Below, in pieces: positions 1 to 64,000 of a DNA stretch of 64,000 nt. Origin of the DNA: Candidatus Saganbacteria bacterium CG08_land_8_20_14_0_20_45_16 (GTDB lineage: Bacteria; Margulisbacteria; WOR-1; O2-12-FULL-45-9). The stretch is taken from NCBI GenBank assembly GCA_002774365.1, contig PEYM01000148.1, forward strand, positions 692 to 64,691, given 5' to 3'. Position 1 is the first letter of the stretch. Each line of letters starts with the position of its first letter. The notes below the pieces were generated by a model that worked only from the letters and a program-made list of their open reading frames with translations, did not search any database and had not been told where the DNA came from. Both the position numbers and the translations under genes were made by a program.

Positions 1-180
1 TTTTAATTTAAACTCGTCTTCTGCCGTAACTTTAATGTCTTGGTTTTCTTTTTCAATCTTACTGATGCTCCCCTTAAAATCAAAACGGGTGGTGATCTCC
101 TTAATGGCCATTTGGATGGCGTTATCAATCTCTTGCCGATTTGGCTTGCTGACTATATCAAATGAATGATCTTGTGGCAT
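1..180 (-). CDS. yajQ: YajQ family nucleotide-binding protein (UPF0234/DUF520), N-terminal 60 aa only; the gene runs off the window start
   Basis: The reverse complement of 1..180 begins ATG at 178-180 and reads [40 protein letters not shown]. This matches the conserved YajQ N-terminus (MPSFDIVSE...RFDFKG). Confidence 0.6.
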
Positions 181-254
181 GATTTTATTATAGCACAGGT
201 CACGAATATTGCAGCGGGATTGAGAGCCTTACAAAAATAGGTTATACTCTTTTT

Positions 255-944
255 ATGCCTGACCTCCAAGCCAACCTGCGATCTGTCAAACAGCGTATTG
301 CCCAGGCGGCGGGACAGACCGGCCGTCAATCTGACGCGATCAAATTGGTTGTTGTTACCAAAACTGTGCCGGTGGAGCTGATCGAGCAAATTATTCAAGC
401 TGGAGTAACTGACCTTGGCGAAAATCGGGTCCGGGATGCCTTGCCTAAAATTCAAGCCTTAAAAAACAAGTATCCTGAAGTGAGGTGGCACATGATCGGC
501 CACTTGCAGCGCAATAAAGTTAAACAAGTGCTTGATAATTTTGACCTTCTCCAAGCTGTTGATTCTGAGAGGTTGGCCAGAGAAATTGACGCTAAGGCTG
601 GCCAACAGGGCAGGGTGATCCCGGTCTTAGCTGAGATCAAGACCTCAACAGAAGAGACAAAATATGGAGTGCCTATTGACTCTGCGGTAGAATTTGTTAG
701 AATTTTAACTACCTGCCAAAATATTAGAGTTGTTGGGCTAATGACTATGGGTCCGCTGACTATTGACCCAGAAGCAGCCAGGCCGTGTTTTAGAAAGTTA
801 AAAGATTTAAGTATTAAGATCAAAGACTTGAGCCTAGCCAATATCGAGTTAGCCTATCTGTCAATGGGGATGTCTAATGATTTTGAAGTGGCTATCCAGG
901 AGGGTTCAAATATGGTCAGGGTTGGGCGAGCGATCTTTACCTAA
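255..944 (+). CDS. yggS: YggS/YlmE family pyridoxal-phosphate homeostasis protein (alanine racemase N-terminal-like fold)
   Basis: 229 aa with typical YggS motifs (VTKTVP, HMIGHLQRNK, MGMSNDFEVAIQEGSNMVRVGRAIF). It lies in a conserved ylmE-sepF-proC-ylmG neighbourhood. Confidence 0.85.
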   Translation: MPDLQANLRSVKQRIAQAAGQTGRQSDAIKLVVVTKTVPVELIEQIIQAGVTDLGENRVRDALPKIQALKNKYPEVRWHMIGHLQRNKVKQVLDNFDLLQAVDSERLAREIDAKAGQQGRVIPVLAEIKTSTEETKYGVPIDSAVEFVRILTTCQNIRVVGLMTMGPLTIDPEAARPCFRKLKDLSIKIKDLSLANIELAYLSMGMSNDFEVAIQEGSNMVRVGRAIFT

Positions 945-974
945 TTGTGCAGCAGAGAAAAGGAGTGAAAGAAA

Positions 975-1415
975 ATGGTTGAAAGTTTGTTTAAGCGGGC
1001 TAAGGCTTTTATTGGTTTAGAGGAAGAGGGCGAGGTCGACCATCATTATGGACAGCAGCTTGATATGAACACTATTCTTAAAAGTAAAAAGGACTCAAAA
1101 ATTGACTCGACTTACAGTGTTATTTATTACGAGCCCAAGGTCTATGAGGATTCCCTTAATATTTCGATCCACCTGCGTGGCGGCGCGCCAGTTGTGATTA
1201 ACTTAAAACATCTTGACCCAGCAGAAGGCACTAGGTTGATTGATTTTGTTTGCGGCACCGCGTATGCGATCAATGGCCACATGATGAAAATTGGCGAATC
1301 AATCTTTTTGTTTACTCCGAGCAACATTGCGATTACCTCGGCTGATGAGCGTTCTGCGCTGGGCGAAGAAATGGCTTATGACGAAGAACAGCGTGAGGCG
1401 TTTTTTTCAAGATAG
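975..1415 (+). CDS. sepF: Cell division protein SepF
   Basis: 146 aa. The C-terminal domain matches SepF/DUF552 (VVINLKHLDPAEGTRLIDFVCGTAYAINGHMMKIGESIFLFTPSNIAI). An RBS GGAG lies upstream. Confidence 0.8.
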   Translation: MVESLFKRAKAFIGLEEEGEVDHHYGQQLDMNTILKSKKDSKIDSTYSVIYYEPKVYEDSLNISIHLRGGAPVVINLKHLDPAEGTRLIDFVCGTAYAINGHMMKIGESIFLFTPSNIAITSADERSALGEEMAYDEEQREAFFSR

Positions 1416-1428
1416 TTGGGGGAGCTAA

Positions 1429-2250
1429 GTGAAAATATCTTTTATCGGTGCCGGTAAGATGGCAGAGGCCCTCATGGCCCGGTTGCCTGCTTCTGAGAAC
1501 GTAATTATTACTGATGTTAACAAGGCCCGGCTCAACTTGCTGAAACGCAAATATCGGGTTGAGCTAGCCAAGGACAACTTTGAGGCTTATTGCCAAGGTG
1601 AAATAGTTATTTTGGCGGTCAAGCCCCAGAATATGTCTGCAGTGTTGGCCAACTTAGCGCCACAGCTTAAATCTGGGGCATCTGCCTTGTCCAGCCGTAT
1701 TAAATTGATTGTTTCAATTGCTGCTGGCGTGCCGCTGGCTTTTTTACAAAAGGGTTTGCCAGGGGTTTTGCTGGTCCGGGCAATGCCCAATAATCCAGCA
1801 TTGGTAGGCAAGGGGATAACGGCCTTGGCCCACGGTCCTCGGGTAACGCCTAAGATGTTGACCAAGGTTAGAAAATTGTTTGACCAGGTTGGAGAAACCG
1901 TGATTGTGCCAGAAAGATTATTAGACGCAGTGACTGGTCTTTCTGGCTCTGGCCCGGCTTTTGTGTACTTGGCAATTGAGGGCTTGGCGTTGGGTGGGGT
2001 GGTGGCAGGCTTGCCCAAAAAGCTGGCTTTTCAGTTGGCAGTGGCCACGGCGCTGGGCGCGGCGGAAACGCTTAAAGTGACCCAACAGGCGCCAGAGGAG
2101 CTAATTAACTTAGTGGCTTCACCTGGTGGGACAACGATCGAAGGGCTAAAAGTTCTTAAGCGCACAAGGCTATCAAGAAATTTGCTGGAGGCAGTTGTGG
2201 CTGCCGCTAAAAAATCCAAAATAATGTCTAAACGCTGGGCAAAAGAGTAG
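1429..2250 (+). CDS. proC: Pyrroline-5-carboxylate reductase
   Basis: 273 aa with a GTG start. N-terminal Rossmann motif IGAGKMAEAL and a P5CR C-terminal dimerisation domain (SPGGTTIEGLKVLK). Confidence 0.85.
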   Translation: MKISFIGAGKMAEALMARLPASENVIITDVNKARLNLLKRKYRVELAKDNFEAYCQGEIVILAVKPQNMSAVLANLAPQLKSGASALSSRIKLIVSIAAGVPLAFLQKGLPGVLLVRAMPNNPALVGKGITALAHGPRVTPKMLTKVRKLFDQVGETVIVPERLLDAVTGLSGSGPAFVYLAIEGLALGGVVAGLPKKLAFQLAVATALGAAETLKVTQQAPEELINLVASPGGTTIEGLKVLKRTRLSRNLLEAVVAAAKKSKIMSKRWAKE

Positions 2251-2352
2251 TGACTGGGGCTTTTTTGGCTTTGAACTTGGCAACTGGCGACGCTATTGTT
2301 AAAGTTTGATCCATACTTATTGGAGTTTGCATTTTAAAGAGTTAGGATTATT

Positions 2353-2610
2353 ATGGACTTTGTAATTTTTGTTGTTAATTTTTTATTTTCAATTGCTTAT
2401 ATTGTTTTGGCGCTGCGGGCCATTGTTGTGTGGCTGCCAAACAGTCGGGACTTAGCTTGGCTATGGCCGATTTATGGGGTAACAGATCCTATTTTACGCA
2501 TATTCAGGCTAGCTTTTCCGCCGCAAAAGATTGGGTTTGATGTGTCTCCTTTTTTAGTAATATTTTTTATTTGGCTGGTCCAGCGCTGGCTGATGACCTG
2601 GCTGGTTTAA
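2353..2610 (+). CDS. yggT: YggT/YlmG family membrane protein
   Basis: 85 aa, two TM segments. Position after sepF-proC is typical of ylmG. Confidence 0.7.
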   Translation: MDFVIFVVNFLFSIAYIVLALRAIVVWLPNSRDLAWLWPIYGVTDPILRIFRLAFPPQKIGFDVSPFLVIFFIWLVQRWLMTWLV

Positions 2611-2620
2611 AGGAGTAATT

Positions 2621-3544
2621 ATGACGGTTTTAATTGTTGGGACCTTAGGCTTGGATACGATTGAGACCCCTTTTGGCCTGAAAAAAGATATTTTGGGCGG
2701 GTCAGCAGTGCACGCTGCCATGGCGGCCAGCTTTTATAGCCAAGCAGCCATTGTTGGGGTTGTTGGCGCTGATTTTCCGACTGAACACTTGGCCCTTTTA
2801 AAGGAGCGGGGGATTGATGTAAGTGGGATTGAGGTGGGCAAAGGCGAAACTTTTCGCTGGTCTGGTTATTATGAATATGACATGAACCAGGCCCACACCC
2901 GTGATACTCGCTTAAATGTTTATAACACCTTTGATCCCAAAGTCCCAGACAAGCTGAAAAAAGCTGAATATGTTTTTCTGGCGAACCTTGACCCGCAATT
3001 ACAGCTCAAGGTGATCAAACAATTGGACAGCCCTAAGTTAATTGCCATGGACACAATGGATTTTTGGATCAATAATAAACGTGAGGCTTTGCGTGAGGTG
3101 ATCAAACAGGTTGATTTTTTACTGCTGAATGATGGTGAGGCCAGGCAATTTATGGAAACCCCTAATATTCCTTTGGCGGCTGCCAGGTTGCGTCAGCTGG
3201 GGGCTAAGTCAGTGATTATTAAGAAAGGAGAGCACGGCGCGCTTTTGTTTGATCAAGGGGGCAGGCATTTTTCTGCCCCGTCTTATCCGCAAGAGATGTT
3301 ACGCGACCCGACCGGAGCTGGGGATTCTTTTGCTGGTGGTTTTATTGGTTATCTGGCCAGAACGCAAGATGTTTCTTCGGCCAATATTCGTCGGGCGATT
3401 GTGGTTGGTTCAGTTATGGCCTCTTTTAATGTTGAAGATTTTAGTTTGGATAGAATGAAGCGCTTGACCCCGCAAGAGATTGGCCGGCGTTTTGACGAGT
3501 TCCGCGGCTTTGCGGAGTTTGGGGCCTTAAACATTAAGCTTTAA
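2621..3544 (+). CDS. PfkB-family carbohydrate kinase (ribokinase-like)
   Basis: 307 aa. C-terminal PfkB signature DPTGAGDSFAGGFIGYLA. RBS AGGAG at 2610-2614. Confidence 0.65.
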   Translation: MTVLIVGTLGLDTIETPFGLKKDILGGSAVHAAMAASFYSQAAIVGVVGADFPTEHLALLKERGIDVSGIEVGKGETFRWSGYYEYDMNQAHTRDTRLNVYNTFDPKVPDKLKKAEYVFLANLDPQLQLKVIKQLDSPKLIAMDTMDFWINNKREALREVIKQVDFLLLNDGEARQFMETPNIPLAAARLRQLGAKSVIIKKGEHGALLFDQGGRHFSAPSYPQEMLRDPTGAGDSFAGGFIGYLARTQDVSSANIRRAIVVGSVMASFNVEDFSLDRMKRLTPQEIGRRFDEFRGFAEFGALNIKL

Positions 3545-3556
3545 AAGGAGGATCTT

Positions 3557-4249
3557 ATGTTAGCTGAGTTTAAAAGGATTGGCAGGTTTTTATTTGAGGA
3601 GCACTTGATTGATTCGCATGGCGGTAATTTGAGCTTGAGACAGGGTGACAGGATATTTATTACTAGGCGTGACGCCATGCTTGGCGACCTCAAAGATGGT
3701 GATATTATTGAAGTTGGTCTTGAGCCAGGCAGTGGTGATGACTTGGCTTCTCGTGAGCTGCCAACCCACCGAGCCCTTTATAAGCAAGGGACGATCAAGG
3801 CCATTGTGCATGCCCATCCAGCCAAGGCGATCGCGATCTCACTTACAGATAATAAGGTTGTGCCGCAAGACAGCGAAGGAATATTTTTGTATAAAGCGGC
3901 ACCGATTGTTAGGGTGCGTGACGGGGTTGGCTCAGAAGAGACAGTAAGATTGCTGCCATCTTTTTTAGGCCGAGAAAATGTCGTGGTTATGGTTAAGGGC
4001 CACGGCAGCTTTGCGATTGGCGAGACATTGGAAGAAGCCTATAAATATACCTCGTCTTTAGAAAACTCTTGCCGAGTTTTAATTGCCATGCGCTCTTCAG
4101 CCTCATCTTCTCCAAGCAAGAGCCAAGGACATACGCGGCAAAAACCTGTCATGGGTGGCCGCGTTGGCCGACGTGACTCCCAAGGGTATAGCTCTGCTAT
4201 CCCTCCTGGGATTGGCGTGATGGACCGGAGCCGCTATCGTAGCCGATGA
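3557..4249 (+). CDS. Class II aldolase/adducin-family protein (fuculose-phosphate aldolase / MTRu-1-P dehydratase-like) with a low-complexity C-terminal tail
   Basis: The N-terminal ~180 aa match the class II aldolase fold (HGGNLS, HAHP). The last ~50 aa are Ser/Arg/Gly-rich and overlap the rel start by ATGA. Confidence 0.6.
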   Translation: MLAEFKRIGRFLFEEHLIDSHGGNLSLRQGDRIFITRRDAMLGDLKDGDIIEVGLEPGSGDDLASRELPTHRALYKQGTIKAIVHAHPAKAIAISLTDNKVVPQDSEGIFLYKAAPIVRVRDGVGSEETVRLLPSFLGRENVVVMVKGHGSFAIGETLEEAYKYTSSLENSCRVLIAMRSSASSSPSKSQGHTRQKPVMGGRVGRRDSQGYSSAIPPGIGVMDRSRYRSR

Positions 4250-6204
4250 AAGAGCTGACTGAACTGCTGGACAAGGTGGCGGCGTATTCTCCTAAGACTG
4301 ACCTTGGTCTGGTGGAGCATGCTTTTCAGCTAGCCCAAAAAGCGCACCAAAGCTACAAACGTTTGTCTGGCGATCCTTACATTACCCATCCTTTGGCGGT
4401 GGCCCTGATTTTAGCTGAGCTAGAACAGGATGTCTTTGCTATTGCGGCGGCCTTGCTTCACGATGTGGTTGAAGATGCTGGGATCACGCTTGAACAAATC
4501 TCAAGTGACTTTGGTCCTGAGGTTGCCAGGTTGGTGGCTGGGGTGACTAAACTTAGCCAACTTAGCTTTGTTAATCGTGAATTGCAGCAGGCTGAAAATT
4601 TTCGCAAGATGTTCTTGGCCATGGCCGAAGACTTTCGGATTGTAGTGATCAAATTAGCTGATCGTTTGCATAATATGCGCACACTTAAATACCTGCCGCT
4701 TGCCAAACAAAAAGCCACTGCAATAGAAACCAAAGAAATTTATGCGCCCTTGGCCCATCGCTTGGGGGTCTGGCGTATTAAATGGGAGCTTGAAGACCTA
4801 TCCTTTGCTTGTTTGTCCAGTGAGGAGTATGCAGAGATCAAGCGCAAAGTGGCTGAAAGCCGGAATAAGCGTGAAACATACATCCAAGATTTTATCAGGG
4901 AGGCTACTGAGCTACTCCAGCGGGTAGGGATTGGTGGTGAGATCAATGGCCGGGCCAAGCATTTTTTTAGCATTTATCATAAAATGGTCGACCAAAACCT
5001 TGATTTTGATGAGATTTATGATTTGACTGCGGTCAGGATTATTGTTGACGGGATCAAGGATTGTTACGCGGTTTTAGGCGTGGTACACGCGGCGTGGAAG
5101 CCGATCCCAGGTAGGTTTAGGGATTATATTGCCATGCCTAAATCAAATGGCTATCAATCGTTGCATACCACGGTGATTGGACCAGCTGGCCGGCCGGTTG
5201 AGATCCAGATCCGGACACATGAAATGCATCGCATTGCTGAGTATGGGATCGCGGCCCATTGGTGCTACAAAGAAAAAGCAACTGACAAAAATCTTGACGC
5301 TAAAATGGCTTGGTTTCGAGAAATGCTTGAATGGCAAGGTGAGCTTAAGGATGCCAAGGATTTTATGGAGAGCCTTAAGATTAACTTATTTATTGATGAG
5401 GTTTTTGTTTTTACTCCCAAGGGTGATGTTTTTGGTTTGCCCAGTGGGGCGAACCCAGTTGATTTTGCCTATCGTGTCCACACAGAAGTTGGTCACCGCA
5501 CAGTTGGCGCCAAGGTTAACGGCCGCATTGTGCCGCTGGATCATAAGCTGCAGAGTGGTGATATTGTTGAAATCTTGACTGGCAAAAAAGATAATCCTAG
5601 CCGGGATTGGGTGAGGTTTGTCAAGACAGCTGCGGCCCGGGTCAAGATAAAAAACTGGTTTAAAAAGCATCAAGGAGAACCGAAAACTAAGGTTGCCCAA
5701 GCAGTTATTACTGAGGTGGAGGACAAGGTCAGGCCTCTGCCGGTCCAGAAATCAAGGGGCAAGACCAAGTCCCCTGTTACTGTGGCCGGGCTAGAAAATG
5801 TTTTGGTGCGATTTTCCAAATGTTGCAACCCAATTCCTGGCGAAAAAATTGTAGGATTTATTACCAAGGGCAGGGGGATTGCTATTCATGCTTATGAGTG
5901 TGCCAATATTATTAATAAAAAAGCTCAGCTTGATCGTTTAGTTAAGGTTGAGTGGAACTCTGACAGCGAAAAGATTTTTTCTGTTGCAATTGAAGTGGAG
6001 GCCTTTGATCGAGTTGGCTTGCTTAAAGATATATTAGCAGCAGTGGCCGAAACAAAGACCAATGTTTCTGCTGCTAATATTTCAACGAAGCGGGGGAGTT
6101 CGGCTTTTCTGCGCTTGACACTTGATGTTAAGGATAAAAGGCAGCTTGATCAGGTGGTGGCGACAGTTAGAAGATTGGCTGATGTCTACGAAGTCAAAAA
6201 GTAA
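4246..6204 (+). CDS. rel: Bifunctional (p)ppGpp synthetase/hydrolase Rel (RelA/SpoT homolog)
   Basis: 652 aa. HD hydrolase motif (HDVVEDAG), RelA/SpoT synthetase domain, TGS and C-terminal ACT-like region. Confidence 0.9.
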   Translation: MKELTELLDKVAAYSPKTDLGLVEHAFQLAQKAHQSYKRLSGDPYITHPLAVALILAELEQDVFAIAAALLHDVVEDAGITLEQISSDFGPEVARLVAGVTKLSQLSFVNRELQQAENFRKMFLAMAEDFRIVVIKLADRLHNMRTLKYLPLAKQKATAIETKEIYAPLAHRLGVWRIKWELEDLSFACLSSEEYAEIKRKVAESRNKRETYIQDFIREATELLQRVGIGGEINGRAKHFFSIYHKMVDQNLDFDEIYDLTAVRIIVDGIKDCYAVLGVVHAAWKPIPGRFRDYIAMPKSNGYQSLHTTVIGPAGRPVEIQIRTHEMHRIAEYGIAAHWCYKEKATDKNLDAKMAWFREMLEWQGELKDAKDFMESLKINLFIDEVFVFTPKGDVFGLPSGANPVDFAYRVHTEVGHRTVGAKVNGRIVPLDHKLQSGDIVEILTGKKDNPSRDWVRFVKTAAARVKIKNWFKKHQGEPKTKVAQAVITEVEDKVRPLPVQKSRGKTKSPVTVAGLENVLVRFSKCCNPIPGEKIVGFITKGRGIAIHAYECANIINKKAQLDRLVKVEWNSDSEKIFSVAIEVEAFDRVGLLKDILAAVAETKTNVSAANISTKRGSSAFLRLTLDVKDKRQLDQVVATVRRLADVYEVKK

Positions 6205-6217
6205 ATTTTTGCCCTCT

Positions 6218-6246
6218 TTGTTTACCTTTTTAATTCATGTTATAAT
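6218..6246 (+). promoter_or_regulatory. Candidate sigma70-type promoter (TTGTTT-17 nt-TATAAT) upstream of holB
   Basis: TTGTTT at 6218-6223 and TATAAT at 6241-6246, 10 nt upstream of the holB ATG. Sequence pattern only. Confidence 0.25.
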
Positions 6247-6255
6247 CATGGCTCA

Positions 6256-6966
6256 ATGTCACGTATCAAGACTATTCTTGAAAGCATTGTTAGGTCCGGC
6301 CGCGTAGCCGGGGCTTATCTTTTTGTTGGTCCCCCTGGTGCTGGCAAAAGAAAAGCGGCCAGTGAGTTTTCTGGCTTGCTTGGCTGTAGCAAGATTAACG
6401 AGGTCGTGGTGGCTCCGGCTGGTGGTAGTATAAAAATTGAACAAATCAGAGAGCTGCAAAAAGTAGTGCGTTATGGGCCAACCAATGGTGCCTATCTCCT
6501 AGTGATTGTTGAGGAAGCTGACAAATTGACTGATCAGGCAGCTGCCGCGTTCCTTAAAACCTTGGAGGAGCCAATGGCTGGGGTAGTTTTTGTGCTCTTG
6601 GTTACCAGGGAAGATAAGCTGCCGTTGACCATTATTTCCCGTTGTCAAAAATTGATCTTGGCAGAAAAAATCAGCCCATGGCAATCGCAGGCTGAACGCG
6701 CCATTTGGTATGAGCAATTTAGCGCGCTGAACAGTCAAGGGGTGCTTAAGGCCTTGGCCCTGGCCACTGCTTTGGAAAAAGAAAAGGAGCGGCTGGAAGA
6801 ACTGCTTTATGATGTGGCACTTTTTTTTCGGGTCAGTTTAGGTCGGATCCGCTGTGCTAGGATAATTTTAGACTCCTTGCGTTATTTAAAGCGGCGCGCA
6901 AATTTTAAAGTGACCTTAGATGTGATGTGTTTGAAATTGGCGAGCGACCTTGAGGGGCAAAGATAA
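6256..6966 (+). CDS. holB: DNA polymerase III delta-prime subunit (short form)
   Basis: AAA+ Walker A GPPGAGK and a TRED(K) sensor-like motif. Followed by a PSP1/yaaT gene, as in many bacteria. Confidence 0.65.
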   Translation: MSRIKTILESIVRSGRVAGAYLFVGPPGAGKRKAASEFSGLLGCSKINEVVVAPAGGSIKIEQIRELQKVVRYGPTNGAYLLVIVEEADKLTDQAAAAFLKTLEEPMAGVVFVLLVTREDKLPLTIISRCQKLILAEKISPWQSQAERAIWYEQFSALNSQGVLKALALATALEKEKERLEELLYDVALFFRVSLGRIRCARIILDSLRYLKRRANFKVTLDVMCLKLASDLEGQR

Positions 6967-7625
6967 TGAGCAAAAAAAAATCCTTGGGGATTAAACTTAG
7001 GAAATTTAACCGTTCCTGTCCGATTACTGGCTATAAGGAAGACTCGATCAAAATTGGGGCGCCAGTAGTTGTCCAGACTGACCGGGGCGTTGAATATGGA
7101 CAAATAGTTGAGTTTAAGCCTGGTTCAGATAGGACATCTTCGCAAGATGTACGCTTAAAAAAGGTCTTGCGTTATGCTACCTCAGAAGATATTGACAAGG
7201 CTAAAACTCTGGCTGAACTGGAAGCTAAGGCGACTAAGATTACCCTAGACAAAATTATCGAATACGAGCTGCCAATAAAACTGGCCAGTCTTGAATATTT
7301 ATTTGATACCAGCCGGGTCATGATCTATTACAAGGTGAAAGACGGGAGCAAGGTTAAGAGCTTGCGAGAGCTGACCCGTGACCTGGCAACCAGTCTTGAG
7401 GCCAGGGTAACCTTAAAACAGATTTCGCCTCGAGATGAAGCTCGCTTTTTTGGCGGTTTGGGGCCATGCGGCAAAACACTTTGTTGCTGCGCTTGGCTTG
7501 ACAAGCCCAGGCATGTTACTGTCAAAATGGCCAAAGAGCAGGGGCTCTCGATCTCGCCCACCAAAACATCTGGGATGTGTGGACGCTTGATGTGCTGTTT
7601 GGAGTATGAGTACGACAAGCGTTAG
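6966..7625 (+). CDS. PSP1 C-terminal domain protein (stage 0 sporulation protein YaaT / RicT-like)
   Basis: 219 aa. PSP1 domain with a C-terminal Cys cluster (CGKTLCCCAW...CGRLMCCLEY). TAATG overlap with holB. Confidence 0.75.
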   Translation: MSKKKSLGIKLRKFNRSCPITGYKEDSIKIGAPVVVQTDRGVEYGQIVEFKPGSDRTSSQDVRLKKVLRYATSEDIDKAKTLAELEAKATKITLDKIIEYELPIKLASLEYLFDTSRVMIYYKVKDGSKVKSLRELTRDLATSLEARVTLKQISPRDEARFFGGLGPCGKTLCCCAWLDKPRHVTVKMAKEQGLSISPTKTSGMCGRLMCCLEYEYDKR

Positions 7626-7661
7626 CTTGTTTTAATTTTTATTTGGAGAAGGAGGGGAGTT

Positions 7662-7856
7662 ATGGTTAAAGTAGAATTGAGAAAGGGCGAACCGATCGAA
7701 AAAGCCTTGCGTAAATTTAAGACAAGACTTAAATTTGAAGGGGTCTTGGACGAAATAAAGGATAGAGAGTATTACGAAAAGCCCTCTCAGCGCAGAAGAA
7801 AACAGCGCGAAGCCGCTAAGCGCAGAGAGGTCAAAAGACGCAAAGAGGCTGAATGA
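7662..7856 (+). CDS. rpsU: 30S ribosomal protein S21
   Basis: 64 aa, basic C-terminal tail. MVKVELRKGEPIEKALRKFK matches the S21 N-terminus. Confidence 0.9.
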   Translation: MVKVELRKGEPIEKALRKFKTRLKFEGVLDEIKDREYYEKPSQRRRKQREAAKRREVKRRKEAE

Positions 7857-8929
7857 AAACCCTGGACCGGTATGTAGCCGTGGAACTGATCGGCCCATTT
7901 TTGATTGGCGTGGTGGGTTTTGTCTTGGTCATGACGGTTGATCTTTTGTTCACGATGGCTGATTTGATCATTAATAAAGGGGTCCCATTTTGGGCGGTCT
8001 TAAAATTATTGATCTATAAGCTGCCGTCAATTATGGTCATGACTTTTCCTGTTTCAACCCTGTTTGCCACTGCTATGTCAATGGGCCGTTTTTCCAAGGA
8101 CAATGAGCTGGTGGCCCTGCGCACCTCTGGGGTCAGTCTTTTTAGGATTGCCCTGCCGATTTTGCTGATCGGCTTGACGGTGACGGTTATTTCATATATT
8201 ACCAACGAGAAAATAGTTCCCCGCGCTAATTATGTCGCCACCAATATTATCCGCCAGGTTATTTACAAAAAACCCTTGCCAGAAGTAAAGGAAGATGTTT
8301 TTTTTAAAGATGCCTTTAATCGTTATTATTATGCCCGGCGGGTTGACATGAAAACGAAGCTTATGCAGGACATTATGGTCTATGAGATTACGGCCGAGCG
8401 TTTTCCTCGAATGATCTTGGCTAAAGAAGGTGCCTTTAATGACCGGTTTTGGGAATTAAAGGATGGGGTGATCCACAAGTATGACGCGAATGGCTATGTA
8501 AATTATGAGGCGGCTTTTGTCGCCATGAAATTGAATGTCAGCGATGATGTGGTGAATTTTAGCGGGGATAAAGATTCACAGGAGATGGACAGCAGCGAGC
8601 TGAAACAAAAAATAAGCGTGCTGCAGCAGGGTGGAGTAAGCACAAACAATTATCAAACTGCGCTGTACATGAAATTTGCGATCCCGCTGTCTTGCTTTGT
8701 TTTTGCCTTGATTGGTATCCCTTTTTCTCTGCCTTCGCCTCGGTCTGGCCGGACTTGGGGCATGGTGATCACCATAGTTTTTATGTTTACTTTTTATGTT
8801 TTTGCCTCGGTCTTTCGCTCGCTTGGCCGAGGTGGGCTGTTGCCGCCAGTGGTGGCGGCCTTTACCCCGCAACTTTCTTTTGCTATTATCGGTGGGCTAC
8901 TTCTTTTAAGGGAGGGCTTATCAAGATGA
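7853..8929 (+). CDS. LPS export ABC transporter permease, LptF/LptG (YjgP/YjgQ) family
   Basis: 358 aa, 6 TM segments with a periplasmic beta-jellyroll insert between TM3 and TM4, as in the YjgP/YjgQ family. Confidence 0.75.
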   Translation: MKTLDRYVAVELIGPFLIGVVGFVLVMTVDLLFTMADLIINKGVPFWAVLKLLIYKLPSIMVMTFPVSTLFATAMSMGRFSKDNELVALRTSGVSLFRIALPILLIGLTVTVISYITNEKIVPRANYVATNIIRQVIYKKPLPEVKEDVFFKDAFNRYYYARRVDMKTKLMQDIMVYEITAERFPRMILAKEGAFNDRFWELKDGVIHKYDANGYVNYEAAFVAMKLNVSDDVVNFSGDKDSQEMDSSELKQKISVLQQGGVSTNNYQTALYMKFAIPLSCFVFALIGIPFSLPSPRSGRTWGMVITIVFMFTFYVFASVFRSLGRGGLLPPVVAAFTPQLSFAIIGGLLLLREGLSR

Positions 8930-11319
8930 GGGAGACAGAGGAAACGCTCTTAAGGGTTAAGAAATTACTTAAGCGAGAACCTAATCACCCGATCGCTTTA
9001 AAACGGATTGCTAAACATTCTTTGCTACAGGGAAATTATCGTTTGGCCTTAGAGGGATTTGTTGAGGCCCAGAAAAATTTACCCAGGCTTTTTGCTGATA
9101 TTGTCTTGGATTTTGAAGAAGTGATCGGAAAAAACCCGACAAAAGTTGGGCCCAGACTATCTTTGGTGGGCTTTAAAATTAAACAAGGCGAGCTTGATGC
9201 CGCGATCTTGGACTTAGAAGAGGGGTTAGAAGCCGTGCCGACAGATGTTGAATCGTGCAATCTTTTGGGACGGATCCTGGTTAGGGAAGGCCGCATTGAT
9301 GAGGTGATCTCTTTAATTGAGCGCTCGCTAGCCAAAGGAATAAAAGATGTTGCCCTGGCTGAGATTTTAGCTGCGGCATATTTAGAAAAGGGCAGGATTA
9401 ATGAGGCGATTAAGTTTTATGAGGAGATATTGCTCCTGAAGCCAGCAGACAAACAGACTTTAAGGATTTTGGGAGATCTTTATGTTAGGGTAGAAGACTT
9501 TAACCGCGCGGCCCAAAGCTATCAAGCAATGTTTTCTGATGATCCTGAAGTGGCCAGGGAGATTATTCAACGGCTTGAAGAGCTTTTGAAAAAGTTGGAA
9601 GGGAACATTTTTATTCGCGGGGTTTTGTCTGATGTCTATATGCGGTCGCTCAAGCCAGAAAAGGCAGTAGAAAAACTGCTGGAAATTGTTAGGCTCGATA
9701 TCTTGAGAGTTGCAGAGGTGGCCAGTCGGCTGCGGGTAATTTTGAAAAATTATCCAGATCACCCAACCGCGACCATTGCCCTGGCTGAGACCTTGCGGCG
9801 ACAAGGCAACTTTAGCGAGTCAGTTCAGCTTTATAATGATTTGGTGAAACGGCAGCCGCAGCAAATTGAGGCCGCGATCGATGGTTATCAAGAGGTTCTG
9901 CGTTTTTGCCCGGAACAAATTTTAGCCCGAACCTACTTGGCTGAGACCTTTCTTTATAAGAATCAGGTCCAAGAAGCGCTGGCCGAGTTGCGTCGCATGC
10001 TAGATATTGACGCGACCACAGCCCCGGCGGTGATCAAGCGTTGTCAAGATATTAGCAAGGCCCAGCCCCAATTGCTTAAGGCCCGCTTAGTTTTAGGTTG
10101 GGCATACTTGGTGGCAGGGGACCTGCAACGGGCTGCCCTTGAAGCTGAAGGGATCCTGGCGATTGATAACCGCTGTGCTGATGCTTATTTGCTGCAAGGC
10201 GAGGCGTATTTTAAGCTGAAACATTGCCGGCGGGCGGTTGAAATCATGAAAACAGCTTTAAAGGTTGATCCCTTCAACCACAAGATCCAAGCATTTTATC
10301 GGCAGGTTAAGGAAAAAGAGCTAGAAATAGAAATAGAAAAAATCAAGGCCAGGATGCTTGATGACCAATGGCGTTTATCACTGCATCTTGATCTGGCAAA
10401 GTTATATTTGCAAAAGGGACTGCGAGAAGAAGCTATTCGTGAGCTCCAGGTAGCCCAAAAAGACAAAAATCGGGCCCCCTTGGCAGCAAATTTATTGGGT
10501 TGTGTTTATCGGGGCGAGGGGCGTTTTGCCCTGGCCCAAACTCAATTTCAAAGGGCGTTAGAGCTAGCGACACCAGAACTGGCTGAACTTATTCGGACGA
10601 TCCGTTTTAATCTGGGGACTACCTATGAGGCCCAGGGCCAGATCAAAGAGGCCTTACGGCTTTATGAAGAAGTTTTACAAGAGGACATTGATTTTGGCGA
10701 TCTTAAGCAACGGATCAAATATTTAAAAGCCACCAGCTTGTCAAGTATGCAGGCTAAAGCCTTTGTCTTGGTCATGCAAAGGCCAGAGGACAAGACTGTG
10801 GTTGCTTTGTGGGGGCGGGAGGCCAAGCAAGGCCGGACCTTGCGCCGGGCTGATGTGAGCCTGTCTTTTGGCCAAAGCCACAACAGTGCTGGCTTTGACT
10901 ATCTAATCAAAGGCATGGACAAGGCAGCAGCTGAAGAGTTTCAATTGGCAGTGCAGCTCGACAGCCAGTTTTCGCGAGCTTTAAATAACTTAGCCGTTTC
11001 CTTGATTAAAGAAGGCAAATTTTTTGAGGCTAAGGAGAAAATTGACCAGGCCATCAATCTTGAACCAAGCTCAATAGTCCTGCGCAATAATCTGGCGGTT
11101 ATCTATTTTATGCTGGGCCGGTTTGATCAAGCTAAAGAATTGCTTGAGCAGCTTCAGGCCATTGATCCAGAAAATAGTGCCCTGTGCCTTAACTTGGGGG
11201 ACTTGTGTTATCTAAAAAATGACATTCGTCGGGCGATTGAACTTTATCAAAGCGTGGGTAGCTTTGATCCGTTAGCTGAGATTGCCCAGCAGCGGTTAGC
11301 TTATAAGACGGCTAATTAA
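8926..11319 (+). CDS. Tetratricopeptide (TPR) repeat protein
   Basis: About 797 aa of TPR-like helical repeats. The true start is probably ATG 8926 (RBS GGAGGG at 8911-8916; ATGA overlap with the LptF/G stop) rather than ORF-track 8692, which overlaps the upstream gene. Confidence 0.7.
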   Translation: MRETEETLLRVKKLLKREPNHPIALKRIAKHSLLQGNYRLALEGFVEAQKNLPRLFADIVLDFEEVIGKNPTKVGPRLSLVGFKIKQGELDAAILDLEEGLEAVPTDVESCNLLGRILVREGRIDEVISLIERSLAKGIKDVALAEILAAAYLEKGRINEAIKFYEEILLLKPADKQTLRILGDLYVRVEDFNRAAQSYQAMFSDDPEVAREIIQRLEELLKKLEGNIFIRGVLSDVYMRSLKPEKAVEKLLEIVRLDILRVAEVASRLRVILKNYPDHPTATIALAETLRRQGNFSESVQLYNDLVKRQPQQIEAAIDGYQEVLRFCPEQILARTYLAETFLYKNQVQEALAELRRMLDIDATTAPAVIKRCQDISKAQPQLLKARLVLGWAYLVAGDLQRAALEAEGILAIDNRCADAYLLQGEAYFKLKHCRRAVEIMKTALKVDPFNHKIQAFYRQVKEKELEIEIEKIKARMLDDQWRLSLHLDLAKLYLQKGLREEAIRELQVAQKDKNRAPLAANLLGCVYRGEGRFALAQTQFQRALELATPELAELIRTIRFNLGTTYEAQGQIKEALRLYEEVLQEDIDFGDLKQRIKYLKATSLSSMQAKAFVLVMQRPEDKTVVALWGREAKQGRTLRRADVSLSFGQSHNSAGFDYLIKGMDKAAAEEFQLAVQLDSQFSRALNNLAVSLIKEGKFFEAKEKIDQAINLEPSSIVLRNNLAVIYFMLGRFDQAKELLEQLQAIDPENSALCLNLGDLCYLKNDIRRAIELYQSVGSFDPLAEIAQQRLAYKTAN

Positions 11320-11325
11320 CTGCCA

Positions 11326-13626
11326 ATGGATTTTTTTTTGGCCCCTAAATTTCGTTTCCTGGCTTGTCTGGCTTTTTTTCTATTGCTCTCGGCACAGCTT
11401 TGGGCCCAGGAAATCCCAGTTAATATTAAGGCTGATGAACTCCGTTATCTTGAAGGGACTGATATTGTTGAGGCGCACGGTGGAGTAGAGATCAGGCTCA
11501 ATGATCTGCTTATTAGATCAAACCATTTATCCCTTAACTCAGCCACTAATATTGCGACCGCTGAAGGCAATGTCAAGATCGAAACACCCAATTACAGCGC
11601 TTGGGCCGAACTTTTGACCTATAATGCTACCAGCGAGGCCACTGATTTTGTTGGCTTTAAGACCCAGGCTAGGCCCAACAAAAAGGTTAAAGGGACCTTA
11701 TATTTGAAGACAGACCAGATGCACAGCTTAGGAAATAAGATGGCTGGCAGTGATGGTAAAATGACAACTTGTGACTATGCCAATCCTCATTATTATATTG
11801 AGGCTGGCCGGGTGGAATATTATCCTAATGATGCGATCGTTGGCTACAACGTGACTTTTTATATTGGTGAAATGCCAGTCTTGTGGCTACCTGTGATGTA
11901 CTATAGTTTGCGGGCCAAGCAGCAGACCAATTGGAACTTTGGTCATAATGATGTCGAAGGTGATTACCTCAAGTCTGGTTGGGCTTATCCACTGGGAATT
12001 CTCTACCTTGACTTAATGCAAAAAAAAGGGTTTGGCTATGGAACAAAACATTACTATGGTTTTCCTTCACTTGGCAGCGGCTCTTTGTATGTTTACCATC
12101 TTGATGAACAAGATACCAGCCAAAGCGATTGGGTGACGCGCCTTAGCCATCAGAAACAGCTTAATCCATTTACAACGCTGACGTTGAACCACTCTTATGT
12201 TGATACCTACTTGATCCCGTCAGGGAGAAAAGAGCAAACTAACTTTGATTTTGCGCTGGCTTATAAGAATAAGGCAAGTTGGAATGTGTCTGGAGGAGTG
12301 TTTGAGGACAGGCAATCTGGCCTCAATAAATATTCACTGGGACTAGGTCAATCTTTTCAAGGGGTAACAACCTCTTACAATTTAAACTATGATCAACTAA
12401 ACCAGTCGCCTTGGTGGATCAGGGCCAGTCAAAGGTTTTACCATAAGCGTCCGCTTTGGAGCGATAATGTTGTTTTGACTACCACGGCTAATTATTATAG
12501 TAATGTAAGTGTCCGTGGAGCGCCGGCAGACGAAAAACTGGAGCCTAAAGTTACTGTCACTGGCAAGGAAAAGGATTTTTCTTGGACCTTGGTTGAGGAT
12601 TGGTACCTTGACCTTGACCAAGATACGTATAGAGGCGATGACAATTATCAATATCTAGTCAGACAGCCTGAATTAGTGGTGACCCCAAACCCAGTGGACC
12701 TGAAATTGGCTACCTTACGGCCAAAGTTTGGTTATGGTTTTTTCCGCGAGGTTAGATATGTGGCTGATTTGGGCAAGAATCGTGACTATTCCACCCAGCG
12801 GTATCAAGCCACCTTGGATCTGACCCGGGCTTGGACCTTGCCCTTGGGCACAGTGGCCAACCTCAATGCTGGCTTAGACCAATTTCTTTATGGCCCAGGT
12901 GACCAGTTGTATGCATATCGCGAGGGGATGAATTTAAGGACTAATCTTTTTAACTTTTTTTCCAATAACATTACTTATGGCAAAGGAATTACTGATGGCA
13001 ATACGCCATTTTTGTTTGACCGTTTGGGCAGGTATTATCACAATGTTTCAGAGCAGATGTCTTTTTATCATGGGAGTTTGTTTCGCCTGACAATTGATGG
13101 CGGGCATAATTGGCAGACCCACGAATGGTTTGATGTCATGGGCAATCTAAGCGTGAGTCCAAGTCCGCACCTGTCCTGGGGCTTACGGAGCGGTTGGAGC
13201 CTTGAGCAGCGGGTCTATCGTGATTTGGTCAACAGCTTGGTTTTGCGGCCAGTTGATAATTTTAGCCTAACCTTTAGCTCGGTTTCTGACCTAAATGTTG
13301 GTGGCCTAAAATCAGGTAGCGCAGCCTATGACTTGTATTTTTTAAAGGACCAGCCCAACCAGTGGCATATTAAGTTTAACCAAATTTTTGAACTGGCTAC
13401 TCAACAGTTTAAAGTGCGTGATATAATGGTGGTCAAAGACCTGCATTGCTGGGTGCTGACTTACACTTATTCAGACTATCGCAAAGAATTCAGCCTGACC
13501 TTTAGTCTCAAAGCAATGCCAGATAAGCCTTTGGGCTTTTCCACTGGCAAAGGCTTTTACATGGAGGGCTTTGAAGAAGAGTTGAAAAAAGAGTTTGAGA
13601 CAGAAGGAGCGGTGAGGAGATACTAG
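11326..13626 (+). CDS. LptD-like outer-membrane protein (N-terminal OstA/LptA-like domain plus large beta-barrel)
   Basis: 766 aa. Signal peptide, then an OstA-like beta-jellyroll segment (NIKADELRYLEGTDIVEAHGGVEIRLNDLLIRS...AEGNVKIE), then a long alternating-hydrophobic region ending with aromatic Tyr. The lpt genes nearby support the call. Confidence 0.5.
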   Translation: MDFFLAPKFRFLACLAFFLLLSAQLWAQEIPVNIKADELRYLEGTDIVEAHGGVEIRLNDLLIRSNHLSLNSATNIATAEGNVKIETPNYSAWAELLTYNATSEATDFVGFKTQARPNKKVKGTLYLKTDQMHSLGNKMAGSDGKMTTCDYANPHYYIEAGRVEYYPNDAIVGYNVTFYIGEMPVLWLPVMYYSLRAKQQTNWNFGHNDVEGDYLKSGWAYPLGILYLDLMQKKGFGYGTKHYYGFPSLGSGSLYVYHLDEQDTSQSDWVTRLSHQKQLNPFTTLTLNHSYVDTYLIPSGRKEQTNFDFALAYKNKASWNVSGGVFEDRQSGLNKYSLGLGQSFQGVTTSYNLNYDQLNQSPWWIRASQRFYHKRPLWSDNVVLTTTANYYSNVSVRGAPADEKLEPKVTVTGKEKDFSWTLVEDWYLDLDQDTYRGDDNYQYLVRQPELVVTPNPVDLKLATLRPKFGYGFFREVRYVADLGKNRDYSTQRYQATLDLTRAWTLPLGTVANLNAGLDQFLYGPGDQLYAYREGMNLRTNLFNFFSNNITYGKGITDGNTPFLFDRLGRYYHNVSEQMSFYHGSLFRLTIDGGHNWQTHEWFDVMGNLSVSPSPHLSWGLRSGWSLEQRVYRDLVNSLVLRPVDNFSLTFSSVSDLNVGGLKSGSAAYDLYFLKDQPNQWHIKFNQIFELATQQFKVRDIMVVKDLHCWVLTYTYSDYRKEFSLTFSLKAMPDKPLGFSTGKGFYMEGFEEELKKEFETEGAVRRY

Positions 13627-13664
13627 TGGAAAAAATCCGAAATCAGAAATCAGAGATCAGAATT

Positions 13665-14309
13665 ATGGCAATTGTTTTTGGTTTACTGATTATGGCAATG
13701 GCTGGCAGTTTTGGTTGTGCCAGGACAGTAACTTCGCTGGTTACTTTTGGTGAGGCGTTAAAAGTAGAAGTAACTTTTCGTGGTCCAATTGACGCGGACA
13801 ATAATCGCTATTTTCTAATCCTGAGCGATCGCGCTGACTATCGCGTCCCGCTGCCGCAACCAGACGTGTTGGCTGATGCACCGGAGCTGATCGAGCCAGG
13901 GACAACACCGCAGAGCGGATCGCAAGAGGCTTACTACGCTAATTTTTTCTCCAGCTGGTCTGGCTATGCTATTCTTGAAGGCATAAATTTTTCTTTGGTC
14001 AAGGGCCCGTTTGTCCTAGGCCTGGAACTGACAAGGGAAGTCGTGGCTACGCTGGCTGAAAACAATAATAAACTAAGCTTTACCTTTAGCTTAGAACGCT
14101 TATTTGCCACTTTGCCTAGCCAGATATATTATGATGTTGTGGCAGTGCCTTGGCCCAATGGTGAGGTCAAGATTCCCGCCGATCATTTGCCGTCAATAGG
14201 CAACTCAATTTCCAAGGTTGCTGGCGCGATCTCAACAGTTGATGATACCCAAGATGACTGGCTTGCCCCAAGCCTGGACATCATTGGTTGTCGGCTTGAG
14301 GTCCAATAG
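13665..14309 (+). CDS. Predicted lipoprotein (candidate LptE-like partner of LptD)
   Basis: Signal peptide MAIVFGLLIMAMAGSFGC with a lipobox-like FGC. The ATG at 13665 is preferred over GTG 13626. Located immediately after the LptD-like gene and before lnt. Confidence 0.45.
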   Translation: MAIVFGLLIMAMAGSFGCARTVTSLVTFGEALKVEVTFRGPIDADNNRYFLILSDRADYRVPLPQPDVLADAPELIEPGTTPQSGSQEAYYANFFSSWSGYAILEGINFSLVKGPFVLGLELTREVVATLAENNNKLSFTFSLERLFATLPSQIYYDVVAVPWPNGEVKIPADHLPSIGNSISKVAGAISTVDDTQDDWLAPSLDIIGCRLEVQ

Positions 14310-15752
14310 ATGAAAGTAATGGACAGTGACTTGCGGGAATTATTTGCGGCCGTAGCTTCAGCTTTATTATTAACCCTGGCTTTTCCGCCGCTAAATTTGT
14401 ATTGGCTGGCTTGGGTTGCCTTGGTGCCTTTTCTATTGGTTATTTATCAGGCTAAAACTTGGACCAGGGCCGGGCAACTCGGAGCGATTTTTGGCTTGAG
14501 CTTTTTTGGTGTTCATCTTTTTTGGCTGACTTCTCTTTTTTCGTTTGTTGGCTGGTGGAGTGTTGTTGGCTGGCTGGCCTTGGTTATTTGGCAAGCCTTG
14601 TTTATTGTTTTGTTCGCAATAGTGCTATCGTGCTGCTCTTTTTTTAAAGCAAAATTTATTTACCCATTGGTTACTGCTTTGCTTTGGGTGGCTGTGGAAT
14701 ACTTGCGGTCCAGCGGTCCATTTGGGGTTACGGCCGGAGACCTGGGTTATGCGCAAGCCTTGTGCTTGCCGATCGTGCAGCTGGCGGCGCGCGTTTCTGT
14801 TTATGGCCTAAGCTTGCTGCTTGTTTTGACCAACGCTATTATTGTGGCCTGGCTGGTGAACCCACGTCGCGTCAGGGCGGGCTTTGCTTTTTGCCTGGTC
14901 TTTTTTCTGGCGTTGGTCTATGCCTTTGGGCTTTTTGAAATGCAGGCCAAAGAGGGCTTAGACCAGGCAATGATAAAAGTTGCGCTGGTCCAGCCCAACA
15001 TTAAGCAGCAGGACAAATTAGACCCGACCAAGGTCATGTCAACGTTTGAGCTTTATGCCAGGTTGACCAGACAGGCTAGCAAATTACACCCAGATCTGGT
15101 TATCTGGCCTGAAACTGCTGTTTTTGCTTATTTGACCAATGACGCTTATTTTTTGTCGCGTTTGCAAAGCTTGACCAAGGAAACTGGGGTTTGGCTGGTC
15201 TTTGGCACGCCGTATTATGAGTCAGGCAAGGCTTATAACTCAATGGTAGTGATGTCACCATCAGGCGAGGTGACTGGGCGATATGATAAAGGGCATTTGG
15301 TCCCTTTTGGCGAGTATTTACCTTTTCGCTCGCTGCTCTATTCCTGGTTAAAACGGGTTGGTTATTATGAGAGGGACTTCTCTCCTAGTCCTCCTATTAA
15401 GCTAATGGTCAAAGGTCAGGAGATCGCGGCCGCGGTTTGCTTTGAGTCTGTTTTTCCTAATTTAATACGCAGTAGAGTTACTTCTTTGTCTAGGTTTATT
15501 TTGTTGGTTACCAATGATGCTTGGTTTGATGGCTCGGCTGCGGCTGAATTTCATTTAAATTGCGGGATACTGCGGGCCATTGAGAACCGCAAGTACTTTG
15601 TTCAAGTGGCGACCACAGGTAGGACAGCGGTGATTGATCCGTGGGGGAGGGTAATTAAAAAGTTACAGCCATATACCCAGGGGATATTATTTACCAAGAT
15701 ACCGGGTGAGAAAAAAATCGCGCGCTCTAAGTTAGGTATCGTTCTCCAATAA
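14310..15752 (+). CDS. lnt: Apolipoprotein N-acyltransferase
   Basis: 480 aa. N-terminal multi-TM domain plus C-terminal CN-hydrolase (nitrilase-like) domain (MVVMSPSGEVTGRYDKGHLVPFGEYLP; VCFESVF). Confidence 0.8.
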   Translation: MKVMDSDLRELFAAVASALLLTLAFPPLNLYWLAWVALVPFLLVIYQAKTWTRAGQLGAIFGLSFFGVHLFWLTSLFSFVGWWSVVGWLALVIWQALFIVLFAIVLSCCSFFKAKFIYPLVTALLWVAVEYLRSSGPFGVTAGDLGYAQALCLPIVQLAARVSVYGLSLLLVLTNAIIVAWLVNPRRVRAGFAFCLVFFLALVYAFGLFEMQAKEGLDQAMIKVALVQPNIKQQDKLDPTKVMSTFELYARLTRQASKLHPDLVIWPETAVFAYLTNDAYFLSRLQSLTKETGVWLVFGTPYYESGKAYNSMVVMSPSGEVTGRYDKGHLVPFGEYLPFRSLLYSWLKRVGYYERDFSPSPPIKLMVKGQEIAAAVCFESVFPNLIRSRVTSLSRFILLVTNDAWFDGSAAAEFHLNCGILRAIENRKYFVQVATTGRTAVIDPWGRVIKKLQPYTQGILFTKIPGEKKIARSKLGIVLQ

Positions 15753-16107
15753 TCACGGCCGCGTAATCATCGACCGCAACTGGCGGGACCCTGAGAGAGG
15801 TTGGGATGAATTTCCATAACCCTTGGGGAGGGTTTTCTTGCCAGTATAGTTTTCTCGCCTCAAGGGTAGAGTTTTTTTCGTCAAGCAAAATACATTTGAT
15901 CTTATTATCGGCAAATTCTTGGGCCAGCTTTTTTCCGTTGCTGCTAGCGCCAATTACCACGGTGATAATTTGATATTTGTGCAAATAAGCCAAGGTGGTG
16001 GTGATGATTTCTGAGCGCTTTACAATCTGGCGTTCAATGACTTTTTTCTCTAAAGTAAGGACGGCTAAGCCGCATTTGTCTTTGCCTGGGTCAATAGCTA
16101 AGATCAT
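15727..16107 (-). CDS. ruvX: Putative pre-16S rRNA nuclease / Holliday-junction resolvase-like YqgF (RuvX)
   Basis: 126 aa. Motifs ILAIDPGKDKCGLAV, VVIGASSNG, DEKNSTLEARK and AAVIIGERYL correspond to the RuvX/YqgF RNase H-like fold. Confidence 0.7.
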   Translation of the reverse strand: MILAIDPGKDKCGLAVLTLEKKVIERQIVKRSEIITTTLAYLHKYQIITVVIGASSNGKKLAQEFADNKIKCILLDEKNSTLEARKLYWQENPPQGLWKFIPTSLRVPPVAVDDYAAVIIGERYLT

Positions 16108-17156
16108 TGGTAATTGATTTTGAAGTCTATGGCTAGCGGGCCCAGGGCATAGACTTCTTTTTTAGTCATAGTTTTAAGGACCACGTCTTTGTTAGCTGCT
16201 TTGATTTTTTTGGCCAGATTAAAAATTTCAGCGTAAGGCAAGCTGCCGATTAAGCCAGAGGGATCTGGGACAACCCCGGCGGCTTTGGCAATCTGGTGAG
16301 TATTGGCTAAAAGTTCTTTAATGGCTTGTTCGATCTGGGCTGTGGCTAAGCCGTGTCTAATGGTAGTTTGGGCCAGCATCTCCTGGTCTTTATAGATGAG
16401 CCGGTTTTTGGCCAGATTGAATTTGATGGTGACCTGTTCGCCAAAAAGGGTGTTTCTGGTCGCGACCACAGAGACAATAAACTCTCCCTGACCATTAGTC
16501 AAAGTCTCAACTGCAAAGGTAAAGTCTTCTGGAGAAATATAGACCAGGTGCCCCTCTTTTTTGACGCCAAAACTTCTGACCTGACTGTCGGTGGCTGACA
16601 AGACCTGTTTTAAGGCTGTGGTAAGATGAGTTTTATCTGAACCAGCTTGGATAGTTGAGATCAAGAGGGTTTCATTGATCTTAAATAAGACCTGACCTTG
16701 ACGGGCCGAGGTAATTTGGGCCTCAAGCTTATTTTTAGTTTTTTGCAGTCCCATGATCTCTTGCCTGGCTGATTTAAGATTTTGCGTTTCTTGGGTAAGT
16801 GTTTGGCGGACTGCTTGTAAGCCTTGCTCAAGGGATTCTCTTTCTTCTGTTTTTAGGCTCAATTCTTCCTTAGTCTGGTCAAGCTGCAGAGTTTTTGCTT
16901 TGAGCTCGCCTTTTAATTCTTCAAGGCCAAAAAGGGCTGTCCTAACATCACTGGAAACAAGCAGCAGTACAACTATGGTAACTAAGGCAATCAGCACTCC
17001 AGTGCCTGTGGTAAAGATAATTGCGGTGTGGCGCGGCCGAAGCTTTAACAGGGTCAAGCGGCGGCGGCCGATCGACCGGCCAATGTAATCCCCGACAATA
17101 GCTACAATTCCTGCCAGGACCAGCATGCCGATGATTAAGATAATGCCAGAGATCAT
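16104..17156 (-). CDS. DUF3084-family membrane protein with coiled-coil region
   Basis: 350 aa. N-terminal TM GIVAIVGDYIGRSIGRRRLTLLKLRPRHTAIIFT is typical of DUF3084 (cyanobacteria/Firmicutes). A heptad-rich segment follows. Confidence 0.5.
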   Translation of the reverse strand: MISGIILIIGMLVLAGIVAIVGDYIGRSIGRRRLTLLKLRPRHTAIIFTTGTGVLIALVTIVVLLLVSSDVRTALFGLEELKGELKAKTLQLDQTKEELSLKTEERESLEQGLQAVRQTLTQETQNLKSARQEIMGLQKTKNKLEAQITSARQGQVLFKINETLLISTIQAGSDKTHLTTALKQVLSATDSQVRSFGVKKEGHLVYISPEDFTFAVETLTNGQGEFIVSVVATRNTLFGEQVTIKFNLAKNRLIYKDQEMLAQTTIRHGLATAQIEQAIKELLANTHQIAKAAGVVPDPSGLIGSLPYAEIFNLAKKIKAANKDVVLKTMTKKEVYALGPLAIDFKINYQ

Positions 17157-18247
17157 TAGCCAATGGCTTTCTGGGAGAGAATATACCAGCCGACCCCGGC
17201 AGTGATGAAATTAGGCAGCCAGGCAGCGATAGCTGGACTAAAAAGATTGAGCTCGCCAATGGCCATGCAGATAAAAGTGACGATGTAATAGAAAAAGATT
17301 ACTAAGATCGAAAGTCCCAAGCCGATGGAAGATGAGGCCCTGCGCCGGGCAATGCCCAAAGGAGCTCCTAACAAGGCAAAGACCAGCGAGGCAAAAGGAA
17401 TGGCCATTTTAAGGTTAAGTTGCAACTTAATGTCAGTGGTCTCTTCGCCCATCTTTTCCTTAAGTTTAATGAAATCACGCAATTGGGCCATGGTCATCTC
17501 ATCGGGATTTTTATCGCCAATAAGAAAATCTGATGGTGAATATTTAATGGCTAAGGCCTGCTCTTTAAACTTGATCAAATGCTTGTATTCGCCGGTCTCA
17601 GCTAATAAGTAAATAATGCCAGACTTAAAAAGCCACTCGTTTTGCGCGGCTTGCCAGACCGCGGCCTGGGCAGTGATGATCTGTTGGAGCTGGCCATTGT
17701 TAAACTCTTGGACAATAACATCCTGCATTGTGTTGCCCTTGAGGACCTGGGCGTAGAAGATTCTCTTTAGCTGGCCGTGTTCAATCTCAGGCACAAAAAC
17801 ATTTTTTTGCAATTTAGGCGTGTATTGAGTGGATGTTTCCAGCAGCAGGTTTTTAGCGGCTAGATTGGCTTCTGGTACCACGATCTCAGAAAAGGCCAAG
17901 TTGACTAAAGAAACAAGTAATCCCAGCACCAGCACCGGGATGATGAGCCGGTAAAGCGAGATGCCGGAAGCGCGAAAAGCAATAATTTCTGATTCGCCCG
18001 ATAACCTGGAAAAAGCTAAGAGGGCGGCCAGCAGCATGGCCATGGGAAAGATATAGACCACGATCCCTGGCAAACGGTAAATAAAAACTTGCAGTGCCAC
18101 AATTAAAGGCATGCCTTTCAGAACAACGGCCCTGACCAGCTCAAACATGATCATGCTGGCGGAGAGGATTGCGGTAAAGGCGCCCAACCCAAACAAAAAA
18201 GGCTCAAACAGCTCTTTGAAAATGTAGCGGTCAATGATCTTGATCAA
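17156..18247 (-). CDS. LPS export ABC transporter permease, LptF/LptG family (second copy)
   Basis: 363 aa with the same YjgP/YjgQ architecture as 7853..8929. Directly downstream of lptB on the minus strand. Confidence 0.75.
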   Translation of the reverse strand: MIKIIDRYIFKELFEPFLFGLGAFTAILSASMIMFELVRAVVLKGMPLIVALQVFIYRLPGIVVYIFPMAMLLAALLAFSRLSGESEIIAFRASGISLYRLIIPVLVLGLLVSLVNLAFSEIVVPEANLAAKNLLLETSTQYTPKLQKNVFVPEIEHGQLKRIFYAQVLKGNTMQDVIVQEFNNGQLQQIITAQAAVWQAAQNEWLFKSGIIYLLAETGEYKHLIKFKEQALAIKYSPSDFLIGDKNPDEMTMAQLRDFIKLKEKMGEETTDIKLQLNLKMAIPFASLVFALLGAPLGIARRRASSSIGLGLSILVIFFYYIVTFICMAIGELNLFSPAIAAWLPNFITAGVGWYILSQKAIG

Positions 18248-18966
18248 AGTTCAAAATTCTCCCCCAGGTAAAATTTCTTGGCCTCTGGTGACCTGGCAAT
18301 CTCTTCAGATTTGCCAGACACCATGATCTCGCCCTTATGGATAATGTAGGACCGGTCAGTTATGGCCAATGTTTCGCGAACATTATGGTCAGTGATCAAG
18401 ACCCCGATCCCTTTGGTGGTTAGGTGTTTAACAATAGATTGAAGGTCATGCAGGGTTTTGGGGTCAATACCGGTAAACGGCTCGTCCAGCAAAAGAAAGG
18501 ATGGGTTAGTTGACAAGGCGCGGGCAATTTCTACCCTGCGTTGTTCGCCGCCGGAGAGGGTGTAGGCCTTTTGTTTTCTAAGGTGATATACGCCCAGTTC
18601 GTCCAGCAGCTCCTTTAGTTTTTCATGGCGCTCTTTACGCTTGATCTGAGGCATAAGCTCCCACAGGATCATAATATTTTCCTCAACAGTTAATTTGCGA
18701 AAGATTGATGGCTCTTGGGCCAGGTAACCGAGTCCCAGGTGGGCCCGGCGGTGCATGGGCAAGTTAGTGATGTCATGTTCCCCTTTAAAAACTTTTCCCT
18801 CATTGGGTTTGATCAGGCCAACGACCATGTAAAAGGTGGTGGTCTTTCCTGCACCATTAGGGCCAAGCAAACCAACGATCTCTCCCTCTTTGACCTCAAT
18901 GGAAATATGATTGACTGCGACCTTTTTGCCGTATCGCTTGACTAGATTTTCTGTTTTAATATACAT
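18244..18966 (-). CDS. lptB: LPS export ABC transporter ATP-binding protein LptB
   Basis: 240 aa. Walker A GPNGAGKTT, ABC signature LSGGEQRR, Walker B LLLDEP. Short LptB-like C-terminus. Confidence 0.85.
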   Translation of the reverse strand: MYIKTENLVKRYGKKVAVNHISIEVKEGEIVGLLGPNGAGKTTTFYMVVGLIKPNEGKVFKGEHDITNLPMHRRAHLGLGYLAQEPSIFRKLTVEENIMILWELMPQIKRKERHEKLKELLDELGVYHLRKQKAYTLSGGEQRRVEIARALSTNPSFLLLDEPFTGIDPKTLHDLQSIVKHLTTKGIGVLITDHNVRETLAITDRSYIIHKGEIMVSGKSEEIARSPEAKKFYLGENFEL

Positions 18967-19096
18967 ATTTATACCTCGTTATGTCTCAAAAAAGCTGAAA
19001 TTTTTGCCAATTTCTAACGATAATATTATAGAGTGGTTGGCATCGATTCGCAAGTAACATTCACTTGAGGGAATGGAATAAACTTTGTTTCCAAAA

Positions 19097-20110
19097 CTAA
19101 GTTCTATTTGTGAACCCAATCAATTCTTCCAGCTTTTTATTAGCCGCGCCAGAATCAATCGCTTCTGCAGCCAGTCTAATTCCATGTTTTATGTCTTTGG
19201 CTTTTCCGCCAACATAAATCGCGGCGCCAGCGTTGAGCAAAACCATATTACGCTTGGTTCCTTTTTCCTTGCTGTTAAGAATTTCCAGGGCAATGGCTGC
19301 ATTCTTGTTAGCACTGCCGCCTAAGAGTTCTTCTTTCTTACCTTTGGCCAGACCAACATCTTTAGGCGAGAGCTCAAAGGTTTTAACTTTGCCATCCTTA
19401 AGCTCGGAGACTTTTGTTTTGCCGGAAATAGACATCTCATCCAGTCCGTCCAAGCCGTGGACAACTAAGGCGTGGGTTGTGCCCAGGTTTTTTAGAACTT
19501 TAGCCAGCATTTCTGTTAGATCAGGACTAAAAACCCCTAGAACTTGAGCACTAGCGTGGGCTGGATTAGTTAGCGGGCCTAAAATATTAAAAACAGTGCG
19601 GATCCCGATCTCGCGACGGGAGGGCATGGCAAATTTCATGGCCTTATGGAAATTTGGGGCAAAGATAAAACCGATCCCCACTTCATTGATACAAGCCTCA
19701 ACCTTTTTTGGCTCAAGATCAATTTTTACACCGAGCGCTTCTAAAACATCGGCTGAACCGCACTTTGAGGAGACTGACCGGTTACCGTGTTTGGCCACCG
19801 GCATGCCATTAGCGGCCACAACAATGGCAGAAATCGTTGAGACGTTAAAAGTGCCGGAGACATCCCCTCCTGTGCCGCAGGTGTCGACGAGGTTTTTTTG
19901 TTTAGGGTAGATATTGATGGCGTGCTCACGCATCTTTTGGGCGCAGCCAGTGATTTCTTCAACTGTTTCCCCTTTCATCCGCAAGGCAGTGATAAAAGCA
20001 GCGATCTGCGATGGGGTAGCTTCCCCTTTCATTATTGTATCCATGGCTAGGGCAGCTTCAGCTTGGGTGAGATTTTTTTGGTCAACAATTTTCTTTATTA
20101 ATTCTTTCAT
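19097..20110 (-). CDS. trpD: Anthranilate phosphoribosyltransferase
   Basis: 337 aa. GTGGD motif, NxxGP, and the typical TrpD N-terminal helical domain. No other trp genes in the window. Confidence 0.8.
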
Positions 20111-20979
20111 TGTGCTATAATTGTAGCGTGAAAAAAAGGTCCTTTCAACAGATCATTTTTGGGCTCAATCAATTCTGGGCCGACCAGGGTTGTGTTATCC
20201 GCCAGCCGTATGATGTTGAAAAAGGGGCAGGGACTATGTCACCAGCTACTTTTCTTGGGGTTTTAGGGCCAAAACCGTGGAATGTCGCTTATATTGATCC
20301 GGTGCGAAGGCCAACCGACGGACGTTACGGTGAAAATCCCAACCGCCTCTTTCATTATTTTCAATACCAGGTCATTATGAAACCTTCACCTAAGAACATT
20401 CAAGAGATGTATCTTGATTCCTTGCGGGCCATCAACGTTGAGCCAGCCAAGCATGATGTTCGTTTTGTCGAGGATAATTGGGAGTCGCCAACGCTTGGTG
20501 CTTGGGGGACAGGTTGGGAGGTCTGGGCTGAGGGGATGGAAATTACCCAATTTACCTATTTTCAGGAGTGTGGGGGAATTTCGTGCCAACCAATTCCGGT
20601 TGAGATCACTTACGGGCTTGAGCGTTTGGCCATGTTTATCCAAAAGGTTAACAGCGTTTACGATGTAGAATGGACAAAGGGTGTTAGATACGGTGATATT
20701 TATCTGCGGCAGGAGCAGGAGCACTCAAAATATAATTTTGAAGAGGCAGATGTTAAAATGCTCTCGGCGCTGTTTGAATCTTATGAACAAGAAGCCTTAA
20801 AGTTGCTAGCAAAACAACTGGCCCTGCCAGCGTATGATTATATTTTGAAATGTTCACACTCTTTTAATATTCTTGACGCGCGGGGAGCGATATCTGTTTC
20901 AGAAAGAACGGCGTATATTTTGCGGATTCGCAAATTAGCGAGGAGATGTGCCCAAATTTATGTTGAATGCACTGCTTGA
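20110..20979 (+). CDS. glyQ: Glycine--tRNA ligase alpha subunit
   Basis: Highly conserved GlyQ sequence ([30 protein letters not shown]). The real start may be GTG 20128, because ATG 20110 abuts the divergent trpD start. Confidence 0.9.
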
Positions 20980-23041
20980 AATAGGTTGCGAGGAGATCCC
21001 GGCCCGGTTTATGCCTGGCTTTCTTGAGGACTTAAAAAAGAAAGCAGAAGAAAAACTAACAGCCGAGAGAATTTCCTTTGGAAAAATGGAGACTCTTGGT
21101 ACCTATCGCCGGCTGACTCTATATATAGAAAATATTGCCCAACGTCAAACAGACCTTTCTTTTGAAGCCAAAGGCCCACCAGCTAATGTGGCTTTTGATA
21201 AACAAGGCAAACCTACTCCTGCGGCGATCGGTTTTGCCAAAAAGCAGGGGCTAAGCCTTGACGATTTAAAAGTTGAAAGCAATTATGTGGTGGGGAGGGT
21301 CTTAAAAAAGGGTTTACCAACTAGCAAGATTTTGCAAACAGCATTTCCCGAGATTATTGTTTCACTATATCAACCGCTTTCAATGAGATGGGGCAGCGAG
21401 GAGTTTAAGTTTATTCGGCCCATTCATTGGGTGGTTGGGTTATTGGGTGATCAGGTGGTAAAGTTTGCAATTGCTGGAGTGAAGAGTGGGGATAAAACAC
21501 AAGGGCACAGGTATAAGCAGAAAAGCAGAAAAGCAGAAAAGCTGATAGCAAATATCAGTAAATATAGAAAGGCGTTAAAAAACCTTGGGGTCATTGTTGA
21601 TCAAAAGGAACGCAAGGTTTTGATCAAAAATCAGGTTGAGCAAGCAGCTCGGAAAATTAAGCAGCGCGCGGTAATTGACCCGCTGCTTTTGGACGAGGTC
21701 ACGTATTTAGTTGAAAGCCCAATCGCGTATTTGGGTAGGTTTGAACCTTCTTTTCTTAAAATCCCTCAAGAGGTTTTAATTACCTCGATGCAAAAAAACC
21801 AAAAATATTTTCCCGTGGTTGACCAGCAGCAAAAGCTCCAGCCAGCTTTTGTCGTAGTGACTGATGGCAGCCATTCAGCCAGAGTGGTTGAGGGCAATCA
21901 AAAGGTTCTTTCAGCTAGGCTAGCTGATGCCAAGTTCTTTTTTGATGAGGACAGACAAAAGCCCTTTGCAAATAAGGTGACAGCCTTGGCCGAGATTGGC
22001 TTTTTTGAGGGCTTAGGCTCATTAAAAGACAAGGTTGAAAGAATGTCCAAGCTTGCTGAGTGGCTGGGCAAACGTTTAGGCCTGTCGCCTGAGGAGCAGT
22101 ACACTGCTTTGCGGATTGTCTTGCTCTGCAAGGCCGATCTAACAACTAAGATGGTTTATGATTTTCCTGTTTTGCAAGGTGTGATGGGGCGTGAATACGC
22201 TCTCTTGTCTGGCGAAGACGCGCGGGTTGCCAACGGGATTTTTGAGCATTACCTTCCCAGGTTTTCTGGTGATGGCTTGCCCAAGCAGAGGGAAAGCGTA
22301 GTGGTGGCTTTGGCTGATCGTTTTGATTCTTTGGTCGGTTGTTTTTGTCTTGGCGCAATTCCCACTGGTTCAACTGATCCTTATGGCTTGCGGCGGGCGG
22401 CCAATGGCATTATTAAAATTATTCAAGGCCAGCAGCTGAACCTTTTGCTTAGTGAAACGATCGAGCACTCATATAAATTGTATGAGCCTCTTTTAAAAGG
22501 TAAGACAGCAAAGGCGTTGCCAGCAGTGCAAGGAGAATTGCTGGCTTTTATTGCGGCCAGGCTAAAACAGTTGCTTTTAGACGATGGCCAACGCTACGAT
22601 ATTGTTGAGGCTGCGTTGTCAAGGTTTAATGATGTGCTGGATGTTCTTAATAAGACCAAGGCTTTGACAGCGTGCTTGGCCAAGGCTTGGTTCGCCGGGG
22701 TGATTGCTTCAGCTGATCGCGTGGCCAGGCTGGCCAAGAACGCGACCAGGGACGAGGTTATTGAAGCTGACTTGCTTGAACCGGCAGAAAAAGAGCTCAA
22801 CTCCCTTTATTTAAAAATTAATTGGTCGGTTGGCGAGGCGATCAACCAGGAGAATTGGCCTAAGGCTTTAGAGGAGTTAGCTCCGTTAACTGGGCCAATC
22901 GAGAATTTTTTCAACCAGATTTTGGTCATGCATAAAGATGAAAGGATTAGGACAAACCGCTTAGCTTTGCTGAAATCGCTGGACAGGCTTTATCGGCAGG
23001 TGGCTGACCTGCCCAAGATAATCTTAGCCAATGAAAAATAA
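20948..23041 (+). CDS. glyS: Glycine--tRNA ligase beta subunit
   Basis: 697 aa. GlyS N-terminal domain and anticodon-binding region. Overlaps the glyQ end. Confidence 0.85.
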
Positions 23042-24890
23042 TTTTCTTGTTTTATTGCTTGTTCTTATTGGGGCCATTTTGCTGACTAATAGCTGTGGCC
23101 TTTTTAGCCCGTCGACCACAAATCAAGAAACAACGACCACTGCGGCTGCCAGCACAACGATTGCTGGGGCAACAACAAGTACTACTATGGCTATTGGATT
23201 GACAACAACTACTACCACTACAAATACCAGTGCCAGCACTACGACACTACCTTCTCCCAGTACTACGAGCACAACCACAAGTACCACGATATCCACCACC
23301 ACGACCAGCACCACAACTACGATACTCCCTTCTCCCAGTAGTACGAGTACAACCACAAGTACCACGATATCCACTGCCACGACCAGCACCACGACTACTA
23401 CTGTGGTTGGAGTTACAACTACGACAATAATCACCTCAACAACAACCACTACTATTGCTGAGCCAACTAACTTGAGGGGGACGTCGAGTCTAACTGGGGT
23501 AACATTGTTTTGGGATGCTGTTGTTGGTGCTCATTCTTATAATTTGTATTGGTCAAATACTTCTGGGGTGACCAAGACCAACGGAACAAAAATTGCGGAT
23601 GTGACCAGCCCATATATTCATAATAATTTAGTAAATGGGCGTGCGTATTATTATGTAGTAACTGGTGTGGCCGTAGATAACAGGGAAAGCCGAGAGTCAG
23701 CGGAGTTTGTGGTCGTGCCGCAAGCAGTTGGCGCGCTTGATGAAAGTTTTAATGCTGATGGAGTGGTTATTTATAATGGTTTGTCAGCTTGGGGTACCGA
23801 CGTAACTGAATCAGCCTCAGGGAACCTTTATGTGTCTGGTTCCATTGGTCTTGATCTAGCTTTGCTGGCTTTTGCTGAGAATGGAGAGCCCCTTCACACC
23901 TTTGGCAGTGATGGGGTGGTACGAAAAGATATTGCCGGTAGTTTTGATGATGGGAGAGCGCTTATCTTTGATCAGTCTGGTCGATTATTGGTGGCTGGCT
24001 ATGGTCTTATCGCAACGAAAACGTCTACTGCTGTTTTGCTAAGATATGATGATAGCGGCCATCTTGATACAAGTTTTGGTATTAGCGGCCTGGCTACTTT
24101 TGGTGCTAGTTCTTATACTTATAATGGTTGGGAGGGCTTGGCCCTGGATAGCGCTGGACGCATTTTTGCGGGAGGTTATTATAGCCAGAGCGAATTAACG
24201 AGTAGGGAAGGAACAATTGCTTGTTACAATGATGATGGCTGGCTGGATTTGTCCTTTGATGGTACTGGTTTTGTAACTTATGGAGAGGATAATAAACATG
24301 ATTATTGCCAGGCAGTTGCGGTCAACAGCTCTGGCCAGGTCTTGGCTTGTGGCACTGTGGGTAAGGAAACACAGGATGTTGCCTTGCTAAGATATGAGGC
24401 CTCTGGTGTTATCGATGAAACTTTTGATGTGGCAGGGCTTTTTTCGTATGATTTTGGCCACCGAAATGACTTGGGCAGGGCCTTGGTGCTTGATAATTCT
24501 GGCAGGATATTGTTGTTGGGCTTTTACCGGGGCAGTTATGGCAAGATGGACACTTTTGTGATGCGTTTGTTAAACGATGGAGTAGCGGACCCTGCTTTTA
24601 GCGTTATTTCTTTGGCTTCTTCTACCTTTGACATTGAGGGTGATTTCTTGGCTTTGGATAAGGCGGGTAAGATTCTCGTGGCTGGTAGGTATGGCAACGA
24701 TATTTTTCTAAGACGTTATGATAGTAATGGCCAACTCGATACGTTATTTGGCGATAATGGGCAGGTGCTTTTTGACCATAATTTAGGGATTGATAGCTGT
24801 ATAGGAGGATTGGTTGACCATCAAGGTCGAATAGTTTTGGTAGGGTCTGTTAATGCTGGTAATGGGTTGCTGTTGCTTCGGTATAAGTAA
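23031..24890 (+). CDS. Secreted lipoprotein: Thr/Ser-rich mucin-like linker, FN3 domain, and tandem delta-60-type beta-propeller repeats
   Basis: Signal peptide ending LLTNSCG. About 110 aa are T/S-rich, including two 26-aa tandem repeats. An FN3-like segment (YNLYWSNTSG...RAYYYVVTGV) follows. Then come roughly 8 repeats of about 50 aa with a FxxDGxx...D..G(K/R)ILxxG pattern (delta-60 repeat family). Confidence 0.55.
   Translation: MKNNFLVLLLVLIGAILLTNSCGLFSPSTTNQETTTTAAASTTIAGATTSTTMAIGLTTTTTTTNTSASTTTLPSPSTTSTTTSTTISTTTTSTTTTILPSPSSTSTTTSTTISTATTSTTTTTVVGVTTTTIITSTTTTTIAEPTNLRGTSSLTGVTLFWDAVVGAHSYNLYWSNTSGVTKTNGTKIADVTSPYIHNNLVNGRAYYYVVTGVAVDNRESRESAEFVVVPQAVGALDESFNADGVVIYNGLSAWGTDVTESASGNLYVSGSIGLDLALLAFAENGEPLHTFGSDGVVRKDIAGSFDDGRALIFDQSGRLLVAGYGLIATKTSTAVLLRYDDSGHLDTSFGISGLATFGASSYTYNGWEGLALDSAGRIFAGGYYSQSELTSREGTIACYNDDGWLDLSFDGTGFVTYGEDNKHDYCQAVAVNSSGQVLACGTVGKETQDVALLRYEASGVIDETFDVAGLFSYDFGHRNDLGRALVLDNSGRILLLGFYRGSYGKMDTFVMRLLNDGVADPAFSVISLASSTFDIEGDFLALDKAGKILVAGRYGNDIFLRRYDSNGQLDTLFGDNGQVLFDHNLGIDSCIGGLVDHQGRIVLVGSVNAGNGLLLLRYK
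23247..23402 (+). repeat. Perfectly phased 78-bp x2 tandem repeat encoding LPSPS(T/S)TSTTTSTTIST(T/A)TTSTTTT(I/T)
   Basis: The units 23247-23324 and 23325-23402 are about 88% identical at DNA level, in frame within the 23031 CDS. Confidence 0.8.
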
Positions 24891-24931
24891 TAACTAAATA
24901 ATACAGGGGATTCGTTGGCGAGAAAAGGCCG

Positions 24932-24961
24932 TTGACTTCCTGTTCAGTAAAACGCTACAAT
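24932..24961 (+). promoter_or_regulatory. Candidate sigma70-type promoter (TTGACT-18 nt-TACAAT) in the 162-bp gap upstream of the glycosylation island
   Basis: TTGACT at 24932-24937 and TACAAT at 24956-24961. Next CDS starts at 25053 with RBS AAGGAGAG. Confidence 0.3.
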
Positions 24962-25052
24962 TTACCTTGAGTGTTCTTGTGATTTGTAGATAATTGCCTC
25001 CAGAGTCGGCAGATCTGTCGGTCAAATATCTAAAAAAATTAAAAGGAGAGGC

Positions 25053-25856
25053 TTGATGAAAAAACTATTGATATTTGGGTTGGTCCTGTTTTGTTTCTCC
25101 AAGGTTGCTTTGGCTTCTTATATTACTTTGCAAACTTCTGTCACGACCAAAATTGAGGCTAGCAGCCTTAAGGTTTTGGTGGCAGTGGAGAATAAAGGTG
25201 ACGAATCAGCTTATAATGTTCAGGCAGAAATTAGGGCTTTGGGCACTAAGGTCTTGGCTAAGAGAGCTTCAGAAGTTGCGATTAATGGTCGTTATGAGGC
25301 TTATGAAGAGCTCAATCTTGATCTGGCAAAACCAGGTGAATATCCGCTCGTTGTCGTCATGCACTATGCCGACGCTAACCAGTACCCTTTTTCCGCCTTG
25401 ACCTGCCAAACCTTTAATTATCGAGCGCAATCTGTGCCGGCTGAGCTCTTTGGCAAGCTGACCTCAGATAAATTTTGGGACAAGGGCAGGGTGTTTTTGA
25501 CCTTAAAAAATTTGTCAGAAAGCGATTTGACGCTCAAGGTTTTACTGGTCGGTCCGCAAGAACTTAATTTCCCAGGAGACAAAACGCTTGCTTTGGCTGG
25601 GAAAGGGACGGCCAAGGTTAATTTTGAGGTGGGCAATTTCTCCGCGCTTTCTGGCAGTACCTATCAAATCTTTGCCTTGGCAGAATATGATCAGGCTGGC
25701 CGACATCAGACAATTATTACCCAGGGGACGGTGCGCCTGGTCCAAGAAAGCGTGTTCTTGGGCCTAAAGTACTCTTATTTAGTGGCCTTGCTAATTGGCT
25801 TGGTTTTGGTCTTTATTTTTGTCCAGTTTGGCTTACCGCTCTTAAATAAAAAATAG
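25053..25856 (+). CDS. Secreted protein with two CARDB/DUF11-like Ig-fold repeats and a C-terminal TM anchor
   Basis: Signal peptide. Two segments resembling CARDB (KVLVAVENKGDESAYNVQAEI; RVFLTLKNLSESDLTLKVLL). Hydrophobic C-terminal helix LVALLIGLVLVFIFVQFGL. Confidence 0.4.
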   Translation: MMKKLLIFGLVLFCFSKVALASYITLQTSVTTKIEASSLKVLVAVENKGDESAYNVQAEIRALGTKVLAKRASEVAINGRYEAYEELNLDLAKPGEYPLVVVMHYADANQYPFSALTCQTFNYRAQSVPAELFGKLTSDKFWDKGRVFLTLKNLSESDLTLKVLLVGPQELNFPGDKTLALAGKGTAKVNFEVGNFSALSGSTYQIFALAEYDQAGRHQTIITQGTVRLVQESVFLGLKYSYLVALLIGLVLVFIFVQFGLPLLNKK

Positions 25857-25873
25857 CTTGATTAATAATTAAA

Positions 25874-27922
25874 GTGAAAAATCATACATTAATTGCTAGC
25901 CTAATCTTTGGCCTAATATTTATTTTTTTCTTTAGTTTTTTTGCCCCTGGACTGATTTTTGCTAAGACTTCAACCACAGGTGGAGATACGATCTCTCATT
26001 TCCCCACCGCTGTTTATTTAAAAAATGTTTTGTTGCCCACTGGTAATATTATGGGTTGGGACCAGGGCAATTATGCCGGCTATCCGCTTTTTTATCATTA
26101 TTTTCCTTTGACTTTTATTGTTATGGCTGTGCTTAGTTTTATTATGCCCATTGAGATAGCTTTTAAGATTGGGACAATTTTAGGGACGTTCCTTTTGCCG
26201 GTTTGTACCTACTTTGCCCTGCGCGCCATGAAATATTCTTTTCCTATTCCCTTGCTCAGTGCTTGTTTTACCTTGCCGTTTCTTTTTATGGAAGCAAATT
26301 CAATGTGGGGCGGCAATATCCCAAGCACTTTGGCTGGCGAGTCCTCTTATAGCTTTAGCTTTGCTTTGATGATCTTGTTTTTTGGCACGCTTTATGCTGG
26401 GATTAAAGATCAGAAATGGGTTGTGTCTAATTCTTTGTTGCTATTTGGCATTGGCTTAAGCCATGGCTTTACTTTTGTTTTTATTGGAGTGATTGCCCTC
26501 TTTTTTCTGTTTACTAAAAAAGATTTTGTGCGCAATCTGATCTATCTTTTCAAGGCCTTTAGTCTGGCTGTCTTGCTCTTGGGTTTTTGGTTTATCCCGT
26601 TCTTGGGTAATATTCCGTATGTTATTAGTTATGTTTCTAAGTGGTATGTTGATTCGATCTTCAAAATTATTCCGCCGATTCTAATGCCTTTCTGGGGCTT
26701 GAGTTTTGTGGCTTTATTCCTTAATCTGTTTGACCGGCGGACTGCTTACTTTATTCATGTGGTGGTGGCGAGTTTTATTTTGTATTGGCTAGCGCCAAAT
26801 ATCGGCATGCTTGATATTCGCTTTGTCCCGTTCATCCAGTTTTATCTGACAATTTTTGGGGCAACTGTGATCCTGGTCTTTTTGACTAAAATCAAAAATA
26901 AAGAGCTTTTGCCTTTTATTGTTTTTCTGGCAGTTACTTTGTGGGTGCTGCCTCATGTTACATATATTAAAGGGTGGATCAAATGGAATTACGAGGGCTT
27001 GGAAACTAAGTCCAGCTGGCCCTTGCTCCAAAAAATTCATTATCATTTGTCCGAGACAAAGGTGGGGCGAGTGGTTTACGAACATTCGCCCAAACATAAT
27101 ATCTTTGGCAGTGAACGGATCTTTGAAAACCTGTCTAATTACGCGGGCAGGAACACCTTAGAAGGCTTATATATGCAGTCTTCGATTAGTGCTCCTTTTG
27201 TGTTTTATATCCAGTCAGAGGTGTCAAAGCTTCATTCTGGTCCGTTCCCTCAATATAAATATTCTTATCTTAATTTGCCAGCAGCCCTGCCGCACCTAAA
27301 GCTTTTTAATGTTACTCAGTATATTGTCCGCAGCCCAGAAGCCAAGCAAGCAATTAAGAAAATACCTCAGCTTAAGTTGGAATGGAGCCTTGATGATTAT
27401 GAGATTTACCGGCTGACGAACAATGATGGGCATTATGTCGTTTTGCTCAAGAACGAGCCCGTCCTTTTTCAAACTAATGACTGGAAGCAAGATTTTTACG
27501 CCTGGTTCACGAATTTAGACGACTTGGAGATTCCCTTGGTTTACATTAAACATCCGACCGCTCAAGATCTAAAAAAATTCCCCTTGCGCAGTCATGACCT
27601 AGCGGCTTTGCCTAGGGTGGCGCTTCCTGATCAGCAGCCAGAGATCACAGAAAAGCTGCTCCCCCAGGAAATTGATTTTACCACCAACTTGATCGGTCGG
27701 CCGCATTTGATCAAGGTCTCATATCATCCCAACTGGCAGGTGGTAGGGGCGGACAAGATCTATTTGGTCTCACCTTCGTTTATGCTGGTCTACCCTAAAC
27801 AAGCCCACGTCCGCCTTTATTTTGGCAAAACAATCTACAATTATATTGGTGAAGTTATGAGCATTTTAGGGTTACTAATCCTTTTCTCTTCTGTTATAAT
27901 TAAGCGTAAAGATGCGCGATAA
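25874..27922 (+). CDS. Large polytopic membrane protein, putative GT-C-fold glycosyltransferase (YfhO/GtrC-like)
   Basis: 682 aa. About 12 N-terminal TM helices, a ~300-aa extracytoplasmic domain and a final TM. Directly followed by (and overlapping) a GtrB/CsbB-like GT2 gene, mirroring csbB-yfhO / gtrB-gtrC pairs. Confidence 0.45.
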   Translation: MKNHTLIASLIFGLIFIFFFSFFAPGLIFAKTSTTGGDTISHFPTAVYLKNVLLPTGNIMGWDQGNYAGYPLFYHYFPLTFIVMAVLSFIMPIEIAFKIGTILGTFLLPVCTYFALRAMKYSFPIPLLSACFTLPFLFMEANSMWGGNIPSTLAGESSYSFSFALMILFFGTLYAGIKDQKWVVSNSLLLFGIGLSHGFTFVFIGVIALFFLFTKKDFVRNLIYLFKAFSLAVLLLGFWFIPFLGNIPYVISYVSKWYVDSIFKIIPPILMPFWGLSFVALFLNLFDRRTAYFIHVVVASFILYWLAPNIGMLDIRFVPFIQFYLTIFGATVILVFLTKIKNKELLPFIVFLAVTLWVLPHVTYIKGWIKWNYEGLETKSSWPLLQKIHYHLSETKVGRVVYEHSPKHNIFGSERIFENLSNYAGRNTLEGLYMQSSISAPFVFYIQSEVSKLHSGPFPQYKYSYLNLPAALPHLKLFNVTQYIVRSPEAKQAIKKIPQLKLEWSLDDYEIYRLTNNDGHYVVLLKNEPVLFQTNDWKQDFYAWFTNLDDLEIPLVYIKHPTAQDLKKFPLRSHDLAALPRVALPDQQPEITEKLLPQEIDFTTNLIGRPHLIKVSYHPNWQVVGADKIYLVSPSFMLVYPKQAHVRLYFGKTIYNYIGEVMSILGLLILFSSVIIKRKDAR

Positions 27923-28847
27923 ACCTAAGCTTTCAATTGTGCTCCCTGTTTGCAACGAAGAGCAGAGCCTGCCTCAGCTTTATCTGCGTTTGGCCGCGGT
28001 GTTAAAAGAGCTTGGTCTTGACTATGAAATTATTTTTATTGATGATGGGAGCCATGATGCCTCCTGGCTTGAGCTGACCAAATTACATCAGACCGATCAC
28101 CGGGTCAAGGTTTTGAGCTTTTCGCGAAATTTTGGCCATATGGCTGCCTTAGCGGCTGGGCTAGACCAGGCTGCGGGTGACGTGGTCATTACTATGGATG
28201 CTGATTTGCAGCACCCGCCTGAGCTTATCCCTCAACTGCTGAATGAGTGGGAGGCTGGGGCAGAGGTGGTAAGTACCTTGCGCCAGGAGAGCCGAAGGGC
28301 TGGCTATTTTAAAAACTTAAGCGCTAGATTTTTTTACTGGTTACTTAATCGGATTGCCAAGATCAATCTGCCGGCCAATGCTGCTGATTTTCGTTTGCTC
28401 GATCGTAAGGTTGTTGAGACCTTAAAAACGATCAAGGAGCGGTCCCGTTTTTTGCGCGGTTTGATCAGTTGGATTGGCTATCAACAGGCTTTTGTGGCTT
28501 ATCAAGCTGAGCCGCGTTTCGCGGGCAAAACTAAATATTCGTTTTCACGCATGTTTTCATTTGCCATAGATGGGATTACGGCTTTCTCTGCCTTTCCTTT
28601 GCGTTTGGCCACTTATCTAGGGTTGTCGATTGCTTTTTTTAGCTTTATTTATATTGTCTATGCTATTTTTGTGAAACTTTTCACTAACAATGCCATGGCT
28701 GGATGGGCTTCGGTCTTGATCGTGGTCCTTTTTATTGGTGGGGTCCAGCTGATCTTCTTAGGGATAATTGGCGAATATTTGAGCCGGGTCTTTGATGAAA
28801 CTAAGGGTAGACCATTTTATATTGTAGCTAAAAAATTGGGATGGTAG
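27912..28847 (+). CDS. GT2 polyprenyl-phosphate sugar transferase (GtrB/CsbB/DPM1-like)
   Basis: 311 aa. GT-A motifs (IVLPVCNEE, IFIDDGSHD, MDADLQHPP) plus two C-terminal TM helices typical of GtrB/ArnC. Confidence 0.8.
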   Translation: MRDKPKLSIVLPVCNEEQSLPQLYLRLAAVLKELGLDYEIIFIDDGSHDASWLELTKLHQTDHRVKVLSFSRNFGHMAALAAGLDQAAGDVVITMDADLQHPPELIPQLLNEWEAGAEVVSTLRQESRRAGYFKNLSARFFYWLLNRIAKINLPANAADFRLLDRKVVETLKTIKERSRFLRGLISWIGYQQAFVAYQAEPRFAGKTKYSFSRMFSFAIDGITAFSAFPLRLATYLGLSIAFFSFIYIVYAIFVKLFTNNAMAGWASVLIVVLFIGGVQLIFLGIIGEYLSRVFDETKGRPFYIVAKKLGW

Positions 28848-31414
28848 CCAAGATGACCGAACCGTCTTTAGCCGGAACAGTTTCAAAGTACCAAGAACTA
28901 GCGAGTAAGATCGTTAGTTTTTTTAAAGGATTAAAATATCCCAAAATTATCTTTGGTTTGCTGATTTTGGCTGTTATTTATTACGTCTTTGTCTTTTCAG
29001 CTTATTCTATTTTGCTTCAGGAAGTATTTTATACTCAAGCCTTTGATTCTGGCATTGATGACCAAGGGATCTGGCTGATCTCGCACTGGCTTAACCCTTT
29101 GGTAACTGTACGGGGGCTTAATATTTTTGGTGACTCCATAACTTTTTACCATATATTCATCGCGCCGTTCTTTTGGCTTTGGAACAATATTAATTTGCTT
29201 TATATTATTCAGAGTATTTTTATTGCCTTGGGCGCGATCCCGCTTTTTGTTTATGCTCGGCAAAAATTAGGAAGCAATTTTTTAAGCTTAGTGGTAGCGG
29301 TCTCTTTTTTGTTATACCCCGCTTTGCAAAACCTAAACCTTGATCAATATCATTCTGAGGCGATCGCGGTCTTTTTTATTGTTTTGACTATCTTTTTTTT
29401 GCTGAAAAAAAACTTCTCCTTGTTTTATGCTTTTTTTATTTTTAGTTTGATTGGTAAGGATGAAATCGCGGTCACTGGCGCGTTTATTGGGCTTTTTTTG
29501 TTGTTATTTGATAAAGAAAAAAGGCATGGTTTAATTATCTTTGGGCTGAGCGTTGGCTGGTACCTGCTGTGTTCCAGGGTGATGATGCCGCTTTTTAATG
29601 GGGTAGGGGTTTTTAGCCACCAGCCGGTAACTTATTCCCACTGGTATCGAGGCTTAATGGACAATCTGTTAAACCCTGGTTTTTACTGGCAAAATTTTCT
29701 GCATCCAGAGAGCCTGGGTTATTATTTAGGGCTTTTCTTGCCTTTGGCTTTTATTCCTTTGCTTAGTCCTAGGCTGATGTTTTTGCTTTTTCCGGCTGTG
29801 GCGGTCAATGTTTTAAGCGGCACCGGGTATTTGCGCTCAATCCATTACCATTATAATTACATTCAAGCTGCAGTGATCTTCTTTGCTTTGATCGAAGGGC
29901 TGGCCCTGATCAAGAACAGTCGTTGGCTTAGGAAAATAGATGGCACTTACAAGGTGGCAGCATTAGGTGTTATTGTCGTAGTTTTTTCCCTGGGTTGTAA
30001 TAATTTGTGGAGTGCCTTGCCGCTCAACCGGCATTTGACCATGTTGACTCAAAAATGGGAGCATTTAAAGTCGCGTGAGATCAGGGTAAAACAAAAAGCA
30101 TTGAGCTTGGTGCCGCCAGGGGTCAAAGTTGCGGCCTCTTATTCCTTGGTCCCGCATTTGACCCATCGCCAAGAGATATATATGTTCCCCAACCCCTTTA
30201 AGTCTGTTTTGTGGGGACAGTGGTTTAAGGAGGGGGAGGGGGCCCCGCCAGCCGAGGGCCATGTTGATTATGTGGTGATCGATTTTACCAATCATGCTAA
30301 AGAAGAAAAAATGATTATTAATTATCTTTGGGCGTCGCCTTATTTTAAGACGGTTTTTCAAGATGGACCGCTTTTGGTGTTGGCCCGGACCAATAATTGC
30401 TTAGCCCAGGAATATGGGGCCAACTATACCCTTTATGACCTGACTAGCCAGGTCAGCTTATTTGATGATTTTGCCAAGGTGCTCAAGGTTAAGAAGCAGG
30501 GCAGGCTGAGCATGTTTTATTTTCCAGATTCTAATTACTATTTGCGCAATCTTTTGGGTGAGGAGATCCTGCTTGTTGACAAAAAGTTTGCCTTGGAGAT
30601 CTCGGGCTATCTTTATTTGCCAGAAACAGCTAACTATATCTTTAGGATAAAAAGTGAGGCGCAAGTTTTACTTGAGATCGACAACCGCTTTGCTGACGCG
30701 GCCTCGGATTCCTTGAATCTACGAGAGGGCTTTCATAAATATAAGATTAAATATATAAATACAGGCCAGCGCTACGACCTAAAGATATCTCTACTTGGGC
30801 CTGATGGCAAGGAAATGATCATTCCTGATAAACATTTGCTGCGCGACTATCAGCCAGCTTTTTTTGCCAAATTTGAGCAAGCTGACCGCCAGCAAAGGGC
30901 GGAGAGAGAAAGTTTCGCGAAAAAACAGACCAATCTTGTTGTTGACGGCGGGTTTGAGGATGTTTTAGGGGACAAGCCAAAAAAATGGCAGCTGGAAAAG
31001 TGGCAAGAGGAGGATTCTCTCTGTTTTTATCAAGTGACTGCTAAAACTAAAGCTGAAGGGAAATTTTCCGCTCTGATCGATCAGCGCCAAGGCTTGGCTG
31101 ATTCCCGCTGGGTTCAAGAGATCGCGGTTGAGCCAGACACGGAGTATGTTTTATCTGGCTGGATCAAGACCCGTGGGGTTTTGAGCAAGGGAGCAGGGGC
31201 ATATATAGCAGCCGAAAATACTAACCTTAAAACTGAGGAGCTTTTTGGCACCAATGATTGGCGCTATTTTGAAGCTAAAGGGAAAACTGGTTATGAGCAA
31301 GAGAAAATTAAATTTACGTGCCGGCTGGGTGATTACGGCCGGCCCAATATTGGCCAAGCATATTTTGATGGGATATCTTTAAAGCGGGTTTTGCCTGATC
31401 AGGGACATTTCTAG
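28841..31414 (+). CDS. DUF2079-family polytopic membrane protein fused to a C-terminal CBM4_9-like carbohydrate-binding domain
   Basis: 857 aa. The N-terminal ~520 aa are multi-TM and DUF2079-like (GIDDQGIWLISHW..., ALGAIPLFVYA). The C-terminal ~170 aa match the CBM4_9 pattern (NLVVDGGFED...W...TEYVLSGWIKT...FDGISLKRV). Confidence 0.55.
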   Translation: MVAKMTEPSLAGTVSKYQELASKIVSFFKGLKYPKIIFGLLILAVIYYVFVFSAYSILLQEVFYTQAFDSGIDDQGIWLISHWLNPLVTVRGLNIFGDSITFYHIFIAPFFWLWNNINLLYIIQSIFIALGAIPLFVYARQKLGSNFLSLVVAVSFLLYPALQNLNLDQYHSEAIAVFFIVLTIFFLLKKNFSLFYAFFIFSLIGKDEIAVTGAFIGLFLLLFDKEKRHGLIIFGLSVGWYLLCSRVMMPLFNGVGVFSHQPVTYSHWYRGLMDNLLNPGFYWQNFLHPESLGYYLGLFLPLAFIPLLSPRLMFLLFPAVAVNVLSGTGYLRSIHYHYNYIQAAVIFFALIEGLALIKNSRWLRKIDGTYKVAALGVIVVVFSLGCNNLWSALPLNRHLTMLTQKWEHLKSREIRVKQKALSLVPPGVKVAASYSLVPHLTHRQEIYMFPNPFKSVLWGQWFKEGEGAPPAEGHVDYVVIDFTNHAKEEKMIINYLWASPYFKTVFQDGPLLVLARTNNCLAQEYGANYTLYDLTSQVSLFDDFAKVLKVKKQGRLSMFYFPDSNYYLRNLLGEEILLVDKKFALEISGYLYLPETANYIFRIKSEAQVLLEIDNRFADAASDSLNLREGFHKYKIKYINTGQRYDLKISLLGPDGKEMIIPDKHLLRDYQPAFFAKFEQADRQQRAERESFAKKQTNLVVDGGFEDVLGDKPKKWQLEKWQEEDSLCFYQVTAKTKAEGKFSALIDQRQGLADSRWVQEIAVEPDTEYVLSGWIKTRGVLSKGAGAYIAAENTNLKTEELFGTNDWRYFEAKGKTGYEQEKIKFTCRLGDYGRPNIGQAYFDGISLKRVLPDQGHF

Positions 31415-31418
31415 ATCG

Positions 31419-32864
31419 ATGAAAGAGAAAACAGGTGGATTAAGCTTTTGGTTTTGTTTCTTTTTTATTTTTCTTTTTGCTTTATTTTTTTTCTTTTCCT
31501 TTGCCCACATCAGTTTGACCGCTTATGAAAGCCTGAGTTTTCCTTTTGCTGAGGATCAGGCGATGTTTCATCAATCTTTTTGGAATTTGACGCATAATGG
31601 TTCACTGGCCATTACAACAGCCTTAAATAATTATAATAATGTTTTTGGCATGCACTTTACCCCGATTTTGTTTTTCCTGGTGCCGATCTATCTTTTGAAT
31701 CAAAGCCCTGTCTCCCTTATATTGATAAGCATTATGAGCTTAGCTTTATCGGGGATTTTTATCTTTTTATCTACCCATAAACTTGCTGACAACCCTTGGC
31801 TAGCGGGAGCTGTGGTTTTTCTCTATTTCACTTATTTGCCGCTGACCTTTTTAGCTTCTCAGGGCTTTCGTTATCTAATCATAGGCCTTTTCTTTTTGTC
31901 TGGGGCTGTCTTTTTTTATCTGAGTAAAAGGTTTTGGCCAATGTTTTTATTTCTGATTTTAACCTGCCTGTGCCGAGAAGATATCTCGTTGGTCGTGATT
32001 GGTTTTTCTCTCTTAGCCTTGTTTGATAAACGCTCAGCTCGCTGGCGGTATTGGCCGGCCATTTTGGGCCTTTCTTATTTTATTCTTGTGGTCTCTTGGA
32101 TAATGCCTAACTTAAATGGTACGGGGGGGCAAGGGGGCTTGGGCTTTGCCGCTTATAGCGCCTTTGGTGATACCCCATTGAAAATCTTAATCTCTATGGT
32201 GACGAATCTCCCATTGCTCTATCAGATGCTGATTATGCCTCATCATTTTATATTTTTTAGCGAGCTTTTCTCGCCACTTTATTATTTGCCGCTGCTCTCT
32301 CCTTGCTGGGTGTTACTTCCCTTTGCTTATTGGCTGATCTTGCTTTTGTCGTCAGTTAGCGCGCATGCCAATGCGCAATATTGGTATGTAGCACCGCTTC
32401 TTCCTTTTATTTTTATTGCCTTAGCAGCAGTGTTAAAGAAGATTTTGGTTTGGGGTGACAGAAGGTGGCGCTTGGGAACATTGGGGGTGAGCCTGATTTT
32501 AGTCTTGCTTATGCACTCGGCTTATCTTGGGCCAGGAGGACGTAGATTATTTAATGGTTTCCACGCAAGATCAAACCATCAGTTAGAGAGAGTGCAGAAG
32601 TTGTTTGACCAAATTCCCAGGGGAGCTTCAGTCATGACCCAGGCCAATTATCTGCCTTATCTCTCGAGTCGTAGGGTCATTGTTCTGCCACGGCCTGATC
32701 CAGCAACTGACTATCTGGTTGTTGATGCCACTGATTTTTGGTGGCCTTTGCCTAAACCAGAAATTGACAAATTCCGCATTGAAATGATTGTCTCTGGCCG
32801 ATATAAATTGTTAGATGAACTTGAAGGGATTTCTCTTTATAAACGACAAGAAGGTAAAGAATGA
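31419..32864 (+). CDS. DUF2079-family polytopic membrane protein (paralog, no lectin domain)
   Basis: 481 aa, multi-TM. Motifs parallel the previous gene (AEDQAMFHQSFWNL...FGMHFTPILF). Confidence 0.5.
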   Translation: MKEKTGGLSFWFCFFFIFLFALFFFFSFAHISLTAYESLSFPFAEDQAMFHQSFWNLTHNGSLAITTALNNYNNVFGMHFTPILFFLVPIYLLNQSPVSLILISIMSLALSGIFIFLSTHKLADNPWLAGAVVFLYFTYLPLTFLASQGFRYLIIGLFFLSGAVFFYLSKRFWPMFLFLILTCLCREDISLVVIGFSLLALFDKRSARWRYWPAILGLSYFILVVSWIMPNLNGTGGQGGLGFAAYSAFGDTPLKILISMVTNLPLLYQMLIMPHHFIFFSELFSPLYYLPLLSPCWVLLPFAYWLILLLSSVSAHANAQYWYVAPLLPFIFIALAAVLKKILVWGDRRWRLGTLGVSLILVLLMHSAYLGPGGRRLFNGFHARSNHQLERVQKLFDQIPRGASVMTQANYLPYLSSRRVIVLPRPDPATDYLVVDATDFWWPLPKPEIDKFRIEMIVSGRYKLLDELEGISLYKRQEGKE

Positions 32865-34621
32865 TAGCAAGGGTAAAAAGCTTTTTTCTAATAGTAGATA
32901 TGCGTTTTCTTGTTTTTTATGGGTTGTTTTTTTTGTTTCCGCACCCCTTGGCTAAAGACATTAATTCAATAGTTTTTCTGAGCTTAACTTATATTTCAGT
33001 AATAATTTTATTTAAGCGATTTACGGATTTGACTAATTTTGAGATTCTGTTTTATGTTTTACTGGCTATTGCTTTTTCTGGGCTTCATCTTCTTCACACC
33101 CAAGAATATGGTCCAACTGGTTTAGAAGAAAATATGAAGCGGGTCATTAATGGACCTTGGCGCTATCGTATTCTGGTTCCAGAGTTGATGAATTTTTGCC
33201 AATGGTTATTTAGAGTAGGGCAAATGGGCCTTAGGGCTGGCTTTCGCTTCTTTTTCCTTTCTCAGGTTTTTTTGACTAGCTATCTCATGCTCAAAAACGT
33301 CTTAAAGGCGAAAAGAGAAGTTTCGTTTTTTCTCCCTTTGCTCTATTTGTTTATGATCCCCTTTTCTTGGTTTCTTTTGTATGAGACTGATTTTCCGGAG
33401 ATTTATTTTTCGACTTTGTTGCTAATAGCGATTGTTTCTGGCCGGCGGCCACTTATCTTTCTCTCTTTTATCCTCGGGCTGCTTAATCGCAACAGTATTA
33501 TCTTTGGCCTCTTTTTCTATTTTTTTTACACTATTTTTTCTCTGCCGTTAAGCTTTGCTGATCTAAAGAAGTTATTAATTGAGAAGCGCAGAGACTTTTA
33601 TTTGATGGGTGGTTTAGTGTTGAGCATACTTGTTTTTAGGGTGGTGACAATTTGGCTTTATGGGGAGACATATTTTTCCGAGGACAAATGGCTAGAGAAT
33701 TTGCGTTATTGGCAATACTATTGGCACACTTTTTGGTCTGGTGCTAATTGGGTTGTCAATTGTTTTTCTGTTGGGGACCGCTGTGTTTCCTCTTTTCCTC
33801 GCTTGCTTTCTTTTGCCGGCGGGATATATTTGCTCTTGTTTTTATTTTGGAAAAAATTGGACAAAAAGTTTGCTTTTTCGTTCTTGGGTGCGGGGATTGT
33901 CTTTGGCTTTTTCTTTTTTAGGTATTGCAACCTTTTTGAGACCAGAGGGGCCTTTGTGCTCCTCCCATATTTTATTTATGCCTTGGGCCAAATGTTTTCT
34001 GGAGAGCAAAGGAATTGGCAGAGCAAGGATTTTTATCGGTTTTTTTGTTTCTTAGTGATTGCAGTTGTAATTGTTACTATCCCTCTTTTGGCTGAGGGGA
34101 TTTTGGTAAATTATAAAGCGGCGCGTACGCCTGTCTTTTCTCAGTTTGACTTTAACAATGGTTCTTTGATCGGTGTTAGGAAAGTTTTAGTGGCAGGTGA
34201 TTTTACGGTTGGCTTAACCAGTCGCGAGTCTGAGCCAGGAGACTGTCTTTTGGTGGCTGGAGCTGGCTGTGGCTATGCGGCAATTAATTTGCCGGTTAAA
34301 TCTAGGACAGAGTATCTTTTGTCTGGAGATTTCAAGACCAAAAATTTGGCTCTCAAGGATAAGAAAGTCGGTTTTGGGGTCTTTTATCTCCTTGAATTTA
34401 AGTACCGCAAATACTTTGCTAATGATGATAACAGTGATGATACGATCTCGCACCAGCATCTAGGTGATTTGCAAGGGACAACCGATTGGCACAGGGTGGA
34501 AGATCGCTTTAGGACAGGCGATGATACCCAGATGGTCAGGATTGCAATCGGTTTTGGTAATCAGGGGTGGGGTTCTGGAGAAATCTGGGCTGATAACATT
34601 ACTTTAAAAGAACTAAAATAG
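32861..34621 (+). CDS. Polytopic membrane protein with a C-terminal CBM4_9-like beta-sandwich domain
   Basis: 586 aa. About 10 TM helices. The C-terminal ~170 aa (TEYLLSGDFKT...GTTDWHRVEDRF...GEIWADNITLKEL) have the same architecture as the 28841 C-terminus. Confidence 0.45.
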   Translation: MIARVKSFFLIVDMRFLVFYGLFFLFPHPLAKDINSIVFLSLTYISVIILFKRFTDLTNFEILFYVLLAIAFSGLHLLHTQEYGPTGLEENMKRVINGPWRYRILVPELMNFCQWLFRVGQMGLRAGFRFFFLSQVFLTSYLMLKNVLKAKREVSFFLPLLYLFMIPFSWFLLYETDFPEIYFSTLLLIAIVSGRRPLIFLSFILGLLNRNSIIFGLFFYFFYTIFSLPLSFADLKKLLIEKRRDFYLMGGLVLSILVFRVVTIWLYGETYFSEDKWLENLRYWQYYWHTFWSGANWVVNCFSVGDRCVSSFPRLLSFAGGIYLLLFLFWKKLDKKFAFSFLGAGIVFGFFFFRYCNLFETRGAFVLLPYFIYALGQMFSGEQRNWQSKDFYRFFCFLVIAVVIVTIPLLAEGILVNYKAARTPVFSQFDFNNGSLIGVRKVLVAGDFTVGLTSRESEPGDCLLVAGAGCGYAAINLPVKSRTEYLLSGDFKTKNLALKDKKVGFGVFYLLEFKYRKYFANDDNSDDTISHQHLGDLQGTTDWHRVEDRFRTGDDTQMVRIAIGFGNQGWGSGEIWADNITLKELK

Positions 34622-34627
34622 GACATT

Positions 34628-35839
34628 ATGCAGGCAAACAAAATCGCAGTGGTGGGGGGCGGGATAAGCGGGCTGGTTACAGCTTACTATCTATTAAAAA
34701 AGGGTTATCAAGTTACCCTCTTTGAAAAAGAAGCAGAGCTTGGTGGTTTAGCCTCTACCTTCCCAGTTAAGGGGACCCGCCTGGAAAAGTTTTACCACCA
34801 CTTTTTTGCCCAAGATACGCTAGCCCTTGAATTGATAGAAGAATTGGGCCTTAAGGATAAATTTTATTGGGCTTTTCCTCGGATGGGCTTTTTTAGCAAG
34901 GGGACAACTTACCCATTTACCACGCCACTAGACCTTTTAGCTTTTCCCCCTCTCTCCTTACCAGAGCGGCTCAAGTTTGGCCTTTTTAGTTTCAAGGTTA
35001 AGCAAGAAACAGATTGGCAGAAACTGGAAACAAAAACAGCTAAGGAGTGGTTGATTGAAAATTTGGGTACAAATATTTATCAAGAGGTTTGGCAGCCGCT
35101 CTTGCGGGCAAAGTTTGCTGAACACGCCGACAAAATCCCTGCTTTTTGGGTTTGGGGGAGGCTCAAAGCAAGAGGAAAATCTCGCTCAGCTTTTGGCTGG
35201 CGGGAAAAACTTGGTTATTTAAAAGGGAGCTATCAAGTCTTAATTGACGCGTTGGCCGCTAAGATTACAGGGCTCGGCGGAGCAATCAAACTCGGCCAAG
35301 AGCTTAAAACCTTTCCCCTCCCTGGCTTTGATCGGACAATTTTGACTATCCCTCAAGTTAGCCAGGACTTTGGTCTTAAATACCTGGGCAATATTTGTTT
35401 GATCATTAAGACCAAACAGCGTTTGTCAAATTATTATTGGCTTAATTTGGCAGATAATAGTATTCCCTTTTGTGTGATTGTTGAGCATAACAATGCTTTT
35501 GATTCCCCGCTTTATCAGGGGGAGCGTTTTCTCTTTCTCTCTAGCTACCTTGACCACCAGAGCGATTTTTGGCAGCTTACCGACCAAGAGCTTTTGACCA
35601 CTTATCTAGCTGGGTTACAGAAGATCTACCCAGCTTTTAAGCGTGAAGCACTCCTTGATTATTATGTTTTTCGAGAAAAGTTTGCGCAACCCTTGCCAAC
35701 TTTGGGCTATTCAAAGAAAGTCCCTCCTTTCAAAATTAACGAAAAACTTTATCTGGTCTCTAATATGCAAATCTATCCAGAAGATCGCGGGATCAATGAT
35801 ACAATTAAATTAATATGCAAATTTATCGAACAGTTCTAA
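34628..35839 (+). CDS. FAD/NAD(P)-binding flavoprotein (amine-oxidase / UDP-galactopyranose-mutase-like)
   Basis: N-terminal dinucleotide fold VVGGGISGLVTAYYL...TLFEKEAELGGLAST. Embedded among glycosyltransferase genes. Confidence 0.6.
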   Translation: MQANKIAVVGGGISGLVTAYYLLKKGYQVTLFEKEAELGGLASTFPVKGTRLEKFYHHFFAQDTLALELIEELGLKDKFYWAFPRMGFFSKGTTYPFTTPLDLLAFPPLSLPERLKFGLFSFKVKQETDWQKLETKTAKEWLIENLGTNIYQEVWQPLLRAKFAEHADKIPAFWVWGRLKARGKSRSAFGWREKLGYLKGSYQVLIDALAAKITGLGGAIKLGQELKTFPLPGFDRTILTIPQVSQDFGLKYLGNICLIIKTKQRLSNYYWLNLADNSIPFCVIVEHNNAFDSPLYQGERFLFLSSYLDHQSDFWQLTDQELLTTYLAGLQKIYPAFKREALLDYYVFREKFAQPLPTLGYSKKVPPFKINEKLYLVSNMQIYPEDRGINDTIKLICKFIEQF

Positions 35840-37251
35840 CTTTAGCCTTAATTTTAGTAGTGCAGGCGGTGCTTTTTCAGCCATATTTAAGCGAGCCGTT
35901 TGAACGCGATGAGGGGGCTTATGCTTACATTGCCCAGCGTCTGTCGTCGGGCGAGCTGCCATATCGAGATAGTTACGATCATAAGCCACCAATGATCTAT
36001 TTTATTTACGCGTCAGTCTTTAAGTTCTTTGGGACCTCAATGGCCGCGATCAGGTCTTTTACCTTGCTTGTTTCGCTGTTAACAACCTTAGCCGTCTTTT
36101 TCTTGGCCTGGCTTATTCTCGGTCGCTTTGGGGCAATTGTTTCTGCTTTGCTTTACGCTTTTTATGCTGGGAATCCTTACATTCAAGGGACTTCTGCTAA
36201 TACTGAGACCTTTATGGTCTTACCAATGGTCCTGTCTTTGGCTTTTTTCTTATTGGCTTTGCGGCGAGAGCAGAAACTCGGCTGGCTCTTTTTAGCTGGT
36301 CTATGTTCTGGCTTAGCCGTGATGATCAAGCAGGTTGCCCTGCTTAATTTTTTGGTTATTCTTGGTTATTACGTTTTTATTTGTCTGCGCCAGCGCAAGG
36401 ATTGGTCAGGGGTTGCGGCGCTACTAATTGGCTTAGCCGTTGTGCCAATGCTGACAGTTGGATATTTTTTCCTTAAGGATGCCTGGTCAGCCTTGCTTCA
36501 TGGCTACCTTTTAGAAAACCTGCTTTATGTCTCGCGCAAGGTTTGGGTCTGGCCGAGGCTTTGGCTGGTGTTACAAGAACTTGGGCTTTTGTGGGGCCTA
36601 TCAGCTCTGGCAATTATGCTTATCTGGTTTAACGAAAAAGAGGATAAATTTAAAATTATTCTAGCTTGGGCCCTGGCCTCGGGTTTAGGGGTTTTTATGG
36701 GACGAGCCTTTTACGGCCACTATTTTATTCAAGTGGTGCCAGCGCTGGCAATTTTAGCGGGCTACAGCCTCTTAAAAATTGCTGGTTCAAATTGGCGCTT
36801 GGTGCTTTTGGCCTTTTTAGCCCTGATCTTTTCCATGGACCTCTTTAGTCGGATCTCTTTTGGCTTATTATCACCTGAACTGATCTCGCAAAAAAAATAT
36901 GGGATCAACAATTTTGTCGTGGCAGGGCAGGTTGCGGAGTTTATCAAGCAAAAAACCCTGCCCAAAGACAGGCTCTTTATTTGGGGGGCAGAGCCCGAGG
37001 TTTATTTTTATAGTCAACGCGCGGCCGCCTCGCACTATATTTATTATTATCCATTACTATACAAAGATAAGAAATCTCAACAAGCCAGGCTTGCTCTGCT
37101 GACAGAATTAAAAGAGGCACCGCCCGAGTATATAATCTGGGTTGAGCCGAGGGTTGTTTATGGTCCACTTTTGAATTATGTTAAAGCTGGTTATAATTAT
37201 CTGGCTAGTTTTGGCCGCTGGCAAATTTGGCGGCGAAAGAGGATTAAGTGA
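35815..37251 (+). CDS. ArnT/PMT-family GT-C glycosyltransferase (GT39/GT83-like)
   Basis: 478 aa. First periplasmic loop has a DEGAY acidic motif and a YDHKPPM motif typical of ArnT/PMT enzymes. About 11 TM helices. Confidence 0.65.
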   Translation: MQIYRTVLTLALILVVQAVLFQPYLSEPFERDEGAYAYIAQRLSSGELPYRDSYDHKPPMIYFIYASVFKFFGTSMAAIRSFTLLVSLLTTLAVFFLAWLILGRFGAIVSALLYAFYAGNPYIQGTSANTETFMVLPMVLSLAFFLLALRREQKLGWLFLAGLCSGLAVMIKQVALLNFLVILGYYVFICLRQRKDWSGVAALLIGLAVVPMLTVGYFFLKDAWSALLHGYLLENLLYVSRKVWVWPRLWLVLQELGLLWGLSALAIMLIWFNEKEDKFKIILAWALASGLGVFMGRAFYGHYFIQVVPALAILAGYSLLKIAGSNWRLVLLAFLALIFSMDLFSRISFGLLSPELISQKKYGINNFVVAGQVAEFIKQKTLPKDRLFIWGAEPEVYFYSQRAAASHYIYYYPLLYKDKKSQQARLALLTELKEAPPEYIIWVEPRVVYGPLLNYVKAGYNYLASFGRWQIWRRKRIK

Positions 37252-37991
37252 ACAAAACGATCGTGGTCATGCCGGCGTACAATGCGGCCAAGACCTTGGC
37301 TAAGACCTTTCAGGACATCCCCAAAGACAAGGTCGCTGAAATTATTTTGGGCGATGATTGCTCAGAGGACCAAACTATCTTGATCGCCCAATCATTGGGG
37401 CTTGAGGTCCTTAAGACCCCGTGCAATCTTGGCTACGGCGGCAACCAAAAAATGCTTTACCAAGAGGCGCTGCGACGCGGGGCCACCATTGTGGTCCTGC
37501 TTCACCCAGATTGGCAATATGACGCTACCAAAATTCCTGAGCTGATCGCACCGATTGCGGCTGGCGAAAAAGATGTTATGTTAGGTTCAAGGATACTTGG
37601 CGGCCGGGCCGGCACGCTAGCTGGCGGCATGCCGCTTTATAAGTACCTGTCCAATCGTTTTCTGACCTTGGTCGAGAATATGACCTTTAACTTCTCTTTG
37701 TCTGAGCTGCATACTGGCTTTCGCGCTTTTAGTGCTCCGGTGCTAAAAAAGGTCAGCTATGAGCTTAATTCCAATGACTTTGTTTTTGATTCTGAGATGT
37801 TAGCCCAGATTGCCGTTCAAAAATTTAGGGTGGGAGAGGTGCCTGTGCCGTGCCGTTATTTTCCAGAAGCTTCAGAAATTAATTTTTGGCGCAGTAGTTG
37901 TTATGGTCTCCAGACCTTGCTGGTCTGTCTGAAGTTCATGTTGCATAAGCTAAAAATAAAAGAGTTGGAGCAATTCATTGCAAAGTGTTAA
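37248..37991 (+). CDS. GT2 glycosyltransferase (dolichyl/polyprenyl-phosphate sugar synthase-like, soluble)
   Basis: 247 aa. GT-A motifs VVMPAYNAAKTL, ILGDDCSED and a DxD-like LHPDWQYD. No TM segments. Confidence 0.8.
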   Translation: MNKTIVVMPAYNAAKTLAKTFQDIPKDKVAEIILGDDCSEDQTILIAQSLGLEVLKTPCNLGYGGNQKMLYQEALRRGATIVVLLHPDWQYDATKIPELIAPIAAGEKDVMLGSRILGGRAGTLAGGMPLYKYLSNRFLTLVENMTFNFSLSELHTGFRAFSAPVLKKVSYELNSNDFVFDSEMLAQIAVQKFRVGEVPVPCRYFPEASEINFWRSSCYGLQTLLVCLKFMLHKLKIKELEQFIAKC

Positions 37992-38003
37992 AATAAAGCG
38001 CAA

Positions 38004-46487: not shown

Positions 46488-47042
46488 ATGTCAATTCCCA
46501 TCAATGATGTTAAACCAGGGATCACGGTTGAAATTAATAATGAGCTGTGGCGCTGCTTAGATTACCACCATCAGCGCTCAGCCCAACAGAGCTGGATCCG
46601 TATCAAGTTTAAAAACCTGCGCACTGGCGCGATTATTGACAAGACCTTTAAGCCCGGGGAAAAGGTCGAACCTGCGCGCATTGATTATAAGCAGATGCAA
46701 TTCCTTTATTCTGACGATACCTTATCCCATTTTATGGACCAGACCACCTTTGAGCAAGTTGCCTTGTCAAAAGACCAAGTGGGGGACTCTTCTAAGTTTA
46801 TTAAGGAAGGCCAGGTTGTGACCATTGCTTTTTATGAGAGCGAGGCCATTGATATTACTCTGCCGGCCGCAGTTGAGCTTAAGGTTGTTGAAACCTCGCC
46901 TGGCTTTAAAGGCGACACTGTTTCCGGCGGTAAACCAGCAACCGTGGAAACCGGCTTGGTTGTCCAAGTGCCGTTTTTTATCAATATTGATGATGTGCTT
47001 AAGGTTGATACCCGCGACAGTAAATATCTTGGGAGGGCATAA
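46488..47042 (+). CDS. efp: Elongation factor P
   Basis: 184 aa. KPGKG-type loop (FKPGEK) and three-domain EF-P architecture. Confidence 0.9.
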   Translation: MSIPINDVKPGITVEINNELWRCLDYHHQRSAQQSWIRIKFKNLRTGAIIDKTFKPGEKVEPARIDYKQMQFLYSDDTLSHFMDQTTFEQVALSKDQVGDSSKFIKEGQVVTIAFYESEAIDITLPAAVELKVVETSPGFKGDTVSGGKPATVETGLVVQVPFFINIDDVLKVDTRDSKYLGRA

Positions 47043-47044
47043 AC

Positions 47045-47476
47045 ATGGCAGATTGGGAGATAATTAAAAAGTTAATTCAAATTGTGAAAGAGGAAGAAAT
47101 CTCAGGGCTCGCAATAGAAGAAAATGGGGTAAAATATGAGGTCAGACGTGAGGCGGGTGGGGTTATGCCTACGCCTATCTCTAGCCCTAATCCCCATCCC
47201 TATACCCCAGCTATTGCAGAAACTGTTGATGATGGCTTATTGGCAATTACCTCTCCCATGGTTGGCACTTTTTATCGCGCGGCTTCGCCTGAATCGCCGC
47301 CTTTTGTTGAACCAGGGACAGAGGTTGAGCCAGGCAAAGTGGTGTGTATTATTGAAGCAATGAAGCTGTTCAATGAAATTGAGGCGGAAATTCGCGGCAA
47401 GGTTGTCAAACTCTTGGTTGAGAACGGCCAGCCAGTTGAGTACGGCCAAAAGCTTATGCTCATCAAAAAGGCCTAG
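47045..47476 (+). CDS. accB: Acetyl-CoA carboxylase biotin carboxyl carrier protein
   Basis: 143 aa. Biotinyl-lysine motif CIIEAMKLFNEIEAE and a Pro/Ala-rich linker. Confidence 0.8.
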   Translation: MADWEIIKKLIQIVKEEEISGLAIEENGVKYEVRREAGGVMPTPISSPNPHPYTPAIAETVDDGLLAITSPMVGTFYRAASPESPPFVEPGTEVEPGKVVCIIEAMKLFNEIEAEIRGKVVKLLVENGQPVEYGQKLMLIKKA

Positions 47477-48355
47477 ATGCCTATCTTGGTCAATATTTTT
47501 AAGACCCTGCGGCCTAATCAATGGACAAAAAATTTCTTTATCTTTGCTGGTCTAGTTTTCTCCCTTAAGTTTTTTAATCCTTGGTTTCTCTATAAAGTTA
47601 TTGAGGCTTTCTTGGTCTTTTGCGCTTTGGCTAGCTCGGTCTATATTATTAATGATTTGGCTGATGTTGCAGGAGACCGGTTGCATCCAAAAAAGAAATT
47701 TAGACCAATTGCCAGTGGCGCGCTTAGCCCGCCTTTAGCTTTAACCATTGCTTTACTTCTAATTATTGGTTCGCTTGCGGCTGCTTTTTATTTGGATCTG
47801 GCTTTTGCCTTGGTGGCAGTAACCTATTTGGTCTTAATGATTTGTTACACTTTTTGGTTGCGCAGCATAGTGATCCTAGATGTGTTTACCATTGCGCTTG
47901 GTTTTGTGCTACGGGCTATTGCTGGGGTGGTGGTTATTGGCGTGGTTTTGTCACCTTGGTTGATCATTTGTACGCTTTTATTGTCCCTTTTTATTGCTCT
48001 GGGCAAAAGGCGGCATGAGTTGATCACTTTGGCCAGTGCTGCTAGTCACCGCAAGATCCTTGATGAATATAATCCCCAGCTTTTGGACCAGCTAATCTCA
48101 ATTTCTGCTGGTGCGACGATTGTCAGCTATGCTTTGTACTCCCTCTGGCCAGACACGGTGGCTAAATTCCAGACCCAAAACCTTATTTATACCTTGCCGT
48201 TTGTGGTCTACGGGATCTTTCGTTATCTTTACTTAATTTACAAAAAAGAGCGCGGCGGCCGGCCAGAAATGATCTTGTTAACTGATTTCCCTTTGATCTT
48301 AGGCTTGTTGCTTTGGGTTGTTACTGCTGGGGCCCTGCTTTACTGGGCTAGATAA
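47477..48355 (+). CDS. UbiA-superfamily prenyl-phosphate transferase (decaprenyl-phosphate phosphoribosyltransferase-like)
   Basis: 292 aa, about 8 TM helices, first Asp-rich motif NDLADVAGD (NDxxDxxxD). Similar in size and architecture to DPPR-synthase-type UbiA homologs. Confidence 0.65.
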
Positions 48356-49920
48356 TGAAGGGTCGTCAAGCGATTATTATTGGTGCCGGCCCAGCCGGGT
48401 TAACTGCTGCTTATGAGCTGCTAGACAAGACTGCGATCAAACCCATTGTTGTTGAGAAAGAAAGTTGTGTTGGCGGGATCGCCAAAACCCTTAATTATAA
48501 AGGCAACTGCATTGATTTTGGCGGGCACCGCTTTTTTTCTAAGTCTGATCTGGTGATGGCTTGGTGGCAAAAGTTCCTGGTCATTCAAGATTTTCCTGAC
48601 CAAGAAGAATTAAGGCTCAAGGTTAAGCGTAATGATTACCAGCAAAAAAATATTGACGGTGACCCAGAAAAAAAAGACCTAGTTTTCTTAATTCGCAGCA
48701 GGGTTTCAAGGATCTATTACCTGCGGCGTTTCTTTGATTATCCCCTGGCTTTAAACGTTAATTTTGTTAAGAATTTAGGCGTGGCCAGACTTTTTAAAAT
48801 AGGCTGGAGCTATCTTTGGTCGCGCCTGGTTCCACGCAGGAAAGAGCGTTCCTTAGAAGACTTTTTAATTAATCGGTTTGGCCAAGGCCTGTATGAGCTT
48901 TTTTTCAAGGATTATACTCATAAGGTGTGGGGCCGGCCAGCCCAAGAGATTGATGCCCAGTGGGGTCGCCAAAGGATCAAGGGGCTTTCCATTGTTAAGG
49001 TGATTAGGCACGCGATTTTTAAAGAAAAGCAAACAGAAACAAGCTTAATTGAAAAGTTTTACTATCCTAAATATGGGCCAGGCCAATTGTGGGAAGAGGT
49101 GGCCAAACAAATTGTTGCCCGCGGCGGCACGATAATGCTTAATAGCGAGATTGTGAGCGTGACCTCGACGCCAGGATCGCCTGGCCGAATTAAAAATGTT
49201 GTGGTACGCTCAACAATTGATAATTCTGAGACGACCTTAGAGGCTGATTATTTTATTTCTTCAATGGCCCTCAAGGACTTGATCAATTGCTTGACAGGAA
49301 CCTTGCCGCTGGCGGTGCGAACCGTGGCCAGCCAGCTGCCTTACCGTGATTTTATTACTGTTGGTTTGCTCCTTAAGAAACTCAAGCTGCAAAATAAGAC
49401 TCAAGTAAAAACGGCCAATGACCTGGTCCCAGATAATTGGATTTATATTCAAGAAAATGATGTGCAACTTGGCCGGCTACAGATTTTTAACAATTGGAGC
49501 CCGTATTTATTAAAAGACAGCAGTTTGGTTTGGCTTGGCTTGGAATACTTTTGTGATCAGCAAGACGCGCTGTGGCAGATGAGCGACGAAGCGCTTATCA
49601 AGTTTGCGACTAAAGAGGTGGAAAAGCTTGGCTTAGTTGATCAAAAAGAGGTGCTTGATGGGGTTTGTTATAGAATGACCAAAGCTTATCCTGCTTATTT
49701 TGGTTCGTATGATCAGATCCAGGTTTTAAGAGATTATTTGAACCAAGTAGATAATCTTTATCTGATTGGCAGGAACGGCCTGCACCGTTATAATAATATG
49801 GATCATTCAATGTTAACAGCGATCAAGACTGTGGAGAACATCTCTCGTGGTTTGACGGATAAGAGTGGCATTTGGCAAATAAATGCGGAAGGAGCTTATC
49901 ATGAAGCAAAAAGGGATTAG
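48355..49920 (+). CDS. FAD/NAD(P)-binding flavoprotein oxidoreductase
   Basis: 521 aa. [15 protein letters not shown]...[10 protein letters not shown] dinucleotide-binding motif. TGATG overlap with the UbiA gene. Confidence 0.6.
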
Positions 49921-51598
49921 CACAAGCACAGATCCAGGTCCTTTTTCTTTTAAGATGGCTTTTGGGCTGGCTTTTTTTGCTTCGCTGCTGGTGACTTTGG
50001 TGGTTTTCTTTAATATTGTTTTGCGTTTGGATATTTTTCACTGGGACGAATCGCATCATGCTGTTTATGGGTTGTGGGTATCTCAAGCCTTGCGGGCCTT
50101 TGATTGGTCAGGATTTTGGTACTGGACCAATCATCAGGCTTATTGGCCCTTTTTTCATTCTTGGTTGCTAGCGATTTTTTTCTTGTTTTTTGGAGTTAGC
50201 GCCACCAGTGCCCGTGGCTTAAGTGTTTTGATTTTCTTTGTTACTGCCGTACTTACTTACTTGGCTGGCAGCAAAATTTTAGACAAAAAAGATTGGCGGC
50301 CTGGCCTCTTGGCCACCGCGCTGGTCTTAACTTCACCATTAATGATCTCTTTTGCGGCTCAAAATATGCTGGAGGGTTTAGGGGGGGTGGAGCTAATTGC
50401 TGCTGTCTACGCTTATCTAATTGCCAAAGAGAAAAAGCAATGGTACTGGTTTCTTTTGCTCGGCGGCTTGCTGGGACTCACCGTTATCACTAAATATAAT
50501 TATGCGGTGCTGATCATTGCTTCTTTTGTGGTAGTTGATTTGCTTGATATTTTTGAGCTGCCTAGGGTTGCGGGCCAGGCTAAAGCTATTGCAAAGCCAA
50601 AATCCAAGCATCAGTTAGTTAAAACCGTGCCAACTTTTTTGGGCTTTGAAAAAGCGCCGCTTTTGGATTGGCTGCGCCAAACTGGAGTGACGGCCCTGCC
50701 GATTTTATTGATCACCCTGCTGTGGTTTTTTGGTGCTGATGCGGAGAGAAAATGGCAAATGCTTTTATGGACCAAGAGCGAGGTGGCAGGGGGCCAGGCA
50801 ACTCTGAGCGGCTTTTGGCAGAATTTATTATTTTATCCTCAAGCCATAGTTAATGATTTTGTGCTATCTTACTGGTTGGGGCTACTGGTCTTACTGGCCA
50901 ATCTTTGGCTGTTGCTTGGCCTTAAATGCCGCCGGATCTTAAAGCTTCAAGCAATTGTTTGGACAACCCTGTTGCTCTCGATCTTTGTTATTGGCAATAA
51001 GATGAACCGGAACATTTATTTTTTGGCGCCGGCTATTTTTATGATTTTTTCCGCCTCGTTTTTCTATTATTTCGACTTGGCTAGAGCAAAGCTGAAAAAT
51101 TACCGTCTTCTTTTTCTGTTGCTTTTGCTTGGTCTGCTGGTTTTAGCTGGCTTGGCTTGGCCCAGGGCGGTTAAGATGTATAGTGGCGATATTCAGGACA
51201 TTAAGCATGGCCTTCATGTTAACCGAGAGACCAAAGAGCGGGTGGCAGACAGCTTGCGATTTTTTCGTGACAACATTCCCCAGACAGGCTCAATTTCTGC
51301 TGGTAGTTTGTATTATGTGTCGCCTTATGTGCTTTACATTTACTTTCGAAACTGGCAGGCCCCGGTTTTGACTGCTTTTCAAATGAGCGACCCAAATTTT
51401 GCTAAGAGCGACTTTTTTATCGCGCTGGAATACCAAGACACCCAAAGGTTCGAAGCCCCAATGCTGGAGTGGCTAGCTGTGCTTAGGAAGAACGAAGCCG
51501 CGCAGCAGCTTCAATTGTGGCGGCAGAAATCCTGGCCTGACCTTGGCTTAACGGCAAAAATCTATATCAAGCCAAACTTGAATCTTTTAGGCAGATGA
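49901..51598 (+). CDS. GT-C-fold membrane glycosyltransferase (ArnT/PMT-like)
   Basis: Start at ATG 49901 (RBS GGAAGGAG at 49888-49895) is preferred over track 49883. Multi-TM. Acidic motif WDESHH in the first extracytoplasmic loop. Confidence 0.55.
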
Positions 51599-51610
51599 AC
51601 CAGCAGTATT

Positions 51611-51619
51611 TGTTATAAT
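51611..51619 (+). promoter_or_regulatory. Extended -10 element (TGtTATAAT) upstream of the SDR epimerase gene
   Basis: TGTTATAAT at 51611-51619. RBS AAGGAGG at 51653-51659, start ATG 51665. Confidence 0.3.
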
Positions 51620-51664
51620 ATGATTGTTGCGTGCTTATCTTGAACGCGTCTTAAGGAGGTAAAA

Positions 51665-52702
51665 ATGCGAGTTTTAGTTACTGGTGGGGCTGGTTTTTTA
51701 GGCATTAACTTAATCAGGTATCTATTAAATAAGGGGTATAACAAAATTGTTTCTTTAGATCTGGTGGATTTTGATTATCCAGAGCGAAATAAGGTTAGGG
51801 TTGTGACTGGGGACATTCGAGGCCAGCAATTAGTTGAGCAAACGCTGCAAGGGATTGATCTGGTGGTCCATTGCGCAGCAGCCTTGCCTTTATATAAAAA
51901 GGCAGATATCTTTTCAACTGACATTGAAGGTACGAGGAATCTTCTAACCGCTGCTTTTCGGCATAATTGCCAACGCTTTGTCCACATTTCTTCGACGGCT
52001 GTTTATGGGATCCCTGACCATCACCCACTTTACGAAGATGATAAAAAAATTGGGGTAGGGCCGTACGGTGAGGCTAAAATCGAGGCTGAAGAGGTCTGCT
52101 TGGAATTTCGGCAGCAGGGCAAGTGTGTGCCGATCATTAGGCCTAAGTCATTCATTGGTCCTGAGCGCCTGGGTGTTTTTGCTTTGTTTTATGATTGGGC
52201 CAAGGATGGCAAGGGTTTTCCCATGATTGGCAGCGGCAAAAATCGCTATCAACTTTTGGATGTTGAAGATTTGTGTGAAGCGATTTACCTTTGTTTAACT
52301 AAGGATCAAAAAATTGTTAATGATACTTTTAATATCGGGGCCAAGGAATTTACGACCATGAGTGAGGATTATCAAGCGGTTTTAGATTATGCTGGTTTTG
52401 GCAAAAAGATCAAGCCTTTCCCCGCTGCCCCTCTCATTTGGACTTTACGTATCCTAGAGTTTTTGAAACTTTCGCCGCTTTATAAATGGGTTTATGAAAC
52501 TGCCTCCACAGATTCTTTTGTCGGGATTGAAAAAGCTGAAAAGATCTTAGGGTTTACCCCCAAATATTCCAATAAAGATGCCCTGCTTAGAAACTACAAA
52601 TGGTACTTAGAGAATCTTCATAAGTTTGAAAATGCGAGCGGTATTTCGCACCGGGTCCCTTGGAGCCAAGGGATCTTGAGATTGGTCAAGAATTTTTTCT
52701 AG
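51665..52702 (+). CDS. NAD-dependent epimerase/dehydratase (extended SDR family)
   Basis: 345 aa. VLVTGGAGFLG Rossmann motif and a YxxxK catalytic motif (YGEAK). Confidence 0.8.
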   Translation: MRVLVTGGAGFLGINLIRYLLNKGYNKIVSLDLVDFDYPERNKVRVVTGDIRGQQLVEQTLQGIDLVVHCAAALPLYKKADIFSTDIEGTRNLLTAAFRHNCQRFVHISSTAVYGIPDHHPLYEDDKKIGVGPYGEAKIEAEEVCLEFRQQGKCVPIIRPKSFIGPERLGVFALFYDWAKDGKGFPMIGSGKNRYQLLDVEDLCEAIYLCLTKDQKIVNDTFNIGAKEFTTMSEDYQAVLDYAGFGKKIKPFPAAPLIWTLRILEFLKLSPLYKWVYETASTDSFVGIEKAEKILGFTPKYSNKDALLRNYKWYLENLHKFENASGISHRVPWSQGILRLVKNFF

Positions 52703-54412
52703 ATGAAACTTACTTGGCAACTAGCCCAGGCAGACCCAGCTCAAGTTGAATTTCTTGTTAAGGTGCTTAGGGTTTCTCCTTGCCTGGCCAAGGTCTTGAT
52801 CAATCGCGGCCTAACAGACCCAAAACAAGTGGCTGAGTTTTTCGCGCCAACTATCAATAACTTGCGTGATCCCAAAGAAATCCCTGGCTTGATTAAGGCA
52901 GCTGAGCGGGTTTTACTGGCCAAGCAACAAGGCGAGCGCGTGGTTGTTTTTGGCGATTATGACGTGGACGGTGTTTCAGCAACAGCGATTATGATTGAGA
53001 CCTTAAAGCTTTTGGGGATCAAGACCTCATATCACATTCCCCATCGTCATAAAGAGGGCTATGGGCTGTCAATCCCAGTTATAGAGCAGTTAGCAGCTAG
53101 TGGTGCCAAGCTGATTATTACAGTTGATTGCGGGATTGCTAATTATGCTGAAATCAAGCGGGCGGCGGACCTTGGCCTTGAGGTCATTGTTACGGACCAC
53201 CATAACTTGCCGGCCAAACTGCCTAAAGCTGTGGCCATTGTTAACCCCAAGATGATTGAAGCTGATCATCCTTCAAAAGAGCTGGCCGGGGCAGGGGTGG
53301 CTTTTAAATTTGCTTGGGGACTTTTGCGGCTGGCTGGAATAAAAGACAGTAAATTTTTGATCTCATTGCTTGATCTAGCCGCTTTGGGAACTTTGGCCGA
53401 TGTTGTGCCACTTCATTTGGAGAATCGGATAATTGCTGTTTTAGGCATGAGGGTAATTAATGAAAGGACGCGCTTGGGGATTAAGGCTTTGGTCCAGGCT
53501 GCTTCATTACCCGAACAAATAACGGTCAATAATGTTTATTTTAGCCTAGCCCCGCGGCTTAACGCTGCGGGCCGGCTTGAGCACGCCAAGCTGGCGGCAG
53601 AGCTTTTGCTCACCAACGATAGTGTCCGGGCCAGTGAGCTTGCTTCTTTTCTCCAGCAAACTAATGTCAAGCGCCAGGAGATTGGGGATGAGATCAGAGC
53701 AGAGGTCTTTGCCCAAATTAATGATCAATACTTAACTAATAATCGACTGGTCCTTTTAGCTGGTGCGGGCTGGCATCCTGGAGTAATCGGGATTACAGCG
53801 TCTAAGGTGGTTGACGAATATTTTCGGCCAGCGGTTTTGGTTGGGGTGGCCGATGGTGTGGGACGGGGCTCTGCTCGATCTGTGGCTGGAGTGAATATTT
53901 TTGAGCTGCTCAAGAGTTGTGCTGATCTTTTTACTCATTTTGGCGGACATTCTGGGGCAGCGGGCTTTTCTATTTTAGAAGATAATTTGCCGGAATTAAC
54001 TGTGCGTCTAAGGGAAACTGCCAACCAAAATATTTCGGCTTATGACCTGGCCCCTAAATTAGTGCTTGAGGCTGAGATCAGCCTAGTTGAGCTTAGTTTA
54101 AGTTTGGTCCAGCAGTTTGCCCAGTTAGAGCCTTATGGCCAGGGTAACTCCCAGCCGGTTTTCCTAAGTCGAAACCTGAAAATTCTGGACATGAAAAAAG
54201 TTGGCAAAGACGGTCGCCATTTCAAGGCTAAGTTTTGTGCTAATGACATTATTCTTGATACAATAGCCTTTTCTAAGGGGAGCTGGGTTGATGAGCTATC
54301 TTATGATCAAACTTACGACTTAGCTTATCGCTTAGAAGCCAATGAGTGGAATGGTTTTGTAAACGTGCAACTTTCTCTAGTCGATATTAGAGAAGCAGAA
54401 CCTACCAGGTAA
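52703..54412 (+). CDS. recJ: Single-stranded-DNA-specific exonuclease RecJ
   Basis: 569 aa. DHH motifs (VFGDYDVDG, DHH), DHHA1 domain and a C-terminal OB-like region. Confidence 0.85.
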   Translation: MKLTWQLAQADPAQVEFLVKVLRVSPCLAKVLINRGLTDPKQVAEFFAPTINNLRDPKEIPGLIKAAERVLLAKQQGERVVVFGDYDVDGVSATAIMIETLKLLGIKTSYHIPHRHKEGYGLSIPVIEQLAASGAKLIITVDCGIANYAEIKRAADLGLEVIVTDHHNLPAKLPKAVAIVNPKMIEADHPSKELAGAGVAFKFAWGLLRLAGIKDSKFLISLLDLAALGTLADVVPLHLENRIIAVLGMRVINERTRLGIKALVQAASLPEQITVNNVYFSLAPRLNAAGRLEHAKLAAELLLTNDSVRASELASFLQQTNVKRQEIGDEIRAEVFAQINDQYLTNNRLVLLAGAGWHPGVIGITASKVVDEYFRPAVLVGVADGVGRGSARSVAGVNIFELLKSCADLFTHFGGHSGAAGFSILEDNLPELTVRLRETANQNISAYDLAPKLVLEAEISLVELSLSLVQQFAQLEPYGQGNSQPVFLSRNLKILDMKKVGKDGRHFKAKFCANDIILDTIAFSKGSWVDELSYDQTYDLAYRLEANEWNGFVNVQLSLVDIREAEPTR

Positions 54413-54493
54413 GAATGAATAAAACTTGTGATAATGGCACTGAGTGACGTCTACGCGGATGTAGATCGAATTATTCGGAGTTTTTATTGAGGA

Positions 54494-54733
54494 ATGATTA
54501 TGGACAATTTTGAATTGCAGCGAATTTTTGAGCAAGACAAAAATCGCATACTTGGTAAGATTGAAAGGGCCAAGGAACAATGGCAAGTGAACTGGGAAAA
54601 AGTTCAAGGAGATCTAGCCGCTGAAGCCCAGCTGATTTGGTTCAATCTCCAGATAAAAATTATGGAGATTGAGGCGCTAGAAGAACTAAAGCAAATGGAA
54701 GAAAAGATAAAAGGAACGATCGAGGAAAAATAG
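54494..54733 (+). CDS. Hypothetical small coiled-coil protein
   Basis: 79 aa, heptad-rich. Preceded by an extended -10-like TGTGATAAT at 54435-54443. No recognisable family. Confidence 0.3.
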   Translation: MIMDNFELQRIFEQDKNRILGKIERAKEQWQVNWEKVQGDLAAEAQLIWFNLQIKIMEIEALEELKQMEEKIKGTIEEK

Positions 54734-54748
54734 AGAGGGAGAGCTGTT

Positions 54749-56176
54749 ATGCGTTGGCTAAAAATTATCATGACAGATCGCTTAGCCATTGGGATTATCA
54801 TTGGTCTAATTATCTTTGGTGGGTTGACCCCGGTCTTTAGGGCCATGGTTGATGTGCCTTATGTTGGGGCTTATTTTTATGAAATGAAAACAGTCCTGCC
54901 GCGGCTTAACCAGCAGTTTTTTATGATCTCAGAGGTTGATTGTATTGGTTATTATTCTTATTTGCGTTCCTTGATGATCGATCATGACCTTGAGTTTCAA
55001 AATGATTTTACGCTCTTTGGCTGGCCCAGGCGGGCGCAGGAAAAGACCGACCTTGGCCATACAACCAATCCTTGGTCAGTTGGCCCGGCTATTTTGTGGG
55101 CGCCGGCTTTTGTGTTAGCGCACCTTTACTCCCTCCTGCTTAATGCCGTGGGACATCCCGTGCCTTTAAACGGTGTGTCTTTTGTTTATGATTTTTTTAT
55201 TGTGGTGTTTTCGATGGGCTCTGGTTTGCTCGGACTTATTTTTATTTATAAATTTTTGCGTTTTTTCTTTTCTGCGGCCTTGAGCCTGACAACTGTGCTA
55301 GCTTTTTTTTATGCTTCAACTTTGGTCTTTTATCAGTTTCATGAGCCGACCATGTCTCATGTTTTGAGTGTTTTTGCGGTTTCAGGCTTTATATATTTTT
55401 GGTACGATAAATTTTTGCAAAAGCGTAGCGGCGATTGGCTCTGGCTAGGTGTCTGGGCCGGCCTAATTATTTTGATCCGTTCGCAAAATATATTTTTTGT
55501 GCTTGGCCCGCTTTTGGCCGAAACTATAGTTATGTTCAAGAGAGAGCAATCTGTTGGTTTTAGGTGGCTGCTGGGTCCTGCTCAATTGTTGATTATGGCC
55601 TTTTTATGTTTTATTCCGCAAATGCTGGCTTGGAAGTTTTTGTACGGCTCTTGCTTTACTATTCCCCAGGGTGAGGGTTTTATGAAATGGGGCGCTCCGC
55701 AAATTCCGTCCTTGCTTTTTTCAACTAATCATGGCTTGATCACGTACACCCCGATTATGCTTTTTTGTTTAATTGGGTTTCTCTTAGTTAATCGAGTTAG
55801 CAAGAGGGAGCAAATGCTGGCTGGCACATTTTTCTTGATCTTTTGTTGTGAGCTATATATTAATGCAGCTGCCAGTGATTGGGGGGCTGGTTGGGCTTTT
55901 GGGGCGAGGCGGTTCTCTGCCGGCGCGATCATGTTTGCCTGGGGGTTGGGGATGTTCTTGCGTTGGAGCAATTATCGTCAGTGGTTGCGTTACCTGGTTT
56001 TATCAGGTGTGGCCTTATTAGTGATTTTTAATTTGCTCTTTTATTTTCAATGGGCTTACGGCCTGATCCCTCGGGGAGAAGCCTTGACCTTAACTCAATA
56101 TTTTTCCGGTAAATGGCAGGCTTTAACCCTTTGGCTGACAGTCTTGCGCCAGATTTTTGAGGTAATTTTTAGCTAG
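54749..56176 (+). CDS. Hypothetical polytopic membrane protein (possible glycosyltransferase-like)
   Basis: 475 aa, about 11 predicted TM helices. No motif I can name confidently. Confidence 0.4.
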   Translation: MRWLKIIMTDRLAIGIIIGLIIFGGLTPVFRAMVDVPYVGAYFYEMKTVLPRLNQQFFMISEVDCIGYYSYLRSLMIDHDLEFQNDFTLFGWPRRAQEKTDLGHTTNPWSVGPAILWAPAFVLAHLYSLLLNAVGHPVPLNGVSFVYDFFIVVFSMGSGLLGLIFIYKFLRFFFSAALSLTTVLAFFYASTLVFYQFHEPTMSHVLSVFAVSGFIYFWYDKFLQKRSGDWLWLGVWAGLIILIRSQNIFFVLGPLLAETIVMFKREQSVGFRWLLGPAQLLIMAFLCFIPQMLAWKFLYGSCFTIPQGEGFMKWGAPQIPSLLFSTNHGLITYTPIMLFCLIGFLLVNRVSKREQMLAGTFFLIFCCELYINAAASDWGAGWAFGARRFSAGAIMFAWGLGMFLRWSNYRQWLRYLVLSGVALLVIFNLLFYFQWAYGLIPRGEALTLTQYFSGKWQALTLWLTVLRQIFEVIFS

Positions 56177-56191
56177 AGAGAGGAGAAGACA

Positions 56192-57514
56192 ATGAGGATT
56201 TTAATTATTGGTTCCGGTGGTCGCGAGCACGCTTTGGTTTGGAAAATTTCGCAAAGTAAAAAGGTTAAAAAAATCTATTGTGCCCCTGGCAACGCCGGCA
56301 CTTCTGAGCTGGCGGAGAACATTAATCTTAAAGTTGATGATCTTCCGGGCCTCTTAAAGTTTGCCAAAGAAAAAAAGATTGATTTAACTGTGGTTGGCCC
56401 AGAAATCCCGCTGGTCTTGGGAATTGTTGATGAATTTGAAAAGGCTGGGTTGAAAATCTTTGGTCCATGCAAAGCCGGAGCGAAGATTGAAGGCTCAAAG
56501 GTTTTTTCCAAAGAGTTCATGGTCAAGTACGGTATTCCTACTGCCCAAGCCGGGATTTTCTCAAAAATTGATGACGCCCTAGCTTATCTTGATGAGGTAG
56601 GCGCCCCGATTGTTGTCAAAGCTGATGGTTTGGCAGCTGGCAAGGGAGTGATTGTTTGCTCTACCAAAAATGAGGCAGTTGAGGCAGTCAATCTGATAAT
56701 GAAAGACAAAGCTTTTGGTGCGGCTGGGAGCAAAGTTGTTATTGAAGAATGTTTGGTGGGTGAGGAAGCTTCAATTATTGCAATTTGTGACGGCGAGACA
56801 ATTTTGCCGCTAGCTTCATCCCAAGACCACAAACGGGTTTTTGACAAAGATAAAGGCCCAAATACTGGTGGCCTGGGGGCATATTCGCCGGCTCCTGTTG
56901 TGACTGATAGTTTAATGGAGCAGATTGATAAAACAGTGCTCCAGCCTTTTGTTTCTGGCATGAAGCAGGAGGGGATCAATTATAAAGGGGTAGTTTATGC
57001 TGGGGTAATGGTAACCAAGCAAGGGCCCAAGGTTTTAGAGTTCAACGCTCGCTTCGGTGACCCTGAAACCCAGCCGATTATGATGAGGCTTAAGAGTGAT
57101 TTAGTAGACCTCCTATTTTCGACTATCGATTCTCGATTATCGACTTTCTCCCTTTCCTGGGACGATCGCGCCGCAGTTTGTATTGTCCTAGCTGCCGGCG
57201 GCTATCCTGATAAATATGAGAAAGGTTTACCAATTACTGGCCTTGATAAAGTGCCGCAGCTTGATAATGTGATGGTGTTTCATGCTGGCACTAGATTGAA
57301 TAATAAAAATGTAGAGGCGACCTTTAGGTCGCCAGAAACAGAAAGTCGAAAAATAGTACTCACCAATGGAGGCAGAGTTTTGGGCGTGACAGCTTTGGGG
57401 GATGGGATTAAGTTGGCAATTAAAAAGGCCTATCAAGCGGTTGAATTGATTAAATTCAAAGATATGCATTTTAGGAAAGACATTGGCAAAAAGGCGCTAA
57501 AGTATCTCAAGTGA
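56192..57514 (+). CDS. purD: Phosphoribosylamine--glycine ligase
   Basis: 440 aa. ATP-grasp fold and conserved PurD N-terminus MRILIIGSGGREHAL. Confidence 0.9.
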   Translation: MRILIIGSGGREHALVWKISQSKKVKKIYCAPGNAGTSELAENINLKVDDLPGLLKFAKEKKIDLTVVGPEIPLVLGIVDEFEKAGLKIFGPCKAGAKIEGSKVFSKEFMVKYGIPTAQAGIFSKIDDALAYLDEVGAPIVVKADGLAAGKGVIVCSTKNEAVEAVNLIMKDKAFGAAGSKVVIEECLVGEEASIIAICDGETILPLASSQDHKRVFDKDKGPNTGGLGAYSPAPVVTDSLMEQIDKTVLQPFVSGMKQEGINYKGVVYAGVMVTKQGPKVLEFNARFGDPETQPIMMRLKSDLVDLLFSTIDSRLSTFSLSWDDRAAVCIVLAAGGYPDKYEKGLPITGLDKVPQLDNVMVFHAGTRLNNKNVEATFRSPETESRKIVLTNGGRVLGVTALGDGIKLAIKKAYQAVELIKFKDMHFRKDIGKKALKYLK

Positions 57515-58374
57515 GTATATCCAAAACCACTCAAGGTTTCCTAACCATCTTGTTTGCCTCTTCTTTGTTTGGCTTGATGGCTCTGCTAGTAAAAATAGCC
57601 GCAGGGGAATTTTCAGCTGCCCAGATCCTTTTCATGCGGGGGATAATTGGTTTAGCTTTGATTGTTCCGTTGATCTGGGCCAGGCGAGCCTCTGCTAATC
57701 CGCAAACCTTAAAGCCGCTAGTTTGGCGGGGGATATCTGGAGGAATTGCTGTTTCTCTTTATTTTTACGCGATTACTAAGATCCCTTTAGCTGATGCTTC
57801 AATCTTAGCCAATGCCTATCCGATCTTTGCCGCGTTTTTCTCGGCTGTTTACTTAAGGGAACGGGTAAAGCTAATAACGCTGGTTGCGTTGCTGGTCTCG
57901 CTCTCTGGTATGTTTTTAATTATGCAGCCGCACTTTAGTTACTTTGATTTTGCTTATGTTTTAGCTGGGATCTCAGCCATTTTTGCTGGCCTAGCCATTA
58001 CCTTGGTGCGCCAGCTGCGTCAAAGTAACTCATCTTTGATCATCATGCTGTCGCAGATCATTGGGATTTTGGTCTTTTCTGCTCCGTTTGTCGTGTCAAA
58101 TTTTAGCTGGCCAGCGAATTCTGCCTGGCTGCTGCTCCTCATGATTGGTTTTGTTAGCACGGTCTCTCAGTTGATTTTTACCATCCCTTTTAGGTCTGTC
58201 CCGGCTGCTGAGGGGAGTATTGTCGCCATCAATCATGCAGCCTTTGCCGTACTTTTTGCCGTGATATTTTTGGCTGAACCGCTCTCGGCTAATTTCTTGC
58301 TCGGCAGCCTGCTGATCTTTGGCAGCAGCCTTTACATTATTCTACGACAAGAATCCCCCCTCCAAAAAAACTGA
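57511..58374 (+). CDS. EamA/DMT-family transporter
   Basis: 287 aa, 10 TM helices in two 5-TM EamA repeats. Confidence 0.7.
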   Translation: MSISKTTQGFLTILFASSLFGLMALLVKIAAGEFSAAQILFMRGIIGLALIVPLIWARRASANPQTLKPLVWRGISGGIAVSLYFYAITKIPLADASILANAYPIFAAFFSAVYLRERVKLITLVALLVSLSGMFLIMQPHFSYFDFAYVLAGISAIFAGLAITLVRQLRQSNSSLIIMLSQIIGILVFSAPFVVSNFSWPANSAWLLLLMIGFVSTVSQLIFTIPFRSVPAAEGSIVAINHAAFAVLFAVIFLAEPLSANFLLGSLLIFGSSLYIILRQESPLQKN

Positions 58375-58463
58375 AATTTCCTAGATAACACATCGAAACA
58401 AAGCTAAGAGAACCCAGCTAGAGTTCAGTCAGTTGGGTTTTTCTATTTTAGGGAGTGGTAGGA

Positions 58464-60167
58464 ATGGAGATATTTGGTCTCAAGCTAAATTTTAATAATG
58501 TTTCAAATAGCCTCTCATCTATTGGTTCAGCTGTTAATGCCCTTTGGGCAGAAATTTTTGGTGAGTATGCGTATCTTCTACCTTTGGCCTGTTCCTCTTT
58601 TGTGATTGGTGGGATGCATGATCATGATGCTGGGGGAGATGCTGACCAGGTTGTGACAGATACAGGGCCTTATGATAGTGGGAGTGATGCTGATGGGACA
58701 AATCTAAATTGCGTGATTGGGGAGAGGCTTACTAATTATGACGGTCCGGAGGGGACAGAAGGTGTGGGGATTTGTCAGCCCCAGATTTTAGAATGTCAGT
58801 TGGTCGAAGGTGAGGCGACCTATGTTGAGATTCGCCCAGAGATTCAGCCTCAAACAGAAGAGATTGATAATGGTGTTGATGAGAATTGTGATGGCCATGA
58901 TGATGAGTGTCGCGTTGGGCAAAGTAGGGACTTTTATACTGGGCCAGAGGGGACAGAAGGGATTGGTATTTGCCGGGCTGGACGTGAGGAGTGTCGCTTA
59001 GGTGGTACCTGGGCTCGCTATGTTGAAGCTAGAGCTGAGGTGACTCCAGAGGAAGAGGAAATTTGCGGTGATGGCTTGGATAACGATTGTTTAGGTGATA
59101 GTCCTGGCGAGCTTTGGCTTCAATTCTATGGTAGCAGCAGCAGAAATGGGATTTATTCAGTTGAGCAGATAAGCGGAGGCTTTGTTGTTGCTGGCGAACA
59201 ATACAATAGTGCTACCAGGTATTCGCAGGCTTGGGTGGCCACGACGGATGAGGCAGGCAATGTCTTACGAGGAATTTTTATCTCGCGGGAGCTTGCACTG
59301 TATATGTATCCTTTCCAGGCAACTTCTATTAGGCGAACTGATGATAGAGGCTTTATTCTTACAACAGATGGCCTTGATGCTCGGCTGATTAAGACAAATT
59401 CGTCCCTGCTTGAGGAGTGGCACATAGATTTTGGTGATAATTTTACAGGGAACAGTGTCGTCCAATTAACTGGCGGTGGGTATGTTGTGGCTGGCTATGC
59501 TAGTTCCGTTGAGTCTGGGATGAATTATCCTGCTTGGCTATTTCGATCCAGTGAGAGTGGGGCCCAAGTTTGGAGCCAAAACTTTTTTAGTAGTGGCTAT
59601 TATGATTCTACTGGAAATTGTGTTTTGTCAGCCAGAGATGGAGGCGTTGTTTTTGCGGGGACCTCTTATCAAGTGTCTGGTGGGGCAACAACTGATGGGG
59701 ACGCCTGGGTTGTTAAGGCTAACAGTGATGGCGCTGAGGTCTGGCGTTACTTAATACGCGGTGGATTTGCCCAGCTAAATTATGTTGCCGCGACTAATGA
59801 TGGTGGGTATATCGCTGCCGGTTCCCAGGCGTCTGCAGGCGGGGCCAATAGAATGTTGTTAGTAAAATTAAATGCTGCTGGCGGTGAAGAGTGGAGCAAT
59901 AATTATGGTATTGGTTCATGGCTGAGCAGTGGTGTTTTTGTTCGGGAAATAACTTCAGAGGGATTTATTGCTGTTGGTGATTGTGATAATAATGTTTGTT
60001 TTCTTAAGGTTGACAGTGAGGGGATTGAAGAGTGGCGCAGAGTTTTCGAGATGAGCGATGATCACTTTGTCCGTGCCGCTGGAAGTGCGTCAAATAATGA
60101 GCTTATCGTTGCTGGACATATAAATCTTTTTGAAAACGGATTTTTAGAGCGTTTTTGTCTGGAGTAA
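58464..60167 (+). CDS. Secreted protein: novel 43-aa N-terminal module, two MopE-like Cys-rich putative metal-binding repeats, and ~40-aa beta-propeller-type repeats
   Basis: ATG 58464 with RBS GGGAG. Two Cys-rich MopE-like repeats (CDG..DE / GDGLDNDC). About six repeats follow (GGYVVAGY...DAWVVKANSDGAEVW). Confidence 0.5.
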   Translation: MEIFGLKLNFNNVSNSLSSIGSAVNALWAEIFGEYAYLLPLACSSFVIGGMHDHDAGGDADQVVTDTGPYDSGSDADGTNLNCVIGERLTNYDGPEGTEGVGICQPQILECQLVEGEATYVEIRPEIQPQTEEIDNGVDENCDGHDDECRVGQSRDFYTGPEGTEGIGICRAGREECRLGGTWARYVEARAEVTPEEEEICGDGLDNDCLGDSPGELWLQFYGSSSRNGIYSVEQISGGFVVAGEQYNSATRYSQAWVATTDEAGNVLRGIFISRELALYMYPFQATSIRRTDDRGFILTTDGLDARLIKTNSSLLEEWHIDFGDNFTGNSVVQLTGGGYVVAGYASSVESGMNYPAWLFRSSESGAQVWSQNFFSSGYYDSTGNCVLSARDGGVVFAGTSYQVSGGATTDGDAWVVKANSDGAEVWRYLIRGGFAQLNYVAATNDGGYIAAGSQASAGGANRMLLVKLNAAGGEEWSNNYGIGSWLSSGVFVREITSEGFIAVGDCDNNVCFLKVDSEGIEEWRRVFEMSDDHFVRAAGSASNNELIVAGHINLFENGFLERFCLE

Positions 60168-60170
60168 CCA

Positions 60171-61622
60171 ATGGAAGTTTTAGGGATAAACATTAATACA
60201 TCTTATGTTTCAAATGGTTTGAACTCGCTCAGTCGTTCAATTAGTGAGCTCTTGGCCCCGATTTATGACGACTTTGGTTTTTTGTTCCCGCTTGCCTGCA
60301 CGGGTAGTGCGGAGGCACTGCAGGCTGGTGAGATCTTCTGTTTTGATCCAACCAATGGTGACACTTGGCCAAGGGCTTTTCAGCAATATGTTACTCAGCA
60401 TTGCGAGGGGCAAAGTATTCCCGAAGGACAGCTTCACCCGCTTGCCAACCGATTTCGCCAAAGCATGATTAGTTATGTTGAGTCTCAAGGGGGACGGGTT
60501 AATTACCCGGGGGTTCCCAGCGGAGCTCATTTAATTAATTTTAGTATCAATGGTTTAAACACTATGTCAAACCAACCAACAACCCCTTGTCCTTCTGGTC
60601 AGATCCGGCTTTTTTATAATGAGAGTGAGGTTTGTAGCTGGCTTCCAGCTGTCCAAGCGTTTCAAGATGCTGGAGTGGCAGAGCCGGAAGTCCGTGATGC
60701 TGCGTCAGCGGCTGCACCAGCGCTAGTGGTTGATGCTGGGGCTGATAGTGGGACCTTGGCTGATGCTGGACCTGATGCTGATCTTGCTCCAGAAATTGAA
60801 GCGGGTATTCCTGATGCAGCACCACCCCCAAGGCCACGTCCCCCAATACCAGGCCCGTCTCTGCGCAGCAGCAGGAGCTTAGCTGATGAACGGTTGGATT
60901 ATTATCTAGAGGGAAGTATGCCTTTTGTCTTTTCGTTTGGCCAAGCCAGGGATCATGAGAGTTGGGGAGGCTTGTTAGGGCGTTTTATGCTGCAATATAA
61001 TATTCGGCCAGATCACCATGTAATTGGTATTTATGAGACCTCAACCCATAGTCTAGATTTAGACCAGTGGTCATCCCGCGATCGAGATGACATGGTTGGT
61101 ATTTACTACACTAATATTTCCAGATATGGCACCATGACTGGGCACCTTGATTTTATCAGTTCTCGTCAGAGTGAAATTGATGGGGTTGGGGATATTGTTG
61201 GCAGTACCAATACCTCTCTCTTCCAATTTGGCTTCAGGGGTTCAGAGTTCAATGACCATATATATTATGCCATGGATTTTGCTTTGGGGACCTATAATGA
61301 TGCTCATGCTGCTGCTGGCATTGTGCAAATTGGGACCAATTGGCTTTTTGGCCGCAATGACCGGTGGGGTTTCCTGGCCGACTTAAACATTTATGTCTTT
61401 GGCAAAACTGGTGTGCCAGAAGAAGAAGCGTATTCCCGGGTTGAGATGACTTTGCGAGCCAGGGCCTCCCTTAGGTTGAGTGGACCATGGCGCGCTTTGC
61501 TTGGTTTTGGTTGGGGCTTTGACCCTGATAATGGGACTTCGCAAGGCTTTTTGGTTATCGGGACTTCAGTGGGGGATATGAACCACCCAATCCAAACCCC
61601 AATGGGGCTAGGCAGGTTTTAA
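60171..61622 (+). CDS. Putative outer-membrane protein sharing the 43-aa N-terminal module; Pro-rich linker; C-terminal beta-barrel-like region ending in Phe
   Basis: 483 aa. Its N-terminus parallels the 58464 protein. It has an Ala/Asp/Pro-rich segment (PPPRPRPPIPGPS). The last ~250 aa alternate hydrophobic and polar residues and end ...GLGRF. Confidence 0.4.
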   Translation: MEVLGININTSYVSNGLNSLSRSISELLAPIYDDFGFLFPLACTGSAEALQAGEIFCFDPTNGDTWPRAFQQYVTQHCEGQSIPEGQLHPLANRFRQSMISYVESQGGRVNYPGVPSGAHLINFSINGLNTMSNQPTTPCPSGQIRLFYNESEVCSWLPAVQAFQDAGVAEPEVRDAASAAAPALVVDAGADSGTLADAGPDADLAPEIEAGIPDAAPPPRPRPPIPGPSLRSSRSLADERLDYYLEGSMPFVFSFGQARDHESWGGLLGRFMLQYNIRPDHHVIGIYETSTHSLDLDQWSSRDRDDMVGIYYTNISRYGTMTGHLDFISSRQSEIDGVGDIVGSTNTSLFQFGFRGSEFNDHIYYAMDFALGTYNDAHAAAGIVQIGTNWLFGRNDRWGFLADLNIYVFGKTGVPEEEAYSRVEMTLRARASLRLSGPWRALLGFGWGFDPDNGTSQGFLVIGTSVGDMNHPIQTPMGLGRF

Positions 61623-61770
61623 TGACGCAAGCAATTGTACCAAGACCAAATAGAGATCAACAGCAGGCTCTTGCCCCGCTGCAGCGCTATCGCGAGAGCC
61701 TCAAGAAATATATTTTAAAGGTTAGGTTAGGTTAGTTAGACACGCCCTGTGTTTTGCCGCGGCAGCAGGA

Positions 61771-62559
61771 ATGGGTTTGGGTTATTTTTATCTAGGTGTT
61801 GGCGCGATCTTTCCAATTGATGCCCTCTTGGTTGGGGCTGCCACTGGTGGTTCCCTTGAGACTGTTTCTGACCCTATTGCCCGCTTGCTGCTTTGGCGCA
61901 AGAGAAAAAGGTTTAAAGGAGAGGAAAGAGAAGCCCTAGATGAGCTGGCAAAGGATTTGGCAGCAGCACAACTTGGAAAGGAGCAAGGCTTGGCGTTTAG
62001 TCAGTCTGAGAGAGTTTACGACCGTCAGCAAGCAGAATTGAGAAAAAACAGAGAAGAACTGATTAGTCTTAGACGAACAAACGAGTCGTTGACAGAGAAT
62101 CTAGGGAAAAAAGCAACAGAACTAGCAGAGGTTTCTTGTGAAAGGGAGGCTCAAGATAAAAAAATTGCTGGATTTGAAAGGACAAAAAAAGTTTTCTTAG
62201 AAGACAAAAGAAGTCTTCAAGAGCAAATTAAAGCAGTTACTGCTGAGTGCAAGGTCATGCAACACCGCCTTGTTGATATTCAAAGAGTGTTTGGTGATCT
62301 CTTTGCTGAGGGGAAAGCGGCTGATTTTGTTAGTCTTGACGATATTATGAATAAGTTAGAAGAGCTAGAATGTTGGTTCGCAAGTTTAAGAGAAGCTGAA
62401 GCCGACTTAAATCAGCGTGAAGCTGAGATTGAGGCGGATGAAGCTAGGCTAGAGCGAGAAGATCAAGATTTAATACAGGAAGGAGAAAGCTTAGCAACAG
62501 AGCGGGCTGATTTTGAAGAAGAGCGCCGAGCATTTGAGGGAGAGAAGGAAAGATTGTAA
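61771..62559 (+). CDS. Coiled-coil protein (N-terminal hydrophobic segment, then heptad repeats); ends at an in-frame TAA
   Basis: 262 aa. N-terminus MGLGYFYLGVGAIFPIDALLVGAATGG, then continuous E/K/R/L-rich coiled coil. Confidence 0.5.
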   Translation: MGLGYFYLGVGAIFPIDALLVGAATGGSLETVSDPIARLLLWRKRKRFKGEEREALDELAKDLAAAQLGKEQGLAFSQSERVYDRQQAELRKNREELISLRRTNESLTENLGKKATELAEVSCEREAQDKKIAGFERTKKVFLEDKRSLQEQIKAVTAECKVMQHRLVDIQRVFGDLFAEGKAADFVSLDDIMNKLEELECWFASLREAEADLNQREAEIEADEARLEREDQDLIQEGESLATERADFEEERRAFEGEKERL

Positions 62560-64000
62560 CTTGAATTAGATCAGGTTGGAGACCAGCTTGAAACAGCAGA
62601 GGGCTTGCAAGCCAACTATTTTGAGGATAAAAGAGTAGCTGAAAGAACGGCCAGCGCAGCAATCCAAAAATTAGCTGAGAATGAGGGGGTATTAAGCGGC
62701 CTTAGGCAGACACTAGAAGAAGTAGGGACTAATTTGGCTGAGATGACAGAAGCAAGAGATTCATTGCAAAGGGAGTTGGGAGAAAAAGAAACGAGAATAA
62801 AAGAACTAAACGAAAAATTGGAAGGGGTCAGGCAAGAACTGTCAATTGCCCAGGAAGAGCTTGAGTTTGTTGATAACCAGAAAAATAAAGGCTTACTAAG
62901 AATAACGGAACTTGAGCTTGAATTATCTCAAGCCAGACAATTCTTCTCCCAATCCCATGAGAAAATTACCTTATTGCTACGTGAACTCCAGGAAAAGAAT
63001 GACGAGCTTTCAACTCTAGAAAGAGAACGGATTGAAGCAAAAGAACGAGCTCTTCAAGCTAGGCGTGAAGTCAAAAGGCTAGAAGGGGGCATTGCTAATA
63101 GGGACGAACTTCTTGAACGGTTTGAACGCACAGCACATGAGCTGAAACAAGCCCTGGCGACCCAAGAGAGAGACTTCGAGGACTTAAACCAGCGCCTAGA
63201 GACATTAGATAAACAAGCTCAAACAGCTGGAGCTGCAAGCCAGCGGCTCGCAGGTGAAAAGAGAGACATTGAAAACCAACTCCAGCAAGCTAGAACTGAT
63301 TTGGGTGATGCTACTACTAGGGAAGGACAGTTAAGTCGAGAACTTAAACAAGTAAGGGCAGATTTGCAGTTGGAAAAAGATGAGGCTAGACAAGCCAGAG
63401 AGGCGCAGGCTGAAGCAGAAAAGGAAGTTGAAAGATTAGAGAGAGAGCTTGGGGAAACTAACAAAGCCTTTGTAACGGCCGAAGGAAACCTTGGAAAGCT
63501 TGGCCCTCGAGTTTTGGAGGCTGAATCCAAAGTTCGATCATTGACAGGCGAAAGGGATCGTTTTAAAGCTGAGGCTGAAAGGCTGGATGGGCTTTGGCAG
63601 ACGGCTAAAGGTGAGCTTGAGGAAAAAGGGGGGGAGTTGGCGGAGTTGACCCAAAGAGTTGAGGCATTAAGCCAGGAAAGGGATGAGCTGGTTCAAAGAG
63701 TTTTAAAACTTGAGCCCTCTGCTGGCACAGTTGAGGAATTATCCGCAGCCAGACAACGAATTGCTCAATTAGAAGCAAGCTTGGCTGATAAGGTTGTCTT
63801 AAGTTGTTTGCTTGAGCAAAATCCTAAGGTGCTTGAGATTCAAGAAATAGTTACAGCCTTACTTGCCACAACAGTGCTTCAAAGAAAAGCAAGAGGTAAA
63901 GGGATTAACAGTGTAAAGAGTTTTGCTCAAGGGTCAGAAGAAGAAAAAACAGCCTTAAAACACTACTTAATGCTGATGGAAAAAGAGGCAAGAAATAACT
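62560..64000 (+). CDS. Same-frame continuation of the coiled-coil ORF, open to the window end (partial). Either the C-terminal part of one interrupted giant gene or a second coiled-coil gene (first in-frame ATG at 62743, TTG at 62605)
   Basis: Frame 1 stays open for 480 codons after the TAA at 62557-62559 with the same coiled-coil composition. It is absent from the ORF track only because it has no stop inside the window. Confidence 0.4.

Follow-up and report, generated by a model that had tools for sequence, protein, structure and literature searches.

The window, that is, the whole 64-kb stretch of DNA that was analysed, contains four open reading frames that follow each other on the same (+) strand. 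They are listed here with two further genes located downstream.

47477..48355, + strand: putative polyprenyl-phosphate phosphoribosyltransferase (PPPRS, or DPPR synthase) of the UbiA superfamily, 292 aa; match to NCBIfam NF008977 and PDB 8j8j
48355..49920, + strand: UDP-galactopyranose mutase (UGM)-like flavoprotein (PRK07208.1-2 'hypothetical protein' family), 521 aa, soluble; NF005546, Foldseek
49901..51598, + strand: predicted GT-C glycosyltransferase 1 (GT-C1, PMT_2/ArnT-like), 565 aa (571 aa from 49883, where the ORF opens); Pfam PMT_2
51665..52702, + strand: PPPRS-associated extended SDR (GalE-like putative NAD-dependent epimerase/reductase), 345 aa; Pfam Epimerase
54749..56176, + strand: predicted GT-C glycosyltransferase 2 (GT-C2, PMT_2), 475 aa; PMT_2, 30 bits
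57511..58374, + strand: predicted EamA/DMT-family transporter, 287 aa; Pfam EamA, 95 bits

A preliminary description of this DNA had proposed four tightly coupled genes, and both their existence and their coupling are borne out by the ORFs and their junctions. The TAG stop codon of accB directly abuts the ATG of the UbiA homolog, which overlaps the flavoprotein gene by 1 nt (TAATG). The latter overlaps the GT-C1 gene by 20 nt if GT-C1 starts at the ATG at 49901. An AAGGAG Shine-Dalgarno sequence precedes this ATG by 7 nt, and gene callers chose it as the start in six metagenome copies. The largest gap, of 66 nt, separates the GT-C1 and SDR genes, and the SDR stop codon (TAG) directly abuts the ATG of recJ. 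However, 30 of the 46 same-strand junctions in the window measure 10 bp or less (median gap 0.5 bp), and efp, accB and recJ belong to the same tight gene string. Since such junctions are the norm here, the spacing is no evidence of shared function, and in a genome this compact adjacency by itself proves little.

Concerning the first gene, its product matches Pfam UbiA (73 bits) and, with 293.3 bits (cut-off 234), the DPPR-synthase equivalog model NF008977, whereas the cyoE, ubiA, ChlG and GGGP-synthase models give only 24-33 bits (cyoE 33, ubiA 26) against cut-offs of 210-436. The best solved relative is Rv3806c (PDB 8j8j; E=3.1e-42, residues 4-288 versus 14-299, thus over the full length), compared with E=6e-3 for chlorophyll synthase, and the Asp-rich motif at residues 58-81 is conserved and aligns with NDVRDVEADREHPTKRFRPIAAG of Rv3806c. 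Judging by these family scores, the protein is a PPPRS of the Rv3806c type and not a quinone or haem prenyltransferase, in agreement with the DPPR-synthase membership suggested previously. Its closest relatives (60-69% identical) come from Margulisbacteria, WOR-1 and Saganbacteria, where efp-accB always directly precede the PPPRS gene.

The flavoprotein carries the Pfam domains Amino_oxidase and NAD_binding_8 with a GAGPAG motif, has no predicted TM segment and scores 759.5 bits against NCBIfam NF005546 (cut-off 418), which is a very large family. Among PDB sequences it matches eukaryote-type UGMs best (E=4e-15; a family profile lowers this to 1e-18). Moreover, a Foldseek search with its AlphaFold model (pLDDT 78, pTM 0.84) placed the UGMs of T. 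cruzi and A. fumigatus at the top (E=1e-27, TM 0.72-0.81), above the protoporphyrinogen oxidase fold (TM 0.64). Desaturase and protoporphyrinogen oxidase matches are confined to the dinucleotide-binding N-terminus. Twelve active-site residues of A. fumigatus UGM (AfUGM) have counterparts in the flavoprotein, all of them invariant in a 20-sequence, multi-phylum alignment of the family; given as AfUGM/flavoprotein, they are H63/H58, Y104/Y129, Y162/Y187, W167/W192, R182/R207, W315/W362, Y317/Y364, R327/R374, Y419/Y445, R447/R473, Y453/Y479 and N457/N481. The UGM catalytic set is kept whole, its His loop and three arginines included, and so are the uridine-contact residues (Y104, Y162 and W167 of AfUGM). 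Sequence and predicted model therefore indicate the fold and the nearly full active site of a eukaryote-type UGM. A DprE1-like protein was rejected because of the UGM matches in sequence and fold, and a generic amine oxidase was rejected because of the UGM fold and near-complete active site.

GT-C1 matches Pfam PMT_2 (53 bits) and shows ten hydrophobic segments with a WDESHH acidic motif after TM1. Its model is of low confidence (pLDDT 65), the top 23 structure matches being all GT-C enzymes and ArnT reaching a TM of about 0.5. An ortholog (46% identical) lies directly after PPPRS, with a 4-nt overlap, in the WOR-1 bacterium RIFCSPHIGHO2_01_FULL_53_15, and the flavoprotein is absent from that site. 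GT-C2, with nine hydrophobic segments, sits between recJ and purD, is missing from that position in two related loci (L170, L089) and is possibly a second transferase of the system, judging by its proximity. Many other GT-C and GT2 genes are found in the window.

The SDR (Pfam Epimerase, 141 bits) presents the motifs GGAGFLG (GxxGxxG) and YGEAK (YxxxK) and lacks the Asp-Glu pair found after the catalytic Thr of 4,6-dehydratases (STAVYG here). By its motifs and domain it is classed as an extended GalE-type SDR and not a DprE2-type classical SDR. Its pairing with PPPRS is kept across domains of life. Orthologs 76% identical adjoin PPPRS in two Margulisbacteria loci that have no flavoprotein (L088, L170). 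In four of four haloarchaeal megaplasmids, orthologs with 49-52% identity lie 0.3-3.3 kb from PPPRS, including a divergently adjacent one in Haloterrigena (50% over 346 aa, E=3e-117), and in Streptomyces and Nonomuraea they are 41-42% identical and stand beside a UbiA homolog. Furthermore, all six non-rhizobial matches of at least 41% identity in a plasmid collection have a PPPRS homolog no more than 4 kb away.

The linkage of all four genes is not conserved and splits into the PPPRS-SDR pair, the PPPRS-GT-C adjacency of one WOR-1 relative and a lone flavoprotein gene, whose position between PPPRS and GT-C is peculiar to this lineage. PPPRS was not found within 10 kb of flavoprotein-family genes (0/80 loci), nor the flavoprotein in 80 metagenome loci with PPPRS relatives or at the PPPRS site of seven Margulisbacteria/Saganbacteria relatives. 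SDR homologs occur near the flavoprotein family in 9 of 80 loci and are adjacent in only one. The slot after efp-accB-PPPRS holds GT-C1 and DUF362 (L179/L180), the SDR (L088, L170), DUF362 (L171, L089) or nothing (L087, L172), as one would expect of accessory genes that serve one pathway. In the majority of other phyla, the gene most often found next to PPPRS is DUF362 rather than an SDR or a GT-C; GT-C/GT39 transferases, GtrA, phosphatases and DMT transporters also accompany PPPRS relatives in other records. Regarding these data, the preliminary interpretation holds in part: PPPRS, GT-C and SDR do belong together, while the proposed four-gene linkage does not hold up, nor does a C2 oxidation followed by reduction, given the UGM-like flavoprotein, the 76%-identical SDRs that occur without it and an SDR that is not of the DprE2 type. 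The supposed novelty is also lost, since NCBI already names Margulisbacteria homologs DPPR synthase and PPPRS plus GT-C systems with SDR epimerases were described outside actinobacteria in 2024 (PMC11127046).

The neighbours and fusions of the flavoprotein family link it to the machinery of lipid-linked sugars. GtrA and PMT_2 are the top Pfam families (13 each) in a set of 119 immediate neighbours, of which GT2 polyprenyl-P-sugar synthases make up three. Large polytopic membrane proteins make up 22% of adjoining ORFs versus 6% in the background (p=5e-8), small 3-4-TM proteins are enriched (odds ratio 8), and some members are fused to a GtrA domain (Nostoc, L007) or to 6-9-TM domains (L023, L038, L042). 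Enrichment beside and fusion to GtrA/GT-C genes suggest lipid-linked rather than nucleotide-linked chemistry.

As for the remaining parts of such a pathway, the EamA/DMT protein has eight hydrophobic segments and its gene shares 4 nt with the end of purD. Among the Pfam families beside PPPRS relatives EamA ranks second in frequency (9/148 neighbours), and a DMT transporter also lies within the haloarchaeal PPPRS cassette. The NCBIfam matches of the EamA/DMT protein of the window are weak and to amino-acid exporters; it is a weak candidate for the flippase of a lipid-linked sugar. Neither 5-phosphatase homologs (PAP2, HAD, PHP, EEP) nor detectable GtrA or SMR homologs were found in the 64-kb window, which leaves the encoded pathway incomplete. 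The literature yielded no biochemical data for any protein of the NF008977 PPPRS subfamily, the PRK07208 family or the SDR family.

On balance, it is somewhat more likely than not that the locus specifies a system for extracytoplasmic glycosylation with a polyprenyl-phosphate-pentofuranose donor, of the 'three-component' type, with an auxiliary SDR epimerase and a mutase-like flavoenzyme. PPPRS, assigned by family membership, would act first, turning polyprenyl phosphate and PRPP into polyprenyl-P-ribose-5-P, and a phosphatase, for which the window shows no gene, would remove the 5-phosphate. The GalE-like SDR could then turn the ribofuranose on the lipid into a different pentofuranose by epimerisation, in analogy to Citrobacter youngae ORF13, an enzyme that alone converts undP-Ribf to undP-Xylf. 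The donor would be flipped, possibly by the EamA/DMT protein, and GT-C1, possibly with GT-C2, would move the pentose onto a periplasmic acceptor. The flavoprotein would be a later single-gene addition to the operon that performs a second donor modification or supplies a second furanose donor. Its UGM type makes a flavin-N5-assisted pyranose/furanose interconversion of a sugar-1-phosphate ester the likeliest chemistry, not a DprE1-like C2 oxidation; its action on the PPPRS product is the least certain step.

Alternatively, the flavoprotein could be unrelated to PPPRS, a nucleotide-sugar mutase of the cytoplasm (converting, for instance, UDP-Galp to UDP-Galf or a related furanose) that serves another glycosylation system and whose gene landed in a dense operon. 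The pentose system would then consist of UbiA, GT-C and SDR only. The missing linkage in both sets of 80 loci and in the seven relatives, the kept uridine contacts, the unrelated efp, accB and recJ in an operon where tight spacing is the norm, and the other GT-C and GT2 genes of the window, which could use such a donor, agree with this. Nevertheless, the gene lies exactly between PPPRS and GT-C with stop/start overlaps on both sides, its family is enriched beside and fused to GtrA/GT-C, and the GT2 synthases required for a GT-C to be fed from a UDP-furanose are rare among the family's neighbours. Moreover, an unrelated metagenome contig (L120) shows an independent arrangement, a PRK07233-like sister-family flavoprotein directly upstream of a PPPRS and PMT_2 pair. 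We consider this alternative rather improbable.

Slightly less probable still is the model of the preliminary description, in which flavoprotein and SDR stand in for DprE1 and DprE2 as non-orthologous replacements, the flavoprotein oxidising C2 of polyprenyl-P-ribose and the SDR reducing the keto intermediate, and the GT-C transfers the sugar of polyprenyl-P-arabinofuranose. PPPRS loci elsewhere do recruit flavoproteins from several unrelated families alongside SDRs (a DprE1-like FAD-binding oxidoreductase and a short SDR in Chondrinema, a GMC oxidoreductase and two SDRs in pNGR234a, the flavoprotein of L120). A Bacteroidaceae contig (L039) has the gene order GtrA - SDR - PRK07208 flavoprotein, which mirrors Rv3789-DprE1-DprE2, with an SDR 28% identical to that of the window (132 bits), and since the UGM flavin N5 lies near C1, a small substrate shift could perhaps present C2-H. 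However, the SDR needs no flavoprotein partner, as its orthologs stand beside PPPRS without one in L088, L170, haloarchaea and actinomycetes. SDR homologs seldom occur near the flavoprotein family, the kept UGM catalytic set argues for mutase-type over dehydrogenase chemistry, and the DprE1-like and DprE2-like proteins of Chondrinema have no homolog in the window. Finally, a lipid or pigment pathway with an aromatic/isoprenoid prenyltransferase (menaquinone, ubiquinone, haem O, chlorophyll or carotenoid type) and a CrtI-/HpnE-like desaturase is hardly credible: Pfam says just 'UbiA prenyltransferase family', JGI labels read '4-hydroxybenzoate polyprenyltransferase' for homologs of the former and 'protoporphyrinogen oxidase' for the flavoprotein, and weak matches to HpnE and CrtI models exist, but the family scores effectively refute that identity of the UbiA homolog, the desaturase matches are N-terminal only with UGM as the better fold, and PPPRS relatives elsewhere keep company with glycosylation genes, DMT transporters and phosphatases.

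The pentofuranose-donor reading thus describes a system that is ordinary in concept, with an uncharacterised flavoenzyme family as the interesting loose end. A single SDR epimerase combined with a promiscuous GT-C has precedent in PPPRS systems (PMC11127046), and the locus, which differs from a DprE1/DprE2-style arabinose pathway, appears closer to the pentofuranose type of the 'three-component systems with auxiliary epimerases' first described by Kelly et al. 2024.

The preliminary description had pointed to four tightly coupled genes. These were confirmed as four consecutive open reading frames on the + strand, and the motifs quoted for them were also found:

47477-48355, + strand: UbiA homolog of 292 aa (Pfam UbiA), of the polyprenyl-phosphate phosphoribosyltransferase (PPPRS) type
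48355-49920, + strand: flavoprotein of 521 aa (Pfam Amino_oxidase/NAD_binding_8)
49883/49901-51598, + strand: GT-C1, a GT-C glycosyltransferase (Pfam PMT_2)
51665-52702, + strand: SDR (Pfam NAD-dependent Epimerase)

Their interpretation as a pathway of the decaprenyl-phospho-arabinose kind was supported in part: the identity proposed for the UbiA homolog held, whereas the conserved linkage of the four genes and the enzymes of the DprE1/DprE2 type did not.

The UbiA homolog scored 293.3 bits against the NCBIfam model NF008977 (decaprenyl-phosphate phosphoribosyltransferase equivalog, cut-off 234) and 218.9 bits against NF008978 (cut-off 207), versus just 24-33 bits for the models of haem O synthase, 4-hydroxybenzoate prenyltransferase, chlorophyll synthase and GGGP synthase (cyoE 32.8, ubiA_proteo 26.3 and ChlG 23.9 bits). 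Its closest solved relative is Rv3806c of M. tuberculosis (PDB 8j8j, E = 3.1e-42), with residues 4-288 collinear with residues 14-299. The Asp-rich NDxxDxxxD...RPI catalytic motif is kept, and its counterpart in Rv3806c is NDVRDVEADREHPTKRFRPIAAG, which is replaced by alanine in the 8j8k variant. Considering the NF008977 score and the full-length homology with the conserved motif, the protein groups with the Rv3806c-type DPPR synthases, as had been suspected. By family, it is a PPPRS/DPPR-synthase-type enzyme, for which the use of PRPP and polyprenyl phosphate is predicted. The nearest relatives (60-69% identity) belong to assemblies of Candidatus Margulisbacteria, WOR-1 and Saganbacteria, and the homologs in Margulisbacteria have already been named DPPR synthase by the NCBI pipeline. 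A more distant homolog (38% identity, 97% query coverage) is carried by MT837543.1, an unannotated 6.6-kb 'Bacteriophage sp.' record from a human faecal sample, which agrees with the remark on a phage carrying a PPPRS-type system in PMC11127046.

Concerning the arrangement of the genes, the UbiA homolog and the flavoprotein gene share one base at their junction (TAATG), and the flavoprotein gene overlaps that of GT-C1 by 20 nt, given a GT-C1 start at 49901. The ATG at this position has an AAGGAG ribosome-binding site and was taken as the start by gene callers in six copies of the contig recovered independently from metagenomes. The genes efp, accB and recJ belong to the same tight string. Since 30 of the 46 same-strand junctions in the window measure 10 bp or less, the tight spacing is a trait of a compact genome and gives no evidence that the four genes cooperate. 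Further downstream, the window lineage carries GT-C2 (54749-56176) between recJ and purD and an EamA/DMT gene (57511-58374) after purD; GT-C2 is absent from this position in L170 and L089. A small conserved 77-aa ORF without Pfam match (54500-54740), called in L081/L084, lies between recJ and GT-C2, immediately before the latter.

The linkage of the four genes is not conserved elsewhere. Among 80 flavoprotein-anchored loci from 80 GTDB species, none carried a PPPRS or GT-C1 homolog within 10 kb (tblastn), and 80 PPPRS-anchored metagenome loci (45-55% identity) contained neither the flavoprotein nor GT-C1, a distant SDR being present in one. The seven closest-relative loci or genomes do not show it either, so that only parts of the arrangement are conserved. 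In these relatives, the slot that follows efp-accB-PPPRS is variable in content:

L087 and L172: nothing
L088: SDR
L170: SDR (76% identical)-recJ-purD
L171: DUF362
L089 (Saganbacteria): toxin-antitoxin pair, then DUF362-recJ-purD
L179/L180 (WOR-1 RIFCSPHIGHO2_01_FULL_53_15): GT-C1 ortholog (46%), then intein-containing DUF362

Compared with these relatives, the flavoprotein stands exactly between PPPRS and GT-C1 in the window lineage only. An insertion of the flavoprotein and GT-C1 between UbiA and the SDR as a co-mobile pair was considered and rejected for GT-C1, because its sole close homolog with context (46%) lies directly after PPPRS in a WOR-1 genome without the flavoprotein. GT-C1 is hence not a newcomer, and the flavoprotein is the only newcomer of the locus.

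The pair formed by the SDR and PPPRS, on the other hand, is conserved far beyond the phylum, from bacteria to haloarchaea. A Haloterrigena SDR whose gene is divergently adjacent to PPPRS shares 50% identity with that of the window (E = 3e-117). The four best SDR matches in the plasmid collection are all haloarchaeal, with PPPRS within 0.3-3.3 kb, and the next two, from Streptomyces and Nonomuraea, directly adjoin a UbiA homolog.

Other gene associations were observed around this PPPRS subfamily, whose neighbours were counted by Pfam because spurious antisense ORFs of high-GC contigs had contaminated the BLAST clusters. DUF362 (PF04015) is its commonest neighbour, usually immediately downstream on the same strand (L089 9605-10687, L171 8870-9292, L179 9629-12280 and about 12-20 of the loci L090-L169). 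The 883-aa product of the gene at 9629-12280 in L179/L180 contains an intein that bears a LAGLIDADG homing-endonuclease domain. Among the relatives examined from Margulisbacteria and Saganbacteria, none has both DUF362 and the SDR after PPPRS, so that the two may occupy the same functional slot. DUF362 is absent from the window, and the PDB sequence search returned no solved structure for it. Moreover, the symbiosis plasmid pNGR234a of Sinorhizobium fredii NGR234 (L176, 299.6-307.7 kb, by nodS/nodU) carries a cluster in which a PPPRS-like gene of the UbiA family, fused to HAD, is accompanied by two extended SDRs (one with 34% identity to that of the window), a GMC-family flavoprotein, a 658-aa membrane protein and an SMR transporter gene, behind which lies a similarly small gene without annotation. 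This cluster looks like a lipid-linked pentose system, and SDR matches like those of this plasmid were found on about 10 rhizobial plasmids.

The SDR itself is an extended type of 345 aa that matches the Pfam families Epimerase, 3Beta_HSD and GDP_Man_Dehyd and gives no match to adh_short. It has the GxxGxxG and YxxxK motifs but not the Asp-Glu pair found in 4,6-dehydratases. A DprE2-like function had been considered for it, which implies a short SDR of the classical type (about 250 aa); this was not borne out, and the DprE2-like protein of the Chondrinema PPPRS locus had no match in the window.

Regarding the glycosyltransferases, PPPRS has two PMT_2 GT-C genes within 7 kb. GT-C1 scored 53 bits against PMT_2 (cut-off 26) and presents 10 hydrophobic segments, with a WDESHH acidic motif after TM1. 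The PDB sequence search with this protein gave no matches. Its structural model, built from six sequences with pLDDT 65, had GT-C enzymes as its top 23 fold matches, although with E-values of 2e-3 or worse and TM-scores not above 0.5, ArnT being the best by TM-score. This low-confidence model supports only the assignment to the GT-C fold.

The flavoprotein was examined by sequence and by predicted structure. NCBIfam places it in NF005546 (PRK07208.1-2, 'hypothetical protein', 760 bits), a family with at least 8,000 sequences at E ≤ 1e-10 in the protein search. Among the matches listed, the best non-self ones reach just 57% identity and come from many phyla of Bacteria and Archaea, and PRK07208-type proteins keep 50-57% identity across groups as distant as Cloacimonadota, Bacteroidota, Methanobacterium and the Candidate Phyla Radiation. 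Beyond the dinucleotide-binding N-terminus, the only solved relatives found by sequence are UDP-galactopyranose mutases (UGMs) of the eukaryotic type. The AlphaFold model (pLDDT 78, pTM 0.84) has the three-domain UGM fold according to Foldseek, with the UGMs of T. cruzi and A. fumigatus as best matches (E = 1e-27, TM 0.72-0.81). The 34 best PDB matches are all UGMs (TM 0.67-0.81), and protoporphyrinogen oxidase comes next (TM 0.64).

The active site of the A. fumigatus enzyme (AfUGM) was also compared, the Q107A and N207A mutant chains being used to relate the numbering of the chain to that of the literature. Residues H63, Y104, Y162, W167, R182 and W315 of AfUGM correspond to H58, Y129, Y187, W192, R207 and W362 of the flavoprotein, and Y317, R327, Y419, R447, Y453 and N457 to Y364, R374, Y445, R473, Y479 and N481. 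These twelve positions are invariant in an alignment of 20 flavoprotein sequences from multiple phyla; Q107 and N207 are not conserved. Considering the UGM-only sequence relatives, the fold match, these conserved residues and the lack of a tblastn match in the window to the DprE1-like protein of the Chondrinema locus, the flavoprotein is UGM-like and is neither DprE1-like nor a generic amine oxidase. It is filed as UGM-like and not as a UGM because it scored 46.7 bits against the bacterial Glf model TIGR00031, below the cut-off of 303.75, and belongs to NF005546 instead. The role of DprE1 that had been considered for it does not agree with these data, since it is not of the VAO/FAD_binding_4 type and has the Amino_oxidase/NAD_binding_8 (Rossmann) type with the UGM fold. 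The literature search for a characterised member of the PRK07208 family, for UGM together with GtrA and GT-C, and for a lipid-linked galactofuranose mutase returned none.

The genomic partners of this family were counted by Pfam and by hydropathy, and only these counts reveal an enrichment in GtrA and GT-C proteins; BLAST clustering of the neighbours gave no conserved partner. Among 119 immediate neighbours from about 62 loci, the commonest Pfam families were GtrA_DPMS_TM (13) and PMT_2 (13), together with PMT (4) and GT87 (2). Large polytopic ORFs made up 22% of the adjacent genes versus 6% of the non-adjacent ones (hydropathy; odds ratio 4.4, p = 5e-8), and small proteins with 3-4 TM segments were also enriched beside the family (hydropathy; odds ratio 8, p = 8e-6). 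A Bacteroidaceae contig shows the order GtrA-SDR-flavoprotein, and in a metagenome contig (L120) a flavoprotein of the PRK07233-like sister family lies directly upstream of a PPPRS-PMT_2 pair.

Fusions occur as well. In a Nostoc MAG (L007, 10001-12040), the UGM-like flavoprotein carries a GtrA/DPMS transmembrane domain at its C-terminus, and in three Chitinophagaceae loci (L023, L038 and L042) its fusion partners are polytopic domains of about 535 aa that have 6-9 TM segments and match no Pfam family. At 34628-37991, the window has a second flavoprotein module, with mutually overlapping genes for an amine-oxidase-type PRK07233 flavoprotein, then a PMT_2/PMT GT-C (478 aa) and a GT2 similar to polyprenyl/dolichyl-phosphate hexose synthases (PpgS, AglJ). 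A third flavoprotein family appears in locus L181 (8001-10627), where a GT-C1 homolog of the PMT_2 type (33% identity) precedes a 356-aa DAO-type flavoprotein and overlaps it by 4 nt, in a neighbourhood with lpxC, lpxD, uppS and cdsA.

From the GtrA and PMT_2 neighbours, the fusions, the L120 contig and the module at 34628-37991, it is concluded that PRK07208 and PRK07233-like flavoproteins are recurrent companions of polyprenyl-phosphate-sugar machinery and are not specific to PPPRS. The PRK07233 protein of the window (403 aa, 'hypothetical protein', 426 bits) is homologous to the 521-aa flavoprotein (hhalign 98.5%). A common chemistry for both was considered and dropped, since the former lacks the GGH loop and the equivalent of R473 and cannot be used for this purpose.

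Envelope glycosylation and pilus genes are found upstream of the locus. A large glycosylation island (25874-34621) encodes a PTPS_related membrane protein, a PgfS/ArnC-like GT2, a 586-aa protein without Pfam match and two membrane proteins of the DUF2079 type, one of which carries a CBM_4_9 domain. It is located directly upstream of type IV pilin-like N_methyl genes at about 38.5-39.5 kb, and the type IV pilus genes as a whole (N_methyl pilin-like, PilM/N, secretin) extend over 38.0-44.9 kb. The order of pilMN, secretin, gpsA and plsY on the opposite strand and then efp-accB-UbiA is common to the Margulisbacteria, WOR-1 and Saganbacteria relatives, and pilus genes also lie at a fixed distance upstream of efp-accB-PPPRS in L087, L088, L171, L172 and L179. 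With the nearest relatives of the UbiA homolog, this common gene order points to a Margulisbacteria-like organism as the source of the window.

The four proteins belong to these families, and PPPRS is linked both to the SDR and to GT-C genes. A route can be proposed in which polyprenyl-P-ribofuranose would be derived from PRPP and epimerised by the SDR, and one or both GT-Cs would transfer the epimerised pentose onto a periplasmic acceptor. The place of the flavoprotein in this route is less certain. Its most likely chemistry would be the interconversion of the ring forms of a sugar-1-phosphate ester, and the substrate may be the lipid-linked pentose derived from PPPRS, another lipid-linked sugar or a nucleotide sugar.

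The preliminary description had assigned the flavoprotein and the SDR to an oxidation followed by a reduction. This idea still deserves some weight, given that flavoproteins of unrelated types (DprE1, GMC and PRK07233) recur in PPPRS loci. Nevertheless, SDR orthologs adjoin PPPRS without any flavoprotein, as in L170, where the SDR is 76% identical, and the active site of the flavoprotein is that of a mutase; hence, it is probably not paired with the SDR as an analogue of DprE1/DprE2. A more far-reaching form of the mutase reading, to which we give a low probability, is that the PRK07208-type flavoproteins could be a new class of UGM-like mutases that act on polyprenyl-phosphate sugars, or that pass a flavin-bound sugar to polyprenyl phosphate, with the PPPRS product as the substrate in the window.

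If this were true, GT-Cs could be supplied with lipid-linked furanose donors, or with pyranose donors from PRPP-derived furanoses, without a UDP-furanose intermediate, and the window flavoprotein, acting on the PPPRS product, would give a donor made by no described pathway. Should the flavoprotein isomerise or edit lipid-linked sugars, envelope glycobiology would gain an enzyme type so far missing, and glycoengineering a new tool. Synthetic farnesyl-phospho-sugars are reportedly already in use in the Whitfield and Lowary groups. The more valuable by-product of this analysis is a very large, highly conserved family of UGM-like flavoproteins associated with GtrA and GT-C proteins, which merits follow-up.

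Margulisbacteria are an uncultured sister lineage of Cyanobacteria, and the PPPRS gene is a fixed member of their efp-accB neighbourhood. The predicted route from PRPP through polyprenyl-P-pentofuranose to a GT-C is now extended to this lineage, where it had been named so far by automatic annotation only. Furthermore, the extended-SDR family that travels with PPPRS from bacteria to haloarchaea is a candidate for a single-enzyme epimerase setting the displayed pentose.

In comparison with known systems, the flavoprotein resembles the eukaryote-type UGMs of A. fumigatus and T. cruzi (PDB 3ute, 4dsg) in its fold and in the GGH histidine loop, but it is just 17-19% identical to them and does not keep the two AfUGM residues mentioned. 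Known UGMs provide UDP-Galf for cytoplasmic Leloir transferases, whereas the flavoprotein family has GtrA-like and GT-C membrane proteins as genomic partners and is fused to them in some cases.

The locus shares with the decaprenyl-phospho-arabinose pathway of Corynebacterineae (Rv3806c, Rv3807c, DprE1, DprE2, Rv3789 and Emb/Aft) the first enzyme with its Asp-rich motif. It also shares with it, and with the pilin version of Pseudomonas aeruginosa PA7/Pa5196 (PsPA7_6245-6249 and TfpW; bioRxiv 10.1101/2020.04.19.049825), the overall logic of a lipid-linked pentofuranose passed to a GT-C. Unlike in that pathway, no VAO-type DprE1, DprE2, Rv3807c-type phosphatase or GtrA-like protein is found in the window, the flavoprotein being of the GR2/UGM fold class and the SDR extended. 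Type IV pilus genes are near, 3-9 kb upstream, as had been noticed; nevertheless, the GT-C is not beside a pilin gene, and gpsA and plsY (on the opposite strand), efp and accB intervene between the pilus genes and PPPRS.

The locus was also compared with the cassettes annotated on haloarchaeal megaplasmids (Haloterrigena sp. KLK7, Natronococcus spp. and Halostagnicola larsenii), taken as comparators by annotation and not as functional references, whose PPPRS and SDR are 38-44% and 49-52% identical to those of the window. These cassettes also have two GT-Cs (GT-C/GT39) and a DMT-family transporter nearby. They lack the flavoprotein and include a PHP-domain protein (candidate phosphatase) and an LPG-synthase-like TM protein that are absent from the window. 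Other combinations are found in a Chondrinema record (PPPRS, DprE1-like protein, short SDR and GT39) and in a Lactococcus plasmid record (PPPRS, HAD phosphatase and GtrA).

The combination of PPPRS, flippase and GT-C has been described as a widespread system for the extracytoplasmic addition of pentofuranoses (Kelly et al., PNAS 2024, PMC11127046), and the search for follow-up literature on PPPRS and GT136 returned nothing beyond this paper and its commentary. In Citrobacter youngae O1/O2, the system consists of ORF15 (PPPRS), ORF14 (MATE flippase), ORF12 (GT-C/GT136) and ORF13, a single cytoplasmic GalE-like SDR that converts undP-Ribf into undP-Xylf; DprE1/DprE2 homologs accompany the Araf-adding systems, and some systems carry extra epimerases or GT-Cs (PMC11127046). 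The window locus differs in several aspects. Its PPPRS is a bare protein of 292 aa, without extra domain by Pfam and thus without a fused HAD-type phosphoribose phosphatase, and tblastn with the HAD-IB, PHP and EEP phosphatases of other PPPRS loci detected no separate phosphoribose 5-phosphatase in the 64-kb window; its gene may be elsewhere in the genome. GtrA and SMR flippase homologs were likewise not found within the window, and a weak candidate is the EamA/DMT transporter at 57511-58374, EamA being the second commonest Pfam neighbour of PPPRS relatives. Moreover, the GT-C is PMT_2-type by Pfam, the locus lies among housekeeping genes and not in an O-antigen cluster, and it has the inserted UGM-like flavoprotein, while FAD, flavin and oxidoreductase do not appear in the text of PMC11127046. 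Like the C. youngae system, it combines a UbiA-family PPPRS, predicted to use PRPP, with a neighbouring GT-C and an SDR with GalE-type motifs (TGxxGxxG, YxxxK) as its sole recognisable epimerase candidate, in both cases without DprE1 or DprE2. The UbiA homolog, the GT-C and the SDR of the window fit the type of system described by Kelly et al., and the locus is a variant of it.

Follow-up and report, generated by a model that had tools for sequence, protein, structure and literature searches.

Double-glycine (PCAT) and NHLP/Nif11 leaders are conserved amphipathic helices, 20-40 aa long, that precede unrelated cargo and are set off from it by a sharp boundary. SPase II lipoprotein signals end in a lipobox, for which we used the consensus [LVI](-3) [ASTVI](-2) [GAS](-1) C(+1), as quoted in PMC8038367. 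Departures from this consensus are on record: Ycf48, a cyanobacterial β-propeller protein from a phylum that is a sister lineage of Saganbacteria, is lipidated with the lipobox CVSC despite its deviant -3 residue, which indicates that Lgt specificity can be loose (PMC8038367). In long bacterial signals, such as those of autotransporters and TpsA proteins, a charged turn links an N-domain, which often forms an amphipathic helix, to a C-domain (PMC2805444). Here we describe a 43-residue N-terminal module, shared by two adjacent genes of a Candidatus Saganbacteria MAG, that is in part like and in part unlike each of these systems.

The two genes lie in the window (the whole stretch of 64,000 nucleotides that was analysed), and all features given below are on its + strand. 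ORF A (58464-60167, 567 aa) and ORF B (60171-61622, 483 aa) are predicted ORFs, both annotated as hypothetical in the host MAG, with the accessions PIS28128.1 and PIS28129.1. A Shine-Dalgarno-like AGGGAG read from the sequence at 58447..58452, 8 nt 5′ of the ORF A ATG, favours ATG 58464 over GTG 58455 as the start of ORF A. The ATG of ORF B at 60171, with a Shine-Dalgarno-like GGAG 6 nt 5′ of it, follows the stop codon of ORF A by 3 nt and is in the same frame. Independent gene callers chose identical starts for both ORFs on five metagenome contigs. An alternative start or upstream extension that would supply a normal signal peptide is excluded for both: an in-frame stop lies 6 codons 5′ of the ORF A ATG, and ORF B starts after the stop codon of ORF A. 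The neighbours of the pair encode PurD, an EamA transporter, a coiled-coil protein and a Ser/Thr kinase; by gene neighbourhood and Pfam, no dedicated peptidase or transporter gene adjoins it.

The first 43 codons of ORF A (58464..58592; MEIFGLKLNFNNVSNSLSSIGSAVNALWAEIFGEYAYLLPLAC) and of ORF B (60171..60299; MEVLGININTSYVSNGLNSLSRSISELLAPIYDDFGFLFPLAC) encode segments that align without gaps, with 17 of 43 residues identical and 31 of 44 positive (pairwise BLASTP, E = 6e-9). The module begins at Met1 in both proteins and has equal length without indels, and the similarity ends sharply at Cys43; pairwise BLASTP found no other significant similarity between the two ORFs, whose bodies are unrelated. 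The ungapped BLOSUM62 score of the two copies is 101, compared with -30.6 ± 14.7 in 100,000 shuffles (z = 8.9), none of which reached it, and the best ungapped score of the module against 128 other N termini is 13. The preliminary description of this locus had pointed to a shared, gap-free N terminus of about 40% identity ending at a Cys. BLASTP and the shuffles show this similarity to be real, and the sequences confirm the module as a genuine homologous segment at the extreme N terminus of A and B.

As DNA, the two copies are 55% identical, their longest exact match is 11 nt, and identities at codon positions 1, 2 and 3 number 25, 30 and 16 of 43, respectively. Because the third positions are randomized, the conservation is at the protein level and does not reflect a recent DNA repeat; amino-acid conservation over such third positions points to selection on the peptide. 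The DNA figures also bear on the idea that a phase- or antigenic-variation family uses the module as its constant 5′ cassette, a substrate for recombination between genes of variable surface proteins. Two adjacent surface-type genes with a common 5′ end would suit such a cassette, as would one metagenome contig that diverges or breaks inside module A. However, the DNA identity is far too low for homologous recombination, for which reason we reject this idea as extremely improbable, and neither further copies nor silent cassettes occur in the window or in the retrieved loci.

Both copies follow one layout: after a short β-like start comes an amphipathic helix, uncharged and rich in Ser and Asn, which an acidic/Gly break separates from the motif [YF]x[YF]L[LF]PLAC. 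A heptad seam is conserved in both (V13, L17, I/L20, V/I24, L27 and I31, spaced 4-3-4-3-4). The amphipathic moment of module A residues 12-33 is reached by 0.7% of shuffles, shuffling gives p ≤ 0.007 for the helical hydrophobic moment of each copy, and the amphipathic pattern is kept even at positions where the copies differ. AF2 run with an MSA models module A as one helix over residues 10-42 (pLDDT 47-69). The Ser/Asn-rich composition presumably resembles that of flagellar and T3SS axial-protein N termini; the modules gave no Flagellin_N or Flg_bb_rod match in Pfam or NCBIfam at E ≤ 10, and nothing better than E = 0.5 in a PDB search.

The earlier claims that the module has no contiguous hydrophobic core and no canonical lipobox held on simple scales and on a PROSITE-type rule. 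The Kyte-Doolittle 10-aa maximum is 2.02 in module A and 1.76 in module B, against a median of 2.91 among the 120 of 215 ORF A homologues listed. The best 12-aa summed Hessa-scale value is +1.7 for A and +3.0 for B. Elsewhere in the window, exported proteins carry canonical signals, and five such signals score -1.9 to -4.3. Residues 1-42 have a net charge of -2 (A) and -3 (B), and acidic residues directly precede the short hydrophobic stretch. A classical Sec (SPase I) signal would have a basic n-region, an h-region of about 10-15 hydrophobic residues and an AxA-type c-region, a description that the module does not fit on the Kyte-Doolittle maxima. Under the PROSITE PS51257-type rule, only -1 and +1 fit in the P(-3) L(-2) A(-1) C(+1) of the two copies. 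Residues excluded at -10 to -5 (D, E, R and K) are present there in both (GEYAYL in A, DDFGFL in B), the Cys is residue 43 in both and thus outside the range of 15-35, and a K or R within the first seven residues is found in module A (K7) and not in module B. By these measures the module belongs neither to the classical Sec signals nor to those with a canonical lipobox.

Comparison with the described systems gives a mixed picture. Like SPase II lipoprotein signals, the module lies at the extreme N terminus and its conservation ends at an invariant Cys with Ala at -1; in ORF A, a disordered Asp/Gly/Ser tether and then folded domains follow this Cys, ORF A homologues are often lipoproteins and the host genome encodes Lnt. 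Unlike those signals, the module has P(-3) L(-2) in place of [LVI][ASTVI] and its Cys at 43, it is net negative and lacks a basic n-region, it offers ~5-8 hydrophobic residues instead of an h-region, and the 34 residues before its hydrophobic stretch are 40% conserved, which those of ordinary signals are not. Ycf48 has a normal signal peptide, with Cys at 29, and deviates only at -3 (PMC8038367), whereas the module deviates at both -3 and -2 and has no h-region. With the ESPR-bearing and other long two-domain signals of autotransporters and TpsA (PMC2805444) it has in common a length of at least 42 aa, a conserved extension with an amphipathic helix, a charged or turn-like transition, a C-terminal part ending at a processing site, and large repeat or surface proteins as cargo. 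It differs from them in having no ESPR family match, an uncharged to acidic N-domain and a C-domain without a normal hydrophobic core. In its amphipathic helix and sharp boundary before unrelated cargo, the module is like PCAT and NHLP/Nif11 leaders, but its -2/-1 residues are L-A and not Gly-Gly, Gly-Ala or Gly-Ser, its cargoes are large multidomain proteins and no C39-peptidase ABC transporter is encoded nearby. Family models of leader peptides in Pfam and NCBIfam gave no match to either copy.

Beyond the module, ORF A continues with a predicted disordered tether (residues 44-80; 58593..58703) rich in Asp, Gly and Ser (D 22%, G 19%), and AF2 pLDDT is below 50 over residues 43-140. The Cys-rich MopE-type repeats that follow (residues 81-215; 58704..59108) match PF11617 in Pfam (E = 1.2e-6; 29.1 bits, with the cut-off at 27) and are also present in the proteins P0003, P0004 and P0047. 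They hold nine Cys (residues 83-209), and four more lie in the propeller region. Residues 216-567 (59109..60167, stop codon included) form a ‘TDGGYIVAG’/delta-60-like β-propeller, as judged by homologues, AF2 and fold match: nearly invariant G/D/W columns recur every ~50 residues, pLDDT exceeds 90 and, among PDB structures, the CylK propeller matches the fold best (E = 1e-17). Several of the 215 homologues, 120 of which were listed, are named delta-60 repeat protein or carry PF17164. PF11617, the ‘DGGY..AG’ blades, AF2 and the CylK fold place ORF A among MopE-repeat and delta-60-type propeller proteins of the cell surface.

Of the 120 among 215 ORF A homologues listed, 87.5% have a strong hydrophobic N-terminal peak of Sec or lipoprotein type, and 12 pass the strict PROSITE lipobox rule; the module sits where these homologues carry Sec or lipoprotein signal peptides. 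The AF2 layout of ORF A, in which a lone helix (residues 10-42) and ~100 disordered acidic residues precede the folded domains, is, as modelled, that of a signal or anchor plus tether.

ORF B comprises an N-domain with four Cys and without a known family, as judged by family searches and composition (residues 44-170; 60300..60680), an Ala/Pro/Asp-rich linker (residues 171-235; 60681..60875; A 23%, P 20%; PPPRPRPPIPGP) and a strand-rich C-terminal domain (residues 236-483; 60876..61622) that ends in GLGRF and the stop codon and is a possible outer-membrane β-barrel. Several segments of this domain alternate hydrophobic and polar residues. The terminal Phe is present, and GLGRF does not keep the register of the usual alternating β-signal pattern. 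A single-sequence AF2 model (pLDDT 36) shows long β-hairpins over residues 383-467 at low confidence. Sequence searches of Pfam, NCBIfam, PHROGs, PADLOC and PDB with ORF B, its halves and the modules gave no credible family; a VirB2-like match (residues 336-402, E = 0.005-0.05) was judged to be a chance hydrophobic match. No homologue was found among 5.8 billion proteins and no relative in a scan of the genome collection, and by these searches ORF B is an ORFan.

The preliminary description had read ORF A as MopE-like repeats with a β-propeller, ORF B as a Pro-rich linker with a β-barrel-like C terminus ending in Phe, and the two as a possible two-partner-type export pair. PF11617, the homologues, AF2 and the CylK fold match bear out the first of these; for ORF B, the linker and the terminal Phe are there in the sequence, whereas the β-barrel drew no family or PDB match and so low a pLDDT that we treat an outer-membrane barrel as a guess. 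The export pair would amount to type V secretion, with A TpsA-like and B TpsB-like, or B a small autotransporter, and the module an ESPR. A is a repeat protein with an N-terminal extension of at least 42 aa, the order of N-domain, Pro-rich linker and ~250-aa strand-rich C terminus ending in Phe makes B loosely similar in architecture, and long signals of that type run from an N-domain through a transition to a C-domain (PMC2805444). However, Pfam searches (E ≤ 1-10) with A, B, the modules and the halves of B gave no TPS (Haemagg_act), POTRA, ShlB/Omp85, autotransporter β-domain or ESPR match, and the export pair is not borne out. Moreover, ESPR-type signals combine a basic N-domain with a C-domain of normal hydrophobicity, whereas the module has neither, and the transporter and substrate of two-partner secretion have no common leader. 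We regard type V secretion as very improbable and already largely refuted by the domain searches.

Our leading interpretation, which we hold tentatively, is that the module is a lineage-specific N-terminal leader of two envelope proteins that is processed at Cys43. The bodies of both proteins look extracytoplasmic, to judge from their Cys contents and from the Pro-rich linker and terminal Phe of B. The recognition part would be the short β-like stretch and a 2.5-heptad uncharged Ser/Asn-rich amphipathic helix; after the acidic/Gly break would come a short aromatic-hydrophobic stretch ending at the invariant P-L-A-C. The module would direct the co-translated A and B out of the cytoplasm, and both would begin at Cys43 when mature; the simplest route to this would be processing of the lipoprotein type at a non-canonical lipobox. 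After processing, A would be a tethered MopE/propeller protein anchored through its Cys, and B, anchored likewise, would have a membrane domain at its C terminus. Lnt in the host genome indicates that the lipoprotein pathway is present, and together with the canonical lipoproteins that the genome also encodes, it indicates that machinery for Cys-directed processing exists. We infer export of A and B, by an atypical Sec signal or another route, as well as their cleavage and acylation. In favour of a leader we count the start at Met1 and the equal length of the copies, the boundary at the invariant PLAC, the selection on the peptide, the signal-like N termini that ORF A homologues have in its place, the AF2 layout of ORF A, and the precedents of Ycf48 (PMC8038367) and of long bacterial signals (PMC2805444). 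Judged by sequence, the missing hydrophobic core, the negative charge, P(-3)/L(-2) and a Cys at 43 count against a leader. So do the lack of an adjoining dedicated peptidase or transporter, the lack of orthologues and the finding of just two copies in all searches, since one would expect further substrates to carry a genuine sorting signal.

The same heptad seam lends itself to a serious rival, possible although somewhat unlikely in our estimate, in which the module stays on the proteins as a helix for docking or assembly. Through the seam, a short parallel coiled coil would join A to B, or each of them to one common partner, and a disulfide between the Cys43 residues, which share their register, could staple the pair. 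The propeller of A would then be anchored by B, and any export would rely on this same segment at the N terminus, as it does in pilins and flagellar axial proteins. The conserved heptad hydrophobics with their regular spacing, the significant moment in both copies and the single long AF2 helix all suit docking. In addition, identity as high as 40% is unusual in a mere signal peptide and suggests specific recognition between proteins, and translational coupling (3 nt from stop to start) is as expected of stoichiometric partners. In ORF B, the four other Cys leave Cys43 as the odd one out, but this parity argument fails for ORF A, which has 13 further Cys. A 19-residue seam is also short for a stable coiled coil, no likeness to coiled-coil docking or axial-protein families was found in Pfam, NCBIfam or PDB, and docking leaves unexplained how signal-less proteins with extracytoplasmic features exit the cytoplasm. 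If correct, it would be a simple means of tethering a soluble propeller protein to a membrane partner.

How far the module is distributed bears on the earlier proposal of an unrecognized, general sorting signal. A full HMMER scan of 1.84 billion representative proteins with the module profile gave no third copy, the sole true match being ORF B’s own cluster; five other matches at E ≤ 1e-5 were tandem-repeat or low-complexity proteins that matched internally. The same profile found only the same locus (L006) in JGI metagenome contigs and nothing in viral contigs, and hmmsearch --max from every start codon of the window and the retrieved loci (up to 93) yielded no third copy. A word-indexed search with the two-module alignment, a query too short for the index, gave no candidate. 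The protein P0003, with MopE repeats and an odd N terminus, was considered as a third member, and its sequence is unrelated to the module. The general signal is weakened by this failure to find a third carrier. The preliminary description had held that the idea would fall if the module occurred only in these two proteins and went with neither cleavage nor export; with no third copy, the first half of that statement is what we find.

A wider form of the leader interpretation, which we consider unlikely, makes the module the first of a new class of export or processing signals, in which an uncharged amphipathic recognition helix and a minimal hydrophobic P-L-A-C site would be served in Saganbacteria by loose-specificity Lgt/LspA or another route, unseen by current signal predictors. 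Outer-membrane proteins of Terrabacteria are reported to have fewer predicted signal peptides than expected (PMC10629564), and such a class would have a bearing on this shortfall. If the module is an export or processing signal, envelope proteins of poorly studied phyla can have leaders to which standard predictors and lipobox rules are blind, estimates of the secretome and lipoproteome of candidate phyla would be biased, and its 43 residues would be a compact, testable tag. Its general importance is limited because it is confined to one operon of one uncultured species, and it is a genuine curiosity of modest interest.

So narrow a distribution would also suit a module that is an evolutionary leftover of partial tandem duplication or 5′-end shuffling, with no dedicated role, in which case A and B may be poorly exported, cytoplasmic or decaying lineage-specific ORFans. 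Just two copies exist, adjacent and in one species, ORF B has no homologue in the 5.8 billion proteins, and one contig breaks within module A. No orthologues of the module-bearing pair were found, and in the nearest WOR-1 genome (a MAG; PurD 70% identity) the pair is absent downstream of purD. The sole strain differences are three substitutions in one variant, T44M, N93D and R109L, all in the N-domain of ORF B; three non-synonymous and zero synonymous changes are too few for dN/dS. We nevertheless consider a leftover quite improbable. Codon positions 1 and 2 are far better conserved than position 3, without indels, which indicates that the duplication is old and that purifying selection has long acted on the peptide since. 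Both ORFs are long and intact, have good ribosome-binding sites and are identical in at least five independent assemblies (100% on five contigs), and the amphipathic pattern has survived the residue differences between the two copies.

ORF A (58464-60167, + strand; 567 aa counted from the ATG), which encodes a MopE-repeat and beta-propeller protein, is followed directly by ORF B (60171-61622, + strand; 483 aa), with 3 nt between the TAA of the former and the ATG of the latter. Shine-Dalgarno-like sequences lie 8 nt (AGGGAG) and 6 nt (GGAG) 5′ of the respective ATGs. There is no room for a longer N-terminus on either protein, because an in-frame stop stands 6 codons upstream of the ORF A start and the coding region of ORF A lies upstream of ORF B; identical starts were used by gene callers on 5 independent metagenome contigs. 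The exact proteins are found in NCBI as PIS28128.1 and PIS28129.1, both labelled 'hypothetical protein' of Candidatus Saganbacteria bacterium and carried by a 66.7-kb contig. The two ORFs are in the same frame, which may be chance (1 in 3); only TAA CCA separates them (60165-60173), and stop-codon readthrough would join A to B, leaving the N-terminus of B internal.

As the preliminary description had claimed, the two proteins share an N-terminal module of 43 residues that ends in PLAC at Cys43. The copies align without gaps (17 of 43 residues identical, 31 of 44 positive; BLASTP E = 6e-9), and no similarity between ORF A and ORF B was found by BLASTP outside the module. The ungapped BLOSUM62 score of the pair was 101, against -30.6 ± 14.7 for shuffled sequences, none of which reached 101 in 100,000 trials; the next-best score, with 128 other N-termini compared, was 13. 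At the DNA level the copies are 55% identical, a value low enough to exclude a recombination cassette, with 25, 30 and 16 of 43 codons identical at the first, second and third positions. The pair is an old duplication whose likeness is maintained in the protein, rather than a DNA repeat of recent origin. In view of the codon-position pattern, it is improbable that the module is a leftover of a partial duplication and has no function.

Neither module resembles a known signal. A hydrophobic core is absent on both the Kyte-Doolittle and Hessa scales, in agreement with the earlier view that these are not classical Sec signals; the best 12-aa window (Hessa) scores +1.7 in A and +3.0 in B, versus -1.9 to -4.3 in 5 canonical signals of the window. 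The net charge is -2 (A) and -3 (B). The lack of a canonical lipobox was likewise upheld: of all elements of the PROSITE-type rule, only Ala at -1 and Cys at +1 are present, and both modules deviate at -3 (P) and -2 (L), carry acidic residues between -10 and -5 and place the Cys at position 43. Searches of the isolated modules against Pfam and NCBIfam at E <= 10 returned no meaningful match, the sole match, to viperin, being judged without meaning here, and the best PDB match had an E value no better than 0.5. The module is outside every family tested.

Within the module, residues 3-11 alternate between hydrophobic and polar, and residues 12-33 form a predicted amphipathic helix that is uncharged and rich in Ser, Asn, Ala and Gly. 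Its hydrophobic positions (V13, L17, I/L20, V/I24, L27 and I31) are kept in both copies with a spacing of 4-3-4-3-4, and its helical moment is significant (reached by <=0.7% of shuffles). An acidic/Gly break (G33-E34 in A, D33-D34 in B) and the ending [YF]x[YF]L[LF]PLAC follow. The AF2 model of ORF A, run on a 121-sequence alignment, has a single helix at residues 10-42 (pLDDT 47-69), disorder at residues 43-140 and a beta-propeller from about residue 220 (pLDDT >90). The MopE-like Cys-rich and propeller repeats described previously were recovered, the former as PF11617 above the gathering cut-off and the latter as a delta-60-like propeller which, among PDB folds, matches that of CylK best.

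Among the 120 homologues of A listed (of 215 found), 87.5% begin with a strong hydrophobic peak of the kind expected of signal peptides, 12 pass a strict lipobox rule and none carries the module. Canonical signals are encoded in the window on an LptD-like protein, a secretin and two lipoproteins, together with Lnt and four prepilin-type N-termini; the organism therefore uses ordinary export and lipoprotein machinery, to which A and B are exceptions. One of the two lipoproteins is a lipoprotein-like propeller paralogue at 23031-24890, which is this genome's ordinary counterpart to ORF A. Its signal is normal and hydrophobic, yet does not pass the lipobox regex, and leads through a long linker rich in Thr to a beta-propeller of the DUF5122 type.

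Judged from sequence, the module would act like a leader or a docking segment. A leader marking a mature N-terminus at Cys43 is a tentative but plausible reading, favoured because of the position of the module, its equal length in both proteins, the abrupt end of similarity at an invariant Cys, the tether-like stretch after that Cys and the fact that the module replaces the ordinary signals of homologues. Precedents that fit a leader are long bacterial signals in which a charged turn joins an amphipathic N-domain to a C-domain (PMC2805444) and cyanobacterial Ycf48, which is lipidated despite a deviant lipobox (PMC8038367). A retained docking helix is a serious though less likely rival: it could hold A and B together, perhaps with Cys43 as the staple, and the heptad seam kept in both copies and the translational coupling of the two genes speak for it. 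No domain evidence supports type V secretion or the two-partner-type export pair proposed earlier.

The module is an orphan, confined to one operon of one uncultured species. A two-sequence profile of 45 positions, searched against 1.84 billion representative proteins, found B's own cluster as its sole true match; about 40 bits are needed for significance in a library of this kind, relatives that differ as much as A and B do would be borderline for this profile, and A's cluster stands there as a C-terminal fragment. Among JGI metagenome contigs, the scans recovered this locus and no other, viral contigs gave no match, and a third copy is absent from every start codon of the window and the collected loci. 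PurD is 76% identical to that of the closest MAGs and 70% to that of a WOR-1 MAG, in which an ordinary lipoprotein, not the A/B pair, lies downstream of purD. The lack of a hydrophobic core, the acidic net charge and the occurrence in two proteins only argue strongly against a simple Sec/SPII signal and against a general sorting signal. A new signal class is unlikely. Of the unrecognised sorting signal suggested earlier, the leader-like position and the replacement of homologues' signals stand, and its generality is weakened.

ORF B has an N-domain that contains Cys, then a linker rich in Ala, Pro and Asp, and lastly a strand-rich C-terminus with a final Phe, a layout compatible with a putative outer-membrane protein. 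The Pro-rich linker and C-terminal Phe of the preliminary description were confirmed; its beta-barrel was not, there being no family or PDB match and an AF2 pLDDT of 36, and the last residues are out of the usual beta-signal register. No homologue was found among 5.8 billion proteins or in the GTDB genome collection. Weak VirB2 pilin matches at 61170-61376 (B residues 336-402; NCBIfam E = 0.005; PDB 8cue and 8exh, E = 0.02-0.05) were judged to be chance, the segment being Gly/Ala-rich and hydrophobic.

Two metagenome loci differ from the window. A 1.66-kb JGI contig (Ga0066632_10038891; L006 1540-1661, window 58464-58526 and beyond) is identical through ORF A codon 21 (…SSIG) and then carries 60 unrelated bases, GHRGNEWVKMAP*, to its end; the tail has no match in the window or collected loci, and either the contig is chimeric through misassembly or module A holds a breakpoint at the strain level. 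A variant strain (L093, JGI 3300008095) differs at 3 of 2124 bases (window 60301, 60447 and 60496), giving T44M directly after Cys43, N93D and R109L. All are non-synonymous and in the B N-domain, with no synonymous change, and three changes are too few for a selection test. In the same sample series, a 726-aa MopE-repeat protein (P0003, L087 10001-12181) is 45% identical to the MopE region of A; its N-terminus, MSCSGISGCASYYYNTIVTTF…, lacks a hydrophobic core and is unrelated in sequence to the module; it may be a further N-terminus of non-canonical type, or the start may have been mis-called.

Elsewhere in the window, an envelope-biogenesis cluster (7853-8929, 11326-13626, 14310-15752 and 17156-18966, - strand) encodes two LptF/LptG permeases, an LptB-like ABC ATPase, the LptD-like protein (weak LptD_N match) and Lnt. 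The Lpt genes and this apolipoprotein N-acyltransferase show that this Saganbacteria genome is that of a diderm which transports LPS and triacylates its lipoproteins. An 875-aa TPR-repeat ORF (8692-11319) overlaps, as listed, the end of an LptF/G gene by ~240 nt, and the TPR-repeat ORF probably begins further downstream. A type IV pilus or type II secretion-like cluster (38004-44874) comprises the four prepilin-type N-termini, the first with an N_methyl match, a 553-aa PilM-like protein, two small membrane proteins and the secretin. Large polytopic membrane proteins of PMT_2, DUF2079 and PTPS_related (ArnT-like glycosyltransferase) types are unusually dense (25874-37251, 49883-51598 and 54749-56176) and, with GT2 and epimerase genes alongside, suggest extensive envelope glycosylation. 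Downstream of ORF B lies a 262-aa protein (61771-62559); its N-terminus is weakly hydrophobic, and it has a basic patch and a long coiled coil rich in Glu. Next comes a 1081-aa coiled-coil Ser/Thr protein kinase (62605 to beyond 64000; L001 11607-15680, with the 262-aa protein). Purine-rich coding accounts for the strongly positive AT and GC skew over the final 2 kb.
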